Positions 1-64,000 of a stretch of DNA of 64,000 nt are shown piece by piece; within the stretch, counting starts at the first letter, position 1, and every line of letters begins with the position of its first letter. The DNA lies in contig CAZFGG010000001.1 in assembly GCA_964518425.1 (NCBI GenBank), positions 54,597 through 118,596 of the forward strand, in the 5' to 3' direction. The position numbers were made by a program, and so were the translations under genes. Source of the stretch: an uncultured Gammaproteobacteria bacterium (GTDB lineage: Bacteria > Patescibacteriota > Patescibacteriia > SBBC01 > CAIJZX01). The notes under the pieces were generated by a model. The model was not told the origin of the DNA. It was given only the letters and a program-made list of their open reading frames with translations, and did not search any database.

Positions 1-2
1 GG

Positions 3-2425
<2,423 letters not shown>

Positions 2426-2429
<4 letters not shown>

Positions 2430-3046
2430 GGCGCCGGTCGTCAGAAATGCTGGCGAGCCACGAGATGTTTGCCTACCCCACCGAATCTTTCTACGCCCTT
2501 GGTGTTGATGCGACAAATCCGCTGGCTATCCGTCAATTGTTCCACCTGAAACATCGGGAGAAGGGGAAGCCAATCGCGCTTATTGCAGGGGATCTGGAGC
2601 AAGTCAGAAAGTTTTTTTACTTGTCGAAGGAAGAATCAAAACTAGCAAGGAAATACTGGCCCGGGGCGATGACGATATTGTTGCGGCCCAAGAAACAAAT
2701 CGCGGCGCGGGCGCTGGTTGGGACCACCCCGTCCCGTCATCCGGCGGGCCACCCCTCCTTTGCTAAGGAGGGGACGTTATGGGGTCCGCGCCGCATCGGC
2801 GTGCGTGTTCCAGCCCACGCCCAAGCGAGGGCGCTGGCGATGTCTATTGGCGCACCCATCACCGCCACGAGTGCCAACATCTCCGGCCAACCACCGACGA
2901 AATTAGCGGCCAAGGTGAAAAAGGATTTTCCTGGTATACTGGTCATGTCCGGCCGCTGCGGCCGGTTGCGCCAGCCCTCAACAGTTATCGAAATGCGAAA
3001 AAGCAAAATTCATATCCTCCGTCATGGCAGCGTCCATCTTTCGTAA
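2426..3046 (+). CDS. tsaC: YrdC/TsaC-family L-threonylcarbamoyladenylate synthase (t6A37 pathway); alternative ATG start at 2447
   Basis: 206-aa product with YrdC-domain hallmarks (FAYPTESFYALGVDATNPLAIRQLFHLKHREKGKPIAL...; VRVPAHAQARALAMSIGAPITATSANISGQPP). GTG at 2426 overlaps leuS stop; ATG at 2447 also possible. Too short for Sua5 two-domain form. Confidence 0.75.
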
Positions 3047-4196
3047 GTTTTCCCACTTCACGCCCCACTACTTCCAGAAGCACTTGAGTCGGCAACTCGA
3101 GGAGCTCTATGCGTCCGTGGCGATTTTAGATTTCGCCTTGGCCGCGGTGGCATTATTCGAACCGGTCTATATCTACCAACTCGGCTACTCGCTCCAGCAT
3201 GTTTTGTTGTTCTTCCTGATGACCTACGCCGCCTATTTCTTTACCTTACCGCTGGGTGGAAAATTCGTGGCCCGATTCGGACCAGAACGGAGTATTGCTC
3301 TCAGCACAATCCTCCTCGTCGGCTACTACGGTGGCTTAATGTTACTGAAATCGGTTGATTGGATGTTTTGGGTGACGCCATTTTTCCTGACGTTACAAAA
3401 AACGTTTTACTGGCCGGCCTATCACACGGATTTTATCCTGACCTCGGACCAGGGCCAGCGGGGGAAGGAGTTCTCTGGACTGTGGTCATTGTCGATCCTG
3501 ATGAACATCATTGGGCCATTAGTCGGAGGAATCGTTGTCACGACACTCGGATTTCCCACGCTTTTCCTTGGTGTTATCGCAGTCATTATCCTGTCGAACA
3601 TTCCGCTCTTCGTTCAACCGATTAACCATATTCCCCAGCCCTACTCGTACTGGCAGAGCCTGATCATGCCCTTCCAACGTCGCCACATCAAAACCACCTT
3701 GGCCTACTTAGGTTTTGGCGAGGAATTCGTTATGCAATTCGTCTGGCCGATTTTCATTGTCTTGGTGGTCAAAAGCTACGTCGAATTCGGTGGATTGATT
3801 GCCCTGGCCACGCTCGTCACGGCTTTTGCCACGTTGTACATTGGCAAAGTCGTTGATCGGAACCAACCCCGTCGGGCCCTGGCTTGGGGCACGATCGTCA
3901 CCGCTGTCGTCTGGCTGACCCGGCCATTCATGAAATTGGTGGCGCCGGTCCTGATCAGTGATACGCTCGGCCGGATTGCCAAGAACACGACGTTTGTTCC
4001 CATGACCGCGATGACTTACGAACGAGCTCTTCAAGAAAAGAATATCATTCCGCGGGCCGTGTTCTACGAACAAGGTTTCGCCTTGGCCAAATCGCTGGCG
4101 CCGGCACTGATCATCGTGGCCAGCCTCATCATGCCGACGTTCACCGCTGCCTTCATCATTGCTGGCGTTGTCAGCTTGCTCTATTTCTTGCTCTAG
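3024..4196 (+). CDS. Polytopic membrane protein, MFS-transporter-like
   Basis: 390 aa, about 10-12 hydrophobic helices; MFS motif-A-like loop GGKFVARFGPERSIAL between TM2/TM3. Confidence 0.5.
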   Translation: MAASIFRKFSHFTPHYFQKHLSRQLEELYASVAILDFALAAVALFEPVYIYQLGYSLQHVLLFFLMTYAAYFFTLPLGGKFVARFGPERSIALSTILLVGYYGGLMLLKSVDWMFWVTPFFLTLQKTFYWPAYHTDFILTSDQGQRGKEFSGLWSLSILMNIIGPLVGGIVVTTLGFPTLFLGVIAVIILSNIPLFVQPINHIPQPYSYWQSLIMPFQRRHIKTTLAYLGFGEEFVMQFVWPIFIVLVVKSYVEFGGLIALATLVTAFATLYIGKVVDRNQPRRALAWGTIVTAVVWLTRPFMKLVAPVLISDTLGRIAKNTTFVPMTAMTYERALQEKNIIPRAVFYEQGFALAKSLAPALIIVASLIMPTFTAAFIIAGVVSLLYFLL

Positions 4197-4197
4197 C

Positions 4198-5013
4198 ATG
4201 ACGACCGAACAGGTTCAGCGAATTGTAAAAAAAATTGGTCTCCGTCCGCAACAAGCCGCTGGACAGAATTTTTTGCTTGACCGTTCCGTTGCCGCCAGCA
4301 TGGTCAGCGCAGCCGACATCACGAGCAACGACACGGTGCTGGAAATTGGAGCAGGCTTAGGAATATTAACCGAGGAGCTCTTAGCGGCCGGCGCGAACGT
4401 CATTGCGATCGAACTTGATCATCGTTTAGCCGCATATCTCGAACGAAAGTTTTCCGGGCAGCCAAAACTGAGACTGATCGAAAGCGACATCTTCAAAGTG
4501 AATTTGCCCACCCTGCTTCGGGATGGTCAGTACAAGCTGGTCGCAAATTTGCCGTACAGCGCCACGTCACTCGTCTTTCGCAACTTCTTATCGCTAGCAC
4601 CCCGCCCGTCATCGCTGACGGTCATGATTCAAGCTGAGGTGGCTGAACGGATTACTGCTGAACCAGGCCAACTCAGCGTTTTGGCGGTCATGGTCCAGTC
4701 TTACAGCCAGGTCGAAAGACTCTTTGATGTTCCGCCGGCCAGTTTTTACCCAGCCCCGAGTGTCCAATCGGCTGTAGTCTATTGCCACGACCTCCGCCCA
4801 GTCAACCCCGAGGTTGACAAACAACTTTTCCGGCTTGTCCGAGCTGGCTTTGCTGCCCGACGAAAATTCGTCGTCAAGAACTTAGCCGCGGTTACCCATC
4901 GCCCGGTCGAAGAAATAGCTCAAGGTATTGAGTCTCTAGGCCTAAAAACAACGGTCCGGGCACAAGAAATTCCGGTTGAACTCTGGCCAAAAATTCAGAA
5001 AATTCTGAGTTGA
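4198..5013 (+). CDS. rsmA: 16S rRNA (adenine1518/1519-N6)-dimethyltransferase RsmA/KsgA
   Basis: SAM-binding VLEIGAGLGILTEEL, catalytic NLPYSATS motif; ATG at 4198 immediately after upstream stop (4194-4196). Confidence 0.85.
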   Translation: MTTEQVQRIVKKIGLRPQQAAGQNFLLDRSVAASMVSAADITSNDTVLEIGAGLGILTEELLAAGANVIAIELDHRLAAYLERKFSGQPKLRLIESDIFKVNLPTLLRDGQYKLVANLPYSATSLVFRNFLSLAPRPSSLTVMIQAEVAERITAEPGQLSVLAVMVQSYSQVERLFDVPPASFYPAPSVQSAVVYCHDLRPVNPEVDKQLFRLVRAGFAARRKFVVKNLAAVTHRPVEEIAQGIESLGLKTTVRAQEIPVELWPKIQKILS

Positions 5014-5038
5014 CGAATGATCAAAACTCTGCTATAGT
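5010..5038 (+). promoter_or_regulatory. Sigma70-like promoter TTGACG-17-TATAGT upstream of the giant-protein operon
   Basis: TTGACG at 5010-5015, 17-nt spacer, TATAGT at 5033-5038; lies in the 179-bp gap between rsmA and ORF 5193. Confidence 0.45.
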
Positions 5039-5192
5039 AAAAGAGCTTTTTTTATGATATTTGAGGCTAAAATCGCCTGGGGAAAACTTCAAAGAATTTT
5101 GTGAAGATCAAGACCTACAATCACACGTATTTTTCGAAAAATAATGGAGGCGCTACGTTTATTGGTCAGCGCTGATTTCTTTTACTGTTGCC

Positions 5193-5969
5193 ATGTCATT
5201 CCTGTCCCGAATTCGTCAGGCCACGACCAATGGCGTTGTGCACGTGGGACAAGGAACAACACCGCATCAATCACTCGACAGCCCGAAAGCTTTCCGTCTG
5301 GTCGCCGCGATTGCGGCGGTCACCATCATCGGTAGTGGCTGGCTCGTGGCGCACAGTATCCGGAATGCCACCCGCGCACCAGTTGCTACCGTCACCAATA
5401 ACAGCGCTATCGTTCAACTGAATGCACTGAAGCAAAAAGATACCGACGGTGACGGACTGTCCGACTACGACGAGCTCTTTTCATACCACACCAGTCCCTA
5501 CCTGAAAGATAGTGATGGTGACGGCGTCCCAGATAGTCAGGAGGTAGACAAAGGATCAGATCCGAATTGTCCGCAGGGAAAAATCTGTTCGTCATTTACC
5601 CTGCTGACCTCACCGGTTGACGCTAACGGCAACCTGACCCCAGCTTTCCTGAGACAAGCCCTGAAAGATGCTGGCGTGCCACAAGCTCAACTTGATAAAA
5701 CCGATGACGCGACCCTTCTAAAAATTTATCAAAGCGTCGTTGGTCAGGCACCGGTGACGAATACGAACCAAGTTGCGACCAACACGAATAACACGCAAAA
5801 CACGAATGTTTCTTCCTCGCTCAGCCAGTTCACGAATCTCTCGGCCGCCGATATCCGACAACTTCTCATTAAGAACGGTGTCGATCAGAGTGTTCTGAAC
5901 AGCGTCGACGACGCCACGTTGAAACAAATTTTCCAGCAAGCCTACCAATCCAACCAGACTACTCCGTAA
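5193..5969 (+). CDS. Membrane-anchored/secreted hypothetical protein with DxDGDG Ca-binding-like (thrombospondin type-3-like) motifs and an internal C-terminal duplication
   Basis: N-terminal hydrophobic anchor (AAIAAVTIIGSGWLVA); DTDGDGLSDYDE and DSDGDGVPDSQE motifs; duplicated segment ...LKDAGVPQAQLDKTDDATLLKIYQ / ...IKNGVDQSVLNSVDDATLKQIFQ. Confidence 0.5.
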   Translation: MSFLSRIRQATTNGVVHVGQGTTPHQSLDSPKAFRLVAAIAAVTIIGSGWLVAHSIRNATRAPVATVTNNSAIVQLNALKQKDTDGDGLSDYDELFSYHTSPYLKDSDGDGVPDSQEVDKGSDPNCPQGKICSSFTLLTSPVDANGNLTPAFLRQALKDAGVPQAQLDKTDDATLLKIYQSVVGQAPVTNTNQVATNTNNTQNTNVSSSLSQFTNLSAADIRQLLIKNGVDQSVLNSVDDATLKQIFQQAYQSNQTTP

Positions 5970-5972
5970 GGC

Positions 5973-8900
5973 ATGTCCCGTCGCTCTCGCTTCATCTTCA
6001 TCTTGTTGACCAGCTTCATCCTGCTGGGCCAATTTGGATTTTCCGTTCGACCAGCCCAGGCCATTCTGGGAGTTGGCGATGTAACATTTAACACAACGGT
6101 TGAGGATATCCCTCGTAAAATTGCGGCGACAATAACGAAGGTCACCGACACGCTCAAAGGGAAACTGAAGACGGTGACTGACATCACATTTAAAAATTCA
6201 TTACAGCTCTTCACTAGCCGGTTGCTTCGAGAAGCGGCCACCCAAATCGCGACGGCTGGCCCTGGACAAAAACCACTCTTCCTGACGAATCCGAAGACCT
6301 TCTTCCGAAATGTCGCTAACTCAGCGGCCGGAGATTACATCGATAATTTTACCCGTGGCATTACCGGACAAACCGCGGCCTCGGTCGGCTCAACACGGAC
6401 GCGCTTTCTCATTTCCCGATTCTTGCGATCCTCACTTCCGAACCCGCTCAATTCCTGTCAGGACGATTGTCGAACGAACTACTCCGTCCGTTCGGACTTT
6501 TCACCCGGCGTCAGTAAACGCCCATCCGCGGAAAACGACCACGAAACAAAAATCAACGATGTCTTGGGCGTGTATCAAGACATTAACGGGAGTACCGTGC
6601 AACTTGCCAGTACTGATCCGAATCAACTGATGACTTGCCGCGAGGTCAACACGAAAGTCCCGTTCACCGGCAGTGTCCAACCCTACATTATCTCGCCGGG
6701 ATACCCTGGTACCCAGACCATTCCTCAAATCCAGGCCCAGCAATGTAAAAACCATCAAGAAGAAGCGATCAATAATGAAAAATCTGACGCCTACGCTGAA
6801 ACACTGCAGTGTTACAAAGACTGCCAAAACGGTTTAGCCGGCGTCGCAACCGGGGCCATCAACGCAGCTACGGCGACTGATGTTTTCACCGCAGTCAATA
6901 ACATTGAACCATCAAAAGTTCCTGGCGCTATAGCCAACGCCTTGTCCAACGATAAAAGCGATGTTGGGCAACTCCTTGGTGCGTTTGCAGGTTTAACGAC
7001 GGCCGTTCAAGACCGGATCACGGGTGAACAGACCAACCTCCAGCCGAACGTTCTCCCCCGGACGTCGACGGTCAGCGAGCAAGTCGCGAGTCCAAGCACA
7101 GTTACGACAGCGACCTTCTACGGTTTATTCCAAGTCAGTTCCAACGGCCAGTTTGTCTACACCGGCAGCGGTTTAGCTGACATTCTCAAAGGTATCGCTT
7201 CCTTCATCAATAGCCCGATCGGACAACTCTTCACTCAGTCATTCCGTAACAAGTGTGGCTTCAATCCGGATGCCTGTCGCGGACCGTCCAACCCGCAATC
7301 AGCTATCGGCCAACTCTTATTCGGCACAGGACTGCCGAGCGGCATAGCCGGCGCCCAAATCCAATTATCGTCACTTGGTCAACCGCAGTTGATCAGCGGC
7401 AACCCGGGGCAAAACGACATCCCGGTCACCGACCAACTCTCAACGAACGGTTTAATTGATAGTGGCTTCCGACAGGCTATTGAAGAAGAACTAACCGTTC
7501 AAGAAGCGCTGAATAAAAAACTACTCGATAGCCAGAAAGTTTTCGGCTTTGACCGCAACGGTGTTGAGCCACGAGACGGCTATCCGTATCGAGCCTTGCA
7601 GTACCTCCGAAAGTTCCGGGTGATTCCTGTTGGTTGGGAACTGGCGGCCAAGTACAAACAACAATTTGATAACCGTAACCTGACGCTCGGCAAGCTCGTT
7701 AAGGCTTTCAATATTTGTGGCCAAGACCAGCTTCTGGGAACGTGCACCAATGATCCCACTAGAACGTGCGTGACTAATCCAGACTGCACGTTTACACTGC
7801 CAAGCGGGACACAGAGCACTGGGCAATGTACGAATATCAAATTTTCGGGAACCCACGAAGTCTGCACCAATAATCCGGAGCAGGCCTGTCAGCTCGATGC
7901 CGATTGTGGTGGCGGCACGTGTGGCGCTAGCCCGTACTGTGGGCTCGTCGATCCGAACTGGGTTTTGAAAGCCCCGCAATCGTTCTGTCGACGACAAGGC
8001 GCAGGCGAAGAAATCTTAACCAAAGAATTCGTCTGTGATGAGAACAACGTTAACGGAACAACGAACGCGTCTATTCCACCGGGAACAATAGCACAACAAG
8101 CTGGTGATTCCGGCTCGCCGAATTGTGTTTTCGATGGGACAAATAACCAACATCCCGATATCGGTCACTGGGTAATCAGCCGCAATACCGATACCTGTGC
8201 TGATGTTCAATCGTGTATCGCCGAGAACGATGACGGATCGTGTATTGCCTACGGATACTGCGTTCAAGAGCGACAAACATTCAAGTTTAGCGGAACGCAG
8301 TGCGACGCTCAGAACGTTTCCTGTACAGCCTATACCGATAGTCAAGGCCAACCGCGAAGTTACCTGGCCAACACCCTTGATTTTCGGAATTGCACGGCCG
8401 ACAACGCTGGTTGTCAGTGGTACTGTCATAAGGTCTGCAGCGACGACCCTTCTCGATCCTGTAGTGTCGATGTCGATTGTGCTACTGGTAGCGGTACAAA
8501 TACGGCCACTTGTACCGGAGGATTTGATGCGAGTACGAACAGTTGGCTCTGCGCTGATCCGACTCTCGCGAACACTCCGGCCACCAACCCAACGATCAAC
8601 TTCACGAATAAAGTTGCGAAATGTGACCAGACGCAAGCTGGTTGCCAACAATACCTGCGAACGACCAATGGCACCAATCTCTTACCGAATAGCGGTTTCG
8701 AAGTCATCACCAATGGTGTCCAGGTTGGCAGCGGGGCTGACGCGATTTATGCCGACTGGCAGAATAGCAGCGGACTCCACGCGGTCCCAGTGACACCCGA
8801 TGACCCATTGATCACAGCCAACAACAGTGTCGCGGTGAACCTCAGCGGCTCAGGGGTGATCAGTCAAACGATAGATACCGGTGCCCATATCTACGAACAG

Positions 8901-11609
8901 ACGTTCACGGCCAGCGTTCGTGCCAAAGCCGCGGCTGCTTGTACCACCCGCCTCATTGTCAGCACGAATCTCGGCGGGAGCAACGTTTCATCCGACCAAA
9001 TGAGCGTCACGACCGATTGGCAGACATTTACGACAACCCTGGTTCTGCCGACGCAGCTCCAAGCTGGTACGGCCGACGACGGAAAAGTCGGCGTGGCCAT
9101 CCAAGTCGGAGGGTGCGCGAATCTCATTATCGATAACGCCCAACTCGAGCACGATGGACCGACGACCTATAAAGATTACGGCGCCATCAACGCTACCTAT
9201 CTCGGGGCCAAGCGCCAACAGTGCACCAAGGAAGATGTCGGCTGCCAACTCTACACCCCAACCGATGGCTCGCCCGCGGTGCCTGGACAAATTCTCAATA
9301 GCAATCGCTGCGACGCGCAAAACGTCGGTTGTAACCTCTACCACCTTGAACCGATCACGACGGTCCCCAAACGCAGCGGCGGAGATGTCACGGTCGTGGC
9401 GACCAAGGGCGAACAGTGCAGCGCCTCTGACGTCGGCTGCGAAGAATATACCAACCTTGATGAGGTGGCGAAAGGCGGCGAAGGGAAAGCCTACTTCAAA
9501 TCGGTGAAACAGTGCGTCAAGCCGAATGGCGACCCGGTCGTTGCCCCGCAGCAAACCTACTACACCTGGGTTGGAGATCCGAAAGCGGGATTTGTGCTCC
9601 GCGCCTATGACTTATTGAAATCAAATCTCGACGGAAACCCCTGCACGAATCTGACCGTTGGAACGGTTGGCACAACCCCGGCTTGTGATGATGCGAACCG
9701 ACCCGACCCGCAAAGCACCCTGTGCAATGCCTCGACCTTCGCTACGAACCCTGACTGTGGTCAGTACTATGATTCCAGTTTGAATGTCTACTACCGTTTG
9801 CGCCAAGCAACGGTCTCGGTCACGCCGGATTGTCATCCTTTCCGAAATACCATTGACCAGGATGATCAGAACGCTAAGAACAATATTTACTACCTGGCGC
9901 CGGAAGAAAATGTCAGCTGTTCAGCCGCCGCCGCTGGCTGCCGGGGCTACACCGGTAATGCGGCCCAGACGAGTCGACAAATTTTCCGCGATGATTTTGA
10001 AACCGCGACAACCAGTAACTGGGTTGGTGGCAGTATTTCCTCGGCCTCAATCAGTTTGGGCGGACATTCCATGCACATCCCTGGTAATAGCGCCGCCTAC
10101 CTGACGACAGCGGCGGTCAAAGGTAAACTTTTCAAGGGGAAGACATACCAGGTGACGCTCTTAGCTGCCGCGGCCAGCTCAACGGCGCCGCAACTCGGTG
10201 TCTGGCTTGGTCCGGTGACGAACGGAAAATTTGATGGTATTACGCCTTTCCAGCGCGATGCTAACGGGAATCCATTGACGGTCACGCCAACCTACAGTTC
10301 CTCGATTACGCCGCCTGGTCCCGAGTGGCACACCTATTCGTTTGGCCTTCTCACACTGACCCGCGATCCGACGAGCCTGACGCTTGGTCTGACTGTTGAT
10401 GGCGGTGACGCCTTCGTTGATAATGTTACCTTAACGGAAATCAACGACAGTCTCTACTTGGTGAGTTCGACAGTCCCGGCCTGTCCGGCCAGCGAGGTTG
10501 GTTGTGCCGCCTACACTGATCGCGATGGAAATACGGTCAACCTTAAATCATTCAGCCGGATCTGCTCGGAACAGGCCGTGAACTGTGAAGCCTTGATTGA
10601 CACGCACAACAGTACGTCGCCTGACGCCGAAACGATTAAAAATATTAGTACGCCGGCTGACAACGTCGTCCAAGTCGTCAATGATCCGGCCGTCAGTTGC
10701 CAAGCCGAAGCTAAGGGCTGTCAGGCCGTGGGCTTGCCAACCTACAATACCGACCACCTCCTGACGGGGTACCAGACGACGTATTTGAAAAATAACCCTG
10801 ACCTCTACTCGACAAACCTCTGTACGGATGGACGGAATGGAACACCGAACGAGCTCTTCTGCAGCGCCTACTCAACCTCGAGCGGGACAGTGGCTTTCTT
10901 CAAAGATCCAACCAATCAGACGTGTGAATTCCGAACGGATAATTCCACAGCTGGGGGACAATGGTATGTCACGGGAACAACGACCTTATGTCCGACGGTC
11001 ACGCCGCCTGAAGTCGGACGACCAGTCGGCGCGTCATGCACGCCGACCTGCGACGGGGGCCAGCGACTAGGCCGGGCCTGCGTCTCGAACGCTGACTGCC
11101 CGAGTGCAAAATGTACTGGCGACGCTGCGACGACCGGGCGGATTAATGACGGCTCCGGCAAAGCAATTATTGGTCAGTGCGGCTCGGATAGCAATTGCTT
11201 GGGCGGTAATAAGTGTCTGTACCAGGTTGGGACCTGTCCAGCCGAACAGAATTCCTGTACCGAATACCGCGACCCCACTGATCCAAAGAGTTGCCGCTCG
11301 GAATGTCCACTTGTTCAACAAGGGGGCAGCGCGGTCTTCGTAGACAGCACCTGTACCCCGACGGTCTGTCAGGGTGGCGACCAGGCGGGCAAAGGTTGCC
11401 AAACGAGCACCGATTGCAGCGGCGGAGGACAATGCGTTGGATTTGGCAGCACCCCGGCACTCGGCGCCCCTGGTTGCCGGCCATATTACTACCTGAGCTC
11501 GAGCGTCGAAGACACGGCCAAAGAGTGTAATGGCCAGGTCAACTTAGCTACCGGTTGCCGTCCATTCAATGATACCTTAAACCCAGTCCTTAACTTCCGC
11601 GGCCAATGA
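5973..11609 (+). CDS. Giant (1878 aa) secreted cysteine-rich surface protein, hypothetical
   Basis: Signal peptide MSRRSRFIFILLTSFILLGQFGFSVRPAQA; uninterrupted 5.6-kb ORF; >=10 copies of a C-x5-(G/S)-C-x-x-Y motif in C-terminal half; 3 nt after upstream stop. Confidence 0.7.
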   Translation: MSRRSRFIFILLTSFILLGQFGFSVRPAQAILGVGDVTFNTTVEDIPRKIAATITKVTDTLKGKLKTVTDITFKNSLQLFTSRLLREAATQIATAGPGQKPLFLTNPKTFFRNVANSAAGDYIDNFTRGITGQTAASVGSTRTRFLISRFLRSSLPNPLNSCQDDCRTNYSVRSDFSPGVSKRPSAENDHETKINDVLGVYQDINGSTVQLASTDPNQLMTCREVNTKVPFTGSVQPYIISPGYPGTQTIPQIQAQQCKNHQEEAINNEKSDAYAETLQCYKDCQNGLAGVATGAINAATATDVFTAVNNIEPSKVPGAIANALSNDKSDVGQLLGAFAGLTTAVQDRITGEQTNLQPNVLPRTSTVSEQVASPSTVTTATFYGLFQVSSNGQFVYTGSGLADILKGIASFINSPIGQLFTQSFRNKCGFNPDACRGPSNPQSAIGQLLFGTGLPSGIAGAQIQLSSLGQPQLISGNPGQNDIPVTDQLSTNGLIDSGFRQAIEEELTVQEALNKKLLDSQKVFGFDRNGVEPRDGYPYRALQYLRKFRVIPVGWELAAKYKQQFDNRNLTLGKLVKAFNICGQDQLLGTCTNDPTRTCVTNPDCTFTLPSGTQSTGQCTNIKFSGTHEVCTNNPEQACQLDADCGGGTCGASPYCGLVDPNWVLKAPQSFCRRQGAGEEILTKEFVCDENNVNGTTNASIPPGTIAQQAGDSGSPNCVFDGTNNQHPDIGHWVISRNTDTCADVQSCIAENDDGSCIAYGYCVQERQTFKFSGTQCDAQNVSCTAYTDSQGQPRSYLANTLDFRNCTADNAGCQWYCHKVCSDDPSRSCSVDVDCATGSGTNTATCTGGFDASTNSWLCADPTLANTPATNPTINFTNKVAKCDQTQAGCQQYLRTTNGTNLLPNSGFEVITNGVQVGSGADAIYADWQNSSGLHAVPVTPDDPLITANNSVAVNLSGSGVISQTIDTGAHIYEQTFTASVRAKAAAACTTRLIVSTNLGGSNVSSDQMSVTTDWQTFTTTLVLPTQLQAGTADDGKVGVAIQVGGCANLIIDNAQLEHDGPTTYKDYGAINATYLGAKRQQCTKEDVGCQLYTPTDGSPAVPGQILNSNRCDAQNVGCNLYHLEPITTVPKRSGGDVTVVATKGEQCSASDVGCEEYTNLDEVAKGGEGKAYFKSVKQCVKPNGDPVVAPQQTYYTWVGDPKAGFVLRAYDLLKSNLDGNPCTNLTVGTVGTTPACDDANRPDPQSTLCNASTFATNPDCGQYYDSSLNVYYRLRQATVSVTPDCHPFRNTIDQDDQNAKNNIYYLAPEENVSCSAAAAGCRGYTGNAAQTSRQIFRDDFETATTSNWVGGSISSASISLGGHSMHIPGNSAAYLTTAAVKGKLFKGKTYQVTLLAAAASSTAPQLGVWLGPVTNGKFDGITPFQRDANGNPLTVTPTYSSSITPPGPEWHTYSFGLLTLTRDPTSLTLGLTVDGGDAFVDNVTLTEINDSLYLVSSTVPACPASEVGCAAYTDRDGNTVNLKSFSRICSEQAVNCEALIDTHNSTSPDAETIKNISTPADNVVQVVNDPAVSCQAEAKGCQAVGLPTYNTDHLLTGYQTTYLKNNPDLYSTNLCTDGRNGTPNELFCSAYSTSSGTVAFFKDPTNQTCEFRTDNSTAGGQWYVTGTTTLCPTVTPPEVGRPVGASCTPTCDGGQRLGRACVSNADCPSAKCTGDAATTGRINDGSGKAIIGQCGSDSNCLGGNKCLYQVGTCPAEQNSCTEYRDPTDPKSCRSECPLVQQGGSAVFVDSTCTPTVCQGGDQAGKGCQTSTDCSGGGQCVGFGSTPALGAPGCRPYYYLSSSVEDTAKECNGQVNLATGCRPFNDTLNPVLNFRGQ

Positions 11610-14600
11610 CACGTTTTATCCAATCGCTCTCGTCACGAATCGCCCTCAGCGGAGTATCCGTGGTGATCATGGTTTTCCTGGCCCTCCATCTTTCACCGGT
11701 TGCTTGGGGTGCGCCGATATGTCTGGCTGGAGACTGCTCGGGAGGGGAAGTGTGTGTTTCAACCCAAGGCTGCGTGGCCATTAGCATGTCAGTCAACACC
11801 ATCGTGACGGCCACAACAGTTGGATACAACGTTGATGTGAATGGCGTTGATCCATGGACGCTCTACGCCTGCCTCGGGCCCCGTACGGTCTGCGACACCA
11901 AACCGCACTCGGATACAAATTTTTGGAAGCAGGTTGGTGCCGTCGACCTCAAGACGAAGTTCGCGGTTTATAACGTTCGTCCGGGTAAGACCTATACTGC
12001 TTCACTCTTTGTTCAAACCGATCCAACCACAACGCTTGAACAGGAAGCCACGGCCACGACCTGGCCAGCTTTTCCCGCCCCTCCGACAATCAGCAACATT
12101 GGCCAGAATACAGCCACGATTAATTGGGCGCTGCCATTCTCAGCCGATTCAAAAGTGCGTTATGGTATTTTCCCCCAAGACTGGCAAAGTGAATATTCTT
12201 TGCCAGCCGGACAAACATTCTCAGCCGTCGCCGGGCTCAGTTCGGGAAAATCCTGGGCCGTTGGCCAAAGTGGCGCCATTGTGAATCGAACTATTTCGGG
12301 CTGGCAAGTACAAAATAGTCAGACGACCGCTGATCTCATCACGATTGATGGCTACGACGATAATTCTTTATGGGTCGCGGGAAAAGCCGGAGTAGTGCTC
12401 CGTACAACGAATGGGGGCGGATCCTGGGATTCACAAAGCGCACTCTATTCAAACCCAGCCGATGATATTTATGGCATCAGTACCTCAACCGACTCGACGG
12501 CCTGGATTGCTGGTACTCAAGGGGTCCACTTTTTTGACGGCAGCCTGTGCCAAACACGAACACCGCCAGTCTCCGGTTCTTTCTATTCAGTCTTAACCCT
12601 CAATAATCATGAAGTGTGGGTTGGAGGCAGCACCGGCAAGGTCTATCATACTATCAATGGTGGAACGATCTGGACGACGCAAAACACCGGAGGAGCTGGT
12701 ACCATTAATACTTTAGCTAGTCTTGATGGTAAAACGATTTGGGCTGGAGGCGCGAACGGTGGACTCTGGCGCTCAACTGACAGCGGGCAAACGTGGTTGA
12801 CGATGACGACGGGTACGGCGCAGCAAATAAATAGCCTATCCATGCTCTCACCATCGGAAGTCTGGTTCGGAGCCGCAAATGGAATAGGTAGTTCAACGAA
12901 TGCCAATGGTGCAAACCCTACATTCACGTTTGACGCGAGCGTCCTCGGCGCAGTCCCGTCTGTACAGAGCATTGCCTTCGCGAATGGATCAAGTCTGATT
13001 GCCGTTGGCCAGAATAAGCTGGGGGCCTATCGCTGTCACTCGAGTCCGACCTCGTGTGCGAATGTTCAAAGCGATTCAAATATTATTGTTCCGCCCAGTA
13101 GCCATAGCGTTCAACTCAACGGTCTATCGCAAGGCCAGCCATACTTTTTCTCGGTCGAATCCGTTGGTTCGGGAGTCGGCTGGGGAGCTTTTGGAACATT
13201 CATGACCGGCCAACCGGATACTATTCCTCCCGTGACCGCCTTTATCAATCCACCCTCTCCCGGCCCGACGTATACGAATACCACGCCATTCGCGGTAACT
13301 GGGACAGCCAGCGATACCCCGCCTGGTTCCGTCCAGAGTGTCACGTTAACAAAAAACGGCACACCGCAAAGCGTCAGCGGTACGACCTCGTGGTCATCAA
13401 ATGTGGCTCTATCACCTGGCCTGAACGCCTTGGTGGCGACGGCGACTGATGGCGGCAGCAATACCGCCACCGCCAATAGCAGTCTCTTCTACGACGCGAC
13501 AAAGCCAGTAGTTTCTATTACTGCACCGACCAACGGCTCAACAGTCAATACCAATCCTTTTAACGTTACCGGAACCTCAACCGATAATGCGGCCAACGAC
13601 TCGGGCCTAGCCTCCATTGTGATGACGGTGAATGGTGGAAGCCCACAAAGTATTGCGGTCGCGGCCGGTACGGGATCATTCAACTGGAATGCTTCAGCCA
13701 GCCTCAACGTTGGATCGAACACCGTCGCCGTCACGGTCGCTGATCGAGCGGGGAACACGCAAACGACTCAAGTGACCTTCACCTATGTTGCCCCGAGTTT
13801 TAATCTGACTGTGACCCCGGCCAGCCAAACAGCATTTTCTGGAGATATTGTGACCTACACCGCAACGCTGACTTCGCAAAATGGCTTTGCCGGCTCGGTC
13901 AATTTGTCGGCCGTTGTTGCCCCCGGCGGCCCGACCGTCTCATTCAGTCCAAGTGTTGTTACCTTGACTGCCGGTTCAACGGCTACGAGCACCCTGACGG
14001 TTGCGACGGCCGGCGCTAACGGGAATACGTATACGATCACCACGACCGCTACCGGCGGTAGTGTTACAAAAACAGCCAGCGTCCAACTCATTCTCAAGGC
14101 TGCTCCTGACTTCAGCATCTCCGCCACCCCCTCGCCGCTGAGTATCATCGCCGGACAATCAGGTAGCTACACGGTCACCGTGTCGGCCAATAATACGTTT
14201 GCTGGACCAATCACCTTTTCAGTTACCGGTATCCCATCGAATGTGACCGGAACATTTAGCCCCCCCTCAGTTACCTTAGCGAACTCTCAAATTACGACGG
14301 TCAGTCTCAATATCGTGACCCAAGCCACTGCGGCCAATGGTGATTACCCATTAACCATTACCGGTAACGGAACGAATGCCGCCAACGGCCAGATTATCAC
14401 GCCCGCGCCAACCACATCAGTCATTCTCCATATCAGTCCAGCTCCGGATATTGGCCTCAATTTTACGCCAGCCAGCCAAACGGCTAATGCCGGAGGATTA
14501 GCGGTCGTGTACTCGGGGACCGTCACAAGTATGAACGGTTTTGGAGGAACGGGGACGCAGGTCAACCTGACGGTGACGAGTGATTATGCAGGCTCTGGTT

Positions 14601-15757
14601 TAACCATGACGCTCCAACCAAACCAAGTCATTCTCGCTTCAGGTGATGTCAAAACGACAGCCTTGAATGTCATCGTGGCCAATAGTGTTCCGGGTGGTAC
14701 GTATCATCTGACAGTCACGGCCAGTGGCGGCAGTGTCACGAAGCAAGCCACTGTCAACCTGGTCGTCAATGAAGATACCTCTCCACCGATCATCACGAAT
14801 ATCGTGCCCACGCCGAACTTCGATCGTGTCCGCATTACCTGGACGACGGATGAACCGGCGAACTCGGCCATAAAAATCTATACGGATGTCGCCCGAGCTA
14901 ATCAATATGGACAGAACGAGACGCTCAGCACATTCTGCACCTCCGCTTGCCATGATTTGGTCTACGCGACCTTGGCGCCATTGACGACCTACTACTTCAC
15001 CGTCACCTCAACTGATACCGATCCTACGCCCGGTGGACCGCGGACGACGATCGCTACGACCGATGCCAGCGGAAACCCTTTGCAGTTCACGACACTCGAC
15101 ACTCCAGACACGACCCCTCCGGATGTTACCCTCGTGACGCCGGCTGATCAGACGACGGTCACTGGGAATACTGATGTCACTGGGCACGGCCATGATGATA
15201 AGAAAGTTGATCATATCAAGCTGGCCATTGATAACCTGACCCCTGGCACAACGGAGCCGCCGATCGCCACAACTATTGGATGTAGCGGACAGGACTGCGA
15301 TTATTCGTATACCTGGAACACTGGCGCCTTCGGTGCCGCCGGAAATGGTGTCCACACGGTCACGGTCACCGCTGTTGATGGTGCTGGCAATCCATCCTCG
15401 CCAGTCACGCACACGGTCACCGTCGACAATGACTTCACCGACCCACAGCTGACCAGCGGACCAGACGCCATTAATCTTGTCTGCACGACGACTTGCAAGA
15501 TCACGATCGTCTGGACGACCGATGACCAGTCGACGAGCGAAGTCGGCTACGATACTCCTGTTCCGCAGTACTGCGATCCAGTCTCGGGCGCCTGTACCTA
15601 CAGCCAGCATCAAGCCTACGACGATGCCGCCCCGAGTGATTCGTCACCAGCGTATACCAGCCATAGTGTTACCTTAACGAACCTCAACAAGAACGTTCTC
15701 TACCATTATCGCGTCTTCAGCTGTAATAAAACTGGCCGCTGCCTGCAAAGTGGCTAA
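11606..15757 (+). CDS. Giant (1383 aa) secreted protein with BNR/Asp-box repeats and multiple Ig/FN3-like beta-sandwich domains
   Basis: ATGA overlap with upstream gene; signal peptide; BNR-like SxDxGxTW repeats (TTNGGGSWDSQ, TINGGTIWTTQ, STDSGQTWLTM); repeated about 95-aa T/S-rich Ig-like modules (e.g. FNLTVTPASQTAFSGDIVTYTATLTSQNGFAGSVNLSAVV). Confidence 0.7.
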   Translation: MTRFIQSLSSRIALSGVSVVIMVFLALHLSPVAWGAPICLAGDCSGGEVCVSTQGCVAISMSVNTIVTATTVGYNVDVNGVDPWTLYACLGPRTVCDTKPHSDTNFWKQVGAVDLKTKFAVYNVRPGKTYTASLFVQTDPTTTLEQEATATTWPAFPAPPTISNIGQNTATINWALPFSADSKVRYGIFPQDWQSEYSLPAGQTFSAVAGLSSGKSWAVGQSGAIVNRTISGWQVQNSQTTADLITIDGYDDNSLWVAGKAGVVLRTTNGGGSWDSQSALYSNPADDIYGISTSTDSTAWIAGTQGVHFFDGSLCQTRTPPVSGSFYSVLTLNNHEVWVGGSTGKVYHTINGGTIWTTQNTGGAGTINTLASLDGKTIWAGGANGGLWRSTDSGQTWLTMTTGTAQQINSLSMLSPSEVWFGAANGIGSSTNANGANPTFTFDASVLGAVPSVQSIAFANGSSLIAVGQNKLGAYRCHSSPTSCANVQSDSNIIVPPSSHSVQLNGLSQGQPYFFSVESVGSGVGWGAFGTFMTGQPDTIPPVTAFINPPSPGPTYTNTTPFAVTGTASDTPPGSVQSVTLTKNGTPQSVSGTTSWSSNVALSPGLNALVATATDGGSNTATANSSLFYDATKPVVSITAPTNGSTVNTNPFNVTGTSTDNAANDSGLASIVMTVNGGSPQSIAVAAGTGSFNWNASASLNVGSNTVAVTVADRAGNTQTTQVTFTYVAPSFNLTVTPASQTAFSGDIVTYTATLTSQNGFAGSVNLSAVVAPGGPTVSFSPSVVTLTAGSTATSTLTVATAGANGNTYTITTTATGGSVTKTASVQLILKAAPDFSISATPSPLSIIAGQSGSYTVTVSANNTFAGPITFSVTGIPSNVTGTFSPPSVTLANSQITTVSLNIVTQATAANGDYPLTITGNGTNAANGQIITPAPTTSVILHISPAPDIGLNFTPASQTANAGGLAVVYSGTVTSMNGFGGTGTQVNLTVTSDYAGSGLTMTLQPNQVILASGDVKTTALNVIVANSVPGGTYHLTVTASGGSVTKQATVNLVVNEDTSPPIITNIVPTPNFDRVRITWTTDEPANSAIKIYTDVARANQYGQNETLSTFCTSACHDLVYATLAPLTTYYFTVTSTDTDPTPGGPRTTIATTDASGNPLQFTTLDTPDTTPPDVTLVTPADQTTVTGNTDVTGHGHDDKKVDHIKLAIDNLTPGTTEPPIATTIGCSGQDCDYSYTWNTGAFGAAGNGVHTVTVTAVDGAGNPSSPVTHTVTVDNDFTDPQLTSGPDAINLVCTTTCKITIVWTTDDQSTSEVGYDTPVPQYCDPVSGACTYSQHQAYDDAAPSDSSPAYTSHSVTLTNLNKNVLYHYRVFSCNKTGRCLQSG

Positions 15758-15763
15758 ACGACT

Positions 15764-18700
15764 ATGGTGACCCGACCCTCAACTCATAAACGATTCACGC
15801 TGATTTTCTTGGCGGTGGCTTTAGCCGTGATGAGTTACGTTCGATCATCATCAGCCCAAACCAGTGGTCCTCAAATTACCTCGATCACTGTCTCGAATGT
15901 TTCCTCGAATAGCGCCGACATTGGCTACACCATAAACCCAGCGGCGGGCAGTCGGATTGTTTACGATTTGTCCGCTCATGCCCAAGCAAGTGACTATCAG
16001 TTTGCCTGCGACGGTAATGCCTGCGGAATCCCGCCCTCGTCGGCCACCTACACTGCCGATGTCACCAGTAACGTCCTGACGATTACCGGCCTTCAGATCA
16101 GCACCACGTATCATTTCCGCATCGAGGCAAAAAACGCCAATGGTACGACCGCCAGCGCCGATCGCACCTTCGCCACAACTGGCGCTGGCGGTGGCGGAGC
16201 AAGCGTGACCATCACCGACATTAGCTATAGCTGTGACGGATCTCAGTGCCGAGTCGGATTTAGTACCAATATTGACGCTATCGTTGAGGTTCGTTGGATG
16301 GATAACGCGGCGTACCAGGCCAATCCGCCGGCTGATTGTGATAGCTACCCAAATTCGACTGCCGAATCCACCGCGGCCAAAGGCCTGCGATCATTGCTCG
16401 TTGCTGCGCCGGGGCAACCAAAGTTAGCTCTGGATACGAAATATCATTATTGTATCAAGGCCACGGCTGGGGCCAGCCAATCGCATACCAATGACCTGAT
16501 CTTACAGACGCCAATTTCTAGTTCTGACCACACCTTCTCGACCGGGGCTTGCCCGGATGGAACGGCCATTGGTTCGTGTAACAAGGATCGGAAATATTGT
16601 GATAACAACGGTATTCTTGTCACGAGCTGTACATCAATCTGCGGCTTGATTTGCCCGAGTAATTCGACCTGTAACCAAAGCGGGCAATGCGTTGTCGATC
16701 CAACCCTAGGGACTTCGCCATACCAGTGTAATCAAGCCAGCTGCTATAACAAGAATGGACAACTCATCATTCCGGCTCCATCCGGCTGCTATGCCTCCTG
16801 GCCGCGATGTAACGCCAATACTATTTTGAAGGTCCGGAAAGACCGGGGATGTAACCTCTGGCTGACCTGCTCAACGAGTCTTCAGACCGAACCGACGGCT
16901 AACGCACCAGCCGAAAACCTCTGTCTGAGCCTGGCGGCTTGTAATAGTTTAGGGATCGAAGGTCAATGTAATAAATATCTTCCCCAAGGGCAGTGCAGCA
17001 ACGATCCGTTACGTTTCTGTTCGTCCGATACCGACTGCTTGGCCGGCGGAACGTGTAATATCTCGCCGACGGAGAACCCGACGAAGACATTACAGAACAT
17101 CACCTATCAGACGCCGGAAGACATCAGCCATATTGCCGACCTGTCTGGAAATGTTATTGCTGGCCTGGACTGGCACCAGCAAGGCGGCTCCAATGTTATC
17201 CAAGGATTCTTGCCATGGCAACTCATGCGCCAAGTTGGTGGCAACGCCGAATTGAAGAATGGAGACTTCGAGTACAATCCGCCGAGCGTTAGCCCGTGGG
17301 AAGTCGCGCCGCTAGCGAAGAATGGCGATAATCCAGGCTCAACATCAATCAACATTGATTTTGAAGACCGTGACAACAGCATCAATCATGTCTTAGTCGT
17401 CAGCCCGGTCGTGGAGAGCGCGCTAGCCACAAAACACTGTCAGGTAACGACGTATGCTAGTGGCGCGCAACAAGGCAAACCAGTTGACTGCAGCGCAACG
17501 GATAGCGTTTGTACCGCCGCCAACGATCAATGCGTAACCGATACGACAAATGTTAAGTTCTCGGGCGCTGTTTCAGGAACATTCACCGCGGCCCCATCAG
17601 AATATTACTATGCCGAAGCTCGGATTAAATCTCCTTCCGGCAACCCGCGCGTTCGTTTCCAATTTGGCTACGCCGGATATACGAAATTTAACGTCCCCAA
17701 TGGAAGCGGCTCAACGAATACCTTTGTCGACGTTCCGGTAACGAATGCCTGGCAACGGGTAACACTAGGCCCACTGAATGGCATGTCCGGTGAAACTCGA
17801 TTTGGCGCAGTCTGTGCGGAGACCGATCCAGCGACCTGCAGCACCTTCTGGCTGGATGATGTTCAAATCCGACCGGTCCTTCAGGTCGACACGAACCCCA
17901 CGTTCATCACGCCGAGCTGCCGGCTCTACCCGAAAGATGACTCACCGTCATGCGATTACGTCGATCAGAACAATGTCGTCTACAAAGGCTGGCATGGTTA
18001 CTGCCTTGAACACGATTCACAAACCGGGACCTGCTTATCCTGGTGGCCAGTTGATATCATCAAAGGTGAATCGAATGTCTTCGGCGCGGACACACCGGCT
18101 GGATATAAAGACCGGGCTCCGTTATTCATGTGTGCCGAAGCAGCCGGGTTGAATGGCTTAAATGAATTTGATGTTTCCAAGTCGTACACCGCGGGATTTG
18201 ATTACCAAAACTTCGTCGCATTTTCTCCGGCTTCCGGAAACTGTGACTCGGCAAAGGCCTCCCATTTCACCATTGCCACCTGCACTCGTGACGAGTCTGG
18301 AAATTTATTACCAATCTGGTTTGTCAAACAGGGCGCTAATCGGGCTGATGCCGGGATATCAATGGACCAGATCGTCAGCATTCATTGGAATTCGGTTGGA
18401 CAGTTCGCATCCGAGAATCCAACGTTTGTCGTTCATAATAACGATGCTCTGCGCGGCTCGACAGCATTAAGTCCAGCAGAAACCGGAACGGATGGAGGTC
18501 ATGATTGGAGAATATGGCAGAGTGTTGATGCAGCGGCCAATGAAACATCCTGGATTTTTTCTAACGTTACTCCGTGTCAGCGCGTCGGATTGAGTAATGG
18601 GGGACAAAACTGCGTCTACGGCGGGATCGTCTTTGATTCAACAACGAAGTTAGTGAAGCGGTACGAGCTGATCGAAAATGACCGCACCGATGGTGTCGAT

Positions 18701-20128
18701 GGGACAGGCGTTGCTGAGCCCGCCACATATCAGGTGGTTTTCGACCTTAAAGAATCATGCAGCACGTTAGTTGAGGTCGTCGACCCACAGGGTGATAACC
18801 AAGCCTTTGCCTCGCGAATTAATTCTTCTTCATACCAAGTACCGAACCTCCAGTATGGGAGTGGTGCCGATTTGCCACCCTACGGAGGAGCCGTTGCTCC
18901 GGCCAATGGGAACGCGTTACCAGTTGATTGGCCGCTCTTACCGATCGTCAAGCCCGATTATGTTACGTTTACACCGCCGGGCCAAGCTCGGGGAGGATCA
19001 CCATATGGCTGCAAAGGAAAATGTGATGCCTTGGTCTGCACAACCAACCCAGCCAATACTTGCTCAACACCCCAGCTCATTGACCAGTGTCAACATCCTG
19101 ACCCGACCTCAAATATTCAGCCGGGGGATTGTACCGGCACCGGCAGTGGGTTCAATGGTTCGAATCTTGGAGTCCAGAAATATACGGCGGCAGACCAGTT
19201 GACCACGGATAAACAATATTTTGCTCAAGAGCGCATCCGGCGTATCTTTGCGGCTTCGTTCGGTATTTACGCCTGGGACGCCACGTCACAAAAGTATGTC
19301 CTCTCGGGCGCCCATTTTGATAGCCCTACCCAAGTCTGCCCAGTCCAACAAGTTGCAGGACTTTGTGCCACGGTTTCCGCTACATGTAACGCCACAGCAC
19401 CCGTGACGGGTAACGGCACGTCGGCTCAGGCCGCCAAGGATAATGCGAAGTCCAAATGCCAACAAATCGTGGCCTGCGATGGGACCAAAGCCGAATGCCC
19501 GAGCAGCGGCGATCAATTAAAATACAACGACATTGCTTCCCCAACGTGCAGTGGCAGCGGTACGAACTTTACCTGTACAGCAAGCTGCATCTTTGACCAG
19601 GGTACGAATACCTATAGCAAGGCTACCACCGTTACACAGCCAGGCGGCCCGCGACCCGTCCGCCCAGCCTATCCAAATGACTTTTGTGCGGTTCCGCCGA
19701 CAGTCAGTGGATCCGCCTTCCTGAATTCGCCCGCCACGACTGCTACGATCGATAGTGGCAGTGGCACCGTCGGGATTAAGTTCAATTCCAACGCTGATGC
19801 CGACCAGGTCCCGCTGCGAACCATCAGCATTGACTGGGGTGATGGTCCGGCCTTGTCGTATAGTTACACCTTCGCCCCTCGGAACGATCCATCGAAACCA
19901 CATATCTTTGCTCACCCCTATGTGATCGGCGGAACCCCATCACCTGGATCATCCTGTGGCACTGACAGCAGTGGTCGCTTCGTCTGCGCGTATCATATTA
20001 AGATTCAGGTCCAAGACCATTGGAACTGGTGTAGCGATACCAAAACCGATGCCAGCTCGGTCAAGAATTGCAGTACCAATTCAGCCAACTGGTTCGACAC
20101 CGGCTTGACGGTCAAAGTCGCGCAATAG
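15764..20128 (+). CDS. Giant (1454 aa) secreted protein with N-terminal FN3-like domain and Cys-rich regions
   Basis: Signal peptide MVTRPSTHKRFTLIFLAVALAVMSYVRSSSA; FN3-like segment (SGPQITSITVSNVSSNSADIGYTINP...YHFRIEAKNANGTTAS); many paired cysteines. Confidence 0.7.
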   Translation: MVTRPSTHKRFTLIFLAVALAVMSYVRSSSAQTSGPQITSITVSNVSSNSADIGYTINPAAGSRIVYDLSAHAQASDYQFACDGNACGIPPSSATYTADVTSNVLTITGLQISTTYHFRIEAKNANGTTASADRTFATTGAGGGGASVTITDISYSCDGSQCRVGFSTNIDAIVEVRWMDNAAYQANPPADCDSYPNSTAESTAAKGLRSLLVAAPGQPKLALDTKYHYCIKATAGASQSHTNDLILQTPISSSDHTFSTGACPDGTAIGSCNKDRKYCDNNGILVTSCTSICGLICPSNSTCNQSGQCVVDPTLGTSPYQCNQASCYNKNGQLIIPAPSGCYASWPRCNANTILKVRKDRGCNLWLTCSTSLQTEPTANAPAENLCLSLAACNSLGIEGQCNKYLPQGQCSNDPLRFCSSDTDCLAGGTCNISPTENPTKTLQNITYQTPEDISHIADLSGNVIAGLDWHQQGGSNVIQGFLPWQLMRQVGGNAELKNGDFEYNPPSVSPWEVAPLAKNGDNPGSTSINIDFEDRDNSINHVLVVSPVVESALATKHCQVTTYASGAQQGKPVDCSATDSVCTAANDQCVTDTTNVKFSGAVSGTFTAAPSEYYYAEARIKSPSGNPRVRFQFGYAGYTKFNVPNGSGSTNTFVDVPVTNAWQRVTLGPLNGMSGETRFGAVCAETDPATCSTFWLDDVQIRPVLQVDTNPTFITPSCRLYPKDDSPSCDYVDQNNVVYKGWHGYCLEHDSQTGTCLSWWPVDIIKGESNVFGADTPAGYKDRAPLFMCAEAAGLNGLNEFDVSKSYTAGFDYQNFVAFSPASGNCDSAKASHFTIATCTRDESGNLLPIWFVKQGANRADAGISMDQIVSIHWNSVGQFASENPTFVVHNNDALRGSTALSPAETGTDGGHDWRIWQSVDAAANETSWIFSNVTPCQRVGLSNGGQNCVYGGIVFDSTTKLVKRYELIENDRTDGVDGTGVAEPATYQVVFDLKESCSTLVEVVDPQGDNQAFASRINSSSYQVPNLQYGSGADLPPYGGAVAPANGNALPVDWPLLPIVKPDYVTFTPPGQARGGSPYGCKGKCDALVCTTNPANTCSTPQLIDQCQHPDPTSNIQPGDCTGTGSGFNGSNLGVQKYTAADQLTTDKQYFAQERIRRIFAASFGIYAWDATSQKYVLSGAHFDSPTQVCPVQQVAGLCATVSATCNATAPVTGNGTSAQAAKDNAKSKCQQIVACDGTKAECPSSGDQLKYNDIASPTCSGSGTNFTCTASCIFDQGTNTYSKATTVTQPGGPRPVRPAYPNDFCAVPPTVSGSAFLNSPATTATIDSGSGTVGIKFNSNADADQVPLRTISIDWGDGPALSYSYTFAPRNDPSKPHIFAHPYVIGGTPSPGSSCGTDSSGRFVCAYHIKIQVQDHWNWCSDTKTDASSVKNCSTNSANWFDTGLTVKVAQ

Positions 20129-20129
20129 T

Positions 20130-23100
20130 ATGAAACGATTTCTTTCACGCTTGCGCCGAATCCCCCATCGCTGGGCGCTGTTGAGTAGCCTGGTTATCGT
20201 CGTAGTACTCATAGTTATTTGGCCGAGTCCGGCCCGGGCTGATGTTCAGCAGGTCATCTTCAGTGATATCTTAAGCCCGATCGTGACGGCCATGATCCGG
20301 CTCTTCGCCTTATTGACCGCCTACATCGTCGGACTCCTCATTCTCGTCGCCCAACAAAATAATTTCATCAATTCCGCGCCCGTCGTGACGGGCTACCCGA
20401 TCGTCCGCGACTTAGCGAACATGATCTTCATTATCGCTTTGTTGATTATTGCCGCCGGTACGATTCTACGCTTAGAGAATTACCGCTACAACCGCTTGCT
20501 CGGCCGGCTGATTGTCATGGCGTTCTTGGTCAACCTGGCGCGCTTCATTACCGGATTCTTCATTCAAACCTCGCAGGTGTTCATGCTGACGTTCGTCAAT
20601 GCGTTCAAAGACATCGCCCTTGGTAACTTTGCCAACATGTTCGGCTTAGATGTGGTCTTGAAATTCAGCCAACAGAACCCGACGGCGACAGATGCCTCGT
20701 TATTCATGACCTTGGTTGGCGGCCTGGCCATGATGATTATCGCCTTCTGTGTCATCTTAGCCGTTGTCGTCATCCTGATCGTCCGGATCGTGGCCTTATG
20801 GATATTGACCATCTTATCGCCGCTGGCCTACGCCTTACGCATTATCCCGAACACCGAACGGTATGCTTCCCAGTGGTGGAGCGAATTCGGAAAGTACGTC
20901 GTTTCCGGTCCGGTCCTGGCCTTCTTCCTCTGGCTGGCACTTGCCTTGAGCGCCGGTTCGGCCAACCAAAGTAGTGTCCTTTTCCAGAGCGTCAACGGCA
21001 CGAGCGGCGCGAATGCCAATCTCACGAATCAGGTCCAACAGCAACTCGCTCCGATTCAGAAGGATTTTGTCACGGAGATTTTCTCGATGCCCCGGCTGAT
21101 GACCTTCATCGTCTCGATCATTTTCCTGATGATGGGTATGCAGTACGCCAGTAAATCGGGCGGCGCGGGAGCCGGATTTGCGAAAAGAATATATGAGAAA
21201 GGACTTGGTGTCGGCGCGACGGCTACTGGGTTGAACGCTATCCGCAGCCAAATCAACGAACGAGCGGTTGCTCCGGTTCAAGGCTGGATTAAAAACCGTC
21301 AGGCGGCTCGGCAAGGGAGGATTCAGGAACGAACGGCGGCCCTCGAGTCGGCCGGCGCCCGTATTCGATCGCAGGCCCCGGTCATGCCCGGTATTCTTGG
21401 CCGCGAAGGCCGCGAACGGGCAGCCGCGAGTGCCCAGAATATTGAAGGACAACGGACCCAGCAATTCATCCAATCCCGCGGTTTACAGAATTTGCCGCAT
21501 GACGACGTTATGACTCGTTTCTTGACGACGACCGGTCGCGAACAATTAGCGGCCATGACGGTCTTAAAAGACCGCGGGCGGATTAATCTCCAAGACCCCA
21601 ACCAAGAAAAAGCCTTCAACCAGGCTATGGCCTGGAACCGTGTCCCAGAAGGCGATCGCCTAAAGATGCGTGAGGAGATTTTTCGATCCAATATGGGAGG
21701 TATGGATGAGAATAGTATTCGCGCCCGCCTGGGAGCTTCAACCGATCCGGAACAGCGGATCCAATTTGCTCAAGAGCTCCAGCGCCGGCAACTGTTAAAA
21801 GTAGGACGAGCCGAAGATGAACAAATTTCAGCCGGACTGCTGAACGATTTGGCGGCTAACCCGGAACGGTTGCAAGCTGCTCGTGAATCAATGATGAAAA
21901 CCAATCCGGACATGGCAAAAAAAGTCATCTTCGGGAGCCTAGCGGATTCATCAAGTCGGAGAGCGTTCTTGAGCGCCATTCAACAGAAGCAAATGAACCC
22001 GTCGGCTTTAAATCATGCAGTTCAAGATACTTTTGCCCGAGCGGGTGAAGCTGCCGCAATAGGTAATTTCCTGAATCAAATCAGCCCGGATGCAGAGACG
22101 CTGAATTCGTATAGACGTCAGATGGATCCAGAAGCGGCTCAGGAAATTTTCAGTCACCTCACGATTGCCGATGATGCTTCAGCTGAAGAACGGCAGAAAG
22201 TTGCCCGTGTAACAGGAGAATGGGGCAAGGCATTTACGCAATCCAATGGCACCTTCTTAACCGCAAAAAACTCTGATGGCACATCAAAGAAAAATTCTGA
22301 TGGAAGCGATGTCACACTTGCACAAGAGTTTGCCAGCAAACTAGGTGGAGAAGAAATCAGTAAGAATATTTCTCTGCAAGCTCTGAAAGATCAGAATGTC
22401 TTACAGTCCTTGAGACGATCAGATAATATGAAGGCCTCTCATTGGGAAGCCCTTCGCAAACGGAATAAGGAAACACGTGCGGCGCTTGAGGAAGGTTTGA
22501 AAGGTTATGCTGATCACCTGGGTGCCGAGGCTTATGATAAGCAAGGAAATATTATTCTGGATCTCGAGAAGCTCGGGGGGAATGAAGATCGCTTTAAAGA
22601 AAATGAATTTGTTGTTCGTAACTTGATGTTGGCTAGTAAAGGCAAAGAGAATCGGTACAACTTGGCTGATGAGAAAGCCCGCCAAGCGTTTGAGCGCTTA
22701 GTCAGCGGTGCCAGCGCTGCAGACTTAAGTGACATAACAAAGTCGCCAGTTTATGCGGCTCATACTGATACCGTTAATCTCCTCTTTGGTTGGAAGGGAA
22801 AGATGAACGAGGTAGCTGAAATGTTAACCGAAAACTATCAGTTTGCGGTGGACGCCATGAAAGAAACGGAAAAAACACTGACTGAAAAAATCAAAGCTGG
22901 CGGTCGAGAAGGAAGTATTGCCTACAACCGACTGAAAGAGATGTCCAAGCATCCAATTTTGAGTAATTATATTGCCTACCCTGAAAAGCCATCAGAAGGA
23001 GGAGGTAAGGGAGGTACGGCAGCGGCAGCTGCTGCTGGGGTAGCGGCGGGGGTAGCGGGTATGGCCGCTGCTGGTGGTATGGGAGGAAGTAGCCAGCCAG

Positions 23101-23720
23101 GACCCGAGTCTAGCGGTCCGAGTGGATCGACGCCCCCTCCACCGAATGGACCATCAGGCGGAGGAGCGGGGCGAGCTGGCCGCCGACCCTCTGGAGGAGG
23201 ATCTGGCCAAGCCTATCGGCAAGCTCAGCGAGCTCAACCCCCATCCCCGGGATCACCAATTGTTGTCCCAAGCGATGCGGATTTTCCATCCGATGAAGAA
23301 CGAAGCCGTGATCCTCGAATCGAACGACTCTCGCCAAAGCAAAAGGAACTTCGTAACAAAGTCGTTCAGCTCAGAGACGTTGTGGCCGGGGACAACGCGC
23401 TGACGTCGGATGATCGCCGCAACCTGAGAGAAGCTTTTGAAACAATCTTGAGTGAGCGCGATCAGGCACGGTTCCAAGCATTGATTCAATACGCTAACAA
23501 GGGCGGCAAACTCTCGGCTACAGAGAAGAAACAGTTTGAGGATCTTCTCGTAACCCTGGGGGCTGCTGATACGACGTATCAACAACCCGGCGCTGCTCGT
23601 AGTAGGAGCAGTAATCTAGGAGCTTCAACACCTTCCGAAAAAAGAACGATTCGTGATGCCGAGGCTGAAATTATTGAAGAGCCGCCAAGTCCTCCTCAAC
23701 AACCGAAGGAGAATTCATGA
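20130..23720 (+). CDS. Large polytopic membrane protein, VirB6/TrbL-like (Gram-positive PrgH/TcpH/ConG-type architecture) with long low-complexity C-terminal domain
   Basis: Starts 2 nt after upstream stop; about 8 predicted TM helices in first about 330 aa, followed by about 850-aa hydrophilic domain with coiled-coil, Gly/Ala-rich (GGGKGGTAAAAAAGVAAGVAG) and Pro-rich tracts. Homology call by architecture/genomic context only. Confidence 0.45.
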   Translation: MKRFLSRLRRIPHRWALLSSLVIVVVLIVIWPSPARADVQQVIFSDILSPIVTAMIRLFALLTAYIVGLLILVAQQNNFINSAPVVTGYPIVRDLANMIFIIALLIIAAGTILRLENYRYNRLLGRLIVMAFLVNLARFITGFFIQTSQVFMLTFVNAFKDIALGNFANMFGLDVVLKFSQQNPTATDASLFMTLVGGLAMMIIAFCVILAVVVILIVRIVALWILTILSPLAYALRIIPNTERYASQWWSEFGKYVVSGPVLAFFLWLALALSAGSANQSSVLFQSVNGTSGANANLTNQVQQQLAPIQKDFVTEIFSMPRLMTFIVSIIFLMMGMQYASKSGGAGAGFAKRIYEKGLGVGATATGLNAIRSQINERAVAPVQGWIKNRQAARQGRIQERTAALESAGARIRSQAPVMPGILGREGRERAAASAQNIEGQRTQQFIQSRGLQNLPHDDVMTRFLTTTGREQLAAMTVLKDRGRINLQDPNQEKAFNQAMAWNRVPEGDRLKMREEIFRSNMGGMDENSIRARLGASTDPEQRIQFAQELQRRQLLKVGRAEDEQISAGLLNDLAANPERLQAARESMMKTNPDMAKKVIFGSLADSSSRRAFLSAIQQKQMNPSALNHAVQDTFARAGEAAAIGNFLNQISPDAETLNSYRRQMDPEAAQEIFSHLTIADDASAEERQKVARVTGEWGKAFTQSNGTFLTAKNSDGTSKKNSDGSDVTLAQEFASKLGGEEISKNISLQALKDQNVLQSLRRSDNMKASHWEALRKRNKETRAALEEGLKGYADHLGAEAYDKQGNIILDLEKLGGNEDRFKENEFVVRNLMLASKGKENRYNLADEKARQAFERLVSGASAADLSDITKSPVYAAHTDTVNLLFGWKGKMNEVAEMLTENYQFAVDAMKETEKTLTEKIKAGGREGSIAYNRLKEMSKHPILSNYIAYPEKPSEGGGKGGTAAAAAAGVAAGVAGMAAAGGMGGSSQPGPESSGPSGSTPPPPNGPSGGGAGRAGRRPSGGGSGQAYRQAQRAQPPSPGSPIVVPSDADFPSDEERSRDPRIERLSPKQKELRNKVVQLRDVVAGDNALTSDDRRNLREAFETILSERDQARFQALIQYANKGGKLSATEKKQFEDLLVTLGAADTTYQQPGAARSRSSNLGASTPSEKRTIRDAEAEIIEEPPSPPQQPKENS

Positions 23721-24442
23721 CCCAGGATCCAAAGCTCTATCTCGAAGCCATAAAACGTCTTCCCCCATTGATGCGTCAGATTTTGAATAACGAAGCACTG
23801 GTCAGCCAAGCAATCACTCTTGGTGAAAAATACCATCTTTCACCTCAGCAAGAAACAGCCCTTATGGAGATTGAGCGAGAAGTCATTGCCCAAAATCTCA
23901 AAGTAATTGATATTGAAATGCGAATTCGAAACTCTCTACAAATTGATGCAACGTTGTCACAACAAATAGCTCGAGATTTCTTAGGAATGATCATTCTGCC
24001 GATGGAATGGTACCTTGGTCCAGTACAACCATTAATTCAGAAACTTGGGGGCCAGACTGAAATCTATTTCGATCAGGCCAAGAAAAATTTCCCGGAGATT
24101 TATCGTCAGTCTCCGACCAGCCAACCGATTCAAACTGAACAAGGTATTCTTTCAAAAGCTACTTCGACTATTTCTCCTGCTATCTTGGAAAACTTTGATG
24201 ACCGCCTGACCTCCTTTAAGGGCCGGGCCGAAGTTCTTCTGCGCTTGACCGGACTGTCGTCTCACTTGGAAGAGATGATGAAAAATAAGCAGGTCAGTAC
24301 GGAAGAAGGACAACAATTGATGCAGCAGCTCGACAGCATTTCCTACGCCGTCAACACCCAGGACCTCAACCAGTTCGAGGTTCAGTCAATCAAGCGTCAT
24401 TTGACGAAAGTTCTTGATCGGATCGGGCAGGCCCAAGCGTGA
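23717..24442 (+). CDS. Hypothetical cytoplasmic protein, translationally coupled to VirB6-like gene
   Basis: ATGA overlap at 23717-23720; 241 aa, no TM segments; no recognisable motif. Confidence 0.45.
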   Translation: MTQDPKLYLEAIKRLPPLMRQILNNEALVSQAITLGEKYHLSPQQETALMEIEREVIAQNLKVIDIEMRIRNSLQIDATLSQQIARDFLGMIILPMEWYLGPVQPLIQKLGGQTEIYFDQAKKNFPEIYRQSPTSQPIQTEQGILSKATSTISPAILENFDDRLTSFKGRAEVLLRLTGLSSHLEEMMKNKQVSTEEGQQLMQQLDSISYAVNTQDLNQFEVQSIKRHLTKVLDRIGQAQA

Positions 24443-24732
24443 TTCTACGATTGCCAGTAGTAACTCTTCAACCTCGGATGCTGATGCAGCGCGCCGGCTA
24501 CGTTGAGTTTCACGATCCGCGGAGTGGGGAAGTGTCCTATGTCCGTCGCCTCGGCACCCACTTCTACCCCCGGTTCCATGTGTACCTTGAATCGAAAACT
24601 GATCACCTCCGTTTGAACCTTCATTTGGATCAAAAACAACCGTCATACCCCGGCTTTACGAAGCATAGCGGTGAATACGATGGAATAACGGTTGAGGCCG
24701 AAGCTGAAAGGTTGAATAGGGCCTTAACTTAA
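24439..24732 (+). CDS. Small hypothetical protein (97 aa)
   Basis: 4-nt overlap with upstream stop; His/Arg-rich; no recognisable motif. Confidence 0.35.
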   Translation: MILRLPVVTLQPRMLMQRAGYVEFHDPRSGEVSYVRRLGTHFYPRFHVYLESKTDHLRLNLHLDQKQPSYPGFTKHSGEYDGITVEAEAERLNRALT

Positions 24733-24741
24733 ATCAAGGCT

Positions 24742-24775
24742 TGACAAATACCGTAGACTATGGTAGTCTCCGTGG
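24742..24775 (+). promoter_or_regulatory. Candidate promoter/operator: TTGACA followed by palindrome TAGACTA-TGG-TAGTCT
   Basis: TTGACA at 24742-24747; 7-bp inverted repeat tagacta/tagtct(c) with 3-bp spacer 17 nt downstream; sits in an unusual 186-bp gap inside an otherwise gap-free operon; strong SD AAGAAAGAGGTGA 6 nt before ATG 24919. Confidence 0.35.
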
Positions 24776-24918
24776 TTATTGTTGATACCTAAAGAGCTCT
24801 AGATGCTTTGGGGCCCTTTGAAAACTAAATAGGTTTCGAATCAAAGAAATCCGCGAGCCGCACAGACCGTGCGTCTCCTTGCGTTTGACCGCTCACCCCA
24901 AGAAAGAGGTGAACCAAA

Positions 24919-26010
24919 ATGGCTACCAAGGAGAAGAAAGGCTTACCCGAAGGATGGGAAGTCCCAATGGGAGCTGCCGCACAGGCCATCCTGAAGAGAA
25001 TCGTCAACGCCTCACTCGACTGGGTCGAGCGGGTCGATCGTGATCTCTTCTTGTCGGCCGCCTGGATCTACACTAACGAGTCAGCCGATAACATCAAGCT
25101 CTGGACTCAGGGTTCGTTTCTGGCGGGAGCGACGCTCCTCGAAAACATCGCCGACCATTTGCCAGTCTGGGAATGGATGCGGGAGGTGATCGAACGCGCC
25201 GGTCCCGACTTGCCGAACCTGGTCAGTCAGTACTTCAAGCTTCGTCAAGCACGCGGAACGCTCAACTTCCCGCCGGACTTCAAACCTCTGACGAGCGACG
25301 AAGCCAAGAAGAAATTGGCCCAGTTCGGAACAAAGGTCCAGGAAGCGTTCAGGGCAAGGTTGGAAAAATCCATACCGATCTTTGCGCGTCTTCGACAGCG
25401 CTGGGATGACCTGGTCGCCCGACTCAAGGGCGACGGCGAATTCCGGCACCATAGCTATAAAGCTTTCCGTCAAGCCTTTCTCGACGCCAATGATGAAGAA
25501 CGAGAACTGATCGTGGCCGCCTTCTGGGGCCCGCCCAACGCGGAAGAAGATCAACGGCTTCTTTCCGAACAGGAACTCTGGAACTTCAAGAAGGCTCACG
25601 AGTACTTCGGCGACAAGGAGAAGTTGGAGAAAATGGCCCGAATGAAACGGCGCCACCTTCGCTTCTTCCTGGCTATGGAAGATCAGGACGACTGGTTTAA
25701 TTTCCTGTCGCCTGATCTGAAAAAGAAATTCAAGGCCATCGTCACCGATGGCTATCAAACAACTGGTCACTTAGCCGACGACCTGGGCGGATGGAACGAC
25801 CGAATGGAACGGCGTTTGGACATCAGAAAGACCAATCAGCAGATTCAGCAAGGTGTTACCACGGGAATACTGCTGATGATCGGAGCAATCGCCTGTTTCA
25901 TGGGTGGCCGCCCCCTACCGGGCACCATCCTCTCGGTCGTCGTAGTCGCGATGGCCATATACTTCCTCTTGGCTCTGCGCAAGCAGCATAAGGAGACAGC
26001 CAATGGCTGA
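24919..26010 (+). CDS. Hypothetical protein, cytoplasmic domain with C-terminal double-TM anchor; first gene of a compositionally distinct 2-gene cassette
   Basis: 363 aa; strong SD; C-terminal hydrophobic stretch GVTTGILLMIGAIACFMGG...ILSVVVVAMAIYFLLAL; codon usage visibly shifted to AAG/GAG and C/G-ending codons relative to flanking genes. Confidence 0.55.
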   Translation: MATKEKKGLPEGWEVPMGAAAQAILKRIVNASLDWVERVDRDLFLSAAWIYTNESADNIKLWTQGSFLAGATLLENIADHLPVWEWMREVIERAGPDLPNLVSQYFKLRQARGTLNFPPDFKPLTSDEAKKKLAQFGTKVQEAFRARLEKSIPIFARLRQRWDDLVARLKGDGEFRHHSYKAFRQAFLDANDEERELIVAAFWGPPNAEEDQRLLSEQELWNFKKAHEYFGDKEKLEKMARMKRRHLRFFLAMEDQDDWFNFLSPDLKKKFKAIVTDGYQTTGHLADDLGGWNDRMERRLDIRKTNQQIQQGVTTGILLMIGAIACFMGGRPLPGTILSVVVVAMAIYFLLALRKQHKETANG

Positions 26011-27160
26011 CGAGAAGAAGCCGGAGGCCGCTGAGACGAAGGGTTCTTCAACCCATCGCGCTTGGTGGCAAGAAGTGCTGCTGAACATTCCGAAGGAACT
26101 CTATGGGTTCCTTAGCCTCGGACCGTTTGTACTCCTGATCTGGGGGATCTACCGTGACGAAAACGGTCGACGCCTGACAAAGGAGATGATCCGCAGCGGC
26201 AAGATCCTCTGGAAGTGGACGAACGAGGAATTCAACCGTTTGATCGGCGTGATCAACGTCGCGCTGCTGTTCATCGTCGCGATCAGCGGACTGCTTCTCT
26301 TCGGCATCTCGACCCCCAGTCAGTATTCATTCTGGGGAAGCGTCTGGCCCAACACCGTCCTTAACCGGACCTACCTCGGCTTGCCACTGATGCTGCTGGT
26401 GGTGTTCTGGATCGTCCAGATGATCTTCACCTTTTCCCGGCCGCTCATCGCGATCGGCTTGGCGGAGAAGTGGCTGACCAAGGACCGCAAGGACGAAGTC
26501 TTCGCCATTCGGTTCGTCCGGATGCAATTCAAGTTCGCGGGATGGTACGCCTTTGGGTTTACCGTTCTGAACGCGGTCACCTGGTACCACGAACCTGGCG
26601 CTCTGGCCATCGCGGTCCCGGGCTTACTCATCTACCCGCTGTTCTGCAATGCCTGGCGGCGTGGAGACTCGGAACATGTCCGGCGGACGGTCCTCATCGG
26701 GAACGCCTTCCTGGAAATGTGCTGCGTCATCTTCGCTTCTGTGCCGGGGTCATGGCATGGCCTGACGTCATTGGCCATCGGCGACAAAGTCATCGGTCCT
26801 TACGTCGCCCTGATCCTATTCTTCTCACTCGGCCTGCTGGCGGTTTCCCTCGGTCGAATCAAGACTGGGGAAGACAAAGCCCGCATCGCGAAAGCACAGT
26901 ATGACGAGCTCAAGGATGTTGACTTGGGTCGTGTAGCGGCCATCAAGTCATTGCTGAATGATGATTCCAAGTCAAACCGGACTGCCGCGTCACCAATGGG
27001 GTACTCGTACTCACAACCAGACACAGCCTGGGGGCGTCCGGTCCAGCCGCTCTCGCGCACCTCGGAGATTTTCCAGGCGATAATCGGCATCTTGCTTCTG
27101 TCCGCCGTCTTCATGGGTGCTGTCTACATGTTCAACCTGTACATGACCCGCAAGCCGTAA
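26003..27160 (+). CDS. Hypothetical polytopic membrane protein (about 8 TM), second gene of cassette
   Basis: 8-nt overlap (ATGGCTGA) with upstream gene; multiple hydrophobic helices; same AAG/GAG-rich codon usage; followed by a clear intrinsic terminator. Confidence 0.55.
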   Translation: MADEKKPEAAETKGSSTHRAWWQEVLLNIPKELYGFLSLGPFVLLIWGIYRDENGRRLTKEMIRSGKILWKWTNEEFNRLIGVINVALLFIVAISGLLLFGISTPSQYSFWGSVWPNTVLNRTYLGLPLMLLVVFWIVQMIFTFSRPLIAIGLAEKWLTKDRKDEVFAIRFVRMQFKFAGWYAFGFTVLNAVTWYHEPGALAIAVPGLLIYPLFCNAWRRGDSEHVRRTVLIGNAFLEMCCVIFASVPGSWHGLTSLAIGDKVIGPYVALILFFSLGLLAVSLGRIKTGEDKARIAKAQYDELKDVDLGRVAAIKSLLNDDSKSNRTAASPMGYSYSQPDTAWGRPVQPLSRTSEIFQAIIGILLLSAVFMGAVYMFNLYMTRKP

Positions 27161-27177
27161 CGCTCTTTCATTCTTTT

Positions 27178-27226
27178 GCCCAGTACCAATTCGCATTCGC
27201 GAAAAGGTACTGGGCATTTTCTTTTC
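27178..27226 (+). terminator. Rho-independent terminator
   Basis: GCCCAGTACC(27178-27187)...GGTACTGGGC(27206-27215) perfect 10-bp stem followed by ATTTTCTTTT. Confidence 0.7.
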
Positions 27227-27263
27227 CCCAGAAAACACAAAGAAAAACTGTTAATCAACCCTT

Positions 27264-27292
27264 TTGCTTGTTTGGCCGATTTGTGCTATAAT
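27264..27292 (+). promoter_or_regulatory. Sigma70-like promoter TTGCTT-17-TGcTATAAT (extended -10)
   Basis: TTGCTT 27264-27269, 17-nt spacer, TGC immediately 5' of TATAAT 27287-27292; 24 nt upstream of ATG 27316. Confidence 0.55.
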
Positions 27293-27315
27293 AAAGCCAC
27301 AAAAACAGACTGGAC

Positions 27316-28800
27316 ATGGAAGATATTTGGCAACAATTCCACCGTTTGCCGAAGACGATACGCGACTCCGTCGCTACGCCGGAAGCCTTGGCGACAGTGG
27401 ATCAACTTGAGCGCCAGCACCCAGGCCTTGATTTGGCTGGTTTTATCATGCGCGCCATGGTCAAGGAATTTCCTATCAATGAACTCAGTCAGAAGATGAG
27501 TCAGGAGGCTAAGCTCGATCAGCCAACCGCGGACGCGGTTACCCAAGAGTTAACGGCTAAGGTTTTTGGTCAACTCAGGGAATATCTTGGACTTCCGGCT
27601 AAGGTATCAGCACCAACAGTCATTCCGCCCACGCCACCACCGGCTCCGGTTCAACCTAAGACTGTTCCACCAATCCCGACAGCAGTACTAAGCCCGCTGG
27701 ATCAACCGAAAAAGGTCGTGCCAGCACCCCCAATCCAGCCGCTCGTTCCACTCGTCACGACCATGGCGGCTCCCCGGCCGGCCACGATGACGAATGTCGC
27801 CCCGACCCAAAATTACTCTGAAGATGATGACCAGGAGATTGCCCAGCAGGCCCGCCGCGTCAAAGATATCGCCGCCAGTTCAGAGACCATCGACCTTGAT
27901 ACGATCGTCGAACAAGTCATGCGCCAGCACAATTTGGCTTTCCGTGATGAGCTGCTGCAAAAGCGCGTCGTGTCCCTGTTGAAAGCTCGACTAAAAGGTA
28001 TCCGCGATTCTGATGACACGAAAGCGATGCTCATGCGGACACCGAAAGTCGGTGGCCTCGGCCTCGATCCAGATGTATCAGCCAACGTTGTGACGAGTCT
28101 TGACCAGGCGGCTGGACGTTTGAAAACGCGGGGCGCAGTTACCCCGCCACTACCAATCGCCCCGCCGCCTCCGCCGGTGGTTCCCCGCATTGAGCCAGAG
28201 CGTCCTGCTCCGAAACCGCCCCTGACGCGAGGCCTACCGCCAGAGAACCTACCGCTGGCGGCCAGCACGCCGCTCCCGAACGTGACCGATCAGCCGCGGC
28301 CGGCCCCGCTCCTGAAACGGCCGGCTGATATTCCCGCGCCGCCCCCAATAGCTGCAGGTCCCGCTCCGTTTGCCCCCAGCCCCCGACCGACCGCTCCGGC
28401 GAACCGACCGCTCATCACCCGGGAACGGTTGCCAGAACGACAAAACATTTCCGATATTACCCGCCCGAATATTCCGGTCATGGGGCCGGCTGGTGAAATG
28501 AGTAGTTTAACCCTGATGGAATTCCGTCGTCTTGGCCAGGGGGCATCCGACTCAGCCAATCGTTTACTCGAAAAATTCAAGCACTACCAAAAAGAATCCT
28601 TTCCGCTCTGGGCCGAAGCGATCGCTGGCTGGCGGCAAAGCGAAGTCCATCGGATCTATCTTGACATGGGCCGACAAAGCCTTGACCAGGGCACGCCGAT
28701 TACGCAAGTCATTCAACAACGGGCCAAGTCCGGCTTGCCATATTTATCCGAACACGAATTCGCTATTGTCTCGGATCTCAACCGTCAGCTCCAACTCTAA
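27316..28800 (+). CDS. Proline-rich hypothetical protein (494 aa)
   Basis: Long PPxP/PxP-rich central region (TPPPAPVQPKTVPPIPT..., PPLPIAPPPPPVVPRIEPERPAPKPP), structured N- and C-terminal domains; first gene after promoter; antisense Gly/Arg-rich ORFs are mirror artefacts. Confidence 0.55.
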   Translation: MEDIWQQFHRLPKTIRDSVATPEALATVDQLERQHPGLDLAGFIMRAMVKEFPINELSQKMSQEAKLDQPTADAVTQELTAKVFGQLREYLGLPAKVSAPTVIPPTPPPAPVQPKTVPPIPTAVLSPLDQPKKVVPAPPIQPLVPLVTTMAAPRPATMTNVAPTQNYSEDDDQEIAQQARRVKDIAASSETIDLDTIVEQVMRQHNLAFRDELLQKRVVSLLKARLKGIRDSDDTKAMLMRTPKVGGLGLDPDVSANVVTSLDQAAGRLKTRGAVTPPLPIAPPPPPVVPRIEPERPAPKPPLTRGLPPENLPLAASTPLPNVTDQPRPAPLLKRPADIPAPPPIAAGPAPFAPSPRPTAPANRPLITRERLPERQNISDITRPNIPVMGPAGEMSSLTLMEFRRLGQGASDSANRLLEKFKHYQKESFPLWAEAIAGWRQSEVHRIYLDMGRQSLDQGTPITQVIQQRAKSGLPYLSEHEFAIVSDLNRQLQL

Positions 28801-28803
28801 GCT

Positions 28804-29283
28804 ATGCCTAACCAATTCGTCGTACCACAATTTATCGACGTCGAGGATAAAATTCTCGGACCAATTTCCGTTCGCCAGTTTATTATCGTCTTAACCGGTA
28901 CGGGCTTGGTGGTTGGCGCTTACCAGATCCTCTACAAGCTGGCGAATCAGTTCATTCTCTTTATCGTCAGCGCCCTGGGTATCCTGGCCGGTGTCCTGAT
29001 GTTCGCCTTTATCAAGGTCAACGGGCGACCGTTTCACCTCTTCGTCCTCAACCTTCTCCAGTCAGTCAAAAACCCCCATCTTCGTATTTGGAATAATCAA
29101 ATGGCCGAAATATTGCAATATCGGAAAGAGCCGCCCCCGCCACCTCCGCTGCCCTTAAAACAACCACTGACGAAAACAAATCTGGCAAAATTGGCGTTGC
29201 TGGTTGATACTGGCGGGGCCTATCACGAAGACGACGATCTGCTCTACATCGGCCAACCTCTCGCCCCCTCACCTCCACGTTAA
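28804..29283 (+). CDS. Small two-TM membrane protein, PrgI/VirB3-like (T4SS)
   Basis: 159 aa; N-terminal PQFIDVEDKILGPISVRQFIIVLTGTGLVVGAYQI + second TM LFIVSALGILAGVLMFAFIKVNGRPFHLF, the PrgI-family pattern; located directly upstream of VirB4-like ATPase as in Gram-positive conjugation loci. Confidence 0.45.
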   Translation: MPNQFVVPQFIDVEDKILGPISVRQFIIVLTGTGLVVGAYQILYKLANQFILFIVSALGILAGVLMFAFIKVNGRPFHLFVLNLLQSVKNPHLRIWNNQMAEILQYRKEPPPPPPLPLKQPLTKTNLAKLALLVDTGGAYHEDDDLLYIGQPLAPSPPR

Positions 29284-29286
29284 ATC

Positions 29287-30028
29287 TATGGCCACGACCT
29301 CTGCCAAAAATAAGAATCTGGTTCGGAAAAAAACGGGTATCTCTACCCAGCAGTACTTAGATATTTTAGAAATTCGTGACGACGCCGTCATTTTGAAGAA
29401 CGGAACGATCTTAGCGGTGATTCTCGTGGCCTCGATCAATTTCTCGCTCAAATCGGACGAAGAACAAGACGCGGTTATCGAAGCCTACGTTTCGTTCCTC
29501 AACACCATCGATTTCCCCCTGGAAATCGTCATTCAATCGCGTCGCTTGAACATCGATGAGTATTTGGAAATGCTCAAGAAAGTCGAGAAGCAGCAGACGA
29601 ACGAACTGCTCCAGATTCAAACCCGGGAATACCGTCAATATGTGGCCGAACTTGTCCAAATCGCTGACATCATGACCAAGCGGTTCTATGTCGTCGTTCC
29701 CTTTTCATCGAAAGTTGATCGCCCCGGGAAATTCTTTAGCCGATTAGCCGATATTCTCAATCCTACATCGACTATCCATCTCAAGCAGAAACAGTTTGAA
29801 CAATACCGTCTAGAATTGTACAAGCGAGTGGATAACGTTTCGAACGCCTTAGCTTCAGCCGGATTGAAATCGGCGGTCTTGGACACCCAAAGCCTGATCG
29901 AACTGTACTATAATTCCTATAATCCCGAGACGGCCCGCCAACAACAAGTCGCCGATGTCGATAAACTGAGCCTGGAAGACGTTTCCAGTATTAAAGAAGA
30001 TGTCCCGGGTAAAGAAAAACGAACCTAA
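29287..30028 (+). CDS. Hypothetical soluble protein between VirB3-like and VirB4-like genes; weak resemblance to VirB4 N-terminal-domain pattern
   Basis: 247 aa from ATG 29287 (MATTSAKNKNLVRKK...); segment DILEIRDDAVILKNGTILAVILVASINFSLKSDEEQDAVIEAYVSFLNTIDFPLEIVIQSRR resembles CagE/TrbE/VirB4 N-domain consensus; no Walker motifs. Confidence 0.35.
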
Positions 30029-30039
30029 TCTCGAACGGA

Positions 30040-31962
30040 ATGCCTGATATTAACCTCTCCAGTCCAAAAATTTTCCGCGACCAGCCTTCTCCGGCCACGC
30101 GAGAATTACCGCGGGCCCCATCCGACGAACGTGAACTGATCGAAGCCGAACGGATTTACCGCCAAGGAGTTGTTACGGTTCGCGACTTAATCGCGCCGGC
30201 CGCTCTGAAGATTGACGCTCGGTACCTTCAGTTGAATGGGCAATTCGTCCGGACGCTGTTTGTTATTAGCTATCCTCGCTACATTTCCGTTGGGTGGTTC
30301 GGGCCGATCATCAATTACAACGCCCCGCTCGACATTTCTATGTTCTTTTACCCCATCCCCTCGGATGTTATTTTGAAGCAATTGCGGAACAAGGTTGGGG
30401 CTTTAGAAGCCCAGCTCTTGGCTGATAGCGAAAAAGGTGCGCCGCGCGACCCTGTTCGGGAAACAGCGCTCCGAGACATCGAGAAACTTCGGGACGACTT
30501 AACACAAGGCACTGAACGTTTTTTCCAGTTCGCCTTGTATGTCACGCTCTACGCGCCGTCGGCAAAAGCCCTTGATGATTTGACAAGCAAAGCCGAAGCT
30601 ATCTTCGGTTCACGTTTAGTCTTTACGAAACGAGCCTTTTTCCAGGCTGAACAAGGATTCACGTCAACCCTGCCGCTTGGCCTTGACCAGCTTCAGGTGA
30701 CGTTCAACATGAATTCGTCACCGATTGCTTCGAGCTTCCCGTTCGTCTCGGCCGATCTCTCGAGTGACAGCGGTATCCTCTACGGCATCAACCGGCACAA
30801 CAATTCGCTCATCCTGTTTGACCGGTTCGGCCTACAAAACCCTAACTACACGGTCTTTGCGACGGCTGGATCTGGTAAATCGTATGCCGTGAAATTAGAG
30901 GTTTTACGGTCAATGATGTTCGGAACGGACATTATTATCGTTGATCCGGAGCACGAGTATAAATACCTGTCTGATGCTGTTGGCGGAACCTACATTAATA
31001 TCTCCCTCAATTCCCAGACAAAAATTAATCCGTTCGATCTGCCCCGCCAGGCAAGCGGCGATGAAACCACGGCCGACATTATTCGTTCAGCCGTCATCAC
31101 CCTCAAATCTATGTTCCGGTTGATGCTGGGCGATGTCACTCATGAGGAAGATTCCATTATTGACCGCGCTCTGCTTGAAACCTACGCCAAGAAAGACATT
31201 ACGCCTGACGCCGATTTAGCCAACGTCGTTCCGCCGGTCATGACTGATTTCGAAGAAGTTTTGTCCGGCATGACCGGCGCCGAAGGGCTCGTTGAACGGT
31301 TGAAAAAATATACCCAAGGCACCTTTGCCGGACTTTTCAATTCACCGACCAACATTGAATTGAATAATCAACTGGTCGTTTTCTCTGTCCGTGATCTCGA
31401 AGACGAACTTCGACCGATCGGTATTTCGATTATTATCTCGTACGTCTGGAATATTGCTCGCTCGAAACTGAAGCGGCGTATGCTCGTGATTGATGAAGCC
31501 TGGTGGTTGATGCAGCACGAAGACTCGGCTAAATTTATCTACGGCCTGGTTAAGCGCTCACGGAAATACTACCTGGGTGTGACGACGATTACCCAGGACG
31601 TCAACGACTTCCTCCTCTCGCCATATGGCCAAGCGATTATCAATAACTCAGCCTTAGCGCTCTTGATGAAGCAGTCGCCGGCAGCCATTGATATCGTGAC
31701 GAAAACGTTCCTCCTGACCCAACAGGAACGTTACCTTCTGCTCGAGGCCGGTGTTGGCGAGGGCATTTTCTTCGCTGGCACGAAACATGCAGCGATCAAG
31801 GTGGTCGCATCATACGCGGAAGACCAAATCGTTACGACCAATCCGCAACAGTTACTGGAAATAGAAAAAGCCAAAAAAGAGTTTGAGCAGTCCGTGGCGG
31901 CCGGTACAGCCACGAACGCCGGTACGGCCATTCGCTCGCCCGAGGAATTGAACAGCCTGTAA
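30040..31962 (+). CDS. virB4: VirB4/TraC/PrgJ-like T4SS ATPase
   Basis: 640 aa; N-terminal Gram-positive VirB4 pattern (YLQLNGQFVRTLFVISYPRYISVGWFGPIINYNAPLDISMFFYPI); Walker A FATAGSGKSYAV (about 30853-30888); VirB4-typical Walker B hhhhDEAW (MLVIDEAWWLM, about 31480-31512). Confidence 0.8.
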   Translation: MPDINLSSPKIFRDQPSPATRELPRAPSDERELIEAERIYRQGVVTVRDLIAPAALKIDARYLQLNGQFVRTLFVISYPRYISVGWFGPIINYNAPLDISMFFYPIPSDVILKQLRNKVGALEAQLLADSEKGAPRDPVRETALRDIEKLRDDLTQGTERFFQFALYVTLYAPSAKALDDLTSKAEAIFGSRLVFTKRAFFQAEQGFTSTLPLGLDQLQVTFNMNSSPIASSFPFVSADLSSDSGILYGINRHNNSLILFDRFGLQNPNYTVFATAGSGKSYAVKLEVLRSMMFGTDIIIVDPEHEYKYLSDAVGGTYINISLNSQTKINPFDLPRQASGDETTADIIRSAVITLKSMFRLMLGDVTHEEDSIIDRALLETYAKKDITPDADLANVVPPVMTDFEEVLSGMTGAEGLVERLKKYTQGTFAGLFNSPTNIELNNQLVVFSVRDLEDELRPIGISIIISYVWNIARSKLKRRMLVIDEAWWLMQHEDSAKFIYGLVKRSRKYYLGVTTITQDVNDFLLSPYGQAIINNSALALLMKQSPAAIDIVTKTFLLTQQERYLLLEAGVGEGIFFAGTKHAAIKVVASYAEDQIVTTNPQQLLEIEKAKKEFEQSVAAGTATNAGTAIRSPEELNSL

Positions 31963-31965
31963 TTT

Positions 31966-32526
31966 ATGTCCCGCCGCCTCATTATCATCATCAGCGCCTC
32001 TGTCATTTTGATCGTCCCAGCGATCGTCATTATCTTATTGGTCAATAGAAATCCGAAACTGCAAAACACCATTCTGAAAGTGGCAAACATCAATCAGGCC
32101 GTGACGAACACTACGACCACAAACACCAATACCCCGGCCAACGCCTTAGCCAAAGACCGCGAGGCGGCCGTCTTCGTGGCCCGCTCGTTTGCTGAGCGAT
32201 TTGGCAGCGGCTCAAATCAGAACAACTTTTCCAATCTCATTCTGGCCGAGACCTACGGAACAAAGAGTTTTAATGACAGTCTGAATCGGAGCATTGCCCA
32301 ACAAAAACTCACCCTCAAGACCACGCCGTTTCAATCGACCATCACCAAAGCCATGAGTATTTCTGTCGGCAGCTTCACGACCACCAGCGGGCACCTGACC
32401 GTCACGGCTCAGCGCCAAGAGACCATTGATCGAGCGGTGCGCGTCTACTATCAAGATCTGATTCTCGAGATGTTGAAAGTTGGAGCTGACTGGAAAGTCA
32501 ACGCCGCCAGCTGGAAGGTTTCCTGA
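31966..32526 (+). CDS. Bitopic membrane protein, possibly VirB8-like (N-terminal TM + about 150-aa extracytoplasmic domain)
   Basis: MSRRLIIIISASVILIVPAIVIILLVNRN anchor then soluble domain; position right after VirB4; call based on topology/context only. Confidence 0.3.
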   Translation: MSRRLIIIISASVILIVPAIVIILLVNRNPKLQNTILKVANINQAVTNTTTTNTNTPANALAKDREAAVFVARSFAERFGSGSNQNNFSNLILAETYGTKSFNDSLNRSIAQQKLTLKTTPFQSTITKAMSISVGSFTTTSGHLTVTAQRQETIDRAVRVYYQDLILEMLKVGADWKVNAASWKVS

Positions 32527-32529
32527 TTC

Positions 32530-33198
32530 ATGGCCGATCTTGACCAAGCCACTCTCGATAGCCCCGAACTCCAGCAGCAGGCTGCTCGGGAACTCCGTCG
32601 ACAACAGTTCGCCGAACTGAAAACTGGCCGTTTACCAACGGCAAAAGCGACGACTGAGGAAAATACTTTTGGCCGACCGGAGTACGTCAAACAAGCTGAC
32701 CGACAAGCGCGATTACAGGGCCTACGTTCAGCACGAAAAACAATAGAACGAGTAGGATCAACCACGCCGGGAGAAGAGCTTCAAGCCCAACTATCATCGG
32801 TTGCCCTTCAAGCCTATACCCGTCTATGGCAGCAAGGCCATGAACTGGTCGAAGGCCTGGCCTTCCAATTCTTCATGGTCGGCGCGTTTCTCGTGGCGCC
32901 AATCGCCGACCTCATGTTTGGTGCCCGGTTGCTCATCGGTAAAGCTATGAACGGCGGTTTTCAGATTGAGTTCCAAGGAATTTCCGTACCGGCCGTCCCG
33001 GATATCAGTGCTGTTGAATCAGCCTACCGTGGCGGAAAGTTAATATTTATCTCTTTGATCGGTCTTCTGGAATGGGCGATTATCGTCGTGACCATCCAAA
33101 TCGTGACCCATCCGACGGACGCCATAAAACTTGGCTTTCAGGCCATTGTTCAAGCTCTCGGTTTAGCCGGTTCAACGACTCCATCTTCCGGCCAATGA
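32530..33198 (+). CDS. Hypothetical membrane protein (hydrophilic N-terminus, hydrophobic C-terminal half)
   Basis: 222 aa; C-terminal TM helices (FQFFMVGAFLVAPIADLMF..., LIFISLIGLLEWAIIVVTIQIV). Confidence 0.4.
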   Translation: MADLDQATLDSPELQQQAARELRRQQFAELKTGRLPTAKATTEENTFGRPEYVKQADRQARLQGLRSARKTIERVGSTTPGEELQAQLSSVALQAYTRLWQQGHELVEGLAFQFFMVGAFLVAPIADLMFGARLLIGKAMNGGFQIEFQGISVPAVPDISAVESAYRGGKLIFISLIGLLEWAIIVVTIQIVTHPTDAIKLGFQAIVQALGLAGSTTPSSGQ

Positions 33199-34160
33199 TC
33201 CTTCGTCGCGCCATCATTCTGATCCTTCTTGGCTTGGCTTTCTTCACGCACCCAGTTCGAGCCGCCAACGTTATCACTGACCCGCTTCAAGCCGCCCAAA
33301 AACCAATTACCATTACTCCCGAGGTCCCTATTCCCGGGGTCTACACCGGTCAGCAAACAATTGATAATAATGGTATTGCTCGCTACATCCGAGCGATCTA
33401 CGTCTATTTTATTTGGACGGTTGGTATCCTCGCCGTGGTGATGATTATGTTCGGTGGCATCAGCTGGATCGCCGCCGCCGGTAATGCTGGTCGGATCAAT
33501 GATGCTCGTGAGACGATTAATAACGCCATCATTGGGTTGATTATTGCCCTGACCTCGTACGCCTTACTCTACGTCATCAATCCGGAGTTGTTAAATCTGT
33601 CTTTGCCCCCGGTCGGTTCGCTGACGAATGAATCCATTGCTGGTCTGCCGATTGTCGACTTTTGTGATCCGGCGAATCACCTTGATTGCGGGTCTGTTGG
33701 TAAGCTGGGAAGCGCATTTGATAAGAATGGCAAGGCCGTTGATGTTTTTTGCGCCGGGACCATCTGCCCGAGTGACAGCCTCTGTCAACTCAACCAGGCA
33801 GCGGTTCCCGTTGCCGATCAGTTGACGACGAGTAAGACCGGATTTTCGACGACGTATACAAGTTACTATCCCGCCGTCGGATGCCAAAAAACCGTCCAGG
33901 TGGATAATCCAGCCGGAATATACACGACCTCCGGTCCGCTGAAGGTGGCCTTCGATACAACCTTTAACCTAACGACATTCGGGGGCAGCTTAAACTGTGG
34001 CCGGGCCTATGGTAATATCGATATTCTGGGGAATAATTGTGACACCTCCGACGCCGCGCTCAATACGAAGAGCATTTGTATCATGATTGGCGCGAAGGCT
34101 AAGCTGCAAACAACAACCGGCAACAATGATAAGGTATCGAATACCCAGTGCACCCCCTAA
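33195..34160 (+). CDS. Pilin-like (VirB2/TrbC-like fold) N-terminal module fused to Cys-rich C-terminal domain
   Basis: ATG 33195 overlapping upstream stop; signal peptide MILRRAIILILLGLAFFTHPVRA; two hydrophobic helices separated by basic loop (ARYIRAIYVYFIWTVGILAVVMIMFGGISWIAAAGNAGRINDARETINNAIIGLIIALTSYALLYVINP); about 60% identical over this module to ORF 35426. Confidence 0.5.
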   Translation: MILRRAIILILLGLAFFTHPVRAANVITDPLQAAQKPITITPEVPIPGVYTGQQTIDNNGIARYIRAIYVYFIWTVGILAVVMIMFGGISWIAAAGNAGRINDARETINNAIIGLIIALTSYALLYVINPELLNLSLPPVGSLTNESIAGLPIVDFCDPANHLDCGSVGKLGSAFDKNGKAVDVFCAGTICPSDSLCQLNQAAVPVADQLTTSKTGFSTTYTSYYPAVGCQKTVQVDNPAGIYTTSGPLKVAFDTTFNLTTFGGSLNCGRAYGNIDILGNNCDTSDAALNTKSICIMIGAKAKLQTTTGNNDKVSNTQCTP

Positions 34161-34176
34161 ATAACCGCTTTCCCTC

Positions 34177-35424
34177 ATGAACCCTAACCTCCGCCGCTTA
34201 CTGCTCATCGCCGGCTTCGCCCTAGTCACGGTTGGCTGGTTCTTCGCGATTTACTTCATTTTCTTCCGGCCGTCCGCCCCGATTGCTCGAAACAACGCCA
34301 ACGGGTTTGTGAATGGTCTTCCCGTGCCGACGAACGGGAACGTCAACCGGGTCGTTCTGCCCGGGAATGTTAATGCTCTACCGAACATCAACGGTACTAT
34401 TGCTGGCCCGAGTCTCGTCGCGAATGGGGGAGCCACCATCACAGAAACGATTACCAGTCAATCAACCAGCGCCCTAACCTCGACGGCCGATCACTTAGCT
34501 TTGCAGTACTATGATCGGCAAACCGGTCAGCTCTATACTCTCTCCTCCGATGGAACACAACGGACTTTGCTGACCTCGGATACCTATCCCGGCGCCCAAT
34601 CGATCAGCTGGTCACCCGACGGTCACCAAGCCATTCTGACCTTCCCCGATGGATCGAAAATTCTCTATGACTTTACCCTGAAAAAGCAAATTACCCTTCC
34701 GAAGGAACTGAATGATTTTTCCTTCTCTCCGCAATCTGATCAAATCGTTTCAAAATATCTTGATCCAACAAACCAGGATAACCAATGGTTGGTCATCAGC
34801 CAACCCGACGGATCACAGTCAGTCAGCGTTGAGCAGCTAGGCGCTAATGCCGGCGCGGTGACGCCCGACTGGTCGCCGAATAATCAAATCGTCGCGACCT
34901 ACGAAAAATCAACGAACGCCGACCAGTCAGATATTTTCTTCCTGGGCAACCAAGGCCAAAACTTCCCCTCCGTTTCGGTTCAAGGACGCGGTTTTACCCC
35001 GAATTGGTCGCCCGATGGTCGACGCCTGTTATTCAGTACCTACAGCACCTTAACTGATGATAATCCCCATCTTTTTATTATGACCGGCAGTCCGGATCAG
35101 CTCGGGGCCAGCCAAATTGATCTGGGCCTCGACACGCGAGCTGATAAATGCACTTTTTCACAGAACGGCTTCAATATTTACTGTGCCGTTCCTTACTACC
35201 TCAATCCGGGATCAGGGCCGCAGCCGGGCCTGTCAGCCAATATTCCGGATAATATTTATAAAATTGACTTGCTGACCGGGAACTCAACCCTCGTCGCTCG
35301 CCCGGTTGACCAGCAGAATAGCCAACGGTTCAGCGCGACGAACCTCCAACTCTCGGCGGCCGAAGATTCGCTCTTCTTTACTGACAACCAGACCGGCTCG
35401 ATTCAGCGAATCCGTTTGCGGTAG
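34177..35424 (+). CDS. Membrane-anchored TolB-like beta-propeller protein (PD40/WD40-like WSPDG repeats)
   Basis: N-terminal TM (LLLIAGFALVTVGWFFAIYFIFF); repeated ...SWSPDGHQAIL..., ...DWSPNNQIVA..., ...NWSPDGRRLLFS... blades typical of TolB C-terminal domain. Confidence 0.55.
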   Translation: MNPNLRRLLLIAGFALVTVGWFFAIYFIFFRPSAPIARNNANGFVNGLPVPTNGNVNRVVLPGNVNALPNINGTIAGPSLVANGGATITETITSQSTSALTSTADHLALQYYDRQTGQLYTLSSDGTQRTLLTSDTYPGAQSISWSPDGHQAILTFPDGSKILYDFTLKKQITLPKELNDFSFSPQSDQIVSKYLDPTNQDNQWLVISQPDGSQSVSVEQLGANAGAVTPDWSPNNQIVATYEKSTNADQSDIFFLGNQGQNFPSVSVQGRGFTPNWSPDGRRLLFSTYSTLTDDNPHLFIMTGSPDQLGASQIDLGLDTRADKCTFSQNGFNIYCAVPYYLNPGSGPQPGLSANIPDNIYKIDLLTGNSTLVARPVDQQNSQRFSATNLQLSAAEDSLFFTDNQTGSIQRIRLR

Positions 35425-35425
35425 T

Positions 35426-36601
35426 ATGATCGAGCGTCGTCATCGGTTTTCTCTCCTGGTCGGCTTGGTTCTGGCGGTCTTCGTTTTCCTGGTCTCACCG
35501 GTCAAGGCCGCCAATGTATTCACTGACCCGGGGAATGCGGCCAGCAAGCCGATCACGTTTACTCCGGAAATCGTCATTCCGACATTCAGCGGAAATGGGG
35601 AAATTACCGTCACCGGCCAAACGATTGCTAACTACATTCGAGCTATTTTCGTGTACTTTATCTGGATCGTTGGTATTCTGGCCGTCGTTATGGTGACGTA
35701 TGGCGGCATTCGCTGGGTTGGTGCGGCCGGTAATCCGGGTCGGATCAACGACGCCCGGTCAATCGTCAACAATTCTTTGATCGGCCTGATCATCGCCCTG
35801 ACCTCAGTCGTCCTGCTGAATACGATCAATCCAGACCTAACGAAGTTTCAAGGCATCACGATCGCCTCGGTGTCGCAAGAACAGCTCGATTTTTTGAAAG
35901 ACATTAAGACCAGCGCCGGTCCGTTCTCACAATGTTCAAATACCAAAGTTGCGGGTCAACCGAGTCAAGTCTGCAGTGGGCCAACCGTTGGGGCCGGCCC
36001 GAACGGTGACGTGACCGCCGGCTGTCTTGACCTCAATGCCTTGGTCAATAAGTCGGCCTTCGGTCAACTCGATCCCTTTGCCATTAAGGCCATCACCATG
36101 ATCGAAAGTCCGAAACAGAATGGGCAACCATTTTCTGGTCCGAACCCGAGTTCTGCCTCGTCGGCGTACGGCGTTGGACAGTTCTTAGAGCCGACCCTCA
36201 AGCAGGTTTTGGCTCATGTGAATAATGGTGGTTTACCGCCCGGCTGTCGCGACAACGAAATTTTGGCTCCCGATGGTTTTCACGTTAGTCAAGCCTGTAA
36301 AGCCTGGCTCGATAAACGGACCGGCGGAGCGCTCGGATCGGGAGTATCGGGCCTGGAAGCCCAGATCGGCATGATCGCCAGTTACTTTGGGCAACAGCTT
36401 AACGATCAAAAGTGCGTCAAAGGCGATTATGAACTTGCCGCGGCGGCCTACAACCAAGGCTTAGGCGGAGCTTCAGACGCCTTCTGTTCAACTAGCTACC
36501 TCCGTGATCCCAACAAGAAAGCTCAAGTCAAAGCCGACGCGCTCGATTATATTGCTAAATTCAAGCAATATTACGCCCAGGCCTGCAGCAGTGGTCAGTA
36601 G
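35426..36601 (+). CDS. Pilin-like N-terminal module fused to a lytic transglycosylase (SLT/VirB1-like) domain
   Basis: ATG 35426 2 nt after upstream stop; N-terminal 150 aa paralogous to ORF 33195 (ANYIRAIFVYFIWIVGILAVVMVTYGGIRWVGAAGNPGRINDARSIVNNSLIGLIIALTS); C-terminal SLT motifs: ...MIESPKQNG (catalytic E-S), ...AYGVGQF (GLMQ-like), ...AAAYNQGLGG (AYNAG-like). Confidence 0.6.
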   Translation: MIERRHRFSLLVGLVLAVFVFLVSPVKAANVFTDPGNAASKPITFTPEIVIPTFSGNGEITVTGQTIANYIRAIFVYFIWIVGILAVVMVTYGGIRWVGAAGNPGRINDARSIVNNSLIGLIIALTSVVLLNTINPDLTKFQGITIASVSQEQLDFLKDIKTSAGPFSQCSNTKVAGQPSQVCSGPTVGAGPNGDVTAGCLDLNALVNKSAFGQLDPFAIKAITMIESPKQNGQPFSGPNPSSASSAYGVGQFLEPTLKQVLAHVNNGGLPPGCRDNEILAPDGFHVSQACKAWLDKRTGGALGSGVSGLEAQIGMIASYFGQQLNDQKCVKGDYELAAAAYNQGLGGASDAFCSTSYLRDPNKKAQVKADALDYIAKFKQYYAQACSSGQ

Positions 36602-38659
36602 TTACTCCGGGTGAAACTGTACGGACACATCTTCCGATGCATGAAGTTGGTGTTGCAACTCTAGCTGCTGTTTCGGGCTAAGTTCTCGACTAAAAGCCGT
36701 TACTTTTTTGAAGAGGTCAGTATCCGACAGGCTGGCGAGCTGCCACGATGGTAGACCGGATTGACGTTGTCCATAGAGGTCGCCACCGCCGCGTTCGTGT
36801 AAATCAATTTCGGCGATCGCTAAGCCGTCGGTTGTGTCGGCAACTCGCTGTAATCGCTGGCGGATAGCGCTCGACGACTGATCGGTCACGAGGAGGCATG
36901 AGCTCGGGAGACTGCTCCGCCCAACCCGCCCACGTAGCTGGTGAAGTTGGGCTAGGCCAAAACGCTCTGCTCCCTCGATGACGATCAGTGTGGCGTTGGG
37001 CACATCAACCCCGACTTCGATAACAGTCGTGCTGACAAGAACATCGAGATCGCCTTGACGAAAATGGTTAAGAATCGCCACTCGGTCTCGGCTGGGCATA
37101 GCCCCATGCAGAAGGCCTAAGCGGAGATGAGGAAACATCTCTCGTAACCGTTGATATTCGGTCGTCGCCGCCCGAACACCCAAGCTGTCCGATTCCTCAA
37201 TCAGGGGGGTAATGACATAAACGTGTTGTCCGGCGCTGGCCGTACGCTCAATTTGTTGGTCAACGGTGGCCCGGTCAGACGGACCCATGACCGACGTCGC
37301 AACCGTTACCCGCCCCTGAGGCTTGGTCTTGATTGTGCTGACAGACAATATGCCAGACAGCCACAAGGCGAAGCTGCGAGGGATGGGGGTCGCTGATAAA
37401 CTGAGAAAGTGCGGGCTATTGGCGTGGCCATCGAGTAGCGCTTGGCGCTGTTCAACTCCAAAGCGCTGTTGCTCATCAATGACAACCAAGCCAAGCTGGT
37501 GCCAGGGAACATCTGGTTGAAGCAGGGCGTGGGTTCCGATGGCAATTTGAATATCACCGGACGACAGGCGTTCAAGAAACTCTCGGCGAGAGATTGATCG
37601 ATTGTTTGCTTTTGCTTGCTGCCCAGTCAGCAAGGCAATCGTGAGCTCGCGTCCTGCCAGCAGCTGCGTTAATGTCTGCCAATGCTGTTCGGCTAAGACG
37701 ACTGTTGGCGCGACCAGGGCAACTTGGAGATGGCTCAGGACGACGTTGTAGCTGGCTAGCGCGGCCACGACGGTTTTTCCTGAACCGACGTCACCCTGGA
37801 CCAGCCGTGACATCGGTTTGGTTTGAGTGATATCTTGAAGAATTTGCCATGCGGTAACTCGCTGGTCGGCTGTCAGATCGAAGGGTAAATGCTGGACAAA
37901 AGACCGCACCTCAGTTTCTCGAAACGGGATCGCAGGTGCCGGCTTGAGCACTGCGGCGCTTTGAGTTCGAACTAAGTTGAGATGCCAAGCCAAGAGCTCA
38001 TCGAATTTCAACCGCTGAACCGCCTCATGTCCTTGCTCAGGAGTTTCAGGAAAATGAATGTGACGCAAAGCCTCAGGTAAGGACATCAAACCAAATTCTT
38101 TGATGGCCGTGGATGGTAAAGGATCAGGGATGAGGCTGACCAGGCCCACCGCATGTTTCATGACAATCCGGAATTGACGTTGTGAAAGTCCCTCGGTCGT
38201 GCGATAGACGGGAACAAGCTTTTCGTGCAAAGGCTCGGCTGACGACAACTTTTCAAACAAGGGGTTACTCAACTGCAACCGGCCATCGCTTCCGCTGGTG
38301 ACCGTGCCCGAGAGAAAAAGACGGTCGTTGACCTTCAGCGTCTTCGCTAAGAACGGCAAGTTGAACCAGGCCACCTTGAGCTTTGCCCCGGATTCATCAG
38401 TCACGGTCACGTCGGTGACGGTCATCCCTCGCCGCCGCCATGATCGCCGGGCCGATAACCGAGTAATCGTCGCTTCAATCGTCACGTCCTGACCGATATG
38501 GAGATCACGAATCAGGCTGCGTTTTCGCCAGTCTTCATGACGGAAGGGGAACGTCAACAGGGCATCGTGCAAGGTGACGATACCGAAAAGTTCAAATTTC
38601 TTAGCAATCGGCAACTGCATTCGAGGCAACTGGCGAATCGGTGTCTGGAGGCCAAGCAT
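36602..38659 (-). CDS. recG: ATP-dependent DNA helicase RecG
   Basis: 685 aa; Walker A DVGSGKTVVAALA, DEQQ box VVIDEQQRFGV, helicase C-terminal motifs (LHGAMPSRDR..., VSTTVIEVGVDVPNA, QLHQLRGRVGR); N-terminal wedge/OB region. Confidence 0.9.
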   Translation of the reverse strand: MLGLQTPIRQLPRMQLPIAKKFELFGIVTLHDALLTFPFRHEDWRKRSLIRDLHIGQDVTIEATITRLSARRSWRRRGMTVTDVTVTDESGAKLKVAWFNLPFLAKTLKVNDRLFLSGTVTSGSDGRLQLSNPLFEKLSSAEPLHEKLVPVYRTTEGLSQRQFRIVMKHAVGLVSLIPDPLPSTAIKEFGLMSLPEALRHIHFPETPEQGHEAVQRLKFDELLAWHLNLVRTQSAAVLKPAPAIPFRETEVRSFVQHLPFDLTADQRVTAWQILQDITQTKPMSRLVQGDVGSGKTVVAALASYNVVLSHLQVALVAPTVVLAEQHWQTLTQLLAGRELTIALLTGQQAKANNRSISRREFLERLSSGDIQIAIGTHALLQPDVPWHQLGLVVIDEQQRFGVEQRQALLDGHANSPHFLSLSATPIPRSFALWLSGILSVSTIKTKPQGRVTVATSVMGPSDRATVDQQIERTASAGQHVYVITPLIEESDSLGVRAATTEYQRLREMFPHLRLGLLHGAMPSRDRVAILNHFRQGDLDVLVSTTVIEVGVDVPNATLIVIEGAERFGLAQLHQLRGRVGRSSLPSSCLLVTDQSSSAIRQRLQRVADTTDGLAIAEIDLHERGGGDLYGQRQSGLPSWQLASLSDTDLFKKVTAFSRELSPKQQLELQHQLHASEDVSVQFHPE

Positions 38660-38714
38660 AATTGTAGTGTAGCAAAAAATAGCCCCAGGAGTTATTCGAT
38701 CTTGGTTAGCCTTT

Positions 38715-39047
38715 TTACGGAGAAAGGGTCGTGCCGGTCACATTCTGACTGCTTTGCCAGAAGAAATGGATCGTGACCCATGACAGGCCGGCGATGATAA
38801 CACTGATGACCGCCCAGGTCATGGTCACTTTCGCTGCGCCAACGCGTTCCTCGTTCTCGTGTGATGTCATCCACAGAAACCCCGAAAAGATAATGAACGC
38901 TACGGCGACGAGAGGGACGAACCCAAGAACAAGGTCAATAATAGTCAGGACAGCCGATGTTGACGAACTTGTTGGATTGGCTGCCGGGCCAACTATGCTT
39001 GTTGATGCTGTCGCCACGAGGTGCGACACAAAAACATGATTGGTCAT
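38715..39047 (-). CDS. Small membrane protein with two hydrophobic helices (possible pilin-like architecture)
   Basis: 110 aa; IIDLVLGFVPLVAVAFIIFSGFLWMTSHENEERVGAAKVTMTWAVISVIIAGLSWVTIHFF mirrors helix-basic loop-helix layout of ORFs 33195/35426 N-modules; upstream of recG on the same strand. Confidence 0.35.
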   Translation of the reverse strand: MTNHVFVSHLVATASTSIVGPAANPTSSSTSAVLTIIDLVLGFVPLVAVAFIIFSGFLWMTSHENEERVGAAKVTMTWAVISVIIAGLSWVTIHFFWQSSQNVTGTTLSP

Positions 39048-39218
39048 ATATTGTTAGCAGACGATTCGGTGGGCAAATAGTGACAACCGCCTACATTTCT
39101 TGATTTTCAGCGGTGATGTGGTACGATAGGCCGGCTATATATGCGCCCCCTTCGGCCACTGCTGGGGCTCAGGATAAACTCTGCTCAGTCCAAATCTCGC
39201 ATCAGCTTGACAATTCGC

Positions 39219-39325
39219 ATGCATCTCAGCCTGGGCGCCCGTAGCTCAGTCTGGATAGAGCATCAGCTTGCGGAGCTGAGGGTCGTAGGTTCAAATCCTG
39301 CCGGGCGCACCAGGCTGAGATGCAT
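39219..39325. repeat. Perfect 16-bp inverted repeat (ATGCATCTCAGCCTGG / CCAGGCTGAGATGCAT) immediately flanking tRNA-Arg
   Basis: Arm 1 39219-39234 abuts tRNA 5' end (39235); arm 2 39310-39325 begins with the encoded CCA; together they would extend the acceptor stem by 16 bp in the primary transcript. Confidence 0.8.
39235..39312 (+). tRNA. tRNA-Arg (anticodon GCG as encoded), CCA encoded
   Basis: Manual fold: acceptor GCGCCCG/CGGGCGC, D-arm GCTC-AGTCTGGATA-GAGC (E. coli tRNA-Arg-like, A20), anticodon stem TCAGC/GCTGA loop TTGCGGA, 5-nt variable loop, T-arm GTAGG-TTCAAAT-CCTGC, discriminator A, CCA. Confidence 0.75.
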
Positions 39326-39338
39326 CAATGTTCATTAG

Positions 39339-39491
39339 GGAGCTGAGGGGTCGCGGCAACAAGAAAACAGAACTGCTTCTGTTTTCGCGGACCGCGACGG
39401 GCGATTCGATGTTTCGAAGGAACCGAATCGCCCCGGACGTAGGTTCAAAACTTGTCCTGAGCCAAGCCGAAGGATCCTGCCGGGCGCACCA
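39339..39491 (+). other. Degenerate partial duplicate of the tRNA-Arg 3' half (att-like remnant) with hairpin-rich insert
   Basis: Ordered matches to tRNA segments: GGAGCTGAGGGGTCG (39339-39353), CGTAGGTTCAAAA (39438-39450), exact 18-mer ATCCTGCCGGGCGCACCA (39474-39491 = 39295-39312); no matching 5' acceptor strand, so not a functional tRNA. Confidence 0.5.
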
Positions 39492-39509
39492 GTCAAAGAA
39501 AAGAATATC

Positions 39510-39680
39510 GTGAATCCCAAACCTCTCATCTGGGTCGGTATCATTATCGGTTCAACCTTGGGTGGGTTGATCCCGAGCTTGTGGCACGCTTCATTCCTGT
39601 CGATATCTGGTATTATTTTCTCGACGATCGGCGGGGTTGTCGGTATTTGGGCTGGCTGGAAAGCCAGCCAAAATTATTAA
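39510..39680 (+). CDS. Possible small hydrophobic peptide (56 aa, GTG start)
   Basis: VNPKPLIWVGIIIGSTLGGLIPSLWHASFLSISGIIFSTIGGVVGIWAGWKASQNY; two Gly-zipper-like TM segments; below ORF-track size cutoff; weak RBS. Confidence 0.25.
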   Translation: MNPKPLIWVGIIIGSTLGGLIPSLWHASFLSISGIIFSTIGGVVGIWAGWKASQNY

Positions 39681-39695
39681 TCAGCGAGTATACCT

Positions 39696-40358
39696 ATGGA
39701 CACAAAACGGCTCGTTAGTTTTCTCCACGGCCTCAAAGCCAATAACAATAAACCGTGGTTCGATGCCCACCGGGACGACTATGATGCGCTGCGAAAAGAC
39801 TTTGCCGACTTTGTTCAGCAGGTCATTTCATTGATCGCCAAATTTGATCCGGCGGTCAAGCATGTGACGGCCAAGGAAGCAATGTACCGGATCAATCGAG
39901 ATATCCGTTTCGCCAAGGACAAACGACCATACAAAACGAACTTTGGAGCCGGGATTGAGCCGGGCGGACGTAAGGGCGCGGCGGCCGGCTATCACCTACA
40001 CATTGATGCTGACGGCCGCGTCATGGTCGCTGGCGGGCTGTACATGCTCATGCCGCCGCAGCTCAACGCGATTCGTGATTCAATCGTGCGTCACCCTGGT
40101 CAGCTCCGGCGGATTATTAACGCCCCCGCCCTGAAGAAAGTCTATGGCGGCCTGAATACGGAAGACCATCTTCAACGACCACCCCGCGGAGTCCCGGACA
40201 ATCATCCCGACCTCGATCTCCTGAAATTGAAACGTTACGTCGCTTGGACCGAGTGGCCGGTTACGAAAATTCCGCCGGCCAAACTACCTCAAACTATCGC
40301 CGACGCGGCTAAGGCGCTCTACCCGCTGAACGCCTACTTGCGCCAAGCGGTCTCCTAG
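39696..40358 (+). CDS. DUF2461 (TIGR02453-family) conserved hypothetical protein
   Basis: N-terminal FLHGLKANNNKPWFDAHRDDYDALRKDFADFV and central YRINRDIRFAKDKRPYKTNFGAG match the family signature. Confidence 0.65.
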   Translation: MDTKRLVSFLHGLKANNNKPWFDAHRDDYDALRKDFADFVQQVISLIAKFDPAVKHVTAKEAMYRINRDIRFAKDKRPYKTNFGAGIEPGGRKGAAAGYHLHIDADGRVMVAGGLYMLMPPQLNAIRDSIVRHPGQLRRIINAPALKKVYGGLNTEDHLQRPPRGVPDNHPDLDLLKLKRYVAWTEWPVTKIPPAKLPQTIADAAKALYPLNAYLRQAVS

Positions 40359-40867
40359 ATCTTCAGGATCCGGGTAATCTGGTCGCCAGTTGGCTCTTCT
40401 TCCAACTCGGTGTTTTCGAGTAACCGATCACTTAAGACCTGGCGGATTTTTATCGGATTCTGCTCCATTAAAGCGATATCAAGTGCCGGACGGATCGCGC
40501 TCTTGAAGTGGAAGTAGATTTTTTTCACCTCCGGCGGTTGGTACAAAATCCAGAATTCTTTTAATTCGTTCCAAGCATAAAAACGTTGGCTTACCTCAAT
40601 CCCTTCTTCGCGGATAGCACAGTGGACCGGCGGCGGGACACGGCGGATACGAATTAAAAGAATCAGCGAAAAGAGGACAATCAACGCGACAAACGTGTAG
40701 TTGCGACTGAAGAGCGCAATCACGATCGAGACCAGGAATACAATGAAAGCGGAAATATACCATGTCCGCGAACGGTCATGTTGTTCGAACTCCGGAAAGG
40801 TCCATTCCAGTAAGATGTCGCCCCGGTTTTGTTGATTTTCGGCCATAGCTAGTGTATAGTCTAGCAC
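40355..40867 (-). CDS. Hypothetical membrane protein (two adjacent TM helices)
   Basis: 170 aa; WYISAFIVFLVSIVIALFSRNYTFVALIVLFSLILLI; 4-nt convergent overlap with DUF2461 gene. Confidence 0.45.
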   Translation of the reverse strand: MLDYTLAMAENQQNRGDILLEWTFPEFEQHDRSRTWYISAFIVFLVSIVIALFSRNYTFVALIVLFSLILLIRIRRVPPPVHCAIREEGIEVSQRFYAWNELKEFWILYQPPEVKKIYFHFKSAIRPALDIALMEQNPIKIRQVLSDRLLENTELEEEPTGDQITRILKI

Positions 40868-40895
40868 GATTCTTGAAAGTTCAAAATCTTTCTAT

Positions 40896-40985
40896 GGAGG
40901 CGTGGCTGAGTGGTCGAAAGCGACGGTCTTGAAAACCGTTAGGGGTGCAAGCTCCTCGTAGGTTCGAATCCTACCGCCTCCGCCA
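40896..40985 (+). tRNA. tRNA-Ser (anticodon TGA), long variable arm, CCA encoded
   Basis: Acceptor GGAGGCG/CGCCTCC, anticodon stem ACGGT/ACCGT with loop CTTGAAA, long variable arm TAGGGGTGCAAGCTCCTC, T-arm GTAGG-TTCGAAT-CCTAC, discriminator G. Confidence 0.85.
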
Positions 40986-41011
40986 GTAAATTGGTAAGAT
41001 ACATCTGATCT

Positions 41012-41105
41012 GGAGAGGTGGCCGAGTGGCTGAAGGCGGCAGGTTGCTAACCTGTTATACGGGGTTAAACTCGTATCGAGAGTTCGAATCTCTCCCTCTC
41101 CGCCA
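41012..41105 (+). tRNA. tRNA-Ser (anticodon GCT), long variable arm, CCA encoded
   Basis: Acceptor GGAGAGG/CCTCTCC, anticodon stem GCAGG/CCTGT loop TTGCTAA, long variable arm, T-arm GAGAG-TTCGAAT-CTCTC, discriminator G. Confidence 0.85.
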
Positions 41106-41205
41106 TCGCCCGCGATCGACCGTTGCGGTCGAGCGCCAAGGCGATTGAGAAACAGTGATTCGAAGGGTGACAGCAGTGTTCTAAAGAATCGCTTGCGTAG
41201 TACCC

Positions 41206-41234
41206 TTGACAAATGGGCGGCTTTGTGCTAGAGT
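41206..41234 (+). promoter_or_regulatory. Sigma70-like promoter TTGACA-17-TGcTAGAGT for NHL-repeat gene
   Basis: TTGACA 41206-41211, 17-nt spacer, TAGAGT 41229-41234 with TG at -15/-14; strong SD GAGGAGG 7 nt before ATG 41313. Confidence 0.5.
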
Positions 41235-41312
41235 CCCCACCGTTTTCGAATTCCTTGAAATCTTGATAGCGCATCTTTCTGATAGTCTCGTGTCTCACCT
41301 GAGGAGGTTGTC

Positions 41313-42251
41313 ATGTTTCGCTGGGCAAAGATTCTGCTATTGGTCGTCGGGTCACTGTACGCGACATCGATCACTGCCGCCCCGAAGCTGTCGTCCGTAG
41401 AATGGACGACGTTGTCCGCCACCTTCGATGGTCCGCGGGGGATCGCGGTCACCTCGAGTGGTGACTTGTTCGTTACCGATGCTCATCGCGTTCAGCACTT
41501 CGATCGTGATGGTCAGCTGGTCAACCAGTGGGGCTTCGCGCTGATCTCCCCGATCGGCATCACCGTCGATCGCGGCCGGGTCTACATCGTCGATCCGCCG
41601 AATGCCACGGTCAACGTCTTCACCGAGTCCGGCCAGCTGGTCAACCAGTGGGGCTCGCAAGGATCCGGTCCAGGTCAGTTCGACGACCCATACTTCGTCG
41701 CTGTCGATGATGACGGAAATGTCTACGTCGGTGACAACGGTAATCAGCGGATCCAGAAGTTCACTTCGGACGGGGTCTACCTGACCACCTGGGGTCTGGA
41801 TGGAACTCCGTTCGGAATCGTGGTCAGTAAGAACGTGGTTTCGGTTATGATCGCGACGGGTCATGTTCAGCAATTCACCACCGCGGGTGCCTTACTCGGT
41901 GTCTGGGCTCCGGGAAACGATCAGCTGATTGGACCCTTTGGCCTGGCTGCCAGCTCGCGTGGTGATCTGTACGTGGCCAACCGATTCGGTTACAACCTCA
42001 AGCAATTCACTGGCAACGGTGATCTCCTGGGTAGCTGGGGCAGTTTCGGAACTGGCCTTGGCCAGTTCAACCAGCCGTTTGGTGTCGCGGTCAGCCCGAA
42101 CCAGACGGTCTACGTGACCGACTGGGGCAACAACCGTGTCGAAGTCCTCAGCCACCGGTCTGCACGGCTGGGCAACAACCGTGGCGGGCCTGATCCCTCG
42201 ACCGCCATCCTGACCCCGACCTGGGGCCAGTTGCGGACCCGCTATCGCTAG
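41313..42251 (+). CDS. Secreted NHL-repeat beta-propeller protein
   Basis: Signal peptide MFRWAKILLLVVGSLYATSITA; six NHL-like repeats (e.g. GPRGIAVTSSGDLFVTDAHRVQHFDRDGQLVNQWG; QFDDPYFVAVDDDGNVYVGDNGNQRIQKF; QFNQPFGVAVSPNQTVYVTDWGNNRVEVL). Confidence 0.75.
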   Translation: MFRWAKILLLVVGSLYATSITAAPKLSSVEWTTLSATFDGPRGIAVTSSGDLFVTDAHRVQHFDRDGQLVNQWGFALISPIGITVDRGRVYIVDPPNATVNVFTESGQLVNQWGSQGSGPGQFDDPYFVAVDDDGNVYVGDNGNQRIQKFTSDGVYLTTWGLDGTPFGIVVSKNVVSVMIATGHVQQFTTAGALLGVWAPGNDQLIGPFGLAASSRGDLYVANRFGYNLKQFTGNGDLLGSWGSFGTGLGQFNQPFGVAVSPNQTVYVTDWGNNRVEVLSHRSARLGNNRGGPDPSTAILTPTWGQLRTRYR

Positions 42252-42269
42252 TTCGTTCCTTGTTTCTCC

Positions 42270-42302
42270 CACCCCCATCTCGTTGAGATGGGGGTGTTTT
42301 TT
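42270..42302 (+). terminator. Rho-independent terminator
   Basis: 12-bp perfect stem CACCCCCATCTC / GAGATGGGGGTG, 3-nt loop, followed by TTTTTT; the ORF-track ATG at 42288 lies inside this hairpin and is not a real start. Confidence 0.75.
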
Positions 42303-42371
42303 GGTTTTCACTATCCCTTGAAAGAACCACTCATTCGCGGTACTCTACGACTAGTGCCATTACAACACCCT

Positions 42372-45200
42372 ATGAACACCGATACGAATGTTGGAACAAA
42401 GTCGCGTGTTTCGCTCAAGTCAGGAGTGCTTGTTGTTGGCTTGGCCCTGAGCGCCACTATTTTTGGCCTGGTCCTCTTTTTGACCGGCGGCGGTGACGAA
42501 GGAAGCGGAAATGAATCAGCCCCCCTTGATGTCAGCGGCCGCTGTCCTGGACGTTTTAGCACCAATATTCGGCTGACCGGACCGATTGACTTGCCAACCC
42601 TTGATCAGGGTGCCGGCGGCGGCTGCTTTGCTCCAACTGCTGATAACCTGATTATTGATGGCAACGGTTTTACCGTTAAAACCGGCGGCGGTAATTTGGT
42701 CTACAGCGCCTATGGAGCATCACACTTGACCGTAAAAAATATTTTCTCCGACGGCGATATTTACTACTTCGGTCCGGCGGCCGGACTGACGATCGACAAT
42801 GTTTGGATCCGGGGCGTCCTCGCTGTCGGCGGTTCGGATGACGCGGTCTTCAAGAACAGTGTTTTCACTGGCAGCGTAGCCATGGATGGCGGATTACGTT
42901 TTCAGTTCACGAACAATACCGTTGATGGGCCGAGTGACCGATTAGTGAACTTTGGCGGACCCGGAACAGCCACCAGCGTTGAAGAGGCTTATCTCAATCC
43001 GCCCGAGCCGGACTCTTTGCGACAATGTTTGTTGACCCGCGACACGATTACTGACAATACCATTATTAACACGGTCGACAATAATTTTAACAACCCGCTG
43101 ACCTTTTTCTATCATTGCCGCCGTGGCGGCACCATCGCCCGAAATACAATCATCGCCACTGACGAATCCCAAGGTGTCTTTATTCGTGATGGCGCGCATT
43201 TCAATACCTTTAGTGATAATATTGTTCGGGTCAATAAAGCGACCGATGGCAATCGGGGTGCCTTCAGTGTGACGGCGGGCACGCCATTCTTAGCTTTGCC
43301 AACCTACAATACCTTCACCCGTAACGCCATCGTCGCTGACAACGCCGCGGCCATGTGGTTGCAATCGTATTCAAACAATAATACCTACACCAACAACATT
43401 GCTTGGTCAAAAACTGGGTATGGGAGCCAACTGTATGTTGGCGAAAACAATGTTTTTGACCACAATACCTTCTATACTGGTGGTAGTGGGAAGAGCGTTT
43501 TGTATGACAGCGATCCACTGAATACGGCCATTGGTTCGCCCGGAAAGAATACCGTCACGAATAATATTTTCAGTAACGCGAACGACAGTATTCTGAAACA
43601 CGACCATTCGGCTGGGTACATCGGCTACGTCGCTCACCATAACATCTATAACACCCGCAGCGGCGCCGCGAATTTTTACGGCACGATGAACCTAGCCCAA
43701 TGGAAAACCACCAGCGGCGAGCAGGCTAGCTCCTTTGAATCATCGCCGGTCTCCACCTCACTCTTCACCAATGCCGCGACTGGGGATTTTAGTCTGGCCA
43801 CGAGTTCGCCCGCCCGCGGAGCGGGGGAAAACGGGAGTGATATCGGCGCGGCGCCGCTTGATTTCAATAAAACCATCTTCCCAAATGTCACGATTTCCTC
43901 ACCGGCCAAGAATACACGCGTCGCTGGACTCGTCACGATTATGGCCGACGCGACGGACACGCTCGGCGTAACCAAAGTTGAGTTCTACCAAGGTTCCACG
44001 CTGCTTGGAACGGACACGACGGCCCCGTACTCTTTTGACTGGAACACGGCTGGTCAACCAGAAGGGCCGCAGATGCTCATTGCCAAGGCCTACAACGGCG
44101 TTAATGTCCGAGTAACGGGCAATCTCGTGACCGTTGATAATATTCCGGATACTGGCTGTACGGAAAACTGGTCCTGTGGCAGCTGGTCGGCCTGCGTTAA
44201 TGGCACGCAAACCCGAACGTGTACTGACGCCAATAGCTGCGGTACCACGCTCAACCGCCCGGCCCTCAGCCAATCCTGCACGACTGGTGGTGACACTGTA
44301 GCACCAACGGTATCTGTCACGGCCCCCAGCAATAATTCCACGGTCAGTGGCACAACCACGATCGCCGCTACCGCGAGTGATAATGTTGGCGTAACAAAAG
44401 TCGAATTTATCAAGGGCTCAACTATTCTCGCTACCGATACAACTGCTCCGTTCGCCTACAGCTGGAACACGGCCGCCGAGACGAATGCCGCCTACACGTT
44501 GACGGCCAAAGCCTACGATGCAGCGGCCAACACTGCCTCGGCGGCGGTGAATGTGACCGTTAGCAACGCCCAAAGCTGTCAAACCTGGCAATGCAGCCCG
44601 TGGGGATCCTGCGTCAACAATGTCCAAAGCCGATCGTGCAATGATATCGGCTACTGGTGCCCGGCTTTAAGTCGTCCGCCGTTAACACAAGACTGCACCT
44701 CCTGCAGTCTCTACAACCAAATCTCTGCACCAGGGGTCCAATTACCAGATGTCCTCTGTGCCCCTCGAAATAAGTGTAACGCTCAGAACCGGATTCAAGA
44801 CATGACTCTGAGTGCGACGTCAATCCAAGCCACCAAACCGCTGACCGTCACGATCAAGTACTTGTGCAATTACAACGCCTCAGACAATGTGACGCTATGG
44901 TACTTTGACGGGAAGAGCTGGAAGACGAGCCCACAACTGTACCGCGGTCCAGCACCAGCCACGCCGCTGACGAATTGTGACGGCACAACGGTTGGGACCA
45001 TCACCTATACCTTCACGCCCAACGCTGCCAACGTCAATATTCCGCAGTACGTTCGAGCGATCGAAGCCGCTGGGACAAACGTCCACGCTGACCAAAATAT
45101 TTGCCCAGACTTCGGCCTGACCGGTGAGGGGGGCGTCATGGATAAGTCGTTCACTGTCACCCCGGGCGGACCAATAAAAAATCCACCGCCGAGATTCTAA
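42372..45200 (+). CDS. Secreted surface protein with right-handed parallel beta-helix region and two Ig-like (Big-type) domains
   Basis: Start moved to ATG 42372 (MNTDTNVGTKSRVSLKSGVLVVGLALSATIFGLVLF, TM/signal); repetitive NxxV/I beta-helix-like rungs (NNTVDG, DNTIINTVDNNF, NNIAWSK, NNIFSNAND); duplicated Ig-like module TISSPAKNTRVAGLVTIMADATDTLGVTKVEFYQGSTLLGTDTTAPYSFDWNTAG / VTAPSNNSTVSGTTTIAATASDNVGVTKVEFIKGSTILATDTTAPFAYSWNTAA; C-terminal Cys-rich part. Confidence 0.55.
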   Translation: MNTDTNVGTKSRVSLKSGVLVVGLALSATIFGLVLFLTGGGDEGSGNESAPLDVSGRCPGRFSTNIRLTGPIDLPTLDQGAGGGCFAPTADNLIIDGNGFTVKTGGGNLVYSAYGASHLTVKNIFSDGDIYYFGPAAGLTIDNVWIRGVLAVGGSDDAVFKNSVFTGSVAMDGGLRFQFTNNTVDGPSDRLVNFGGPGTATSVEEAYLNPPEPDSLRQCLLTRDTITDNTIINTVDNNFNNPLTFFYHCRRGGTIARNTIIATDESQGVFIRDGAHFNTFSDNIVRVNKATDGNRGAFSVTAGTPFLALPTYNTFTRNAIVADNAAAMWLQSYSNNNTYTNNIAWSKTGYGSQLYVGENNVFDHNTFYTGGSGKSVLYDSDPLNTAIGSPGKNTVTNNIFSNANDSILKHDHSAGYIGYVAHHNIYNTRSGAANFYGTMNLAQWKTTSGEQASSFESSPVSTSLFTNAATGDFSLATSSPARGAGENGSDIGAAPLDFNKTIFPNVTISSPAKNTRVAGLVTIMADATDTLGVTKVEFYQGSTLLGTDTTAPYSFDWNTAGQPEGPQMLIAKAYNGVNVRVTGNLVTVDNIPDTGCTENWSCGSWSACVNGTQTRTCTDANSCGTTLNRPALSQSCTTGGDTVAPTVSVTAPSNNSTVSGTTTIAATASDNVGVTKVEFIKGSTILATDTTAPFAYSWNTAAETNAAYTLTAKAYDAAANTASAAVNVTVSNAQSCQTWQCSPWGSCVNNVQSRSCNDIGYWCPALSRPPLTQDCTSCSLYNQISAPGVQLPDVLCAPRNKCNAQNRIQDMTLSATSIQATKPLTVTIKYLCNYNASDNVTLWYFDGKSWKTSPQLYRGPAPATPLTNCDGTTVGTITYTFTPNAANVNIPQYVRAIEAAGTNVHADQNICPDFGLTGEGGVMDKSFTVTPGGPIKNPPPRF

Positions 45201-45215
45201 AGAGAGAAGCATGTT

Positions 45216-45884
45216 TCACCCCTTGGCCAGAGCCAAGGCGGTGATGCTTTGTACTCCTCGACGACGAAGAGCGACTGCGCATTCAGCGATGGTTGAGCCC
45301 GTCGTGATAACGTCGTCAACAAGAACAACGGACCGGGGGATTGAAGCACGTCGTGACGACGAGGCAAACGCGCCAAGAATATTCTGCCGTCGCTGGTGTG
45401 CCGTTAACAGTGCTTGCGGGGTGGTGTAACGTTGACGCGCGAGTATCTGGACAATTGGTCGGTTCATGATCATTGCCAACGCGCGACTGACCAGATCCGC
45501 CTGGTTGAACCCTCGTTCACGTTGCCGACGCGGGTGAAGCGGTACAGGAACAATAGCGTCAGCCTCAAGAGCGCCAATAGGCTCAAGCAGTATCGGCAAA
45601 CCCTCCCTTAGCCCTGACCAGTAGTGGTACTTCAGTTTTGTAACGATGTTTTGTAAGGGTAGACAGTCATATGAACCCCGAGCGACGACCTGATCAACGC
45701 CTGCGATGTCCAGTGGATTGTGAATGACTGGTTCGTTGTGAAGAATGGTTAGGCTATGTGAGCATAGCCAGGCGCCCTCGGCGCCACAGTGAACGCAGAG
45801 AGGAGGGAAGAAGGTTGGGATAATCGTTGAGAAAACAGAAGGCATGAATTCAGCGTTACCGCTGTTCGGCGGACGCCAAGCCAC
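45216..45884 (-). CDS. comF: ComF-family protein (phosphoribosyltransferase-like competence protein ComFC); likely start at internal ATG 45845
   Basis: N-terminal Zn-ribbon-like PTFFPPLCVHCGAEGAWLCSHS; PRTase motif VVLVDDVITTGSTIAECAVALRRRG. Confidence 0.7.
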   Translation of the reverse strand: MAWRPPNSGNAEFMPSVFSTIIPTFFPPLCVHCGAEGAWLCSHSLTILHNEPVIHNPLDIAGVDQVVARGSYDCLPLQNIVTKLKYHYWSGLREGLPILLEPIGALEADAIVPVPLHPRRQRERGFNQADLVSRALAMIMNRPIVQILARQRYTTPQALLTAHQRRQNILGAFASSSRRASIPRSVVLVDDVITTGSTIAECAVALRRRGVQSITALALAKG

Positions 45885-45895
45885 TGAACGACGAA

Positions 45896-48451
45896 CTACT
45901 TTTGTTTTTTGTCGAGCCGCTCGACGGTCACCTTATTTTGGTGGACCCCGACCCGAATTGTCTGACCTGATTTGACTTGGTTGCTCAACATCAGCCCCGC
46001 CAAAGGGTTTTCCACGTGCTCTTGAATAACGCGGCGGATGGCTCGGGCGCCATAGTCCGGGCTAAATCCCTGTTCAGCAATCAAGCGGCGGGCTTTTGGA
46101 GATAATGATAATTTCAACCCTTGCTGCCGCAGGCGGACGGCGACTTCCTCAATTTGCAGGTCAACAATCTTCTCGACCGAGTCAAGATTGAGCGGCTTAT
46201 AGACAATAATTTTATCCAGGCGGTTGAGGAATTCCGGCCGGAAACGCTTCTGTAAATCGGCCAGAACGCCAGCCTTGAGTTGATCGTACCGCTGATCAAG
46301 TTGCTGACGATCTTTGCTTCCGGTGACTTCAAAGCCGATCGACTGGGCTTGGTTAAACGTTTGCAGCCCAACATTCGACGTCATGATGACGATGGTGTTC
46401 TTGAAGTTGATTGTCTTCCCGATGGCGTCGGTCAGGTGGCCCTCATCCAGCACCTGGAGGAGTAAGTTGAAAACGTCAGGATGGGCTTTCTCAATTTCGT
46501 CGAACAGAACAACGGCGTACGGTTTCCGTTTGACCGCGTCGGTCAGCTTCGTCCCTTCTTTATAGCCAACGTATCCAGCTGGCGCGCCGATAAGTTTACT
46601 GATGTTGAAGCTCTCCTGGAATTCCGACATGTCAATGCGGATTAAGGCGCTCTCGTCTTCAAACACGGTCCGGGCGATTTCCTTGGCCGTCTCTGTTTTT
46701 CCGACGCCGGACGGACCGAGGAAAATGAACGAAGCAATCGGTTTATTCGGATTACTCAAGCCGACGCGTGACCGCCGGACAAACTCGGCAATGCTATGGA
46801 TCGCCTCGTCTTGACCGACGACGCGACGCTGTAAGAGTTCTTCGAGATGGAGGAGCCGGTCCCGCTCTTCTTTAATCAAGTCGGTTAATGGAACGCCCGT
46901 CATGCGCGAGACAACATCGGCGATTTCTCGCTTGGTGATTGATCCGACGAAGGCGATTGAGCCCTTACTCTCCCGTTCACGAAGTTTCTGGATCTTATCC
47001 GTCAGCCGCTCTTCTTGAGTTTTAAGTTGGAGGGCACGGTCGAACTGCTCGTGTTGGACGGCCTGGTGTTTCTGGGTATGAACGTGTTCCAGCTCCTCCT
47101 GGAATGCTCGAAGTTGTTTGGCCGCGGTCGAACCGCCCTTTCCAACCTTGACTTTAGAGGCGGCCTCATCAATTAAATCGATAGCCTTATCGGGTAAGAA
47201 GCGGTCCTGGATATACCGTCCGGACAGTTGCACGGCCGCCTCAATCGCTTCGTCTGTAATGTGGACATGGTGGAACCGCTCGTAATTCGTTTTAATGCCC
47301 TTCAGGATTTGGACGGTTTCTTCCGGGCTTGGTTCATCAACGACAACCGGCTGAAAACGGCGCTCTAAGGCGGCGTCAGACTCGATGTGCTTCTTGTACT
47401 CTTCCATTGTTGTCGCGCCGATCGTTCGGATTTGGCCTTTGGCTAGAGCTGGTTTTAACAAATTAGCCGCGTCCATGGATCCCGAGGCTGACCCGGCGCC
47501 GATGATCGTGTGCAATTCGTCGATGAACAGAATGATATTCGGGTCAGCTTTGATCTCGTCGACGATCTGTTTCAATCGCGATTCGAATTCCCCTCGGTAC
47601 ATCGTTCCGGCCACGACCAGACCTAAATCGAGCGCTAAGATTTTCTTATTCATCAGTGCTTCGGGCACTTCGCCGTGGACCATTTTTTTAGCCAGACCCT
47701 CAACAATGGCTGTCTTACCGACACCCGGATCGCCAATCAGCACCGGATTATTCTTGGTCCGGCGGGAAAGAATATGAATCACTCGCTCGATTTCTCCTTG
47801 TCGTCCAACAACGGGGTCGATGGTTTTCTGGACTTTCTGGTTTGTCAGATCAGTCGCGAAGAAGTCCAGGGCCGGCGTTTTACTGTCGCCGCCGTGCGGC
47901 CGTCCGCCGGTCGGAATAGCGACCGCTTCGTCTGGACCGACTTTGCCGGTTTCAAAGAAACCGGAGATATCAGGAAAACGCGAAGTATTCTTTAAGACTT
48001 TGAGTAGCTGTCCCTTGGCCTCTTGAGCATCAATGTTATTCTCTTTCATGATTTGCTCCAGGGTCGGGTCGCCGATTTCAAGCAACCCCCAGAACAGATG
48101 CTCCGTGCCGACGTACTTATGTCGGTAATTGGCGGCGCAGAGAACGGCTTTTTCGAGGGCCCGCTTTGAGGGCAGCGAGAATTGCAAATCAGTCATGGTC
48201 AAGGTCTGCCCGGGTTTCAGGACAGGTTCGTTGCGAACACTAATCAGATCACGTAAAGCGTCGAGTTTGAGGCCGGATTTTCGAAGAATCTCATACGCCA
48301 CTCCGCCCTTGGTTTCAGCCAAACCAAAAAGGAGATGTTCCGGGTTAACGTAGCGATTTTTTAACTCCAAGGTCAGCTCAGCCGCAAAGTTCAGCGAGCT
48401 TTTGAGGTGGGATGAAAATTTACTATAAATCTCTGGTTCCAGCTGGTCCAT
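45896..48451 (-). CDS. clpC: ATP-dependent Clp chaperone ClpC/ClpB family (two AAA+ modules, short middle domain, ClpC-like)
   Basis: 851 aa; double Clp_N; Walker [16 protein letters not shown] and [15 protein letters not shown]; short coiled-coil linker (about 60 aa) rather than long ClpB M-domain. Confidence 0.85.
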
Positions 48452-48480
48452 AGTCGTTCAATTGCCGTTCAGCCTAGCAA

Positions 48481-49419
48481 TTATTTTGAAGTTTTGTCAA
48501 GTCCACCCATCTGTCGCAATGCCTTGATTCGTTCATCAATTGGCGGATGGGTACTAAAAAGTTTTGCTAGTCCGGTCGAGACTGGACCAAATGGATTGCT
48601 GAAAAACAAATGGGCGGTGGCATGATTGGCGGAATGCAACGGTTCGGCCGTGGTGTCGCGAATTTTCTCCAAGGCTCGGGCCAATCCTTCCGGATAGCGC
48701 GTGAGCAGAGCGCCTGAAGCATCGGCCAAAAACTCGCGCTTGCGCGAGACGGCCAACTGGATCAGCTGGCCGATCAGTGGCGCCAGGATGAGGAGAACTA
48801 AGCCGACAATCATCAGGACAGCCTGCAGTTGGTTCCCATTATCGTTATTGCTCCGCCTCCGCCCGCCCAACCAGCTCCACCGCCAGAAATAGTTTGAGAG
48901 CAAGGTGATCAGACCGACCAGAATTGCGACCAAGGTCATGTACCGGACGTCCTCGTTCTTGACATGGGATAATTCATGGGCCAGGACGCCTTCCAGCTCT
49001 TCATTTTTGAGTTGTTCGACCGCGCCGACTGTCACCGCTAGGGAACTGTGTTTTGGGTCACGGCCGGTCGCAAAGGCGTTGATTTGCCGGTCGGGAATAA
49101 CGTAGATCGCCGGCGTGGGCTGGCCGTTGGCGATACATAAATTCTCGACCAGGTTGTACAGCGCGGGGCTGTCTGATTTTTGAATTGGTCCTTGGGCGCC
49201 AGCGGTGGCCAGGGCGATACGGTCACCGGCGAAATATCCGGTCAGGCTGGTGGCGGTCGCGAAGGCAATGGCAATAATCAGCCCGCCTGGCCCGGCTTGG
49301 AGCAATCGTGTGAATACCCAGCCGATCAAAACCACCACCGCCACGAAAACGATGACCAAAACGATCGACTTCCGTCGGTTGGCCGCTACGAAATCATAGG
49401 TCGTTGCCATCAGCGGCAA
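48481..49419 (-). CDS. htpX: Membrane zinc metalloprotease HtpX (M48 family)
   Basis: HExxH motif HELSHVKNED; N-terminal TMs; conserved pairing with upstream lemA. Confidence 0.85.
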   Translation of the reverse strand: MPLMATTYDFVAANRRKSIVLVIVFVAVVVLIGWVFTRLLQAGPGGLIIAIAFATATSLTGYFAGDRIALATAGAQGPIQKSDSPALYNLVENLCIANGQPTPAIYVIPDRQINAFATGRDPKHSSLAVTVGAVEQLKNEELEGVLAHELSHVKNEDVRYMTLVAILVGLITLLSNYFWRWSWLGGRRRSNNDNGNQLQAVLMIVGLVLLILAPLIGQLIQLAVSRKREFLADASGALLTRYPEGLARALEKIRDTTAEPLHSANHATAHLFFSNPFGPVSTGLAKLFSTHPPIDERIKALRQMGGLDKTSK

Positions 49420-49423
49420 CGCC

Positions 49424-49978
49424 TTAGAACTGGACCTTGACTGGTTCTTTGGCGGCTTCGTCAGTCAGCCCAAAGAATTCACGGGTGGTAAAACCGAGGT
49501 TCCGGGCGAAGACGTTGGTCGGGAATGACTGAATCCGAGTGTTCAGATCACGGACGTTGCCATTGTAGAACCGCCGGGCGGCCTGAATCTTATTTTCGGT
49601 GTCAGACAGTTCGTCCTGGAGCTGGGAAAAATTCTGACTGGCTTTCAACTCGGGATAGGCCTCAGCCACGGCAAAAAGCGTCTTCAACGTCCCGGCCAAT
49701 TGGTTTTCCGCTTGGGCTTTGGCTTGTGGTCCCTGAGCGGTCATGGCGGCCGATCGGGCGGCCGTCACATTTTCAAAAGCTTGGCGCTCATGCGTGGCAT
49801 ACCCTTTGACTGTCTCAACTAAGTTCGGAATGAGATCGTAGCGGCGTTTCAGCTGGACGTCGATATCAGACCAGGCTTCGTCCGTTTGGTTCTTGAGCCT
49901 GACTAAACCGTTATAGGCTCCCCAAATCCAGAGTAAGATGAGAACGATCAGTCCGACGATAACCCAGAGAATAGGCAT
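49424..49978 (-). CDS. lemA: LemA family protein
   Basis: 184 aa; N-terminal TM MPILWVIVGLIVLILLWIWGAYNGLVRLKNQ...; typical LemA length and lemA-htpX arrangement. Confidence 0.8.
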   Translation of the reverse strand: MPILWVIVGLIVLILLWIWGAYNGLVRLKNQTDEAWSDIDVQLKRRYDLIPNLVETVKGYATHERQAFENVTAARSAAMTAQGPQAKAQAENQLAGTLKTLFAVAEAYPELKASQNFSQLQDELSDTENKIQAARRFYNGNVRDLNTRIQSFPTNVFARNLGFTTREFFGLTDEAAKEPVKVQF

Positions 49979-49987
49979 AGAGAAAGA

Positions 49988-50452
49988 TTACGAAGTAAGC
50001 AGTTTAAAAATTTTGGTGGCCGTGCAATGATCGGTCAGGGCTAAGTTGACATCCGATGCAACTTGAACCTGGTCACCCGCACGCAGCTGGTCCTGGCTCA
50101 GGTCACTCAGCCGGTCACCAGTGAGAGATTTGATGATCGTGTGCTCGTCGACGCTGACGGTGTAGAGACGATGGTGCGGTTGTCCTGAGTCATCAGTAAT
50201 AATGACATCGATGGAGAGCGCCGAGCCTTGAACTGCGGTTACACTCCCGATCATGTCTTGAAACGAACGAGGAGTAGCGGTTGGCGCGACGGTCTGCACG
50301 CGCGGGGTTCGTCGTTGATGCTGCTGGACATAGTTGACCACCAGGGCCACGACCACCAGACCAGCCGCCAGGCTCAGAACAACCCAGAACAGGCGGACCT
50401 GCTGACGATGTTCTTCGACCGATGAGGGGGTGGGTGACATAACGTGGATCAA
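49988..50452 (-). CDS. Hypothetical membrane-anchored protein
   Basis: 154 aa; single TM LFWVVLSLAAGLVVVALVVNYV then soluble domain. Confidence 0.4.
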   Translation of the reverse strand: MIHVMSPTPSSVEEHRQQVRLFWVVLSLAAGLVVVALVVNYVQQHQRRTPRVQTVAPTATPRSFQDMIGSVTAVQGSALSIDVIITDDSGQPHHRLYTVSVDEHTIIKSLTGDRLSDLSQDQLRAGDQVQVASDVNLALTDHCTATKIFKLLTS

Positions 50453-50499
50453 GTATACCGTGGTCAGGAGAGAGAAGCAAAACCGGTCGCATGCCGAGG

Positions 50500-50528
50500 T
50501 TGCGAATCGAGGAGAAGTATGGTATAGT
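50500..50528 (+). promoter_or_regulatory. Sigma70-like promoter TTGCGA-17-TGgTATAGT (extended -10) for the tandem secreted-protein array
   Basis: TTGCGA 50500-50505, 17-nt spacer, TATAGT 50523-50528 preceded by TGG. Confidence 0.55.
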
Positions 50529-50584
50529 ACGAGAGTCCTCTTCGGTCCAATCCTCCAAAAAAATTCATCGGAATATCTAAGGAT

Positions 50585-51460
50585 TTGGTCTTGTCACGAA
50601 ACCGAAAAAATACAGACCGACCATCAACCCTGCGACGCACAACCTTGCTGGCAGTTTTCTTCATGGCTGTCGCGACTATGCCGCTTGTTTCGCGGGCCTT
50701 CACTGAACCAAAGGGGTATCCAACAAACTATGTTTCAGTCAACGGTGTCGGTGAGGTACCGCAGTTCCTCAATGCCTCAAGCGTCAACCAGTTAAAAGAA
50801 GGTTCGCTCCTCATTGGTGATCGAAGCGGAAAAATCGCGAACTGCAATGGGGGCACGACAACCGGATGCAGCCGCCTCTGCTTGAACGCCGATCCAGCAA
50901 AAGGCACAACTGATAGTACCTGTATTACCACCTGGCAAGACCTCAACGGTTCGGTCAGTGGTTCTTTCTTGCGACGCTTTGCCGACAACTCGGCTGGTCT
51001 TGATATCGGCTATAGCCGACTGCAAGGCAATAGCGCCTCTGGCCACCTTGTCTCGTTGATTGTTGAACCGAATGCCGCCGCCGGGCACAATGCTCTGCGG
51101 GCCAATGGTCTAGCGGACACGAACTACGCTGCTCAGTTCGGCGGAACGCTCTTCATCGGCAATAAAACGAACGATGCCAAGCTCTGCTTGAACGACGCAG
51201 CAAACGATGGCAATCCAGTTGGGACATGTATTACGAAGTGGTCCGATCTCATTTCGACCACAACGAACATTATCCGTCTCCAAGAGCTCAGGACGTCCAT
51301 TGCTCCGGTTCCCGACCAAGGCAACGCCGGGGTTGTTGGGCCGGTTGAGGTCCCCTCGTTGATCCTCGGACAACCAGCCACCACATTAAATCCTACATTA
51401 AGCTGTGGCGATGGTCTCTGCAGTGCCAGCGAAATAGGGCAATGTCCGCTTGATTGCTAA
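50585..51460 (+). CDS. Secreted protein, member 1 of tandem CLN/C-I-T-S-W-motif family
   Basis: Signal peptide (…LLAVFFMAVATMPLVSRA); motifs SRLCLNADPAKGTTDSTCITTWQDL and AKLCLNDAANDGNPVGTCITKWSDL; C-terminal CGDGLCSASEIGQCPLDC. Confidence 0.6.
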   Translation: MVLSRNRKNTDRPSTLRRTTLLAVFFMAVATMPLVSRAFTEPKGYPTNYVSVNGVGEVPQFLNASSVNQLKEGSLLIGDRSGKIANCNGGTTTGCSRLCLNADPAKGTTDSTCITTWQDLNGSVSGSFLRRFADNSAGLDIGYSRLQGNSASGHLVSLIVEPNAAAGHNALRANGLADTNYAAQFGGTLFIGNKTNDAKLCLNDAANDGNPVGTCITKWSDLISTTTNIIRLQELRTSIAPVPDQGNAGVVGPVEVPSLILGQPATTLNPTLSCGDGLCSASEIGQCPLDC

Positions 51461-53036
51461 ACGCATGCCCCGAACGCTTCCGATCTTCATTTCTTCCGCG
51501 GCCCTCTTACTCTTCAGCTTGATCGTGATTGGTCGGACCGCAATAGCCGGACCAATAACCGGCGGCGGGGGACAACCGCCGTTTGTGAAGCTGGGTGTCT
51601 ATCAGGGAGTAATTTCGGTCGTCCCGCCCGGTGGAGCTGACGTGATGGAGATTGGTAACCTTGGCCGGGATATCGCGAGTAGCACGACGATTTACCTCCG
51701 CCCGGGGAGCCTGCCCGAGAAGATGTGTATCGGCGGGGTGAATAATGGCCAAGCCTGTCCGCCAGCAGCCTGCACTGGTGGGGTCTGCAGTAATGTTGCC
51801 CCGCGATTCTATAAATACGCGACATATGCGGAATCCGTACTTGATCTCGGAACTGGGCGACTCTGTCTGAATCCAAACGGCGCAGGAGTTTGGGATTGCC
51901 GGGGCTTATGGCCAAGCACCGGCGGGGCGGGCGATACGAACTGGCAGACGACCACGGTTGGCAGCATGACTGATCTCCAACCAATTTCCGGTTCGCCGGT
52001 GGTTGACTCAATTCGCGCCGGCACGCTGGCCAATCCGGTTCCGAGTGCGAACGGGACCGGCCTTGACGTCGAAACCAATGCTAACGCTCCGGCCGTTATT
52101 TTGAACGGGTTTCAGGGATTGACGACCGGATATTACAATTCCGGGCTGGGCTCAACCGTCGGCGGCCGAGTTGATATTTTCGGGAAACTACGGGCTCTCC
52201 TCTACGCTGGGAATGACTTGGAAATCGGCGCAAATGGAGGCGTGACGCCCTACAATGCGGCGAACGTCTATAGCCAGCTCAATAACATCAAAACCCACAT
52301 TGACGCTGATACCTTTGATGGGACGACCCCCATGCTGTTCCCAACGAATGGGAATTTGTTCTGGAAGGCCCAAACGGCCGGCCCATCGACGATCCACCGG
52401 ATGTGCTTACGAACGACGTCCGGTTACCTTTGTGTCGGTGGAACGAATCCGGGCACGAATGCCGGAACCCCCTGTCCTAATGGCAACAACACCGGTCCCG
52501 ACGCGACCAAGTGCATCGGCGGCGCGACATGTCAAACAATGTGCAGCACGACCGATTCAATCTGCGCCGCCAGCCCGGCAGCGAAGCATTGTGTGAGTAC
52601 CGGAGCAGCCTGTGTGACCTCACTCAACTGTCCAGGGGGCGACGCCTGTGTCCGCGGGCACTTAGTGACGGTAGCTGGCGGAACCGGTGTTTCGCCGACG
52701 TGTACACAGAACTGTCAAACAGTCTGCGCTGGATCAGCGTTTGATTTTGGCGCTGGTGGTGGGTCGCCAGCAGCTGGAAATAATATCATGTGTGATGGCC
52801 AAGCCGGCGCTGGAACCTGTAGCGCCTATGGGGAATATGCGACGGCCGATAGCGGCCAGACCGCAGCGCTCAACAACGCTTATGGGTCGTGCCAGCCGTT
52901 TCTCGACCTCGGCGGTGGAGTATTCTCTTGGCGCCAAATCTGCGATTGTTATTTGAGCGCTCCGAAGAACTACCTCCGAGCTAACCCGCCGGGCACGGGG
53001 GGCGATCTGTGCTCGAAACCGCTAACCGCTTCATAG
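51450..53036 (+). CDS. Secreted Cys-rich protein, family member 2
   Basis: Signal peptide; shared N-module PFVKLGVYQGVISVVP...LGRDIASSTTIYLRPG; RLCLNPNGAGVWDCRGLW; Gly/Cys-rich C-terminus; 11-nt overlap with upstream gene. Confidence 0.6.
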   Translation: MIAKRMPRTLPIFISSAALLLFSLIVIGRTAIAGPITGGGGQPPFVKLGVYQGVISVVPPGGADVMEIGNLGRDIASSTTIYLRPGSLPEKMCIGGVNNGQACPPAACTGGVCSNVAPRFYKYATYAESVLDLGTGRLCLNPNGAGVWDCRGLWPSTGGAGDTNWQTTTVGSMTDLQPISGSPVVDSIRAGTLANPVPSANGTGLDVETNANAPAVILNGFQGLTTGYYNSGLGSTVGGRVDIFGKLRALLYAGNDLEIGANGGVTPYNAANVYSQLNNIKTHIDADTFDGTTPMLFPTNGNLFWKAQTAGPSTIHRMCLRTTSGYLCVGGTNPGTNAGTPCPNGNNTGPDATKCIGGATCQTMCSTTDSICAASPAAKHCVSTGAACVTSLNCPGGDACVRGHLVTVAGGTGVSPTCTQNCQTVCAGSAFDFGAGGGSPAAGNNIMCDGQAGAGTCSAYGEYATADSGQTAALNNAYGSCQPFLDLGGGVFSWRQICDCYLSAPKNYLRANPPGTGGDLCSKPLTAS

Positions 53037-53040
53037 TTCC

Positions 53041-53946
53041 ATGCGCTCAATTCCGATTATTACGCTCATCGTCAGCTTCGTCAGTTTTGTTGCTCTGGCG
53101 TCACGACCCGCGATCGCCGGCCCAATCACGAACGGGCCATCGAGCGCGCCGTTCACGAAACTTGGTGTCTATCAAGGCGTCGTCAGTGTTGTCTCGAATG
53201 CCGACAATGCTGCTCTTGAGCTCGGCTACCTCGGCCGCGATATTGCCAGTACGGGTGACCTCTATTTCCGGCCATCCTTCACCGCCCGGGCGAATGGCGC
53301 CTACTTTACGCGGAATGGGAACAGTGCCGACTTTTACCTGAGCGGGAAACTCTGCCTGTTTAAACATGTCAGCAACATTATTGATCTGAACAGTATGTCC
53401 TGCAGTGACGGTTGGCCATCGGGGAGTGGTTCCGGCTCAAGTCTCTGGACGATCGTGGCCGATCCGGTAGCCGACCCCTTCACGAACGCCGTCAACGGCA
53501 ATTTCCTCCAGCCGATCAATACGAACTATGGAGTGCATATCGGCAGCTCCTTATCACCGGTGACCGGCGGGACAGCGCTGACTCTTGATGGCGCATCGTA
53601 CTCTTACCCACTCGGTGTCGCGAACCTTGGCTCCGGCGCAGCGCTCCAAACTCAAGGTCAAGTGAATTTAAACGCCTATGGCTACGTCAATGGTTTGATC
53701 TACATCAACGGTCAAGAAGTCTGGCATCGGCAGGGATTTTTCGGCGGGCCCGCTGCTCATGAAGGCCTTGGCTCGGGGCTGGATGCCGATATTGCTAATG
53801 GCAACAATGTCACGCTTGAACCCGCGACGTCCTGTAATGATGACGATACGAAACCCCGGGCCGCCTGTATTTGCTTTACCATCTTCCGAGTCGGATCGTC
53901 GCCGAATCCTTCAAAGCACTGCGCTGCTTTTTCAAACGCTTTCTAA
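53041..53946 (+). CDS. Secreted protein, family member 3
   Basis: Signal peptide; PFTKLGVYQGVVSVVS...LGRDIASTGDLYFRPS; GKLCLFKHVSNIIDLNSMSCSDGW. Confidence 0.55.
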   Translation: MRSIPIITLIVSFVSFVALASRPAIAGPITNGPSSAPFTKLGVYQGVVSVVSNADNAALELGYLGRDIASTGDLYFRPSFTARANGAYFTRNGNSADFYLSGKLCLFKHVSNIIDLNSMSCSDGWPSGSGSGSSLWTIVADPVADPFTNAVNGNFLQPINTNYGVHIGSSLSPVTGGTALTLDGASYSYPLGVANLGSGAALQTQGQVNLNAYGYVNGLIYINGQEVWHRQGFFGGPAAHEGLGSGLDADIANGNNVTLEPATSCNDDDTKPRAACICFTIFRVGSSPNPSKHCAAFSNAF

Positions 53947-54818
53947 TGAAGAAATCTTCAATTATTGCCATAAGTTTCTTAGCCCTGATCGTTAGCTGGA
54001 CATTCTGGCGTCAAACCGCCTTGGCCAGCCCCTCTTCAGGTTCAAGTACAACCTCGCCGACGACCGTCTACGATGGCGTCATCAGCGTCGCTCCGGGCGA
54101 TGTTGGGTCCGGGATTCTCGAACTTGGTTCGTCGGGGTCAGACATCGCTAGTTCGAGCGATATCTACGTGCGTCCAGAGCGGTTGTCTGAAACGAATGCC
54201 GTACGATTTTCGCCGAACGGGAAGTCCACCGTCCACCTTTACGCCTACGGCGGCCTTTGTCTCGGCGGTCTGTGCCGTGACACGTGGCCGGCGGTCAGCG
54301 GCGGGACCTTTTGGAACCTGGTTGGAGGCCAGTACGTTGAACCGGCTACCCTCAGCCAAGGCGTAACGTTTACCAAGACCCGCGCCGGCGGCGGGGCGGC
54401 CATGGAAGTTTTTTCGAACAACACGACTGCGGCCGCCTATATCAGCAATGTCAGCGCTGGCGCTAGTGCGGCGGCCTTAACAATCAACGGCCCGGCGTAT
54501 ATCGGAGGTGACCTGAATGTCACGGCCAGCGGCGGAGATGAAATTACTCTGCACGGCGGCGTCTGCCAGGGCGGTCCGGCCGACGGTGTCATCTGCTCGA
54601 GTAGCCCCAATTGTTCGCCGGGAATATGCGCGATTAGTGATTACCGGGTCTGGTGGTCGGGTAATGATGGCCGTGGGTCGGGGCTTGACGCGTCAAAGCT
54701 CGACGGGATTGATTTGGACTTTAAATACAACATCAGCAATAGCTCATGTAATTCCGGCTCGCTCAATTGCTTGTGTGGACAGTTTCCGAGTTTCACCGAA
54801 TGCTTAAAACTTCAATGA
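53946..54818 (+). CDS. Secreted protein, family member 4
   Basis: ATG 53946 overlapping upstream TAA; signal peptide MKKSSIIAISFLALIVSWTFWRQTALA; VYDGVISVAPGDVGSGILELGSSGSDIASSSDIYVRPE; GGLCLGGLCRDTWPAV. Confidence 0.55.
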   Translation: MKKSSIIAISFLALIVSWTFWRQTALASPSSGSSTTSPTTVYDGVISVAPGDVGSGILELGSSGSDIASSSDIYVRPERLSETNAVRFSPNGKSTVHLYAYGGLCLGGLCRDTWPAVSGGTFWNLVGGQYVEPATLSQGVTFTKTRAGGGAAMEVFSNNTTAAAYISNVSAGASAAALTINGPAYIGGDLNVTASGGDEITLHGGVCQGGPADGVICSSSPNCSPGICAISDYRVWWSGNDGRGSGLDASKLDGIDLDFKYNISNSSCNSGSLNCLCGQFPSFTECLKLQ

Positions 54819-56857
54819 TTCGTCGCCGACAACTCTTACTCTTGGCGGGTCTCGGACTCGGTGGACTATTGTTGTCGAAGGTCGCCCTCGCCCAAACGTA
54901 CGTCAACCCGTCCACCTCGTTTACTGGCCCGGTCGCGCCGGCTATCAACTCGTCATTGAATGACCAGCGGAAACTTGGTTCGCTGGGCGTCGGGCGGGCC
55001 GTGAATCCACAAAAATTCTGTCTCAACGCGACGAGCCTGGCCGACGCTACGAATTGCATTTCTTCGTGGTCTGACCTGTCCGGTCAATTCGGCGGACCAT
55101 TTGTCAGTTTATCCCAAGATGCGTGGACGCTGGCAACGCCCAGTAGCGCCTGTGGAGCTGGTACCCCGAAATCTCTTTGTACCGGTGACTATGCCAGCCA
55201 AAGCGGCTTCGTTCATGTTCAAGCCTCCTCACTGACGACTCCCCAGCAAGCCTTTTCAACGATCGTTCAGGGTCCAAATCTCCAGCTCTGTGATTATCCC
55301 CGTAATGGCAGCAAGACTCCCGGCCATTGTATCGCCGGCAGTCCGATGGCTGGGCAGAGCTGCTTCTTCAATAATGATTGCGGTTACCGCTCAACAGCAA
55401 TTTATGGCAATGACGGAAGTCCCACTAATGCTCAAAATGCAGCCGGTTATTTTTCGGGCGTTGTTTATGTGACGAGTCCGACGAGCGATCCCCTCCTTCC
55501 GAAGGGTCGTATTTGCTTAAATGGAGCGACGGAAGATTATTTTAATGATGTTCCTGGTGGAACTTGTATTACCTCTTGGTCTGAACTCGGCGCCAGTGGC
55601 TCAGGAACATATGTCAAACGTCAGCAAGGTACCCCGATTCTTCAGAACCCCGGGGCCGTGATCAGCGGAGTGATTGTCATGTCCTCGGCGACGACTGGCT
55701 CAACGGACGGATTACCAAGTACCTTCACCTGCGGCGACAGTTTTTGTAACGCGACGGCCGTCCCGCCCGAAACAGCAGCCTCTTGCCCGATTGATTGCTT
55801 TGCGATTCCTACGCCGCAGTTGTCAGTGGCCATTGCAAGTGACAAGGTGAACATGACAATTACCACGAAAACCCAACAACCGGCTGGACCAGTGAATATT
55901 ATTGTGGTCCGATCTGTTGGCCTGACTTCAAGTTTTGTTCCGGTCAATGGCGTGGCCTATACGATTGGCGAAACTATTGGTAGCGACATTATTGTTTATG
56001 CCGGCAGTGCTACGCAGAATAACACTTTTGTACAACAGGATACCACCTTGCCCGGCGCCGGGACGTACAGCTATCGCGCTTATCAAGCGAACAGCTATCC
56101 CCGGTACGGCGGCCCAGCTGACGCCCCACTTGGTCAAATTTATAAACTACAAACCTCGGTTAGTCCGAACGGCTCGGCCTTCATCAGTAGCAACGATGGA
56201 CAGATTGTCCACTGTTCAGCCAGCTCCGGCACCGGGTGCGTGGCCTACTACCTCTCCAGCAATACTCCGACGGTTGTGATCAGTTTTGATTCGATCGTCA
56301 CGACCAATACCTTTAATGGATGGACCGGATGTAACTCGACGGGTGGCTCTGGAGCGGGGAGTACGTGCACCGTTATCATGAGCACAAATAAATCGATTGT
56401 GGCCAGCTTCTCCAGTGGCGGTCCCAAAGGATGTTTCACCGGATCAACCTTGGTTGATACGCCGGCTGGACCTCGGCCGATAGTTGACCTTCGGGCTGGC
56501 GACGACGTTTTCACCTATGATCAAGCCACTGGTCAAACCGTGGTGAGTCCGATCCTTCGAACCTTCGTGCACTCTGATCAGGCATATGGCGTCGTGACCT
56601 TTACCGACGGAACAACCATTAACGTCACGTCAATTCACCCCTTCTACGACGCCCGGTGGAAAATGTGGCGAGAGATTGGTCACATGCGACCCGGTGATAT
56701 AGTTCTGCAAGGCCGAGGTCTCTCTGCCCGCCCAATCCGCATCGTCTCTCTCGAATTCTCGAGCGGGCAGGGAACGGTCTATAATATTGAAGTCGGCGGC
56801 CACCATTCCTACTACGTCAACGGCATCCTGGTTCATAATAAAGGCCGCGAGGGATAA
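54815..56857 (+). CDS. Secreted protein, family member 5, with C-terminal Hint (Hedgehog/intein-like, BIL-type) autoprocessing domain
   Basis: ATGA overlap at 54815-54818; signal peptide MIRRRQLLLLAGLGLGGLLLSKVALA; QKFCLNATSLADATNCISSWSDL and GRICLNGATEDYFNDVPGGTCITSWSEL; C-terminal about 140 aa GCFTGSTLVDT...VTSIHPFYD...VYNIEVGGHHSYYVNGILVHNK (Cys1, TxxH, terminal HN). Confidence 0.65.
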   Translation: MIRRRQLLLLAGLGLGGLLLSKVALAQTYVNPSTSFTGPVAPAINSSLNDQRKLGSLGVGRAVNPQKFCLNATSLADATNCISSWSDLSGQFGGPFVSLSQDAWTLATPSSACGAGTPKSLCTGDYASQSGFVHVQASSLTTPQQAFSTIVQGPNLQLCDYPRNGSKTPGHCIAGSPMAGQSCFFNNDCGYRSTAIYGNDGSPTNAQNAAGYFSGVVYVTSPTSDPLLPKGRICLNGATEDYFNDVPGGTCITSWSELGASGSGTYVKRQQGTPILQNPGAVISGVIVMSSATTGSTDGLPSTFTCGDSFCNATAVPPETAASCPIDCFAIPTPQLSVAIASDKVNMTITTKTQQPAGPVNIIVVRSVGLTSSFVPVNGVAYTIGETIGSDIIVYAGSATQNNTFVQQDTTLPGAGTYSYRAYQANSYPRYGGPADAPLGQIYKLQTSVSPNGSAFISSNDGQIVHCSASSGTGCVAYYLSSNTPTVVISFDSIVTTNTFNGWTGCNSTGGSGAGSTCTVIMSTNKSIVASFSSGGPKGCFTGSTLVDTPAGPRPIVDLRAGDDVFTYDQATGQTVVSPILRTFVHSDQAYGVVTFTDGTTINVTSIHPFYDARWKMWREIGHMRPGDIVLQGRGLSARPIRIVSLEFSSGQGTVYNIEVGGHHSYYVNGILVHNKGREG

Positions 56858-56860
56858 GAC

Positions 56861-58219
56861 ATGATTACGACCCGACTCCATCATCGCTCGTCCCGCTCAG
56901 TCTTCATTGTGGCTATTGTTGTCATGACATTGTTGTCGATATCCCGTCCGCTCTCCGCCCAAGTCTACATCGACCCAACTGGTCCGGCTGTTGGCGGTCG
57001 CTCGGCCACGCCGCTTGATACGTCGGCCACGACCCAACAAAAGCTCGGTTCCTTGCTGATTGGCCAGACCGGTCTTCCGGCCTCGCGGATTTGCTTGAAC
57101 GGGACAGGCAACCTCGTGGGTGGTGATGATGCGTCTCCCGGTAACCCAGGCGGCCACTGCGTGACCAGCTGGGCGAATGTGGTGAATTCCCTTGGCGCTC
57201 CCTTCGTTGATCTCGTCAAAACTGCGCCGAGTGGAGCGGCCGGAAATATCTCCAGCTACAACGCACCGAACTCGGGCTATGCTCGTCTGAAAGCCAGCGG
57301 CCCGGGAACGGCCAGCACGTTTTTGACGGAAGCCAATAACGCCGTTGGCGCCGGGACGACGACCGCTCTCTACGCCAGTACAGGGTATATTGAAGACTAC
57401 GCCGGATATTTTTCCGGAAAGTTCAGTATTGAACCGACGGCCATTAACCGAGGACGGCTCTGCCTCAATAGCACCTGTAACTACAACGCGGGCGATCCGG
57501 CTTGTCAGAACTTGATTAACAATTTCGGCTACTACTGCGTCTCTGACTGGTCACAAATCATCTCGAACACGAATGATCGACTCTCGCTACAAACATCCGT
57601 CAGTCCAACAATCGAGTCGGGCACGGTCTTGCTCAAAGAGGGGTTCAGTGCCGGCGCGGCGGTGATTGGGGTGCCCCCGTCGACTACGCCGCTCGGTACG
57701 ACCGTGCCATTCTGTGGCGATGGATTGTGTAGCCGGGAAATTCACGAAGATCAGTCAGGGAACGCGAACTACTGTGCCCTTGACTGCGAAACAATTCCTT
57801 TGCCCAATAACGTCACCGCCCAAACGATCACCTTTGGCATAGGGGTGACCGTCACGCCGACCGCTATTGCTTCAAGTAATACCCCGTATTTCCTCGTTGT
57901 TCGATCGTCGAATCCGAGCTTTGTCTTTGAGCCGCAAGACGGGGTGAAGTACAAAATCGGAGGAAATAGTACGTTCGCTATCGTTTACGCAGTGCAACGG
58001 CCAAATGCGAGCCCGTTCACCTTTTTGGACACCGCTTTCGGGATGATTGCAAATAAAGTCTACACGTACCATGTGTACGAAGCGAATCCTTATCCGCGGT
58101 ATCTGAAGGTCGCCAGTGGTTCGGGATTCAATTACACTTCAGTTACGGCCACGGCCGGACCAGCAGCGGTTGGCACCGGACCTGAGGAAAGTCCCGACGG
58201 CGGAGACATTCAACTCTAG
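56861..58219 (+). CDS. Secreted protein, family member 6
   Basis: Signal peptide; SRICLNGTGNLVGGDDASPGNPGGHCVTSWANV and GRLCLNSTCNYNAGDPACQNLINNFGYYCVSDWSQI; FCGDGLCSREIHEDQSGNANYCALDC. Confidence 0.6.
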   Translation: MITTRLHHRSSRSVFIVAIVVMTLLSISRPLSAQVYIDPTGPAVGGRSATPLDTSATTQQKLGSLLIGQTGLPASRICLNGTGNLVGGDDASPGNPGGHCVTSWANVVNSLGAPFVDLVKTAPSGAAGNISSYNAPNSGYARLKASGPGTASTFLTEANNAVGAGTTTALYASTGYIEDYAGYFSGKFSIEPTAINRGRLCLNSTCNYNAGDPACQNLINNFGYYCVSDWSQIISNTNDRLSLQTSVSPTIESGTVLLKEGFSAGAAVIGVPPSTTPLGTTVPFCGDGLCSREIHEDQSGNANYCALDCETIPLPNNVTAQTITFGIGVTVTPTAIASSNTPYFLVVRSSNPSFVFEPQDGVKYKIGGNSTFAIVYAVQRPNASPFTFLDTAFGMIANKVYTYHVYEANPYPRYLKVASGSGFNYTSVTATAGPAAVGTGPEESPDGGDIQL

Positions 58220-58224
58220 CGACC

Positions 58225-61200
58225 ATGGAACAACGACCACCAACGCATCAATCAACGCCTGACGCTTCTCGTCGAATGAGCTTAGCGCTGAAATTAGCGA
58301 TGGTGGGTGCTTTGTGCCTACCGCTGCTGATCAGCCGATCCTCTCAGGCCAGCTTTGAGGCGCCATCAATCAGCACCGTCAATATTATTCCGACCACGTT
58401 CTACGGGGTGTGGGGAAATGCCCGACATGCTCGGTTACCCACGGGAAACAACCTGGCGAATGATCCGACCGGAGACGAAGAAAACTTTTATGATATTTGG
58501 GCGGTCGGGGCAGACACGCGCGGTCTGGCGGGTGGGTGGCCGTGGCTCGACAAAGGGAGTATTTACCATTTCGACGGTACGCAATGGAGTAACGTCGAAT
58601 CAGATTCAGACAATAATTTCGACGGCCAGAATCAGCCAACAACATTCTATTCAGTCGTCGGCCAAGCCCCACCGGGAAATGGAAACGCTGAAATATGGTT
58701 TGGCGGCGAGGCTGATGCTCGGGACGGCTGCTCAACTATTCATTTTTTTGACACGAACGAGCACCTTGAACGCGTGCCCGAAACGTGGCGCAACCTCTAT
58801 CGCGCCCGGGTGCGTGACCTCAATAAATTAGACTGTACGCAGGCCGGCCACAACGTCAACTTGGACAGCGATGTCTACGCCATGGCCGCCGACCAGAATT
58901 TCGTCACCGGTATCGTGGCTGGTGGGGCCAACGGCATGTTGTACAGCCACTCAGTGTACTATGTGGCGGGAACAACAAAAGACACGTGGGATCAAATTTC
59001 CTTTCCGAACACTCAAAATATTACGGGTTTGGCCTACGCCTTGAACCGAACTGCATATGCCGTGGGCACGACCGCCACGACAACGGATATTAACGGCAAG
59101 CATCATCTCGATCGCGACTGTACAAATTCTGGCAGCCAAACAAGCGGTTTGTACAAAATTTCTGGCGGTGTTGTATTCTCATTGAAGTCACTTAGCGGGG
59201 CCTGTTTCTACGGCTTGACCGTTGGCAATCTTCCGTCGATCCGACCGGATCACAGCGCGAATTACGTCACGATTTGGATTGCCTCGTCCAAAGGAGTCTA
59301 TCGTTACGACGAAGGTTCCAACACCCTGACGGGGCCGCTCAGCGGCACGTCGGGCACGGTACTGCGAAGTATCACGAGCGTTGAACAACAGGGTGGAACC
59401 GGCCAAAATCTCCTGCGCAACCCGGATTTTGAATCCTGGGACTCGGATCCGAGTAATGCTGCTACCGATCTGCCGAATGACAATGCCACGACCTGGTTGG
59501 CCTCCGACTCATTCTTTGGTACCAATAACAGCGCCGGGAATTGTCTTGATGCCGTCAATAACAAGAACAGTAAAGACGTCATCGTTGAAGGCGGATCAAG
59601 TAATGTGGATCATGGCACCTATGCTCTCAAAGTAGCTCCGGCTGTTTACTACAATAGCCAGTCGAACTGTAATACGAACACCAATCCCCAATACACGGGC
59701 TTTGATGCGGTTTTCCAAACTGTCCCGTTGACGAACTGGGAGGGGCGAAAAATACACGTCACCGGAAAATACAAAGTGCAGTTCACGGGCGCCGCGAGCG
59801 CCCCGCACCCTCAAGGCGGAGTATCGATACTCTGCCCGACTGGCGGATACAGCGATCCCCAAGATGAACCGGACTGCAGTTATGAAAACCGTTCGGCTAT
59901 TCGGACCGCCAATCAAGGTAATACAACCGGCGATCCCAAGGCTGACGGCAAAGGTTTCTTGACCTTCGACTACACGATCTCGGTTAATAATACGCAGTTC
60001 TTCCCTCGAATTCTCGGCGGGACGAAAAGTCCCCGCCCGACGGATGCTGGCATGGTTCTGCAGATTCAATGTGAGGGTACGTATGGCGCTCAGGTCTGGT
60101 GTGATGACCTGCACGTTGAAGCGGTCGATGAGCCAGCCTTGCCGGCCTATGATCGCTTTGTCGTGACGGCCGTTGGCGAAGCGGGGAATATCATGTCGAC
60201 GTCCGACGGCCGTGCAGTGGGAATCGGTGGCGGTGACGCGAACGCATTTATCGTTGAGCGGGATGACGCGACGTCGACTGACCGACTTAATGGCGTCTGG
60301 GCAGTTGATCCTCAACATACCTACGCCGTCGGTCAAAACTCAATTATTGCCCAGCACCGCTCAGGCAACGTGACCGGCGGGATCTGGGTTGGCACGGCCT
60401 CACCGGTGTCATCGGGTAACGCTACGCTTGGCTGGATTTCCTCGAATTGTGCCAATCAACGCGACGCCAGCGGATCATCGCTCTGTACTCGGAGCCCGGA
60501 TACGTTTGGTCTTGATTTCCAAAACAACCAGCTCTCCGGCCGAGCTTGGTTTGGTAAGCAATACACGTCAGCCACACACGAAGACCAAGAAGCGACCAGT
60601 TTAGGCTCCTGCCAAGGCACTGCCCTGCTGGCTGGCCGACCCAATACCTACTCGATGACCGGCGCCTGTGATCGAACGAACCGCTGGTGCTTTAGCGACC
60701 ATAACCATGCCTGTAACCGCGATTTTGATTGCTATGGCCGCTGTCAAAAAGACCAGGGCGTTGTCTGTGCCGTCGATCTTGACTGCGAAGGAAAAACCGA
60801 CCTACCGGTCGGTACCCAAACGCCTCAGGCAACTAGCACGAAGTTATCCTCTCCTCCGGCCCTTCGACAAGTTTGTGGATCAAATAACGGCAGTCCCCAA
60901 GCATGCACCGGCTTAGGATGGTTGTCCTTTAATCAAGCTGACACCGGGGCCACGCCAGGGAGTTCCTGTGCTAGTAACGTGGATACCTGCTACCGGCTAC
61001 AAAATAACGGAGATATTATTGATGGTTGGGGTCAATTCCTGACGATGGCGAACCCCAATGATCCGAATCAGGATATCCCCAACAGCTGGGTCCATCTTCG
61101 GGGAGCCGATGTCTGCGGCGGGACAAGCGGCACCGCTTGCGCCAGCACCGCACCAAACTACGGGTATTACAACTGTCAAAACTGTACCGGTGCCTTATCG

Positions 61201-62457
61201 TGTAGTTTTTGCCAGGACAACCAGCAACACAGCTGTTTGTCCGGAACAAATTGTACCTACTATTGCCAGGGAACTGCCCAACCGTGCACGACGGATGCCG
61301 TCTGCGGTAGTGGGAAGAGCTGCGGCCCGAAGAGCGTCTGCTCGCTTGATCAAACAACAATTTGCTCGGGCGACCCCGATTGTACCGGGGGGAAGGGCCG
61401 ATGTGTCCAAGGCGCCGCCTGTCAGCAAGTGTCGAGCTGTAGTCAGTACGGAGTCAATTTTAATCCCCAGCGCCAACAGTTCAGCGGCTACGCCTGGAGT
61501 TCTGCCTTGGGATGGTTGGACTTCAGTTTTCTCCAGGTTGGTAACCCGCCGTACTTACAGACTCGTCTTGGCGATATCTACGCTAAGGGACGCGTTGGAA
61601 ATAGTTTAACTATTCCCGCGCCGGGAGGTTTATGCAACGCCACCTACCTCATCTCAGCCGGTAATTCCATCACCAGTTTCTGCTCGGTCCAAGGCGCGGC
61701 CGGTTTGCAGTCGCAAGCTCCAACTATCCCCTCCGGCGGTCCAACGAATAGCTACACGAACGTTCTCGGACGGCTTGATGTCACCGGGTTAGAAAAAGAT
61801 GTCGGTGGCGGGAGGAATAAATTTGGCACCCCGATCGTGGCGCTGGCTCCGGACGTGACCAACGACATAAGTTATAGCTTTCCTGACTATGGTCCTGATA
61901 CCCTTGGCGGTAATCACATCCCGCTCAATGGGAAGATCTTTACCGTTGGGACCGGGGGGAGCGATACGATTACGATCAACCAGCTCCTTCGATTCCTGCC
62001 AGGGACCACTTCACCCATCAGCAGCGGGGCGGGAGTGTTGATTGTCAACGGTAACTTACGCGTCAACAACCAATTGACCTATCACTCAGACAGTGTTTCT
62101 ACTATTTCTGACCTTCGTTCGCTCGCCTCATTCGTCGTCATTGTCAAAGGCAACCTCTTCATTGACCAAACCGTCACCAACATGGTCGGGACGTACTATG
62201 TACTCGGTACGGTTTGCACGGCTCCAGGGTCTCAAGCGAGCTGCACGTACGTATCGAACGGCAGTCAGTACCCCTTAACTATCCGAGGTCTCCTGATCGC
62301 GAAAGCCTTTGGATTTAATCGGACCTATGCTGGCACCATCGACAATCCGTCTCCATCGGAATTGATTATCTTCGATGGTCGTTTCCAGTCAAACCCCCTG
62401 CCGGGCATGACGGATTTCGCTAGCGCTTTGCCAAATACCTCAGGAGCCAATCAGTAG
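58225..62457 (+). CDS. Giant (1410 aa) secreted protein with Cys-cluster modules and GW(L/I)(S/D)F repeats
   Basis: Signal peptide (…LKLAMVGALCLPLLISRSSQA); Cys clusters (CDRTNRWCFSDHNHACNRDFDCYGRCQKDQGVVCAVDLDCEG; CSFCQDNQQHSCLSGTNCTYYCQG); LGWISSNC, GLGWLSFNQ, ALGWLDFSF. Confidence 0.65.
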   Translation: MEQRPPTHQSTPDASRRMSLALKLAMVGALCLPLLISRSSQASFEAPSISTVNIIPTTFYGVWGNARHARLPTGNNLANDPTGDEENFYDIWAVGADTRGLAGGWPWLDKGSIYHFDGTQWSNVESDSDNNFDGQNQPTTFYSVVGQAPPGNGNAEIWFGGEADARDGCSTIHFFDTNEHLERVPETWRNLYRARVRDLNKLDCTQAGHNVNLDSDVYAMAADQNFVTGIVAGGANGMLYSHSVYYVAGTTKDTWDQISFPNTQNITGLAYALNRTAYAVGTTATTTDINGKHHLDRDCTNSGSQTSGLYKISGGVVFSLKSLSGACFYGLTVGNLPSIRPDHSANYVTIWIASSKGVYRYDEGSNTLTGPLSGTSGTVLRSITSVEQQGGTGQNLLRNPDFESWDSDPSNAATDLPNDNATTWLASDSFFGTNNSAGNCLDAVNNKNSKDVIVEGGSSNVDHGTYALKVAPAVYYNSQSNCNTNTNPQYTGFDAVFQTVPLTNWEGRKIHVTGKYKVQFTGAASAPHPQGGVSILCPTGGYSDPQDEPDCSYENRSAIRTANQGNTTGDPKADGKGFLTFDYTISVNNTQFFPRILGGTKSPRPTDAGMVLQIQCEGTYGAQVWCDDLHVEAVDEPALPAYDRFVVTAVGEAGNIMSTSDGRAVGIGGGDANAFIVERDDATSTDRLNGVWAVDPQHTYAVGQNSIIAQHRSGNVTGGIWVGTASPVSSGNATLGWISSNCANQRDASGSSLCTRSPDTFGLDFQNNQLSGRAWFGKQYTSATHEDQEATSLGSCQGTALLAGRPNTYSMTGACDRTNRWCFSDHNHACNRDFDCYGRCQKDQGVVCAVDLDCEGKTDLPVGTQTPQATSTKLSSPPALRQVCGSNNGSPQACTGLGWLSFNQADTGATPGSSCASNVDTCYRLQNNGDIIDGWGQFLTMANPNDPNQDIPNSWVHLRGADVCGGTSGTACASTAPNYGYYNCQNCTGALSCSFCQDNQQHSCLSGTNCTYYCQGTAQPCTTDAVCGSGKSCGPKSVCSLDQTTICSGDPDCTGGKGRCVQGAACQQVSSCSQYGVNFNPQRQQFSGYAWSSALGWLDFSFLQVGNPPYLQTRLGDIYAKGRVGNSLTIPAPGGLCNATYLISAGNSITSFCSVQGAAGLQSQAPTIPSGGPTNSYTNVLGRLDVTGLEKDVGGGRNKFGTPIVALAPDVTNDISYSFPDYGPDTLGGNHIPLNGKIFTVGTGGSDTITINQLLRFLPGTTSPISSGAGVLIVNGNLRVNNQLTYHSDSVSTISDLRSLASFVVIVKGNLFIDQTVTNMVGTYYVLGTVCTAPGSQASCTYVSNGSQYPLTIRGLLIAKAFGFNRTYAGTIDNPSPSELIIFDGRFQSNPLPGMTDFASALPNTSGANQ

Positions 62458-62478
62458 CCGGATCGCAGCATCAGTACT

Positions 62479-62507
62479 TTGACTTGCGGTAGATTTTATG
62501 CTATACT
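62479..62507 (+). promoter_or_regulatory. Sigma70-like promoter TTGACT-17-TGcTATACT upstream of pilM
   Basis: TTGACT 62479-62484, 17-nt spacer, TATACT 62502-62507 preceded by TGC. Confidence 0.45.
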
Positions 62508-62587
62508 CAAAAGGTGGATAAGGCGTTCTTTCTAGCCCATGCTCTCGTTCTCAAGATTTCTGGGCTGATGGACTCTTCATTGACGCT

Positions 62588-63652
62588 ATGCCAGCATTTT
62601 CTCCAAAACAAAGCTTTCTCGGAATAGATATCGGCACTTCTAGCCTCAAGGTGGTGCAAATTGGCGACGATAACGGCCGCCCGCGCCTGATGACCTACGG
62701 CTACATTGAACAGCGGAACGACATCGTCAAAAGTGACGCCGCCGCTAGCCAACAATCGGTCACGGCTGCCCTAAAATCGCTCTTACGCGAGGCACGCGTG
62801 ACGACCACGAAAGTGATCGCGGCCTTGCCGAGCTTCACTGTTTTTAGTTCGATCATCAGCCTACCCCTGATGACCCGGAAAGAACTCAATTCGGCCGTTC
62901 GTTGGGAAGCAAAAAAATTTGTACCGATGCCGATCGATGACCTTGTCTTGGACTGGAAACTGTTAAAGGAAAGTCCAGTCAAAGGCCAGCCTGCCGATCG
63001 CGCCCCGAAGAACCTCCGCGTCCTGATTACGGCCGCCCCCAAGAGCTTAGTCAAGCGATACATTGATATTTTTAAAGCCGCCGACTTACAGCTCGAGAAC
63101 CTTGAAACCGAAGCGCTGGCTCTCGAACGCTCCTTAATCGGGAGTGATCCGGCGCCGGTCATGATCGTCGATATCGGTGCCGTCGCAACGAACATCGCTA
63201 TCATGGTCGACGGTATTCCCTTGATCAATCGCAGTATCGATGTGGGCGGAGATACGATTACGAAGTCGATTGCCCAAAGCATGACCGTTGATCACGATCG
63301 GGCCGAACAATTCAAACGCGACTTCGGTTTGAGTACCAGCCAACAATCAATTTCCCAGGTCCCAAAAACAATTGAATTCGTCCTGAGCTCGATTGTGAAT
63401 GAAATCCGCTTCGTCTTGAATCTCTACCGGAACCAGGGGACTGGTCCGATTGAAAAAATTATTCTGGCCGGCGGTTCAGCTTTTCTCCTCAACCTGCCAG
63501 CCTATCTAGAAAAAACCTTGTCGATCAAAACATTCATTGGTGATCCTTGGGCACGGGTCGTCTACCCGGTCGAGCTCAAACCCGTGTTGCAAGAAATTGG
63601 TCCGCGTTTCGCGGTCTCGATCGGATTAGCCATGCGAGAAATCGTCGCCTAA
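62588..63652 (+). CDS. pilM: Type IV pilus assembly protein PilM (actin-like ATPase fold)
   Basis: N-terminal FLGIDIGTSSLKVVQI; C-terminal ILAGGSAFLLNLPAYLEKTLSIKTFIGDPW; 354 aa typical for PilM. Confidence 0.8.
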   Translation: MPAFSPKQSFLGIDIGTSSLKVVQIGDDNGRPRLMTYGYIEQRNDIVKSDAAASQQSVTAALKSLLREARVTTTKVIAALPSFTVFSSIISLPLMTRKELNSAVRWEAKKFVPMPIDDLVLDWKLLKESPVKGQPADRAPKNLRVLITAAPKSLVKRYIDIFKAADLQLENLETEALALERSLIGSDPAPVMIVDIGAVATNIAIMVDGIPLINRSIDVGGDTITKSIAQSMTVDHDRAEQFKRDFGLSTSQQSISQVPKTIEFVLSSIVNEIRFVLNLYRNQGTGPIEKIILAGGSAFLLNLPAYLEKTLSIKTFIGDPWARVVYPVELKPVLQEIGPRFAVSIGLAMREIVA

Positions 63653-63656
63653 CATC

Positions 63657-64000
63657 ATGCCCGAGATTAATCTTCTTCACGATACGCAGCAGCCGGAGGC
63701 TCCGAAGAAACCTGAGGAACCGCGCCGGGAGTTTGCCGTGACCGACCCTTCGGCCGAAGAAAAACCGGGAATCGGGGGAATTTTCCGATCATTATTCCGC
63801 CGCCGTCCGAGCCCGAGCGGCCTTCCGCCGACCGTGGCGCCAACCCGGCCGGGGACAGGAAAAATGAGTCTCGGACGAACAACTGCGCCGGAACGTATCC
63901 TAAGTGAAACAAAAAAAGCTTCCCGCCCAGCGGTTATCCCACTGCCTGACGAAGAGGGCGGATATAATGTCAACCTCCTGACCGAGGACCTTGTTTCGAC
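63657..64000 (+). CDS. pilN: PilN-like pilus assembly protein, 3'-truncated at window edge
   Basis: Begins MPEINLLHD (PilN INLLP signature) 4 nt after pilM stop; Pro/Arg-rich N-terminal region; continues past nt 64000. Confidence 0.4.
   Translation, partial: MPEINLLHDTQQPEAPKKPEEPRREFAVTDPSAEEKPGIGGIFRSLFRRRPSPSGLPPTVAPTRPGTGKMSLGRTTAPERILSETKKASRPAVIPLPDEEGGYNVNLLTEDLVS

Follow-up and report, generated by a model that had tools for sequence, protein, structure and literature searches.

A VirB2-like pilin module joined to a putative peptidoglycan-cleaving domain in a T4SS gene cluster of Patescibacteria

The protein considered here is encoded in a window of 64,000 nucleotides (the whole stretch of DNA that was analysed) and joins, in one polypeptide, a pilin module of the VirB2-like T4SS_pilin family to a C-terminal domain of the lysozyme-like GH23/SLT type. 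Both domain calls had been made in an initial annotation of this DNA and both stand, being supported, respectively, by a PF18895 match above threshold and by the conservation of a catalytic Glu. The reading that we favour, with moderate confidence, is that the protein is a dedicated peptidoglycan-cleaving subunit of the T4SS, i.e., a functional VirB1 that is anchored by a pilin hairpin of the VirB2 type; as part of this reading, the host system would be a T4SS of the monoderm type, encoded on the chromosome of an ultra-small Patescibacteria (Kerfeldbacteria/ABY1-like) bacterium. The ORF (35426-36601) encodes 391 residues, with its ATG at 35426 and its stop codon at 36599-36601, and the protein comprises, in this order, a signal peptide, a hairpin of two helices, a short linker and a 226-residue C-terminal domain that contains 8 Cys. 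The ATG lies 1 nt past the stop of the upstream gene (35424), and the gene is translationally coupled to this neighbour. Coordinates of the protein's segments and of the surrounding genes are collected in Table 1.

Table 1. Segments of the pilin-hydrolase fusion and T4SS-related genes in the window
Feature	Position	Strand	Evidence
PrgI / VirB3-like	28804..29283	+	PF12666 E=2e-9; position conserved
Separate VirB4 N-terminal (TraC-like) protein	29288..30028	+	weak TraC_F_IV match; orthologues PF26593 TraC-like
VirB4-family ATPase, monoderm CD1110 type	30040..31962	+	conju_CD1110, P-loop_TraG
Pilin-X, paralogous pilin fusion, 321 aa	33195..34160	+	PF18895 E=3.8e-7; found in all 14 loci
TolB/PD40-like beta-propeller, N-terminal TM anchor, between the two pilin fusions	34177..35424	+	NCBIfam, Pfam
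Signal peptide, residues 1-28, MIERRHRFSLLVGLVLAVFVFLVSPVKA followed by AN	35426..35509	+	hydropathy, AlphaFold2 helix 3-22
Predicted extracytoplasmic N-terminal segment, F-x-P-E-x-x-I-P motif, residues 29-63	35510..35614	+	conservation
VirB2-like pilin hairpin, residues 64-136: helix 1, loop AAGNPGRINDAR, helix 2, INPxL end	35615..35833	+	PF18895, AF2
Linker, residues 137-165, including short helix 151-164	35834..35920	+	low pLDDT, poor conservation in A1
Divergent GH23 / SLT-goose-lysozyme-like domain, residues 166-391, 8 Cys	35921..36598	+	profiles
Predicted catalytic Glu227 codon (motif I, I-E-S)	36104..36106	+	translation ITMIESPKQ
Motif II Y-G-V-G-Q-F, residues 248-253	36167..36184	+	conservation, alignment
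Motif A-A-A-Y-N-Q-G, residues 339-345	36440..36460	+	translation, conservation
Short stand-alone T4SS pilin, 110 aa, candidate major pilin	38715..39047	-	PF18895 E=4e-8

The pilin module and the C-terminal domain

The N-terminal module had been described as a signal peptide with two hydrophobic helices around a basic loop, and hydropathy, AlphaFold2 (AF2) and PF18895 all confirm this description. Three hydrophobic segments are evident on the Kyte-Doolittle scale, at residues ~9-27 (the signal peptide), ~66-99 (TM1) and ~112-136 (TM2). The signal peptide has a basic n-region (3 K+R), a hydrophobic core that peaks at 2.67 on the same scale and a cleavage-type motif (V-K-A at -3..-1, followed by AN) at which it would probably be cleaved. 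The loop between TM1 and TM2, RWVGAAGNPGRINDARS, carries 3 K+R vs 1 D+E (net +2), and AF2 places helices at residues 64-99 and 104-134 (pLDDT about 78-83), such that the two hydropathy segments and the two modelled helices alike predict a hairpin and not a single TM behind a cleavable signal peptide. Pfam T4SS_pilin (PF18895) matches residues 64-133 with E=3.3e-9 (37.1 bits vs a gathering score of 26.6) across positions 2-70 of the 71 in the profile, and the same family is matched in 28/28 relatives. The proposed paralogy with the product of ORF 33195 (pilin-X) is borne out by 55% identity over 154 aa (E=6e-50). The classical TrbC/VirB2 family (PF04956) gave no match to the protein at E<=0.1, and so its link to classical VirB2 is indirect; TrbC was matched by 1/119 related clusters (6.7e-8). 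A sequence search of the PDB found no solved Patescibacteria T4SS pilus or PF18895 protein, which makes "pilin" itself a family annotation.

Sequence divergence was examined in a family profile (A1) from 28 full-length relatives, three of which are fusions to canonical SLT domains. Mean identity among the relatives is 70% for the hairpin vs 45% for the C-terminal domain, and the hairpin holds 13/20 of the invariant columns of the A1 alignment, loop included. A hairpin that is more conserved than the enzyme, with invariant columns in its loop too, would be atypical if it served as a passive anchor only, and is what one would expect of a module in specific contact with another protein. I134 and P136 at the end of helix 2 are invariant in the 28 relatives, and P47 and P52 of the F-x-P-E-x-x-I-P segment, a motif that is absent from the short pilin of the window, are nearly so. 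The subfamily to which the module belongs is marked by the W-V-A-A-A-G-N-P-G-R-I-N-D-A-R loop and the F-x-P-E N-terminal motif; all of its first-search homologues (61/61) are extended C-terminally by 137 aa or more. When the 108-aa pilin module was searched by itself, just 7 candidate homologues were returned. In several orthologues 100-190 Cys-rich residues are inserted in the N-terminal segment, which argues that this end lies outside the cytoplasm. The linker is modelled with low confidence (pLDDT 57-65 over residues 131-150).

The three SLT motifs that had been read in the C-terminal domain, i.e., MIES (with E227), YGVGQF and AAAYNQG, were all found. E227, G249, Q252, Y342 and G345 are invariant across the 28 full-length relatives, with Y248 nearly so. 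As in GH23 enzymes, E227 closes a helix (217-227) at its C-terminal end in the AF2 model, where pLDDT is mostly >=90 for this domain. The E227 motif aligns with the catalytic RES of goose lysozyme, motif II with the GLMQ of goose lysozyme and EmtA, and AAAYNQG with the AAYNxG of Slt70 and goose lysozyme (AAYNTG in the latter). The domain resembles the GH23 enzymes (Slt70, MltE/EmtA, MltC, MltD, EtgA and the goose-type lysozymes) in its Glu-Ser at a helix end, G-x-x-Q and A-Y-N-x-G, and differs from them in an identity of about 15-18%, four potential disulfides and, between motif II and the AYNxG helix, an inserted stretch of ~70 residues in which Cys are conserved. All 8 Cys of the protein lie in this domain (at 170, 183, 200, 274, 291, 330, 354 and 387), which, together with a DsbA/thioredoxin gene directly upstream in one related locus (L010), suggests that the domain is extracytoplasmic.

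The search with Pfam SLT (PF01464) that had been suggested as a check fell below threshold (E=0.052, 13.6 bits vs 21.3), matching the AYNQG stretch alone (profile positions 83-105), and whole-protein searches of Pfam, NCBIfam and, as a single sequence, the PDB returned noise only, beyond the pilin match. Because the three canonical-SLT fusions in A1 could have driven its PDB matches, a profile of the C-terminal domain only was rebuilt from 25 members with these fusions excluded (A2). E227 is kept in 28/28 members of A1 and 25/25 of A2. The goose-lysozyme match outlived the removal of the canonical members, at a weaker E value: A2 matched goose-type lysozyme 3gxk in two collinear stretches (E=3.4e-5) and Slt70s with E about 0.2. 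Comparison of the C-terminal domain with the canonical SLT C-terminal domains by hhalign gave 94.3% and E=9.7e-8 over the region from AYNxG to the end; pairwise matches to these fusions were marginal (E=0.003-0.008). The best Foldseek matches of the model in the PDB, MltE (prob 0.87) and MltD (0.80), were weak (E=0.15 and 0.41). The SLT assignment is drawn from the invariant motifs, the A2 and hhalign profile matches, the weak Foldseek matches and the canonical SLT domains that relatives encode at this point of the cluster, and not from Pfam SLT. The domain had been called a lytic transglycosylase; its GH23/SLT type holds up, but sequence cannot separate a lytic transglycosylase, which would leave 1,6-anhydro-MurNAc, from a hydrolytic muramidase, which would leave a reducing end. 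The best solved relative is a goose-type lysozyme.

Gene order and variation among relatives

The gene cluster is retained in 14 loci (the window, 9 loci of GTDB species and 4 further loci), and in 14/14 its order is PrgI, VirB4-N, VirB4, x, pilin-X, beta-propeller and pilin-hydrolase, followed by a convergent recG. The pilin-hydrolase gene is the last of the cluster and is conserved across the 14 loci, every one of which encodes two long pilin fusions; protein identity across the syntenic loci is 31-73%. The organism is assigned from relatives that are named Candidatus Kerfeldbacteria or Patescibacteria. The VirB4 and PrgI genes lie on the same strand as the fusion. VirB4 matches NCBIfam conju_CD1110 (E=3e-105, 353 bits vs 325) and Pfam P-loop_TraG (E=2.4e-30), and its N-terminal protein is an ORF of its own in all loci. 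The C-terminal domain of pilin-X is variable, Cys-rich and predicted to be all-beta; its AF2 model (pLDDT 64) gave only generic helical-hairpin matches with Foldseek. The beta-propeller, which has its TM segment at residues 14-23 and matches Pfam PD40 as well as the NCBIfam TolB propeller (E=1.9e-10), is 50-72% identical in every related locus. The short pilin, which is the sole further ORF of the window with a pilin module besides the two fusions, matches TrbC/VirB2 PF04956 below threshold (E=5.3e-4, 20.6 bits vs 27.9). Two ORFs (20130-23720 and 26003-27160) are candidates for polytopic partners; ORF 27316-28800, considered as VirB6-like, was dropped because it has no hydrophobic segment, and the scan of cluster ORFs did not reveal a coupling protein. 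A phage origin, with a holin-endolysin-like arrangement, found no support: there were no PHROGs matches, and the neighbouring genes are housekeeping genes of the chromosome.

The catalytic part of the fusion varies at this position among relatives. Fusions that carry a canonical Pfam SLT domain (P0052 and P0029) sit in the same slot (PrgI, TraC-like, VirB4, x, pilin-X, propeller, pilin-SLT, recG), and in 4 species Peptidase_M23 replaces SLT there (E=1e-13 to 4e-15) on the same pilin module, with up to 73% identity and with the HxxxD...HxH metal-site residues retained (HPGTDF ... PHLHLE). Versions with Peptidase_M15_4 and VanY exist too. To judge from these sequences, what stays constant is that the pilin module bears a domain for wall cleavage, whatever the bond that it cuts. 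Pfam SLT was matched by 4/28 relatives (E cut-off 0.01) and by 56/119 new clusters (E<=0.001). A search of 1.84 billion proteins found pilin plus SLT in 80 of the best 150 clusters (at 50% identity). The clusters at E<=1e-30 number 572, and tandem polyproteins with 2-6 copies of the pilin module exist as well. The fusion had been thought an unusual arrangement, and relative to classical systems it is; in its own Patescibacteria lineage it is the rule (14/14 loci and 80 of those best 150 clusters), and the pilin plus SLT architecture appears to be common and widespread in the Patescibacteria group. In the literature that was searchable here, no description of a pilin-hydrolase fusion was found.

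A proposed tethered wall hydrolase and its alternatives

Wall-cleaving domains (GH23/SLT or M23/CHAP) also lie inside the T4SS clusters that encode VirB1, PrgK (pCF10), TraG (pIP501), TcpG and CD419, according to a survey of Patescibacteria (PMC12102498), which describes the monoderm VirB1 counterparts as having, like the present protein, an N-terminal TM tether and a presumed role in local wall opening, and two of them, PrgK and TraG, as peptidoglycan hydrolases that are essential for transfer. The tether of these counterparts is a simple TM helix and their catalytic parts are SLT+CHAP or LytM+SLT+CHAP, whereas the fusion has a complete PF18895 hairpin behind a probably cleaved signal peptide and a single catalytic domain, a divergent SLT domain (sub-threshold in Pfam, with 8 Cys and a large insertion). 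The pilin array of Southlakia epibionticum (SEML1_0014-0019, which is essential) resembles the module in its PF18895 family, its signal peptide plus hairpin and its position beside VirB4/PrgI; those pilins are about 110-140 aa with nothing appended, compared with about 255 extra C-terminal residues here, and the wall hydrolases of that species are the separate proteins SEML1_0006 (two lysozyme-like domains and a Cys protease) and SEML1_0007 (M15B). The X-Tfes of Xanthomonas also couple a wall-degrading domain to a T4SS, possibly against the wall of another cell as might be the case here (PMC6536674); these are soluble proteins with a C-terminal XVIPCD that is read by VirD4. The fusion lacks an XVIPCD and instead combines a signal peptide with a pilin module.

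For the favoured reading, that of a functional VirB1 anchored by a pilin hairpin, we envision the following steps. Sec would export the protein and the signal peptide would be cleaved; the two helices would enter the membrane such that both ends stay outside while the basic, conserved loop AAGNPGRINDAR faces the cytoplasm; and the disulfide-bonded GH23 domain would then sit on the outer face, held by the ~30-residue linker. The pilin module would dock the enzyme to the T4SS platform that handles pilin subunits (VirB4 / VirB4-N / PrgI and polytopic partners), where Glu227 would cut MurNAc-GlcNAc bonds locally and open the producer's own wall for the machine or pilus. It is reasonable to infer, as was first proposed, that through the fusion the wall would be remodelled locally, at the apparatus.

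A doubtful but possible alternative is that both long fusions are minor or tip subunits. The module would leave the membrane and join the short pilin in a polymer, giving a pilus made mainly of the latter that displays, on its outside or at its tip, the wall-cutting enzyme (SLT-like or M23, depending on the species) together with the Cys-rich, adhesin-like domain of pilin-X; the wall breached would be that of the host, in the course of attachment, effector delivery or nutrient/DNA uptake. In the solved pili of the VirB2 family both termini face the pilus exterior, so the C-terminal domain of a fusion would be displayed; orthologues also bear globular Cys-rich domains on the N-terminal side of the hairpin. 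Each genome pairs a single short pilin with exactly two long fusions, which resembles a division into major and minor pilins; no VirB5-like tip protein was detected at the locus; the strongly conserved hairpin and loop would suit lattice or lipid contacts; and the tandem polyproteins imply side-by-side packing of modules. The short linker may not reach from membrane to wall, which would favour an extruded module. Against this, the pilus of these systems is itself hypothetical, Kerfeldbacteria are not known to have a host, and a 25-kDa domain on each subunit is sterically incompatible with a VirB2 lattice, so that the fusion could be incorporated only sparsely or at an end; the present results favour neither the self wall nor the host wall as the target.

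It is improbable that the fusion is a pro-protein which is cleaved after helix 2, near I-N-P-x-L, during pilin maturation, yielding a mature pilin and a freed hydrolase in the manner of VirB1* release and of C-terminal TrbC/VirB2 processing. RP4 TrbC and Ti VirB2 are indeed processed by C-terminal proteolysis, the invariant I134 and P136 are followed by a low-confidence linker, and the junction tolerates different catalytic domains; however, no maturation peptidase of the TraF/S26 type was found among the cluster genes scanned, and a stand-alone short pilin is already encoded. We consider slightly less probable still that the protein is a housekeeping autolysin for growth or division, with the hairpin as an anchor only and an incidental T4SS neighbourhood. 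SLT and M23 enzymes often serve in cell separation and Patescibacteria have few recognisable autolysins, but the VirB4/PrgI gene order is kept in all 14 loci even at 31-73% protein identity, and the anchor is a PF18895 module common to other T4SS pilins that is better conserved than the enzyme itself. That the GH23-like domain has become a non-catalytic, peptidoglycan-binding subunit or structural spacer which anchors the T4SS in the wall is very unlikely: its divergence (sufficient to miss Pfam SLT), the ~70-residue insertion and one orthologue (L008) that lacks the Glu-containing catalytic segment point that way, but all 25 of 25 divergent members keep the catalytic Glu, and the motifs on either side of it, without change, and the M23 replacements keep their metal-site residues.

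Implications for Patescibacteria T4SSs

The T4SSs of Patescibacteria are essential for epibiotic growth in the single species tested, in a role called "completely unknown" (PMC11665869), and the only monoderm T4SSs with VirB2-like pilins, a pilus being treated there as a possibility only (PMC12857230). The survey of Patescibacteria, by its own account, used the VirB1/TrsG/CD419 profiles of CONJScan, found VirB1 homologues to be poorly associated with virB4 in most classes and VirB1 to be undetected in most genomes with VirB2, and named other glycosidases as possible fill-ins (PMC12102498). If the minor or tip subunit alternative were true, the Patescibacteria T4SS would be a contact-dependent device that drills the host cell wall, which would provide a concrete mechanism for its essential and unexplained role in epibiotic growth.

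Under the favoured reading of an anchored VirB1, the fusion could supply the wall-cutting component that has been reported missing from Patescibacteria T4SSs, and we suggest that in clusters of the Kerfeldbacteria/ABY1 type the missing wall hydrolase is hidden in proteins that a pilin profile scores as VirB2. Profile-based censuses of T4SSs may record too few VirB1-like functions and may list enzyme fusions among their pilins. The exchangeability of the catalytic head (SLT-like, canonical SLT, M23 or M15) on a highly conserved pilin module offers a testable model, in which pilin modules would be carriers of extracellular domains to, or onto, the T4SS.

The pilin module and its gene neighbourhood

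The window is chromosomal, as indicated by the LeuRS, ClpB and RecG genes and three tRNAs found in it, and homologues carry the names Candidatus Kerfeldbacteria or Patescibacteria. The pilin-hydrolase ORF begins with an ATG 1 nt past the stop of the upstream gene at 35424 and has the same length in its database copy (P0001); a longer reading from a TTG at 35306 was rejected, as it overlaps the upstream gene and finds no support among homologues. The stop, ending at 36601, directly abuts that of the convergent recG, the two stops together taking up 36599-36604 with zero intergenic bases, and therefore a terminator has no room there.

Features of the window discussed in the text
Feature	Coordinates	Strand	Remarks
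LeuRS-like ORF	156-2429
Four consecutive giant ORFs	5973-23720		1878, 1383, 1454 and 1196 aa; directly upstream of T4SS genes
Last giant ORF	20130-23720		1196 aa; no Pfam match
PrgI/VirB3	28804-29283	+	upstream of pilin-hydrolase
Separate VirB4 N-domain (TraC-like) protein	29288-30028	+
VirB4, CD1110-type	30040-31962	+	353 bits (cut-off 325)
Two small membrane proteins	between VirB4 and pilin-X	+
Pilin-X (paralogous pilin fusion)	33195-34160	+
TolB-like beta-propeller, TM-anchored	34177-35424	+	directly upstream of pilin-hydrolase
Pilin-hydrolase	ATG 35426, stop 36599-36601	+	391 aa
recG	36602-38659	-	converges on pilin-hydrolase, no spacer
Short stand-alone pilin	38715-39047	-	110 aa
Pretoxin-HINT protein	54767-56857		696 aa
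ORF downstream of HINT protein	56861-58219		452 aa
Next ORF	58225-62457		1410 aa; no Pfam match

Hydropathy analysis of the protein reveals three hydrophobic segments (residues 9-27, about 66-99 and about 112-136), the first of which is signal-peptide-like, with a basic n-region and V-K-A ahead of the predicted cut, while the other two flank the loop RWVGAAGNPGRINDARS (3 K+R, 1 D+E). The AlphaFold2 model (28 homologues, mean pLDDT 81.6) places helices at 64-99 and 104-134, followed by a low-confidence linker and, from about residue 150, a compact domain that is largely helical and for the most part reaches a pLDDT of at least 90; all eight cysteines lie past residue 169. The initial annotation had read the N-terminal part as a pilin-like module paralogous to pilin-X, and both points are borne out: Pfam T4SS_pilin (PF18895) matches residues 64-133 at 37.1 bits (gathering score 26.6) over 69 of 71 model positions, and the module is 55% identical to pilin-X over 154 aa (E=6e-50). 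The simpler possibility of a signal peptide plus one transmembrane segment was checked, and a hairpin follows the signal peptide. The classical TrbC/VirB2 Pfam model gave no match to the pilin-hydrolase; it matches, below threshold, the short pilin, which also matches PF18895, so that the tie to classical VirB2 runs via the family and is not direct. A search of the 64 kb with the module HMM found only three pilin-type ORFs: the pilin-hydrolase, pilin-X and the short pilin.

VirB4 is split between two ORFs in different frames, an arrangement kept in all related loci and resembled by the gene table of Southlakia epibionticum, in which SEML1_0009, an essential gene of 882 bp, separates PrgI from the ATPase gene SEML1_0008. 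Three of the four giant ORFs have Ig-like, fn3, BNR or DUF642 matches and are surface-protein-like; the fourth (1196 aa) may be a VirB6-like channel protein given several hydrophobic stretches among its ~330 N-terminal residues. Elsewhere in the window, the LeuRS-like ORF begins with an editing domain and carries a NUDIX domain (residues 193-312, E=2e-15) inserted ahead of the catalytic-core and anticodon-binding parts; such a LeuRS may be mosaic or split. At the C-terminal end of the 696-aa protein is a pretoxin-HINT domain (PF07591, E=3e-13), which is typical for polymorphic toxin systems.

A divergent C-terminal domain, predicted to be lysozyme-like

Residues E227, G249, Q252, Y342 and G345 are invariant among 28 full-length relatives. 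They make up motifs known from family-1 lytic transglycosylases and from goose lysozymes, namely E-S, G-x-x-Q and A-Y-N-x-G; the SLT-type motifs claimed earlier are present. The SLT assignment itself is supported. Routine searches all but overlook the domain: Pfam SLT reached 13.6 bits, under the cut-off of 21.3, and only on the AAAYNQG stretch, and a PDB search with the single sequence returned noise only. Since the first family profile held three canonical-SLT fusions, whose C-domains are only marginally similar to ours pairwise, the alignment was rebuilt from the C-domains of 25 divergent members. Searched against the PDB, this profile matched Atlantic cod goose-type lysozyme (3gxk, E=3.4e-5) in two collinear stretches, the Glu and AYN-G regions, and Slt70 enzymes more weakly, while hhalign aligned it with canonical SLT C-domains only from AYNxG to the end (94.3% probability, E=9.7e-8). 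Foldseek against the PDB ranked MltE (probability 0.87, E 0.15) and MltD (0.80, E 0.41) highest for the model, with weak E-values. The catalytic Glu of GH23 enzymes sits at the C-terminal end of a helix, and E227 ends helix 217-227 of the model. We conclude from these comparisons that this is a predicted divergent GH23 lysozyme-like domain with its catalytic Glu intact, for which lytic transglycosylase and hydrolytic muramidase are indistinguishable by sequence.

Synteny, exchange of the catalytic head and abundance

The order VirB4-N, VirB4, ORF31966, (ORF32530), pilin-X, propeller, pilin-fusion, recG is common to loci of nine GTDB species, and every locus examined (n=14) has exactly two long pilin fusions. 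At the last slot, the window and five loci carry the divergent SLT-like domain, and in L004, L005, L007 and L009 the same pilin module (at most 73% identical) precedes a Peptidase_M23 domain (E=4e-15 to 2e-13) in which HPGTDF...PHLHLE can be read; in two more distant genomes the slot is filled by a canonical Pfam SLT fusion (P0029 and P0052, the latter from assembly GCA_023898465.1, CP060223.1, a 1.08-Mb contig named Candidatus Nomurabacteria by NCBI). Mean identity is 70% in the hairpin versus 45% in the enzyme domain, and 13 of 20 invariant columns fall in the hairpin. recG and radA are common in ABY1-class T4SS loci (PMC12102498), a pattern matched by the window and by the CP060223.1 locus.

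Several variants were encountered among the relatives. The orthologue at L008:9992-11053 (P0073-like, 354 aa) is without a ~40-residue segment bearing the catalytic E-S and GxGQ but keeps the remainder of the hydrolase domain; either the enzyme is dead in nature or the sequence was misassembled. On CP060223.1 a DsbA/thioredoxin-fold gene (L010:9366-10004) is inserted directly upstream, overlapping the pilin-SLT gene, which is consistent with disulfide formation in exported Cys-rich domains. Among P0006, P0011, P0013, P0020, P0023, P0063 and P0065, some pilin-SLT orthologues have 100-190 additional Cys-rich residues separating signal peptide from hairpin, and two clusters (P0063 and P0065) have ~570-630 residues ahead of the matched region, so globular cargo can be borne at either hairpin end. 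In one related genome the T4SS cluster is followed, ~9 kb downstream, by a CBASS-like pair (SMODS/CD-NTase, then a Cap15-type effector; L012:19970-20984).

All 61 matches of the first search extended at least 137 residues beyond the module. When 1.84 billion cluster representatives were searched with a profile, 572 clusters scored at E<=1e-30; the best 150 of these are all at least 278 aa long, and 80 have an SLT-type C-domain by local HMMs (25 divergent, 55 canonical). Pfam annotation of 119 newly met clusters gave T4SS_pilin in 118, SLT in 56, Peptidase_M23 in 8 and Peptidase_M15_4 in 3. These counts make the pilin-plus-hydrolase architecture frequent in metagenomic Patescibacteria. The arrangement, initially called unusual, is so next to the classical separate VirB1 and VirB2 but is common in its own lineage, and we found no description of it in the searchable full-text literature. 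Members are automatically named 'pilin', 'transglycosylase SLT domain-containing protein' or 'peptidoglycan DD-metalloendopeptidase family protein', and one survey counted PF18895 matches as VirB2 (PMC12102498). In S. epibionticum, by contrast, pilins are short and hydrolases are separate proteins. Nine of the best 150 clusters (P0078, P0079, P0082, P0083, P0084, P0097, P0122, P0151, P0163) are polyproteins of 2-6 tandem T4SS_pilin hairpins, with six in P0163 (552 aa); such covalently concatenated pilins, an odd arrangement, suggest that pilin modules pack side by side.

Possible roles

The analysis shows which domains the protein joins, that their catalytic motifs are conserved, that the gene belongs to the T4SS cluster and that the catalytic head is exchangeable. 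Our preferred reading, to which we give an even chance, is a pilin-anchored, T4SS-dedicated hydrolase that opens the wall of the cell producing it, i.e., a functional VirB1. It would be exported by Sec and its signal peptide cleaved; the hairpin would lie out-in-out with the basic loop inside and the oxidised enzyme domain outside, and the pilin module would recruit it to the T4SS platform for local cutting of glycan strands. The main rival, rather unlikely but well worth weighing, is that the module is extruded, with the enzyme and the pilin-X domain displayed on a pilus and directed at the host wall; the short linker, the inventory of one short and two long pilins, the failure to detect a VirB5-like tip protein, the extreme hairpin conservation and the tandem polyproteins all favor this. 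A processed pro-protein is improbable, and an unrelated housekeeping autolysin, which synteny contradicts, slightly more so. Least probable is a non-catalytic wall-binding module, with the L008 orthologue in its favor and the invariant Glu against it. The pilin-hydrolase is a candidate for the VirB1 that Patescibacteria T4SSs are reported to lack, and it is a concrete, testable handle on the role of these systems.

Follow-up and report, generated by a model that had tools for sequence, protein, structure and literature searches.

The tip and priming sets of type IVa pili comprise fimU-pilVWXY1E in Pseudomonas and PilY1 together with minor pilins in Myxococcus. PilY1-type non-pilin adhesins act with type IV pili, and the Saccharibacteria adhesin pilin PilX2 combines a β-propeller with a signal peptide of non-canonical type (PMC11623550, in which the above sets are also cited). 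The locus described here lies in a window of 64,000 nt (the whole stretch of DNA that was analyzed), and its array of six genes, g1–g6, is part of a Patescibacteria (CPR) genome. Like the minor-pilin/PilY1 sets, it combines several small paralogous subunits with one very large non-pilin protein carrying a Sec signal, encoded by g7; its products are extracellular, it stands beside pilus assembly genes, and it evolves faster than the machinery. Unlike minor pilins, the array proteins have neither a class III signal nor a pilin fold, and they are Cys-rich and built on a different module. No similarity of g7 to PilY1 or to any PDB entry was detected, and the likeness between the two sets is one of analogy only. 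We put at roughly 0.45 the probability that g1–g6 are distinct subunits of one extracellular, disulfide-stabilized assembly that is produced along with g7 and is probably linked to the pilus; such an assembly would most likely correspond to the minor-pilin/PilY1 set in function but not by homology.

Six closely spaced ORFs (g1–g6) follow one another on the plus strand between positions 50585 and 58219, and a seventh gene of the same series, g7 (58225–62457, plus strand), which encodes a giant secreted partner of 1410 aa, begins 5 nt after g6. Neighboring genes of the seven-gene series are spaced by −4 to +5 nt, which bears out the overlapping or abutting arrangement of the six genes reported in a preliminary description of this DNA. 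The start of g1 is probably TTG 50591, and that of g2 is probably ATG 51465, which would leave a gap of +4 nt between the two genes; the g2/g3 gap is also +4 nt and the g5/g6 gap is +3 nt. The g4 start is probably ATG 53946, overlapping the g3 stop codon (TAATG), and g5 probably starts at ATG 54800, which matches database protein P0030, or at ATG 54815, in the ATGA overlap with the g4 stop codon. The one strong promoter previously placed before g1 was not substantiated: the promoter-like site in the divergent intergenic region 5′ of g1 (TTGCGA-17-TATAGT with TG, 50500–50528, plus strand) is weak, with a match of only 9/12, and promoter-like sites are no more frequent in the region than in shuffled sequence.

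Two subfamilies can be told apart among the encoded proteins: members of group A (g1, g5, and g6) carry a Cys-loop module of ∼60 residues in duplicate, along with a CGDGxC...CxxDC knot, and those of group B (g2, g3, and g4) carry a single divergent Cys-loop and an N-module that is conserved; all features lie on the plus strand. The minimal group A member, g1 (50585–51460, 291 aa), consists of a signal peptide, two Cys-loop modules (RLCLNADPAKGTTDSTCITTWQDL, 50873–50944; KLCLNDAANDGNPVGTCITKWSDL, 51179–51250) and a C-terminal four-Cys knot, CGDGLC...CPLDC (CGDGLCSASEIGQCPLDC, 51404–51457). The g5 ORF (54767–56857, 696 aa) comprises the core, with Cys-loops KFCLNATSLADATNCISSWSDL (55013–55078) and RICLNGATEDYFNDVPGGTCITSWSEL (55508–55588), and a Cys-rich insert, the knot (CGDSFCNATAVPPETAASCPIDC, 55730–55798), an FN3-like domain, an InlB-B-repeat-like segment and a C-terminal Hint domain, and g6 (56861–58219, 452 aa) contains two Cys-loops (RICLNGTGNLVGGDDASPGNPGGHCVTSWANV, 57086–57181; RLCLNSTCNYNAGDPACQNLINNFGYYCVSDWSQI, 57455–57559), the knot (CGDGLCSREIHEDQSGNANYCALDC, 57713–57787), an FN3 domain and a disordered tail. 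In group B, g2 (51450–53036, 528 aa, 26 Cys) combines the N-module (AGPITGG...KLGVYQGVISVVP...EIGNLGRDIAS...IYLRP, 51546–51704) with a single divergent Cys-loop (RLCLNPNGAGVWDCRGLWPST, 51858–51920) and a long Cys-rich C-terminal half. The shorter g3 (53041–53946, 301 aa, 6 Cys) carries the N-module (53116–53274), a divergent Cys-loop (KLCLFKHVSNIIDLNSMSCSDGWPSG, 53347–53424), a GSGLDAD motif and a four-Cys C-terminal tail, and g4 (53871–54818, an ORF of 315 aa) carries the most diverged N-module (54024–54176) and a short Cys-loop (GLCLGGLCRDTWPAV, 54252–54296).

These modules are distributed among the six proteins much as first described. The strict Cys-loop motif, C[LI]N-x(3-35)-C[IV][TSK]xW, has six occurrences, two in each of g1, g5, and g6, and its relaxed form has one in each of g2, g3, and g4; neither was found elsewhere in the window (36,297 residues of six-frame ORFs). 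The knot, CGDGxC...C[PA][LI]DC, is limited to g1, g5, and g6, and the N-module, VYxGV...GRDIAS...RP, to g2, g3, and g4. The motifs are homologous position by position: when the proteins are aligned with their database relatives, the Cys, Leu, Asn, and Trp residues of the two loops stay invariant or nearly so, as do the four Cys residues of the knot, and among 112 family members the Cys-bracketed loop ranges from 2 to 42 residues in length between invariant flanking residues. BLASTP relates the group A members to one another (E 1e-10 to 1e-23) and likewise those of group B (E 4e-5 to 2e-17), with nothing significant between the groups. Profile comparison by hhalign aligns loop 1 with loop 2 of group A (probability 98.7%, E 3e-16), which identifies the two modules as internal repeats, and group A with group B (probability 91%, E 1e-6, 107 columns), so that the two groups are distant homologues and the paralogy of all six proteins, as initially proposed, is upheld. 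Each module runs from a β-strand through hCLN, a variable-length loop and C(I/V)xxW into another β-strand, and the two invariant Cys residues would flank a surface loop whose length and sequence are free to vary.

Searches of Pfam-A, NCBIfam, PHROGs, and PDB sequences matched neither the Cys-loop core nor the N-module, and fold comparison of the AF2 models matched no known fold for the cores, in line with the earlier statement that the family has no named homologue; g1–g6 belong to a previously undescribed family of secreted, disulfide-rich proteins. PDB matches to antibody VH chains (best E 2e-4, the others E 0.04 or weaker) involve a short YAGYFSG-like stretch and were judged spurious. The sole recognizable domains are FN3, in g5 (FN3-like, 55820–56116, aligned to that of g6) and g6 (residues 313–410, 57797–58090, where the β-sandwich was confirmed by fold), and the C-terminal Hint domain of g5. 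FN3 and InlB-B-repeat (Flg_new_2, PF18998) modules occur in bacterial surface proteins, but in the array they are only accessory domains, and both the Cys-loop core that defines the family and the N-module of group B are without a match.

At their N-termini, all seven proteins (g1–g7) have a basic n-region, then a hydrophobic stretch, then an AxA-type site; these were called by reading the sequence as signal peptides with signal peptidase I sites (for example AIA/GPIT, ALA/QTYV, and LSA/QVYI); each protein would be exported by Sec and cleaved at its AxA site. The number of Cys residues is even in each mature array protein and, together with the Sec-type signals, agrees with the extracellular location originally assigned. 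Pilins and minor pilins were considered and rejected, as the proteins have these AxA-type sites instead of a class III signal peptide, in which a short basic leader ending in Gly at −1 is followed by a hydrophobic +1 residue, Glu at +5 and a hydrophobic α1 helix; a regular-expression search covering every ORF of 70 aa or more, both in the window and in the related loci, found no canonical prepilin signal (G/FTLxE). The AF2 models of g6 and g3 do not adopt the pilin fold, with its long N-terminal helix against a β-sheet, either, their only long helix being the signal peptide.

In the mature proteins, the sequence immediately past the cleavage site is highly conserved, reading Q-x-(F/Y)-(I/V)-E-P for group A and GPITGG...KLGVYQGV for group B. 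The AF2 monomer models are elongated and β-rich, with low pTM, no compact fold, and cores of medium confidence (pLDDT 65–80) containing few secondary-structure elements; the N-module of g3 is modeled as all-β with a pLDDT of 83–92. Both features would suit a separate Sec-dependent heteropolymeric fiber, in which subunits exchange strands through their conserved mature N-termini (cf. TasA fibers and archaeal threads) and g7 forms the tip or base. This arrangement is improbable, however, given that sequence and structural comparison with fiber-forming families returned no significant similarity, that the viral contigs searched contained no relatives of the array proteins, and that six distinct single-copy subunits argue against a homopolymeric shaft. 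Phage tail fiber and spike proteins were considered and rejected as well, tail fiber families showing no significant profile or fold similarity. In the heteromeric assembly proposed here, the conserved mature N-termini, plus the N-module in group B, would instead provide the constant contacts among three group A and three group B subunits, co-produced with g7 from a translationally coupled operon.

The family is not unique to the source genome: ∼115 of the best 150 representatives of 50%-identity clusters carry the full core. Its members are found only in Patescibacteria/Kerfeldbacteria-type genomes, consistent with the lineage specificity noted at the outset. Gene-by-gene comparison with two syntenic loci, L001 and L008, gave all six genes a separate best-matching counterpart in the cluster there, and subfamily classification recognizes the cluster in 13 loci that are independent of one another. 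The window, L008, and L013 share the order ABBBAA-giant, and L001 and L010 the order AAABBB-giant; the array varies between lineages from three to six genes. Array orthologues share 26–41% identity in genome pairs whose ClpC, PilM, and LemA proteins share 71–79%, a rapid divergence that had been anticipated and that is the pattern expected for surface-exposed proteins.

This divergence, the strongly variable length of the Cys-bracketed loops and the differences in gene number and order across lineages could all be read as marks of a variable surface antigen or effector array that changes through recombination or copy-number variation, which was the interpretation favored in the preliminary description. 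That view is largely refuted and must now be considered very improbable. Each of the six genes has its own counterpart in the loci compared gene by gene, the cluster is kept in 13 loci, and neither a toxin nor an enzyme domain was found in the array proteins with Pfam or NCBIfam. The paralogues have no DNA repeat of more than 34 nt in common, so that nothing points to gene conversion or cassette recombination, and near-identical loci from other data sets, where the data may overlap, yielded only 0–1 differences over 2.4–19.9 kb when between-strain variation was sought. Taken together, the counterparts, the synteny, the divergence and the lack of repeats or variation point to a fast-evolving but fixed extracellular heteromer; of the earlier interpretation, the extracellular, paralogous and fast-evolving nature of a family with no named homologue stands, and the variable or effector array does not.

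The product of g7 contains 46 Cys residues in its mature part and repeated GYAWS..GW..F-type motifs, and searches of Pfam and PDB returned no match. An orthologue of 1000–2000 aa, likewise Cys-rich, is present in all syntenic loci that extend far enough; a sub-threshold β-propeller match of one such orthologue (E 0.008) was the sole hint of the C-terminal β-propeller of PilY1. Downstream, after a gap of 130 nt containing a promoter-like site of its own (TTGACT-17-TATACT with TG, 62479–62507, plus strand), lies the type IV pilus assembly gene pilM (62588–63652, plus strand; PilM_2, E 8e-45), which in relatives is followed by pilN, pilO, a 91-aa gene (p91), and pilB where the contig is long enough. 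This constant context, a giant Cys-rich partner followed immediately by genes for type IV pilus assembly, went unmentioned in the preliminary description.

The array is encoded with type IV pilus assembly genes, as PilY1/minor-pilin-like sets are, in all loci with enough flank, in the order LemA, array, g7 orthologue, PilM, and this order is kept even in the divergent L010, whose PilM is 61% identical. The assembly of g1–g6 would most likely work with the downstream type IV pilus machine (PilM, with PilN-PilO-p91-PilB in relatives), possibly as a host-attachment complex at the cell surface or on the pilus. Synteny on the ClpC-HtpX-LemA side is nearly as conserved as on the pilM side, and the related genomes are all fairly close (ClpC 65–81% identical), so that the pilM adjacency could be inherited genome order, and the proteins could then be general cell-envelope or surface-layer components of wall-poor ultrasmall cells. 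The separation of pilM from g7 by 130 nt and its own promoter-like site would fit such a role, as would the lack of pilin features and the low charge and G/S/T/A/N-rich composition of the array proteins; this composition counts in favor of the proposed assembly as well. Group B N-module proteins also stand alone in unrelated contexts at a distance from pilus genes, as in L005, where the suf operon and sodA flank them, which suggests that the N-module is a general surface-docking module. A surface-layer role is nevertheless somewhat unlikely: in all loci seen, the array lies immediately upstream of the pilus genes on the same strand and is divergent from LemA; L012 keeps the link between array, giant gene and pilM, although HtpX was not detected there between LemA and ClpC, where two small unannotated genes are found; and a coupled operon with six or seven different subunits, all low-copy, is more in keeping with a defined complex than with a bulk protein of a surface layer.

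A further feature of g5 is its C-terminal Hint domain (56432–56839, plus strand), with a G/CF junction at Cys556, a TSIH block and a VHN ending at Asn691, all catalytic residues being present, followed by five residues (KGREG). The region matches Pfam PT-HINT (PF07591) with 50.6 bits (cutoff 27.7), the best Pfam match there, and TIGR01443 (intein_Cterm) with 17.1 bits (cutoff 15.6). The pretoxin-HINT match raises the idea of a polymorphic-toxin or contact-dependent effector locus, which is extremely unlikely and was rejected, as no toxin domain follows the Hint HN in g5 and the next gene is the paralogue g6, not an immunity gene; moreover, the g5 counterparts in L001, L008, and L013 are 130–145 residues shorter, and a phmmer search of the related loci with the Hint region of g5 as the query was negative throughout. 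Protein splicing as an intein was also rejected, since the residue after the Hint HN is Lys in g5 (Ile in P0060) and offers no Cys, Ser, or Thr nucleophile. With the Hedgehog C-terminal domain, BIL domains, and PT-HINT, the g5 domain has in common the profile match, the G/CF junction, the TxxH block and the terminal HN; it differs from them in its position at the extreme C-terminus, without a toxin domain or a sterol-recognition region. This Hedgehog-like domain (G/CF...TxxH...HN) probably cleaves itself from g5, which would leave an activated C-terminal glycine to be released or passed to another nucleophile. The Hint domain is C-terminal in five other family members as well, with a tail of 3–9 residues in each; the catalytic residues are conserved in P0068, P0055, P0102, and P0060, and P0083, in which the N-terminal Cys junction is absent, keeps the AAHPF and VHN blocks.

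The six paralogous genes of the array lie on the plus strand at 50585–51460 (g1, 291 aa), 51450–53036 (g2, 528 aa), 53041–53946 (g3, 301 aa), 53871–54818 (g4, 315 aa), 54767–56857 (g5, 696 aa), and 56861–58219 (g6, 452 aa), and are followed 5 nt past g6 by g7 (58225–62457, plus strand), which encodes a Cys-rich giant of 1410 aa. If translation starts at the most plausible codons, successive junctions measure +4 and +4 nt, a TAATG overlap, an ATGA overlap, and +3 and +5 nt, a spacing at which the array and g7 look like a single translationally coupled operon. The strong promoter that the preliminary description placed before g1 amounts to only a 9/12 consensus match (50500–50528), and promoter-like sites near the array show no enrichment over shuffles. 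As read from the sequence, basic residues at the N-terminus of all seven products precede a hydrophobic segment that leads to a cleavage site of the AxA type, and conservation in the array proteins begins directly past this site. The mature proteins contain 10, 26, 6, 10, 18, 10, and 46 cysteines in order from g1 to g7, an even number in every case once the catalytic Cys of the Hint autoprocessing domain in g5 is set aside, and their composition is low in charged residues and high in Gly, Ser, Thr, Ala, and Asn. Together, these features fit secreted, disulfide-bonded proteins.

The shared motifs from which the array was first recognized are real and homologous, as supported by BLASTP, alignments with database relatives, and profile-profile comparison. 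All-against-all BLASTP of g1–g6 divides them into two subfamilies, group A (g1, g5, and g6; E 1e-10 to 1e-23) and group B (g2, g3, and g4; E 4e-5 to 2e-17), with no significant match between the two. Group A proteins contain two loops of the form C[LI]N-x(n)-C[IV]xxW together with a four-Cys CGDGxC...C[PA][LI]DC knot, while group B proteins share an N-terminal module (AGPITGG...KLGVYQGVISV...EIGNxGRDIAS...IYxRP) and a single divergent loop that takes the forms LCLN...C..LWP, LCLF...C.DGWP, and LCLGGLCRDTWP; the Cys-loop motif was not found elsewhere among the six-frame ORFs of the window. When the proteins are aligned with database relatives, the Cys, Leu, Asn, and Trp residues of both loops and the cysteines of the knot show little or no variation, and the Cys-to-Cys loop length ranges from 2 to 42 residues across 112 family members. 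Profile-profile comparison of the first and second group A loops (probability 98.7%, E 3e-16) indicates that they are copies of one module of ~60 residues, ordered as a strand ending in xIG, LCLN, the loop, C(I/V)xxW, and a strand of the form hVxL. By the same approach, groups A and B are distant homologues (probability 91%, E 1e-6, over 107 columns from the first module to the YAGYFSG strand). The invariant Asn of the CLN motif (50879–50887, 55019–55027, 57092–57100, and other CLN sites) often falls in an N-x-S/T sequon, with a frequency of 35% for the first loop and 48% for the second compared with a background S+T frequency of about 20%, an excess that may reflect glycosylation or a structural preference.

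That the family has no named homologue, as initially proposed, holds for the Cys-loop module, the group B N-module, and g7 alike, which are without a curated family, a solved relative, or a fold match. Searches of g1–g4, g6, and g7 against Pfam, NCBIfam, and PHROGs returned only noise, profile searches of PDB sequences gave nothing credible, and matches there to antibody VH domains were rejected as a chance likeness to the YAGYFSGRxxI stretch. Fold searches yielded an FN3 domain as the sole match for g6 and nothing significant for g3, and no published description of the Cys-loop module, the N-module, or g7 was found in the literature. The mature part of g7 carries its 46 cysteines largely in CxxxxxC-type runs (residues ~796–1072) that resemble the Cys-rich half of g2 and the insert of g5; it also contains repeats with YGxxF...G(Y/R)AW...GW(L/I)xF motifs and ends in a β-helix-like C-terminus (GAGVLIVNGNL...VVIVKGNLFI). 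Its orthologues give only sub-threshold Pfam matches (Beta-prop_HVO_0234, E 0.008; DUF7305, E 0.003).

The C-terminus of g5 is a Hint domain (PT-HINT, 50.6 bits; cutoff 27.7) with a Hedgehog-like G|CF junction at Cys556, a TSIH block, and a VHN motif followed only by KGREG. A C-terminal Hint domain also occurs in five other family members, where the tail is 3–9 residues long and the +1 residue is Lys or Ile; judging from these termini, splicing is impossible and no toxin is attached. A polymorphic-toxin interpretation was rejected on the Hint C-termini of g5 and its relatives, which lack a toxin domain, and a toxin locus is very improbable. Recurrent C-terminal Hint domains would represent a new setting for Hedgehog-type autoprocessing on the bacterial surface.

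Word-indexed searches recovered 11 relatives of g6 and 17 of g3, and a group B profile recovered 45, none of them named. An HMM search of 1.84 billion representatives returned 1317 matches (412 at E ≤ 1e-10 and 155 at E ≤ 1e-30), a total that is inflated because it includes generic FN3-repeat giants such as T9SS proteins. The whole core is present in about 115 of the best 150 matches; in the remainder, all giant FN3-repeat proteins, the match is confined to the knot and FN3 part, and a number of these are ordinary T9SS or FN3 proteins. With the N-module alignment as the locus query, six loci each were obtained from the genome and metagenome collections. Genome records with relatives bear the label Patescibacteria group or Candidatus Kerfeldbacteria, from which the taxon of the window was assigned, and the window itself carries T4SS genes typical of Patescibacteria. 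One related locus (L008, CAYGGC010000005.1) comes from a MAG labelled ‘uncultured Gammaproteobacteria bacterium’; it has the same ClpC-HtpX-LemA flank, A B B B A A order, and giant as the window, its ClpC is 75% identical to that of the window, and its Gammaproteobacteria label is probably wrong. No relatives were found in viral contigs, and a phage origin was rejected on this result and on the PHROGs search.

Every related locus with enough flank has the same layout. The minus strand encodes ClpC, HtpX, LemA, and a small membrane protein, and the plus strand encodes proteins of groups A and B, then a g7 orthologue (about 1000–2000 aa) and PilM, followed, where the contig reaches past PilM, by PilN, PilO, a 91-aa protein, and PilB. 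The order before the giant is A B B B A A in the window, L008, and L013/L016, A A A B B B in L001 and L010, A A A B in L007, A A A in L014, and A A B in L012. In BLAST against L001, each of the six window genes has its own distinct best match, namely genes of 287 aa for g1, 483 aa for g2, 289 aa for g3, 281 aa for g4, 545 aa for g5 (without the Hint domain), and 295 aa for g6 (without FN3), and best matches are likewise distinct in L008 and L013. Array counterparts in these three loci are 26–41% identical, compared with 71–79% for ClpC, PilM, and LemA of the same genome pairs. The array had been proposed to be a rapidly diversifying set of variable surface or effector proteins, a reading that is now very improbable: DNA repeats shared by paralogues do not exceed 34 nt, nearly identical loci in other assemblies show 0–1 differences over 2.4–19.9 kb, and each gene keeps a distinct counterpart in the loci compared gene by gene. 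The six genes fit instead a fixed set of structural subunits that differ from one another, are made together, and are exposed at the surface. A 154-aa single-pass membrane protein (49988–50452, minus strand), transcribed divergently from g1, is present in L008, L013, L001, L007, and L012 and undetected in L010; at 25–32% identity it has evolved as fast as the array, and may be part of the same system. In a further locus (L005, 9893–12810), two adjacent proteins combine the same highly conserved group B N-module with differing C-terminal parts (YAGYFSG-type repeats); their genes have the suf Fe-S operon on one side and sodA on the other, away from any pilus genes, and this lineage can thus reuse the N-module in separate secreted proteins.

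Fast change with retained counterparts, invariant Cys brackets that enclose loops of variable length, and conserved mature N-termini point to an extracellular heteromer, whose exposed Cys-bracketed loops would be free to vary. Patescibacteria live attached to other microbes, and type IV pili are their best-supported attachment organelles, though to our knowledge host-recognising pilus parts are known only in a few Saccharibacteria. The role that we infer for the array and g7 as a system is tentative: most likely, with a probability of about 0.45, the array is functionally tied to the adjacent type IV pilus machine, because the two share a strand and an invariant juxtaposition and because the Sec-exported giant is reminiscent of PilY1-type adhesins. 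In that case, the proteins would form a host-attachment or adaptor complex working with the pilus, analogous but not homologous to the minor-pilin/PilY1 set. A Saccharibacteria pilus adhesin combines a non-canonical signal peptide with a β-propeller (PMC11623550). A canonical prepilin signal is absent from all ORFs of the window and related loci, and prepilin-like processing was rejected on this ground; a separate Sec-dependent fibre is an improbable product of the array. The main rival, less probable than the pilus link, treats the products as general envelope or surface proteins whose adjacency to pilM is inherited gene order, and it draws on the LemA side being conserved nearly as well, on pilM lying behind a 130-nt gap and a promoter-like site of its own, and on the N-module proteins that stand alone in L005. 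A more specific form of the pilus link is doubtful, in which three A and three B subunits with g7 form a Sec-exported, non-pilin, disulfide-rich heteromer that replaces the minor-pilin/PilY1 complex as a priming, tip, or envelope-crossing adaptor, with hypervariable loops recognising the host and one subunit covalently fixed or released by a Hedgehog-like reaction of its Hint domain; if true, this would be a pilus accessory apparatus of a new class, with a new fold as its basis. New here is a protein family not described before, defined by a Cys-loop module of ~60 residues that occurs in two subfamilies and is represented neither among curated families nor among solved structures. Its members make up a fixed multi-subunit gene set beside pilus assembly genes, which makes them a concrete, testable host-contact candidate in a Kerfeldbacteria-like lineage. 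Were the pilus link only inherited gene order, this would still be a new family of CPR surface proteins.

Elsewhere in the window, a conjugation-type T4SS-like cluster of the kind typical of Patescibacteria (28804–36601) encodes PrgI (28804–29283), a VirB4/TraG-like ATPase (30040–31962), and two T4SS_pilin-domain proteins (33072–34160 and 35306–36601). Upstream of it, four consecutive giant ORFs of 1878, 1383, 1454, and 1196 aa (5973–23720, plus strand), in which Pfam finds accessory domains only (PSII_BNR β-propeller, Big_7, Glucodextran_B, fn3, and DUF642), form a second block of large surface proteins. At 41313–45200, in the stretch from the tRNA genes to ClpC, a 312-aa NHL-repeat β-propeller protein and a following 970-aa protein (β-helix, DUF5123, and Big_7) are also secreted surface-type proteins. 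The leucyl-tRNA synthetase at 156–2429 carries a NUDIX domain (residues 193–312) between its editing domain and catalytic core, an unusual fusion or insertion.

Follow-up and report, generated by a model that had tools for sequence, protein, structure and literature searches.

Locus and gene organization

The window, as the whole 64,000-nucleotide stretch of DNA that was analyzed is called here, carries on its forward strand a gene for a secreted precursor that ends in a Hint domain (Table 1). The precursor was read from the translation in the order signal peptide, CLN-motif N-domain, Gly-rich linker, Hint, a tail of five residues and a TAA stop codon (56855-56857). Its start was placed at the ATG at 54815, which overlaps the stop codon of the upstream gene as ATGA. 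Because of this overlap it was favored over an alternative ATG at 54800, which gives a longer form of 685 aa (P0001 in the NCBI-derived collection). A putative signal peptide of approximately 27 aa, ending MIRRRQLLLLAGLGLGGLLLSKVALA/QTYV, was recognized by eye rather than by a prediction program; a hydrophobic leader and an A-x-A/QTYV junction are common to the orthologs (alignment A1). The 539 aa ahead of the Hint agree with the N-terminal part of about 540 aa described in an earlier note on this DNA, although the signal peptide is included in that count.

The N-domain contains two C-L-N...C..SW motifs and many conserved Cys, with C69, L70, N71, C81 and W85, and C234, L235, C251 and W255, invariant in alignment A1. 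Pfam and NCBIfam profile searches returned no match to this domain, and a family-profile search of PDB sequences returned no relative. Among the secreted proteins inspected within the window, neither an LPxTG motif nor a C-terminal membrane anchor was found. The operon of the Hint gene adjoins a pilM pilus-assembly operon.

The next gene encodes a paralog from the same N-domain family that has a signal peptide of its own; it is context, not cargo of the Hint. The two genes happen to share a reading frame in the window (56861 - 54815 = 2046), and read-through from one into the other was considered. It was rejected, since the corresponding gene pairs are out of frame at loci L001 (10001/11857) and L082 (8001/9977) and the downstream product begins with a signal peptide.

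Table 1. Features of the Hint gene and its downstream neighbor (positions in the window)
Feature	Positions	Strand	Basis
Whole gene, 680-aa precursor	54815..56857	+	ORF list
Predicted Sec signal peptide, MIRRRQLLLLAGLGLGGLLLSKVALA/QTYV	54815..54895	+	Read by eye from translation; ortholog leader
N-terminal extracellular domain, CLN family	54896..56410	+	Alignment A1
Gly-rich linker SSGGPKG; its last residue is the -1 Gly of the predicted scissile Gly539-Cys540 bond	56411..56431	+	Translation
Hint domain, 136 aa, Cys540 to Asn675	56432..56839	+	PT-HINT profile, AF2 model, Foldseek
Block A, CFTGSTLVDTPAG, with nucleophilic Cys540 (TGT, 56432-56434)	56432..56470	+	Alignments
Block B, TxxH, Thr605-Ser-Ile-His608 within VTSIHPF (Thr605, 56627-56629; His608, 56636-56638)	56627..56638	+	DNA read, alignment A2
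Block F region, VYNIEVGGHHSYYV, VYN motif	56777..56818	+	Alignment A2
Block G, terminal His674-Asn675	56834..56839	+	Alignment A2, NCBIfam
C-terminal tail KGREG and TAA stop	56840..56857	+	Translation, DNA read
Downstream gene, 452-aa N-domain-family paralog with own signal peptide	56861..58219	+	ORF list, alignment A1

Hint domain sequence and predicted fold

The last 141 residues of the protein consist of the 136-aa Hint and the tail KGREG, so the domain of about 140 aa given in the earlier note corresponds to the whole end segment and the Hint proper is slightly shorter. Its placing of a C-terminal Hint on a member of a secreted family held (PT-HINT match, AF2 fold and the signal peptide read by eye), as did its recognition of blocks A, B and G, to which block F was added from the sequence and alignment A2. 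The catalytic residue set is complete. Cys540 aligns to residue 1 of the Clostridium thermocellum BIL domain 2lwy (phmmer against PDB sequences), and the VYN motif of block F is also found in 2lwy. The protein C-terminus reads ...VYNIEVGGHHSYYVNGILVHN-KGREG, and the NCBIfam profile intein_Cterm (TIGR01443) scored 17.2 bits against a cut-off of 15.6. The residue after Asn675 (+1) is Lys rather than a Cys, Ser or Thr nucleophile. As had been proposed, no extein follows the Hint: the translation, the DNA through to the stop codon and the next gene, a secreted paralog, held neither an extein nor a toxin module behind it. Six-frame translations of the window and of locus L001 yielded no second Hint and no hidden N-terminal half.

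In profile searches the Pfam family PT-HINT (PF07591) matched at E = 3e-13 with 50.6 bits (cut-off 27.7) over positions 1-136 of 137. Hint_2 (PF13403, B-type BIL; 28.1 vs 28.4 bits, profile positions 2-39 of 147) and Vint (PF14623; 19.3 bits vs 27), the two families that had been named beforehand, each fell below their cut-offs, as did Hint (PF01079; 28.2 vs 29.7 bits, profile positions 11-86 of 213, over the first ~75 residues). A phmmer search against PDB sequences matched 8w20 (1.5e-10) and 2lwy (5e-10), and an HMM of the subfamily scored this Hint at E = 1e-61. Matches of this strength lie well outside what chance would produce. The G+C content of the Hint was 0.545 as against 0.536 for the rest of the gene (GC3 0.58 vs 0.55), so that composition carried no signal of a recent horizontal insertion of the domain.

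The AF2 model of the Hint, built from a 52-sequence alignment, had a pLDDT of 93.2 and a pTM of 0.88; the alignment was needed as input to AlphaFold, the 148-aa segment as a single sequence giving a pLDDT of only 35. Foldseek returned 67 PDB matches at E ≤ 0.001, and the best 50 of these were all inteins, BIL domains or Hedgehog (TM-scores of 0.86 for 4o1r, 0.83 for 6y75, 0.81 for 2lwy and 0.78 for 1at0). As modeled, the domain is a member of the Hint fold of the Hedgehog/intein superfamily.

Relatives and orthologs of the Hint

Relatives, 17,539 in number, were collected by an exhaustive HMMER search, a word-indexed search with the Hint alone having yielded one protein. The closest single-Hint relatives (45-58% identity) all carry the domain at the extreme C-terminus, and in a neighbor-joining tree of 309 Hint instances the window Hint fell into an 11-member clade in which every Hint is terminal. 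The carriers in this clade are unrelated extracellular proteins: a type IV pilin-like protein (P0020), metalloproteases (P0021 and P0022), a Kelch/FN3 protein (P0035) and CLN proteins (P0023 and P0037). The nearest named sources were Saccharibacteria (MAG L002) and Kerfeldbacteria (L003), along with MBI5405334.1; terminal Hints were also found in Myxococcota, Bdellovibrionales, Bacteroidales and DPANN archaea. The nearest sources make the bacterium behind the window a likely member of the candidate phyla radiation. Lachnospira and Myxococcota loci of the same sequence family carry classical proteins with a Hint plus a C-terminal cassette. A literature search directed at terminal Hints in bacterial pilins or in proteins of the candidate phyla radiation, with the original BIL surveys outside its scope, returned nothing relevant.

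Among 29 terminal Hints examined, the tail behind His-Asn was 1-10 aa long and never began with Cys, Ser or Thr (0/29 at +1). The -1 residue was Gly in 14 of them, and Lys or Arg stood at +1 or +2 in 24. Mean column identity in an alignment of 24 terminal Hints (alignment A2) was 51%. All of the Cys, TxxH and His-Asn residues reported earlier were found on this alignment, with Cys1, the block A Phe, the TxxH His and V-H-N invariant, the TxxH Thr at least 90% conserved, and V123 and N125 of block F invariant and Y124 nearly so. Conservation was higher in the Hint (49-58% identity) than in the N-domains of the same proteins (37-40%).

Among the orthologs of syntenic operons, the Hint is present, halved or absent. 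Positional orthologs at loci L083 and L084, which occupy the same gene position, have no Hint; where the alignment places the predicted cleavage site, they end in a Gly-rich tail. In P0006 (syntenic locus L001), block A including Cys1 is gone and the other half of the Hint (blocks B-G) is kept at 58% identity. This half-Hint stems from an in-frame deletion rather than from a frameshift. An uncleaved appendage appears to be tolerated, because P0006 retains this half without Cys1, and the half may have another role there. The ortholog P0003 has an InlB B-repeat-like end.

Comparison with known Hint systems

A-type BIL domains were reportedly described by Amitai et al. in 2003 and Dassa et al. 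in 2004, and the work of Aranko in 2013 is also said to be an original BIL paper. The window Hint resembles these domains as a Hint fold of ~135 aa without endonuclease, in having Cys1, TxxH, a VYN-type block F, a terminal His-Asn and no Cys, Ser or Thr at +1, and in its location in a variable region of a non-conserved, secreted bacterial protein, such proteins often being the carriers. A conserved C-terminal His-Asn (PMC7765530) and a +1 position without a nucleophilic residue (PMC7664689) are both described for the type. Among the structure matches listed, the C. thermocellum domain 2lwy came closest in sequence (30% identity, E = 5e-10, TM 0.81). Unlike A-type BIL domains, the window Hint has practically no C-terminal flank that could be released or joined, because only five residues lie behind His-Asn. 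B-type BIL domains (Hint_2) lack the intein-type C-terminal motif, whereas the window Hint keeps an intein-type His-Asn end.

No profile scored higher than PT-HINT, which was matched from end to end, and the carrier is Sec-exported as in those systems. PT-HINT domains sit just ahead of a C-terminal toxin domain, which they release (Zhang et al. 2012, PMC3482391), whereas the window Hint has no toxin, immunity gene, or filamentous or RHS repeats. Of the likeness to polymorphic toxins and BIL domains drawn in the earlier note, the BIL side is thus retained in its A-type form; the toxin analogy fails, because its defining feature, a toxin module after the Hint, is absent.

The proposal that the Hint acts in the style of Hedgehog is supported in part. 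As in Hedgehog/Hog proteins (Hh-C, nematode warthog and groundhog), a secreted N-domain is followed by a Hint at the C-terminal end, the cleavage tripeptide is Gly-Cys-Phe and the model resembles 1at0 (TM 0.78). N-domain paralogs without a Hint occur in the C. elegans ground-like and related families (PMC1636047), as they do here. In Hedgehog, however, the Hint is followed by a sterol/adduct-recognition region of ~60-70 aa, in place of which there are five residues here, and the window Hint retains His-Asn, falls below the PF01079 cut-off and comes from a bacterium. The sequence features therefore point to an A-type BIL or PT-HINT domain rather than to a Hedgehog Hog domain, because of the C-terminal His-Asn, the lack of a +1 nucleophile and the lack of a sterol-recognition-like extension.

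The Tetrahymena BUBL BIL2 domain (6y75/6tmm) is also a BIL-type Hint (TM 0.83) and passes its thioester to an amine, forming a Lys isopeptide. It lies between two ubiquitin-like domains of a eukaryotic polyprotein, a flank that has no counterpart here, and identity is 19-21%. The best structural match was the class 1 mini-intein Npu DnaB (4o1r; TM 0.86, rmsd 1.4 Å), which has the same four splicing blocks; in contrast to class 1 inteins, the window Hint has no +1 nucleophile, no C-extein and no conserved site of an essential protein as its location. With Lys at +1 and a C-flank of 5 aa, canonical splicing by the window Hint is impossible. The domain itself is known, its placement at the end of a protein has been little studied, and the architecture is a variant on known Hint types.

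Proposed mechanism

A Hint domain works as a single-turnover module of protein chemistry, for which only a handful of natural uses are known, namely intein splicing, Hedgehog lipidation, toxin release and ubiquitin-like conjugation in ciliates. A coherent, toxin-less clade that always ends extracellular proteins points to a further use in envelope biology, with pilin-like proteins and proteases among the carriers; these come from ultrasmall episymbionts, bacteria that are hard to study.

The best reading of the window gene, and probably the correct one, is an A-type BIL-like Hint that removes itself at Gly539-Cys540 after export. From the conservation of the sequence we infer that self-cleavage at Gly-Cys would free the N-domain, which is the best-supported mechanism; where and when it occurs, and how the thioester is resolved, we likewise infer. 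The Hint, predicted to be catalytically competent, would be carried by a surface protein exported through Sec, on the Gly-rich tail at its C-terminus, and would fold once exported. Cys540 would then attack the Gly539 carbonyl (N-to-S acyl shift), and the Gly539 thioester would either be hydrolyzed or undergo, in the way reported for A-type BIL domains, aminolysis by the short tail freed through Asn675 cyclization. With the Hint gone, a mature CLN-family domain of ~512 aa would end in ...SSGGPKG (plus or minus KGREG), in essence the form that the Hint-less orthologs make directly. In BIL domains, which have no nucleophile at +1, the main products are those of N- and C-cleavage (PMC7664689, PMC7765530). 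The Cys1 thiol could be compromised by an extracellular, possibly oxidizing, setting, and an invariant terminal Asn would be surprising if N-terminal cleavage were all that counts, since cyclization frees just 1-10 residues. If self-removal is all that occurs, the Hint would be an intein-like element that persists by excising itself from a tolerant C-terminal tail.

Alternative explanations

Conservation of the catalytic residues does not choose between release and ligation, as it is expected under both. In a thioester-driven ligation, which would follow the logic of Hedgehog and BUBL, a specific nucleophile would capture the Gly539 thioester with the Hint as leaving group. Possible acceptors would be amines or hydroxyls of the cell wall or of lipids, a second subunit through a Lys or its N-terminal amine, or a molecule on the surface of a host cell, and the N-domain would end up covalently anchored, polymerized or host-attached. 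The superfamily offers precedents, the Hedgehog Hint moving its N-domain onto cholesterol and BUBL BIL2, among the top structural matches, forming a Lys isopeptide through which a ubiquitin-like domain is attached to substrates (PMC8616854). The carriers, type IV pilin-like proteins included, are all extracellular and would gain from attachment, the inspected secreted proteins have no LPxTG motif or membrane anchor of their own, basic residues are frequent at +1 or +2, and a pilus-assembly operon lies next to the Hint gene. Nevertheless, the sterol-recognition region that Hedgehog needs for its adduct is replaced by five residues, orthologs in the same position function without the Hint and another has lost Cys1, no conserved partner gene was seen, and the idea is one of analogy. 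Ligation is therefore considered unlikely, and the earlier suggestion that the N-domain might be joined to a nucleophile found no direct support. Its extension to the whole clade, as a sortase-independent module that makes a C-terminal Gly thioester outside the cell for capture by an amine or hydroxyl of the envelope, a subunit or the episymbiont's host, is held to be decidedly improbable; the conserved Lys right behind His-Asn might join in such chemistry. If transfer were true, it would be a new route of covalent anchoring or adhesion and would provide a compact tool, of 136 aa, with which proteins could be ligated at their C-terminus, and the clade-wide module would be the equivalent in bacteria of Hedgehog cholesteroylation or BUBL conjugation.

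It is very unlikely that the Hint stays on as a non-catalytic C-terminal binding or structural module. P0006 suggests that a part of the domain can survive where the chemistry of N-terminal cleavage is lost, but residues that are invariant throughout the clade, namely Cys1, the His of TxxH and His-Asn, are a signature of chemistry and not of binding. We know of no precedent for a catalytically intact Hint that serves only as a scaffold.

Decay from a polymorphic toxin, with the toxin module lost and the Hint now functionless, would fit the best Pfam family (a pre-toxin HINT), the Hint-plus-cassette proteins of Lachnospira and Myxococcota and the partial deletion in P0006, but is highly implausible given that the catalytic residues are all intact and invariant in the terminal clade, that conservation is higher in the Hint than in its carrier, that the terminal position is shared across many phyla and across a coherent clade whose many carriers are unrelated, that the downstream gene encodes a secreted paralog and neither an immunity protein nor an orphan toxin cassette, and that the G+C content of the Hint is in line with that of the rest of the gene.

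Identification of the C-terminal Hint domain

The Hint protein is encoded by a plus-strand ORF as a 680-aa product, and starting from an alternative upstream ATG it would be 685 aa long, the form found in public collections (P0001). The stop codon of the upstream gene overlaps the ATG at 54815 (ATGA), which argues for translational coupling and a start at this position. Codons of the Hint motifs were read directly from the DNA and were found where the earlier note had placed them, so its coordinates and motifs were exact.

Coordinates of features in the window and in syntenic locus L001 (codons marked "DNA" were read from the sequence)
Feature	Coordinates	Strand	Remarks
Leucyl-tRNA synthetase gene	1-2429	+	cut by window start
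Four consecutive very large secreted proteins	5973-23720	+	1196-1878 aa; Ig/FN3/BNR-like domains
VirB4/TraG-like ATPase gene	30040-31962	+	
Conserved gene order	45896-63652		also L001, L082, L083, L084; CLN cluster of 5-7 paralogues; pilM leads operon
Tight gene run	50585-62457	+	holds Hint gene
Alternative ATG	54800	+	685-aa form
Hint protein ORF	54815-56857	+	680 aa
Cys540	56432-56434	+	TGT; preceded by ...SSGGPKG; DNA
Thr605-Ser-Ile-His608	56627-56638	+	ACG TCA ATT CAC; DNA
His674-Asn675	56834-56839	+	CAT AAT; DNA
Tail KGREG	after His674-Asn675	+	AAA GGC CGC GAG GGA; Lys at 56840-56842; DNA
Stop codon	56855-56857	+	TAA
Next gene downstream	start 56861		
Gly-rich end	58180-58216		
P0006 gene (L001)	10001-11854		
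Half-Hint of P0006 (L001)	roughly 11580-11854		

By sequence, the domain is a member of the Hint superfamily and of PT-HINT (Pfam PF07591), with residues 546-675 covering profile positions 1-136 of 137 (E = 3e-13; 50.6 bits, cut-off 27.7). The NCBIfam model of the intein C-terminal splicing region also scored above its cut-off. Weaker matches to the Hedgehog Hint module, Hint_2, Intein_splicing and Vint profiles all fell below threshold. The top matches among PDB sequences were 8w20 (1.5e-10), a 1368-aa "intein C-terminal splicing domain-containing protein", and 2lwy (5e-10), a Clostridium thermocellum bacterial intein-like (BIL) domain, both aligning from residue 1 through the terminal His-Asn. 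A structure predicted from a 52-sequence alignment (pLDDT 93.2, pTM 0.88) was superposable on the mini-intein of Npu DnaB (TM 0.86, rmsd 1.4 Å), BIL2 of Tetrahymena BUBL (TM 0.83), 2lwy (TM 0.81, 30% identity) and Hedgehog 1at0 (TM 0.78). The PT-HINT score, PDB matches, predicted fold and presence of Cys1, TxxH and His-Asn bear out the proposed C-terminal Hint domain, the only one within the window, and the main interpretive lines of the earlier note were supported overall.

Distribution and conservation of terminal Hints

When 1.84 billion cluster representatives were searched exhaustively with HMMER, 17,539 Hint relatives were obtained (E <= 0.001). The best 150 of these and homologues of the window protein were classified by position and copy number, giving 30 proteins with a single Hint and a tail of <= 12 residues, 11 with several Hints of which the last was terminal, 15 with a single internal Hint and 96 with several internal Hints. 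Among the relatives classified, the closest single-Hint relatives (45-58% identity) were all terminal, and a neighbour-joining tree of 309 Hint instances placed the window Hint in an 11-member clade, 11/11 of them terminal. Terminal position is a property of the clade and not an accident.

Carriers within this clade are mutually unrelated extracellular proteins: type IV pilin-like proteins that combine an N-terminal methylation motif with an Ig domain (P0020, P0057 and a Saccharibacteria protein in L002), zinc metalloproteases bearing Big_7 repeats (P0021, P0022 and a Kerfeldbacteria protein in L003), a Kelch/FN3 protein (P0035) and further members of the secreted CLN family (P0023, P0037). 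The nearest named relatives of the Hint protein come from a Candidatus Saccharibacteria MAG (L002) and Candidatus Kerfeldbacteria (L003; MBI5405334.1, P0037), so the source organism probably belongs to the candidate phyla radiation. In the wider family, terminal Hints are also present in Bdellovibrionales, Myxococcota (a cultured Sorangium among them), Bacteroidales, Woesearchaeota and Nanoarchaeia, so the architecture is widespread in sequence databases. A search of the accessible literature found no paper on terminal-Hint architecture in prokaryotes or on its biological purpose; the chemistry is expected and the architecture common in databases.

Cys1, Phe2, the TxxH His, the Val and Asn of the VYN motif (block F) and the final Val-His-Asn were invariant in 24 terminal Hints with a mean column identity of 51%. 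Across 29 terminal Hints, the residue before Cys1 was Gly in 14, none had Cys, Ser or Thr directly after Asn (+1), and 24, including that of the window, had Lys or Arg at +1 or +2 (HNK, HNAK, HNLK and similar). Their tails of 1-10 residues were unconserved apart from this basic residue. Within the CLN family, the Hint was better conserved than the carrier domain: identities to the window were 58% for the retained half-Hint of P0006 versus 40% for its N-domain, 57% versus 37% for P0023, and 49% versus 38% for P0037.

Several of the multi-Hint proteins, including P0011, P0012, P0014, P0024 and P0025, carry 3-5 tandem Hints joined by HNKGGGG-CF linkers; behind these lie a stretch rich in Gly, a hydrophobic segment and a pair of Tim44-like domains (PF04280). 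This large family, found outside the window, accounts for many of the 96 proteins with several internal Hints, and we know of no description of its architecture.

Genomic context

The Hint gene lies in a tight run of genes that are a few bases apart or overlapping. Every protein of the run begins with a hydrophobic leader, and the C-L-N...C..SW motifs are common to most of them. A pilM gene comes next. The same arrangement was found in four other contigs, with ClpB, an M48 peptidase, LemA and a small protein of ~155 aa on one strand (minus in the window) and the secreted CLN family, a secreted protein of 1400-1540 aa and, in contigs long enough to include it, PilM on the other. A functional link between the CLN cluster and the type IV pilus machinery is possible.

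The Hint is full, halved or absent among orthologues. It is therefore an optional extra at the C-terminus of proteins that function without it. Two Hint-less homologues (P0004, P0007) occupy exactly the slot of the window gene in the syntenic operon. P0006 retains only blocks B to G (PT-HINT positions 59-136) after an in-frame loss of ~56 residues that included Cys1, and P0023 (L082) has a full Hint elsewhere in the gene cluster. Six Hint-less homologues (P0002-P0005, P0007, P0008) end in Gly-rich tails (...GGPGGGGIN or ...GGGGGGGSQTDL) that align with SSGGPKG-C of the window protein. Gly-rich ends (GGPGGGG, GGGGGGG, PDGGDIQL) were seen in P0002, P0004, P0007, P0008 and once more in the window, and Gly-rich linkers also flank Hints themselves; such tails could be favoured landing sites of the Hint module, or its scars.

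Only 5 residues and a stop codon follow His-Asn, and the next gene encodes a separate 452-aa N-domain paralogue with its own signal peptide, confirming that there is no downstream extein. The two genes are in frame in the window and, by coordinates, out of frame in L001 and L082, so a read-through fusion was dismissed.

Elsewhere in the window metabolic genes are few, and the VirB4/TraG-like ATPase and giant Ig/FN3/BNR-like secreted proteins are typical of candidate-phyla-radiation genomes. In the leucyl-tRNA synthetase, a NUDIX domain (residues 193-312 of the ORF as listed) sits between the editing domain and the remaining catalytic core.

Proposed mechanism and alternatives

A-type BIL domains end in His-Asn without a +1 nucleophile, and the window Hint, which shows the same residues and flanks, fits their description. 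Reportedly, they are able to join their flanks even when no side-chain nucleophile is available (Aranko et al. 2013, cited in PMC4031507). According to reviews, they chiefly perform N- and C-terminal cleavage (PMC7664689; PMC7765530). The most economical model, and in our view a reasonably probable one, is self-removal. The precursor would be exported by Sec, the Hint would then fold, and an N-to-S acyl shift would occur at Gly539-Cys540. Either water or the KGREG tail, through its amine once cyclisation of Asn675 has freed it, would resolve the thioester, leaving a mature product similar to the one that Hint-less orthologues encode outright. On this model, the strong catalytic conservation needs no benefit to the host: as with inteins, selection on the host protein preserves the chemistry of an element that has to remove itself.

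Transfer of the thioester to a specific nucleophile is less likely; precedents are Hedgehog and the Lys isopeptide formed by Tetrahymena BUBL BIL2. Such ligation fits extracellular carriers and the absence of LPxTG or membrane anchors from the secreted proteins inspected in the window, and might account for the conserved Lys after His-Asn and the invariant Asn; however, no adduct-recognition region lies behind the Hint, and the domain is absent altogether from orthologues encoded at this place in the operon. A purely structural role is kept alive by the half-Hint of P0006, but the invariant catalytic residues contradict it and make it improbable.

The resemblance to polymorphic toxins suggested earlier did not hold. 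PT-HINT is defined by its position just before a toxin domain that it releases (PMC3482391), and around the window's Hint gene there was no toxin domain, immunity-like small gene, or RHS or filamentous-haemagglutinin repeat. Decay from such a toxin, contradicted by the conservation pattern and clade structure, is marginally the least credible reading. By its context the domain does not qualify as a pre-toxin Hint, nor does it fit the Hedgehog Hog definition, and it is best classed as a Hint that ends the chain of extracellular proteins and has no toxin behind it. The same Hint family serves polymorphic toxins in the classical way in Lachnospira MAG loci (L034, L036, L038, L045), where arrays of Hint ORFs end in VHN[T/M/K]CG, with Cys at +2, followed by ~110 variable residues.
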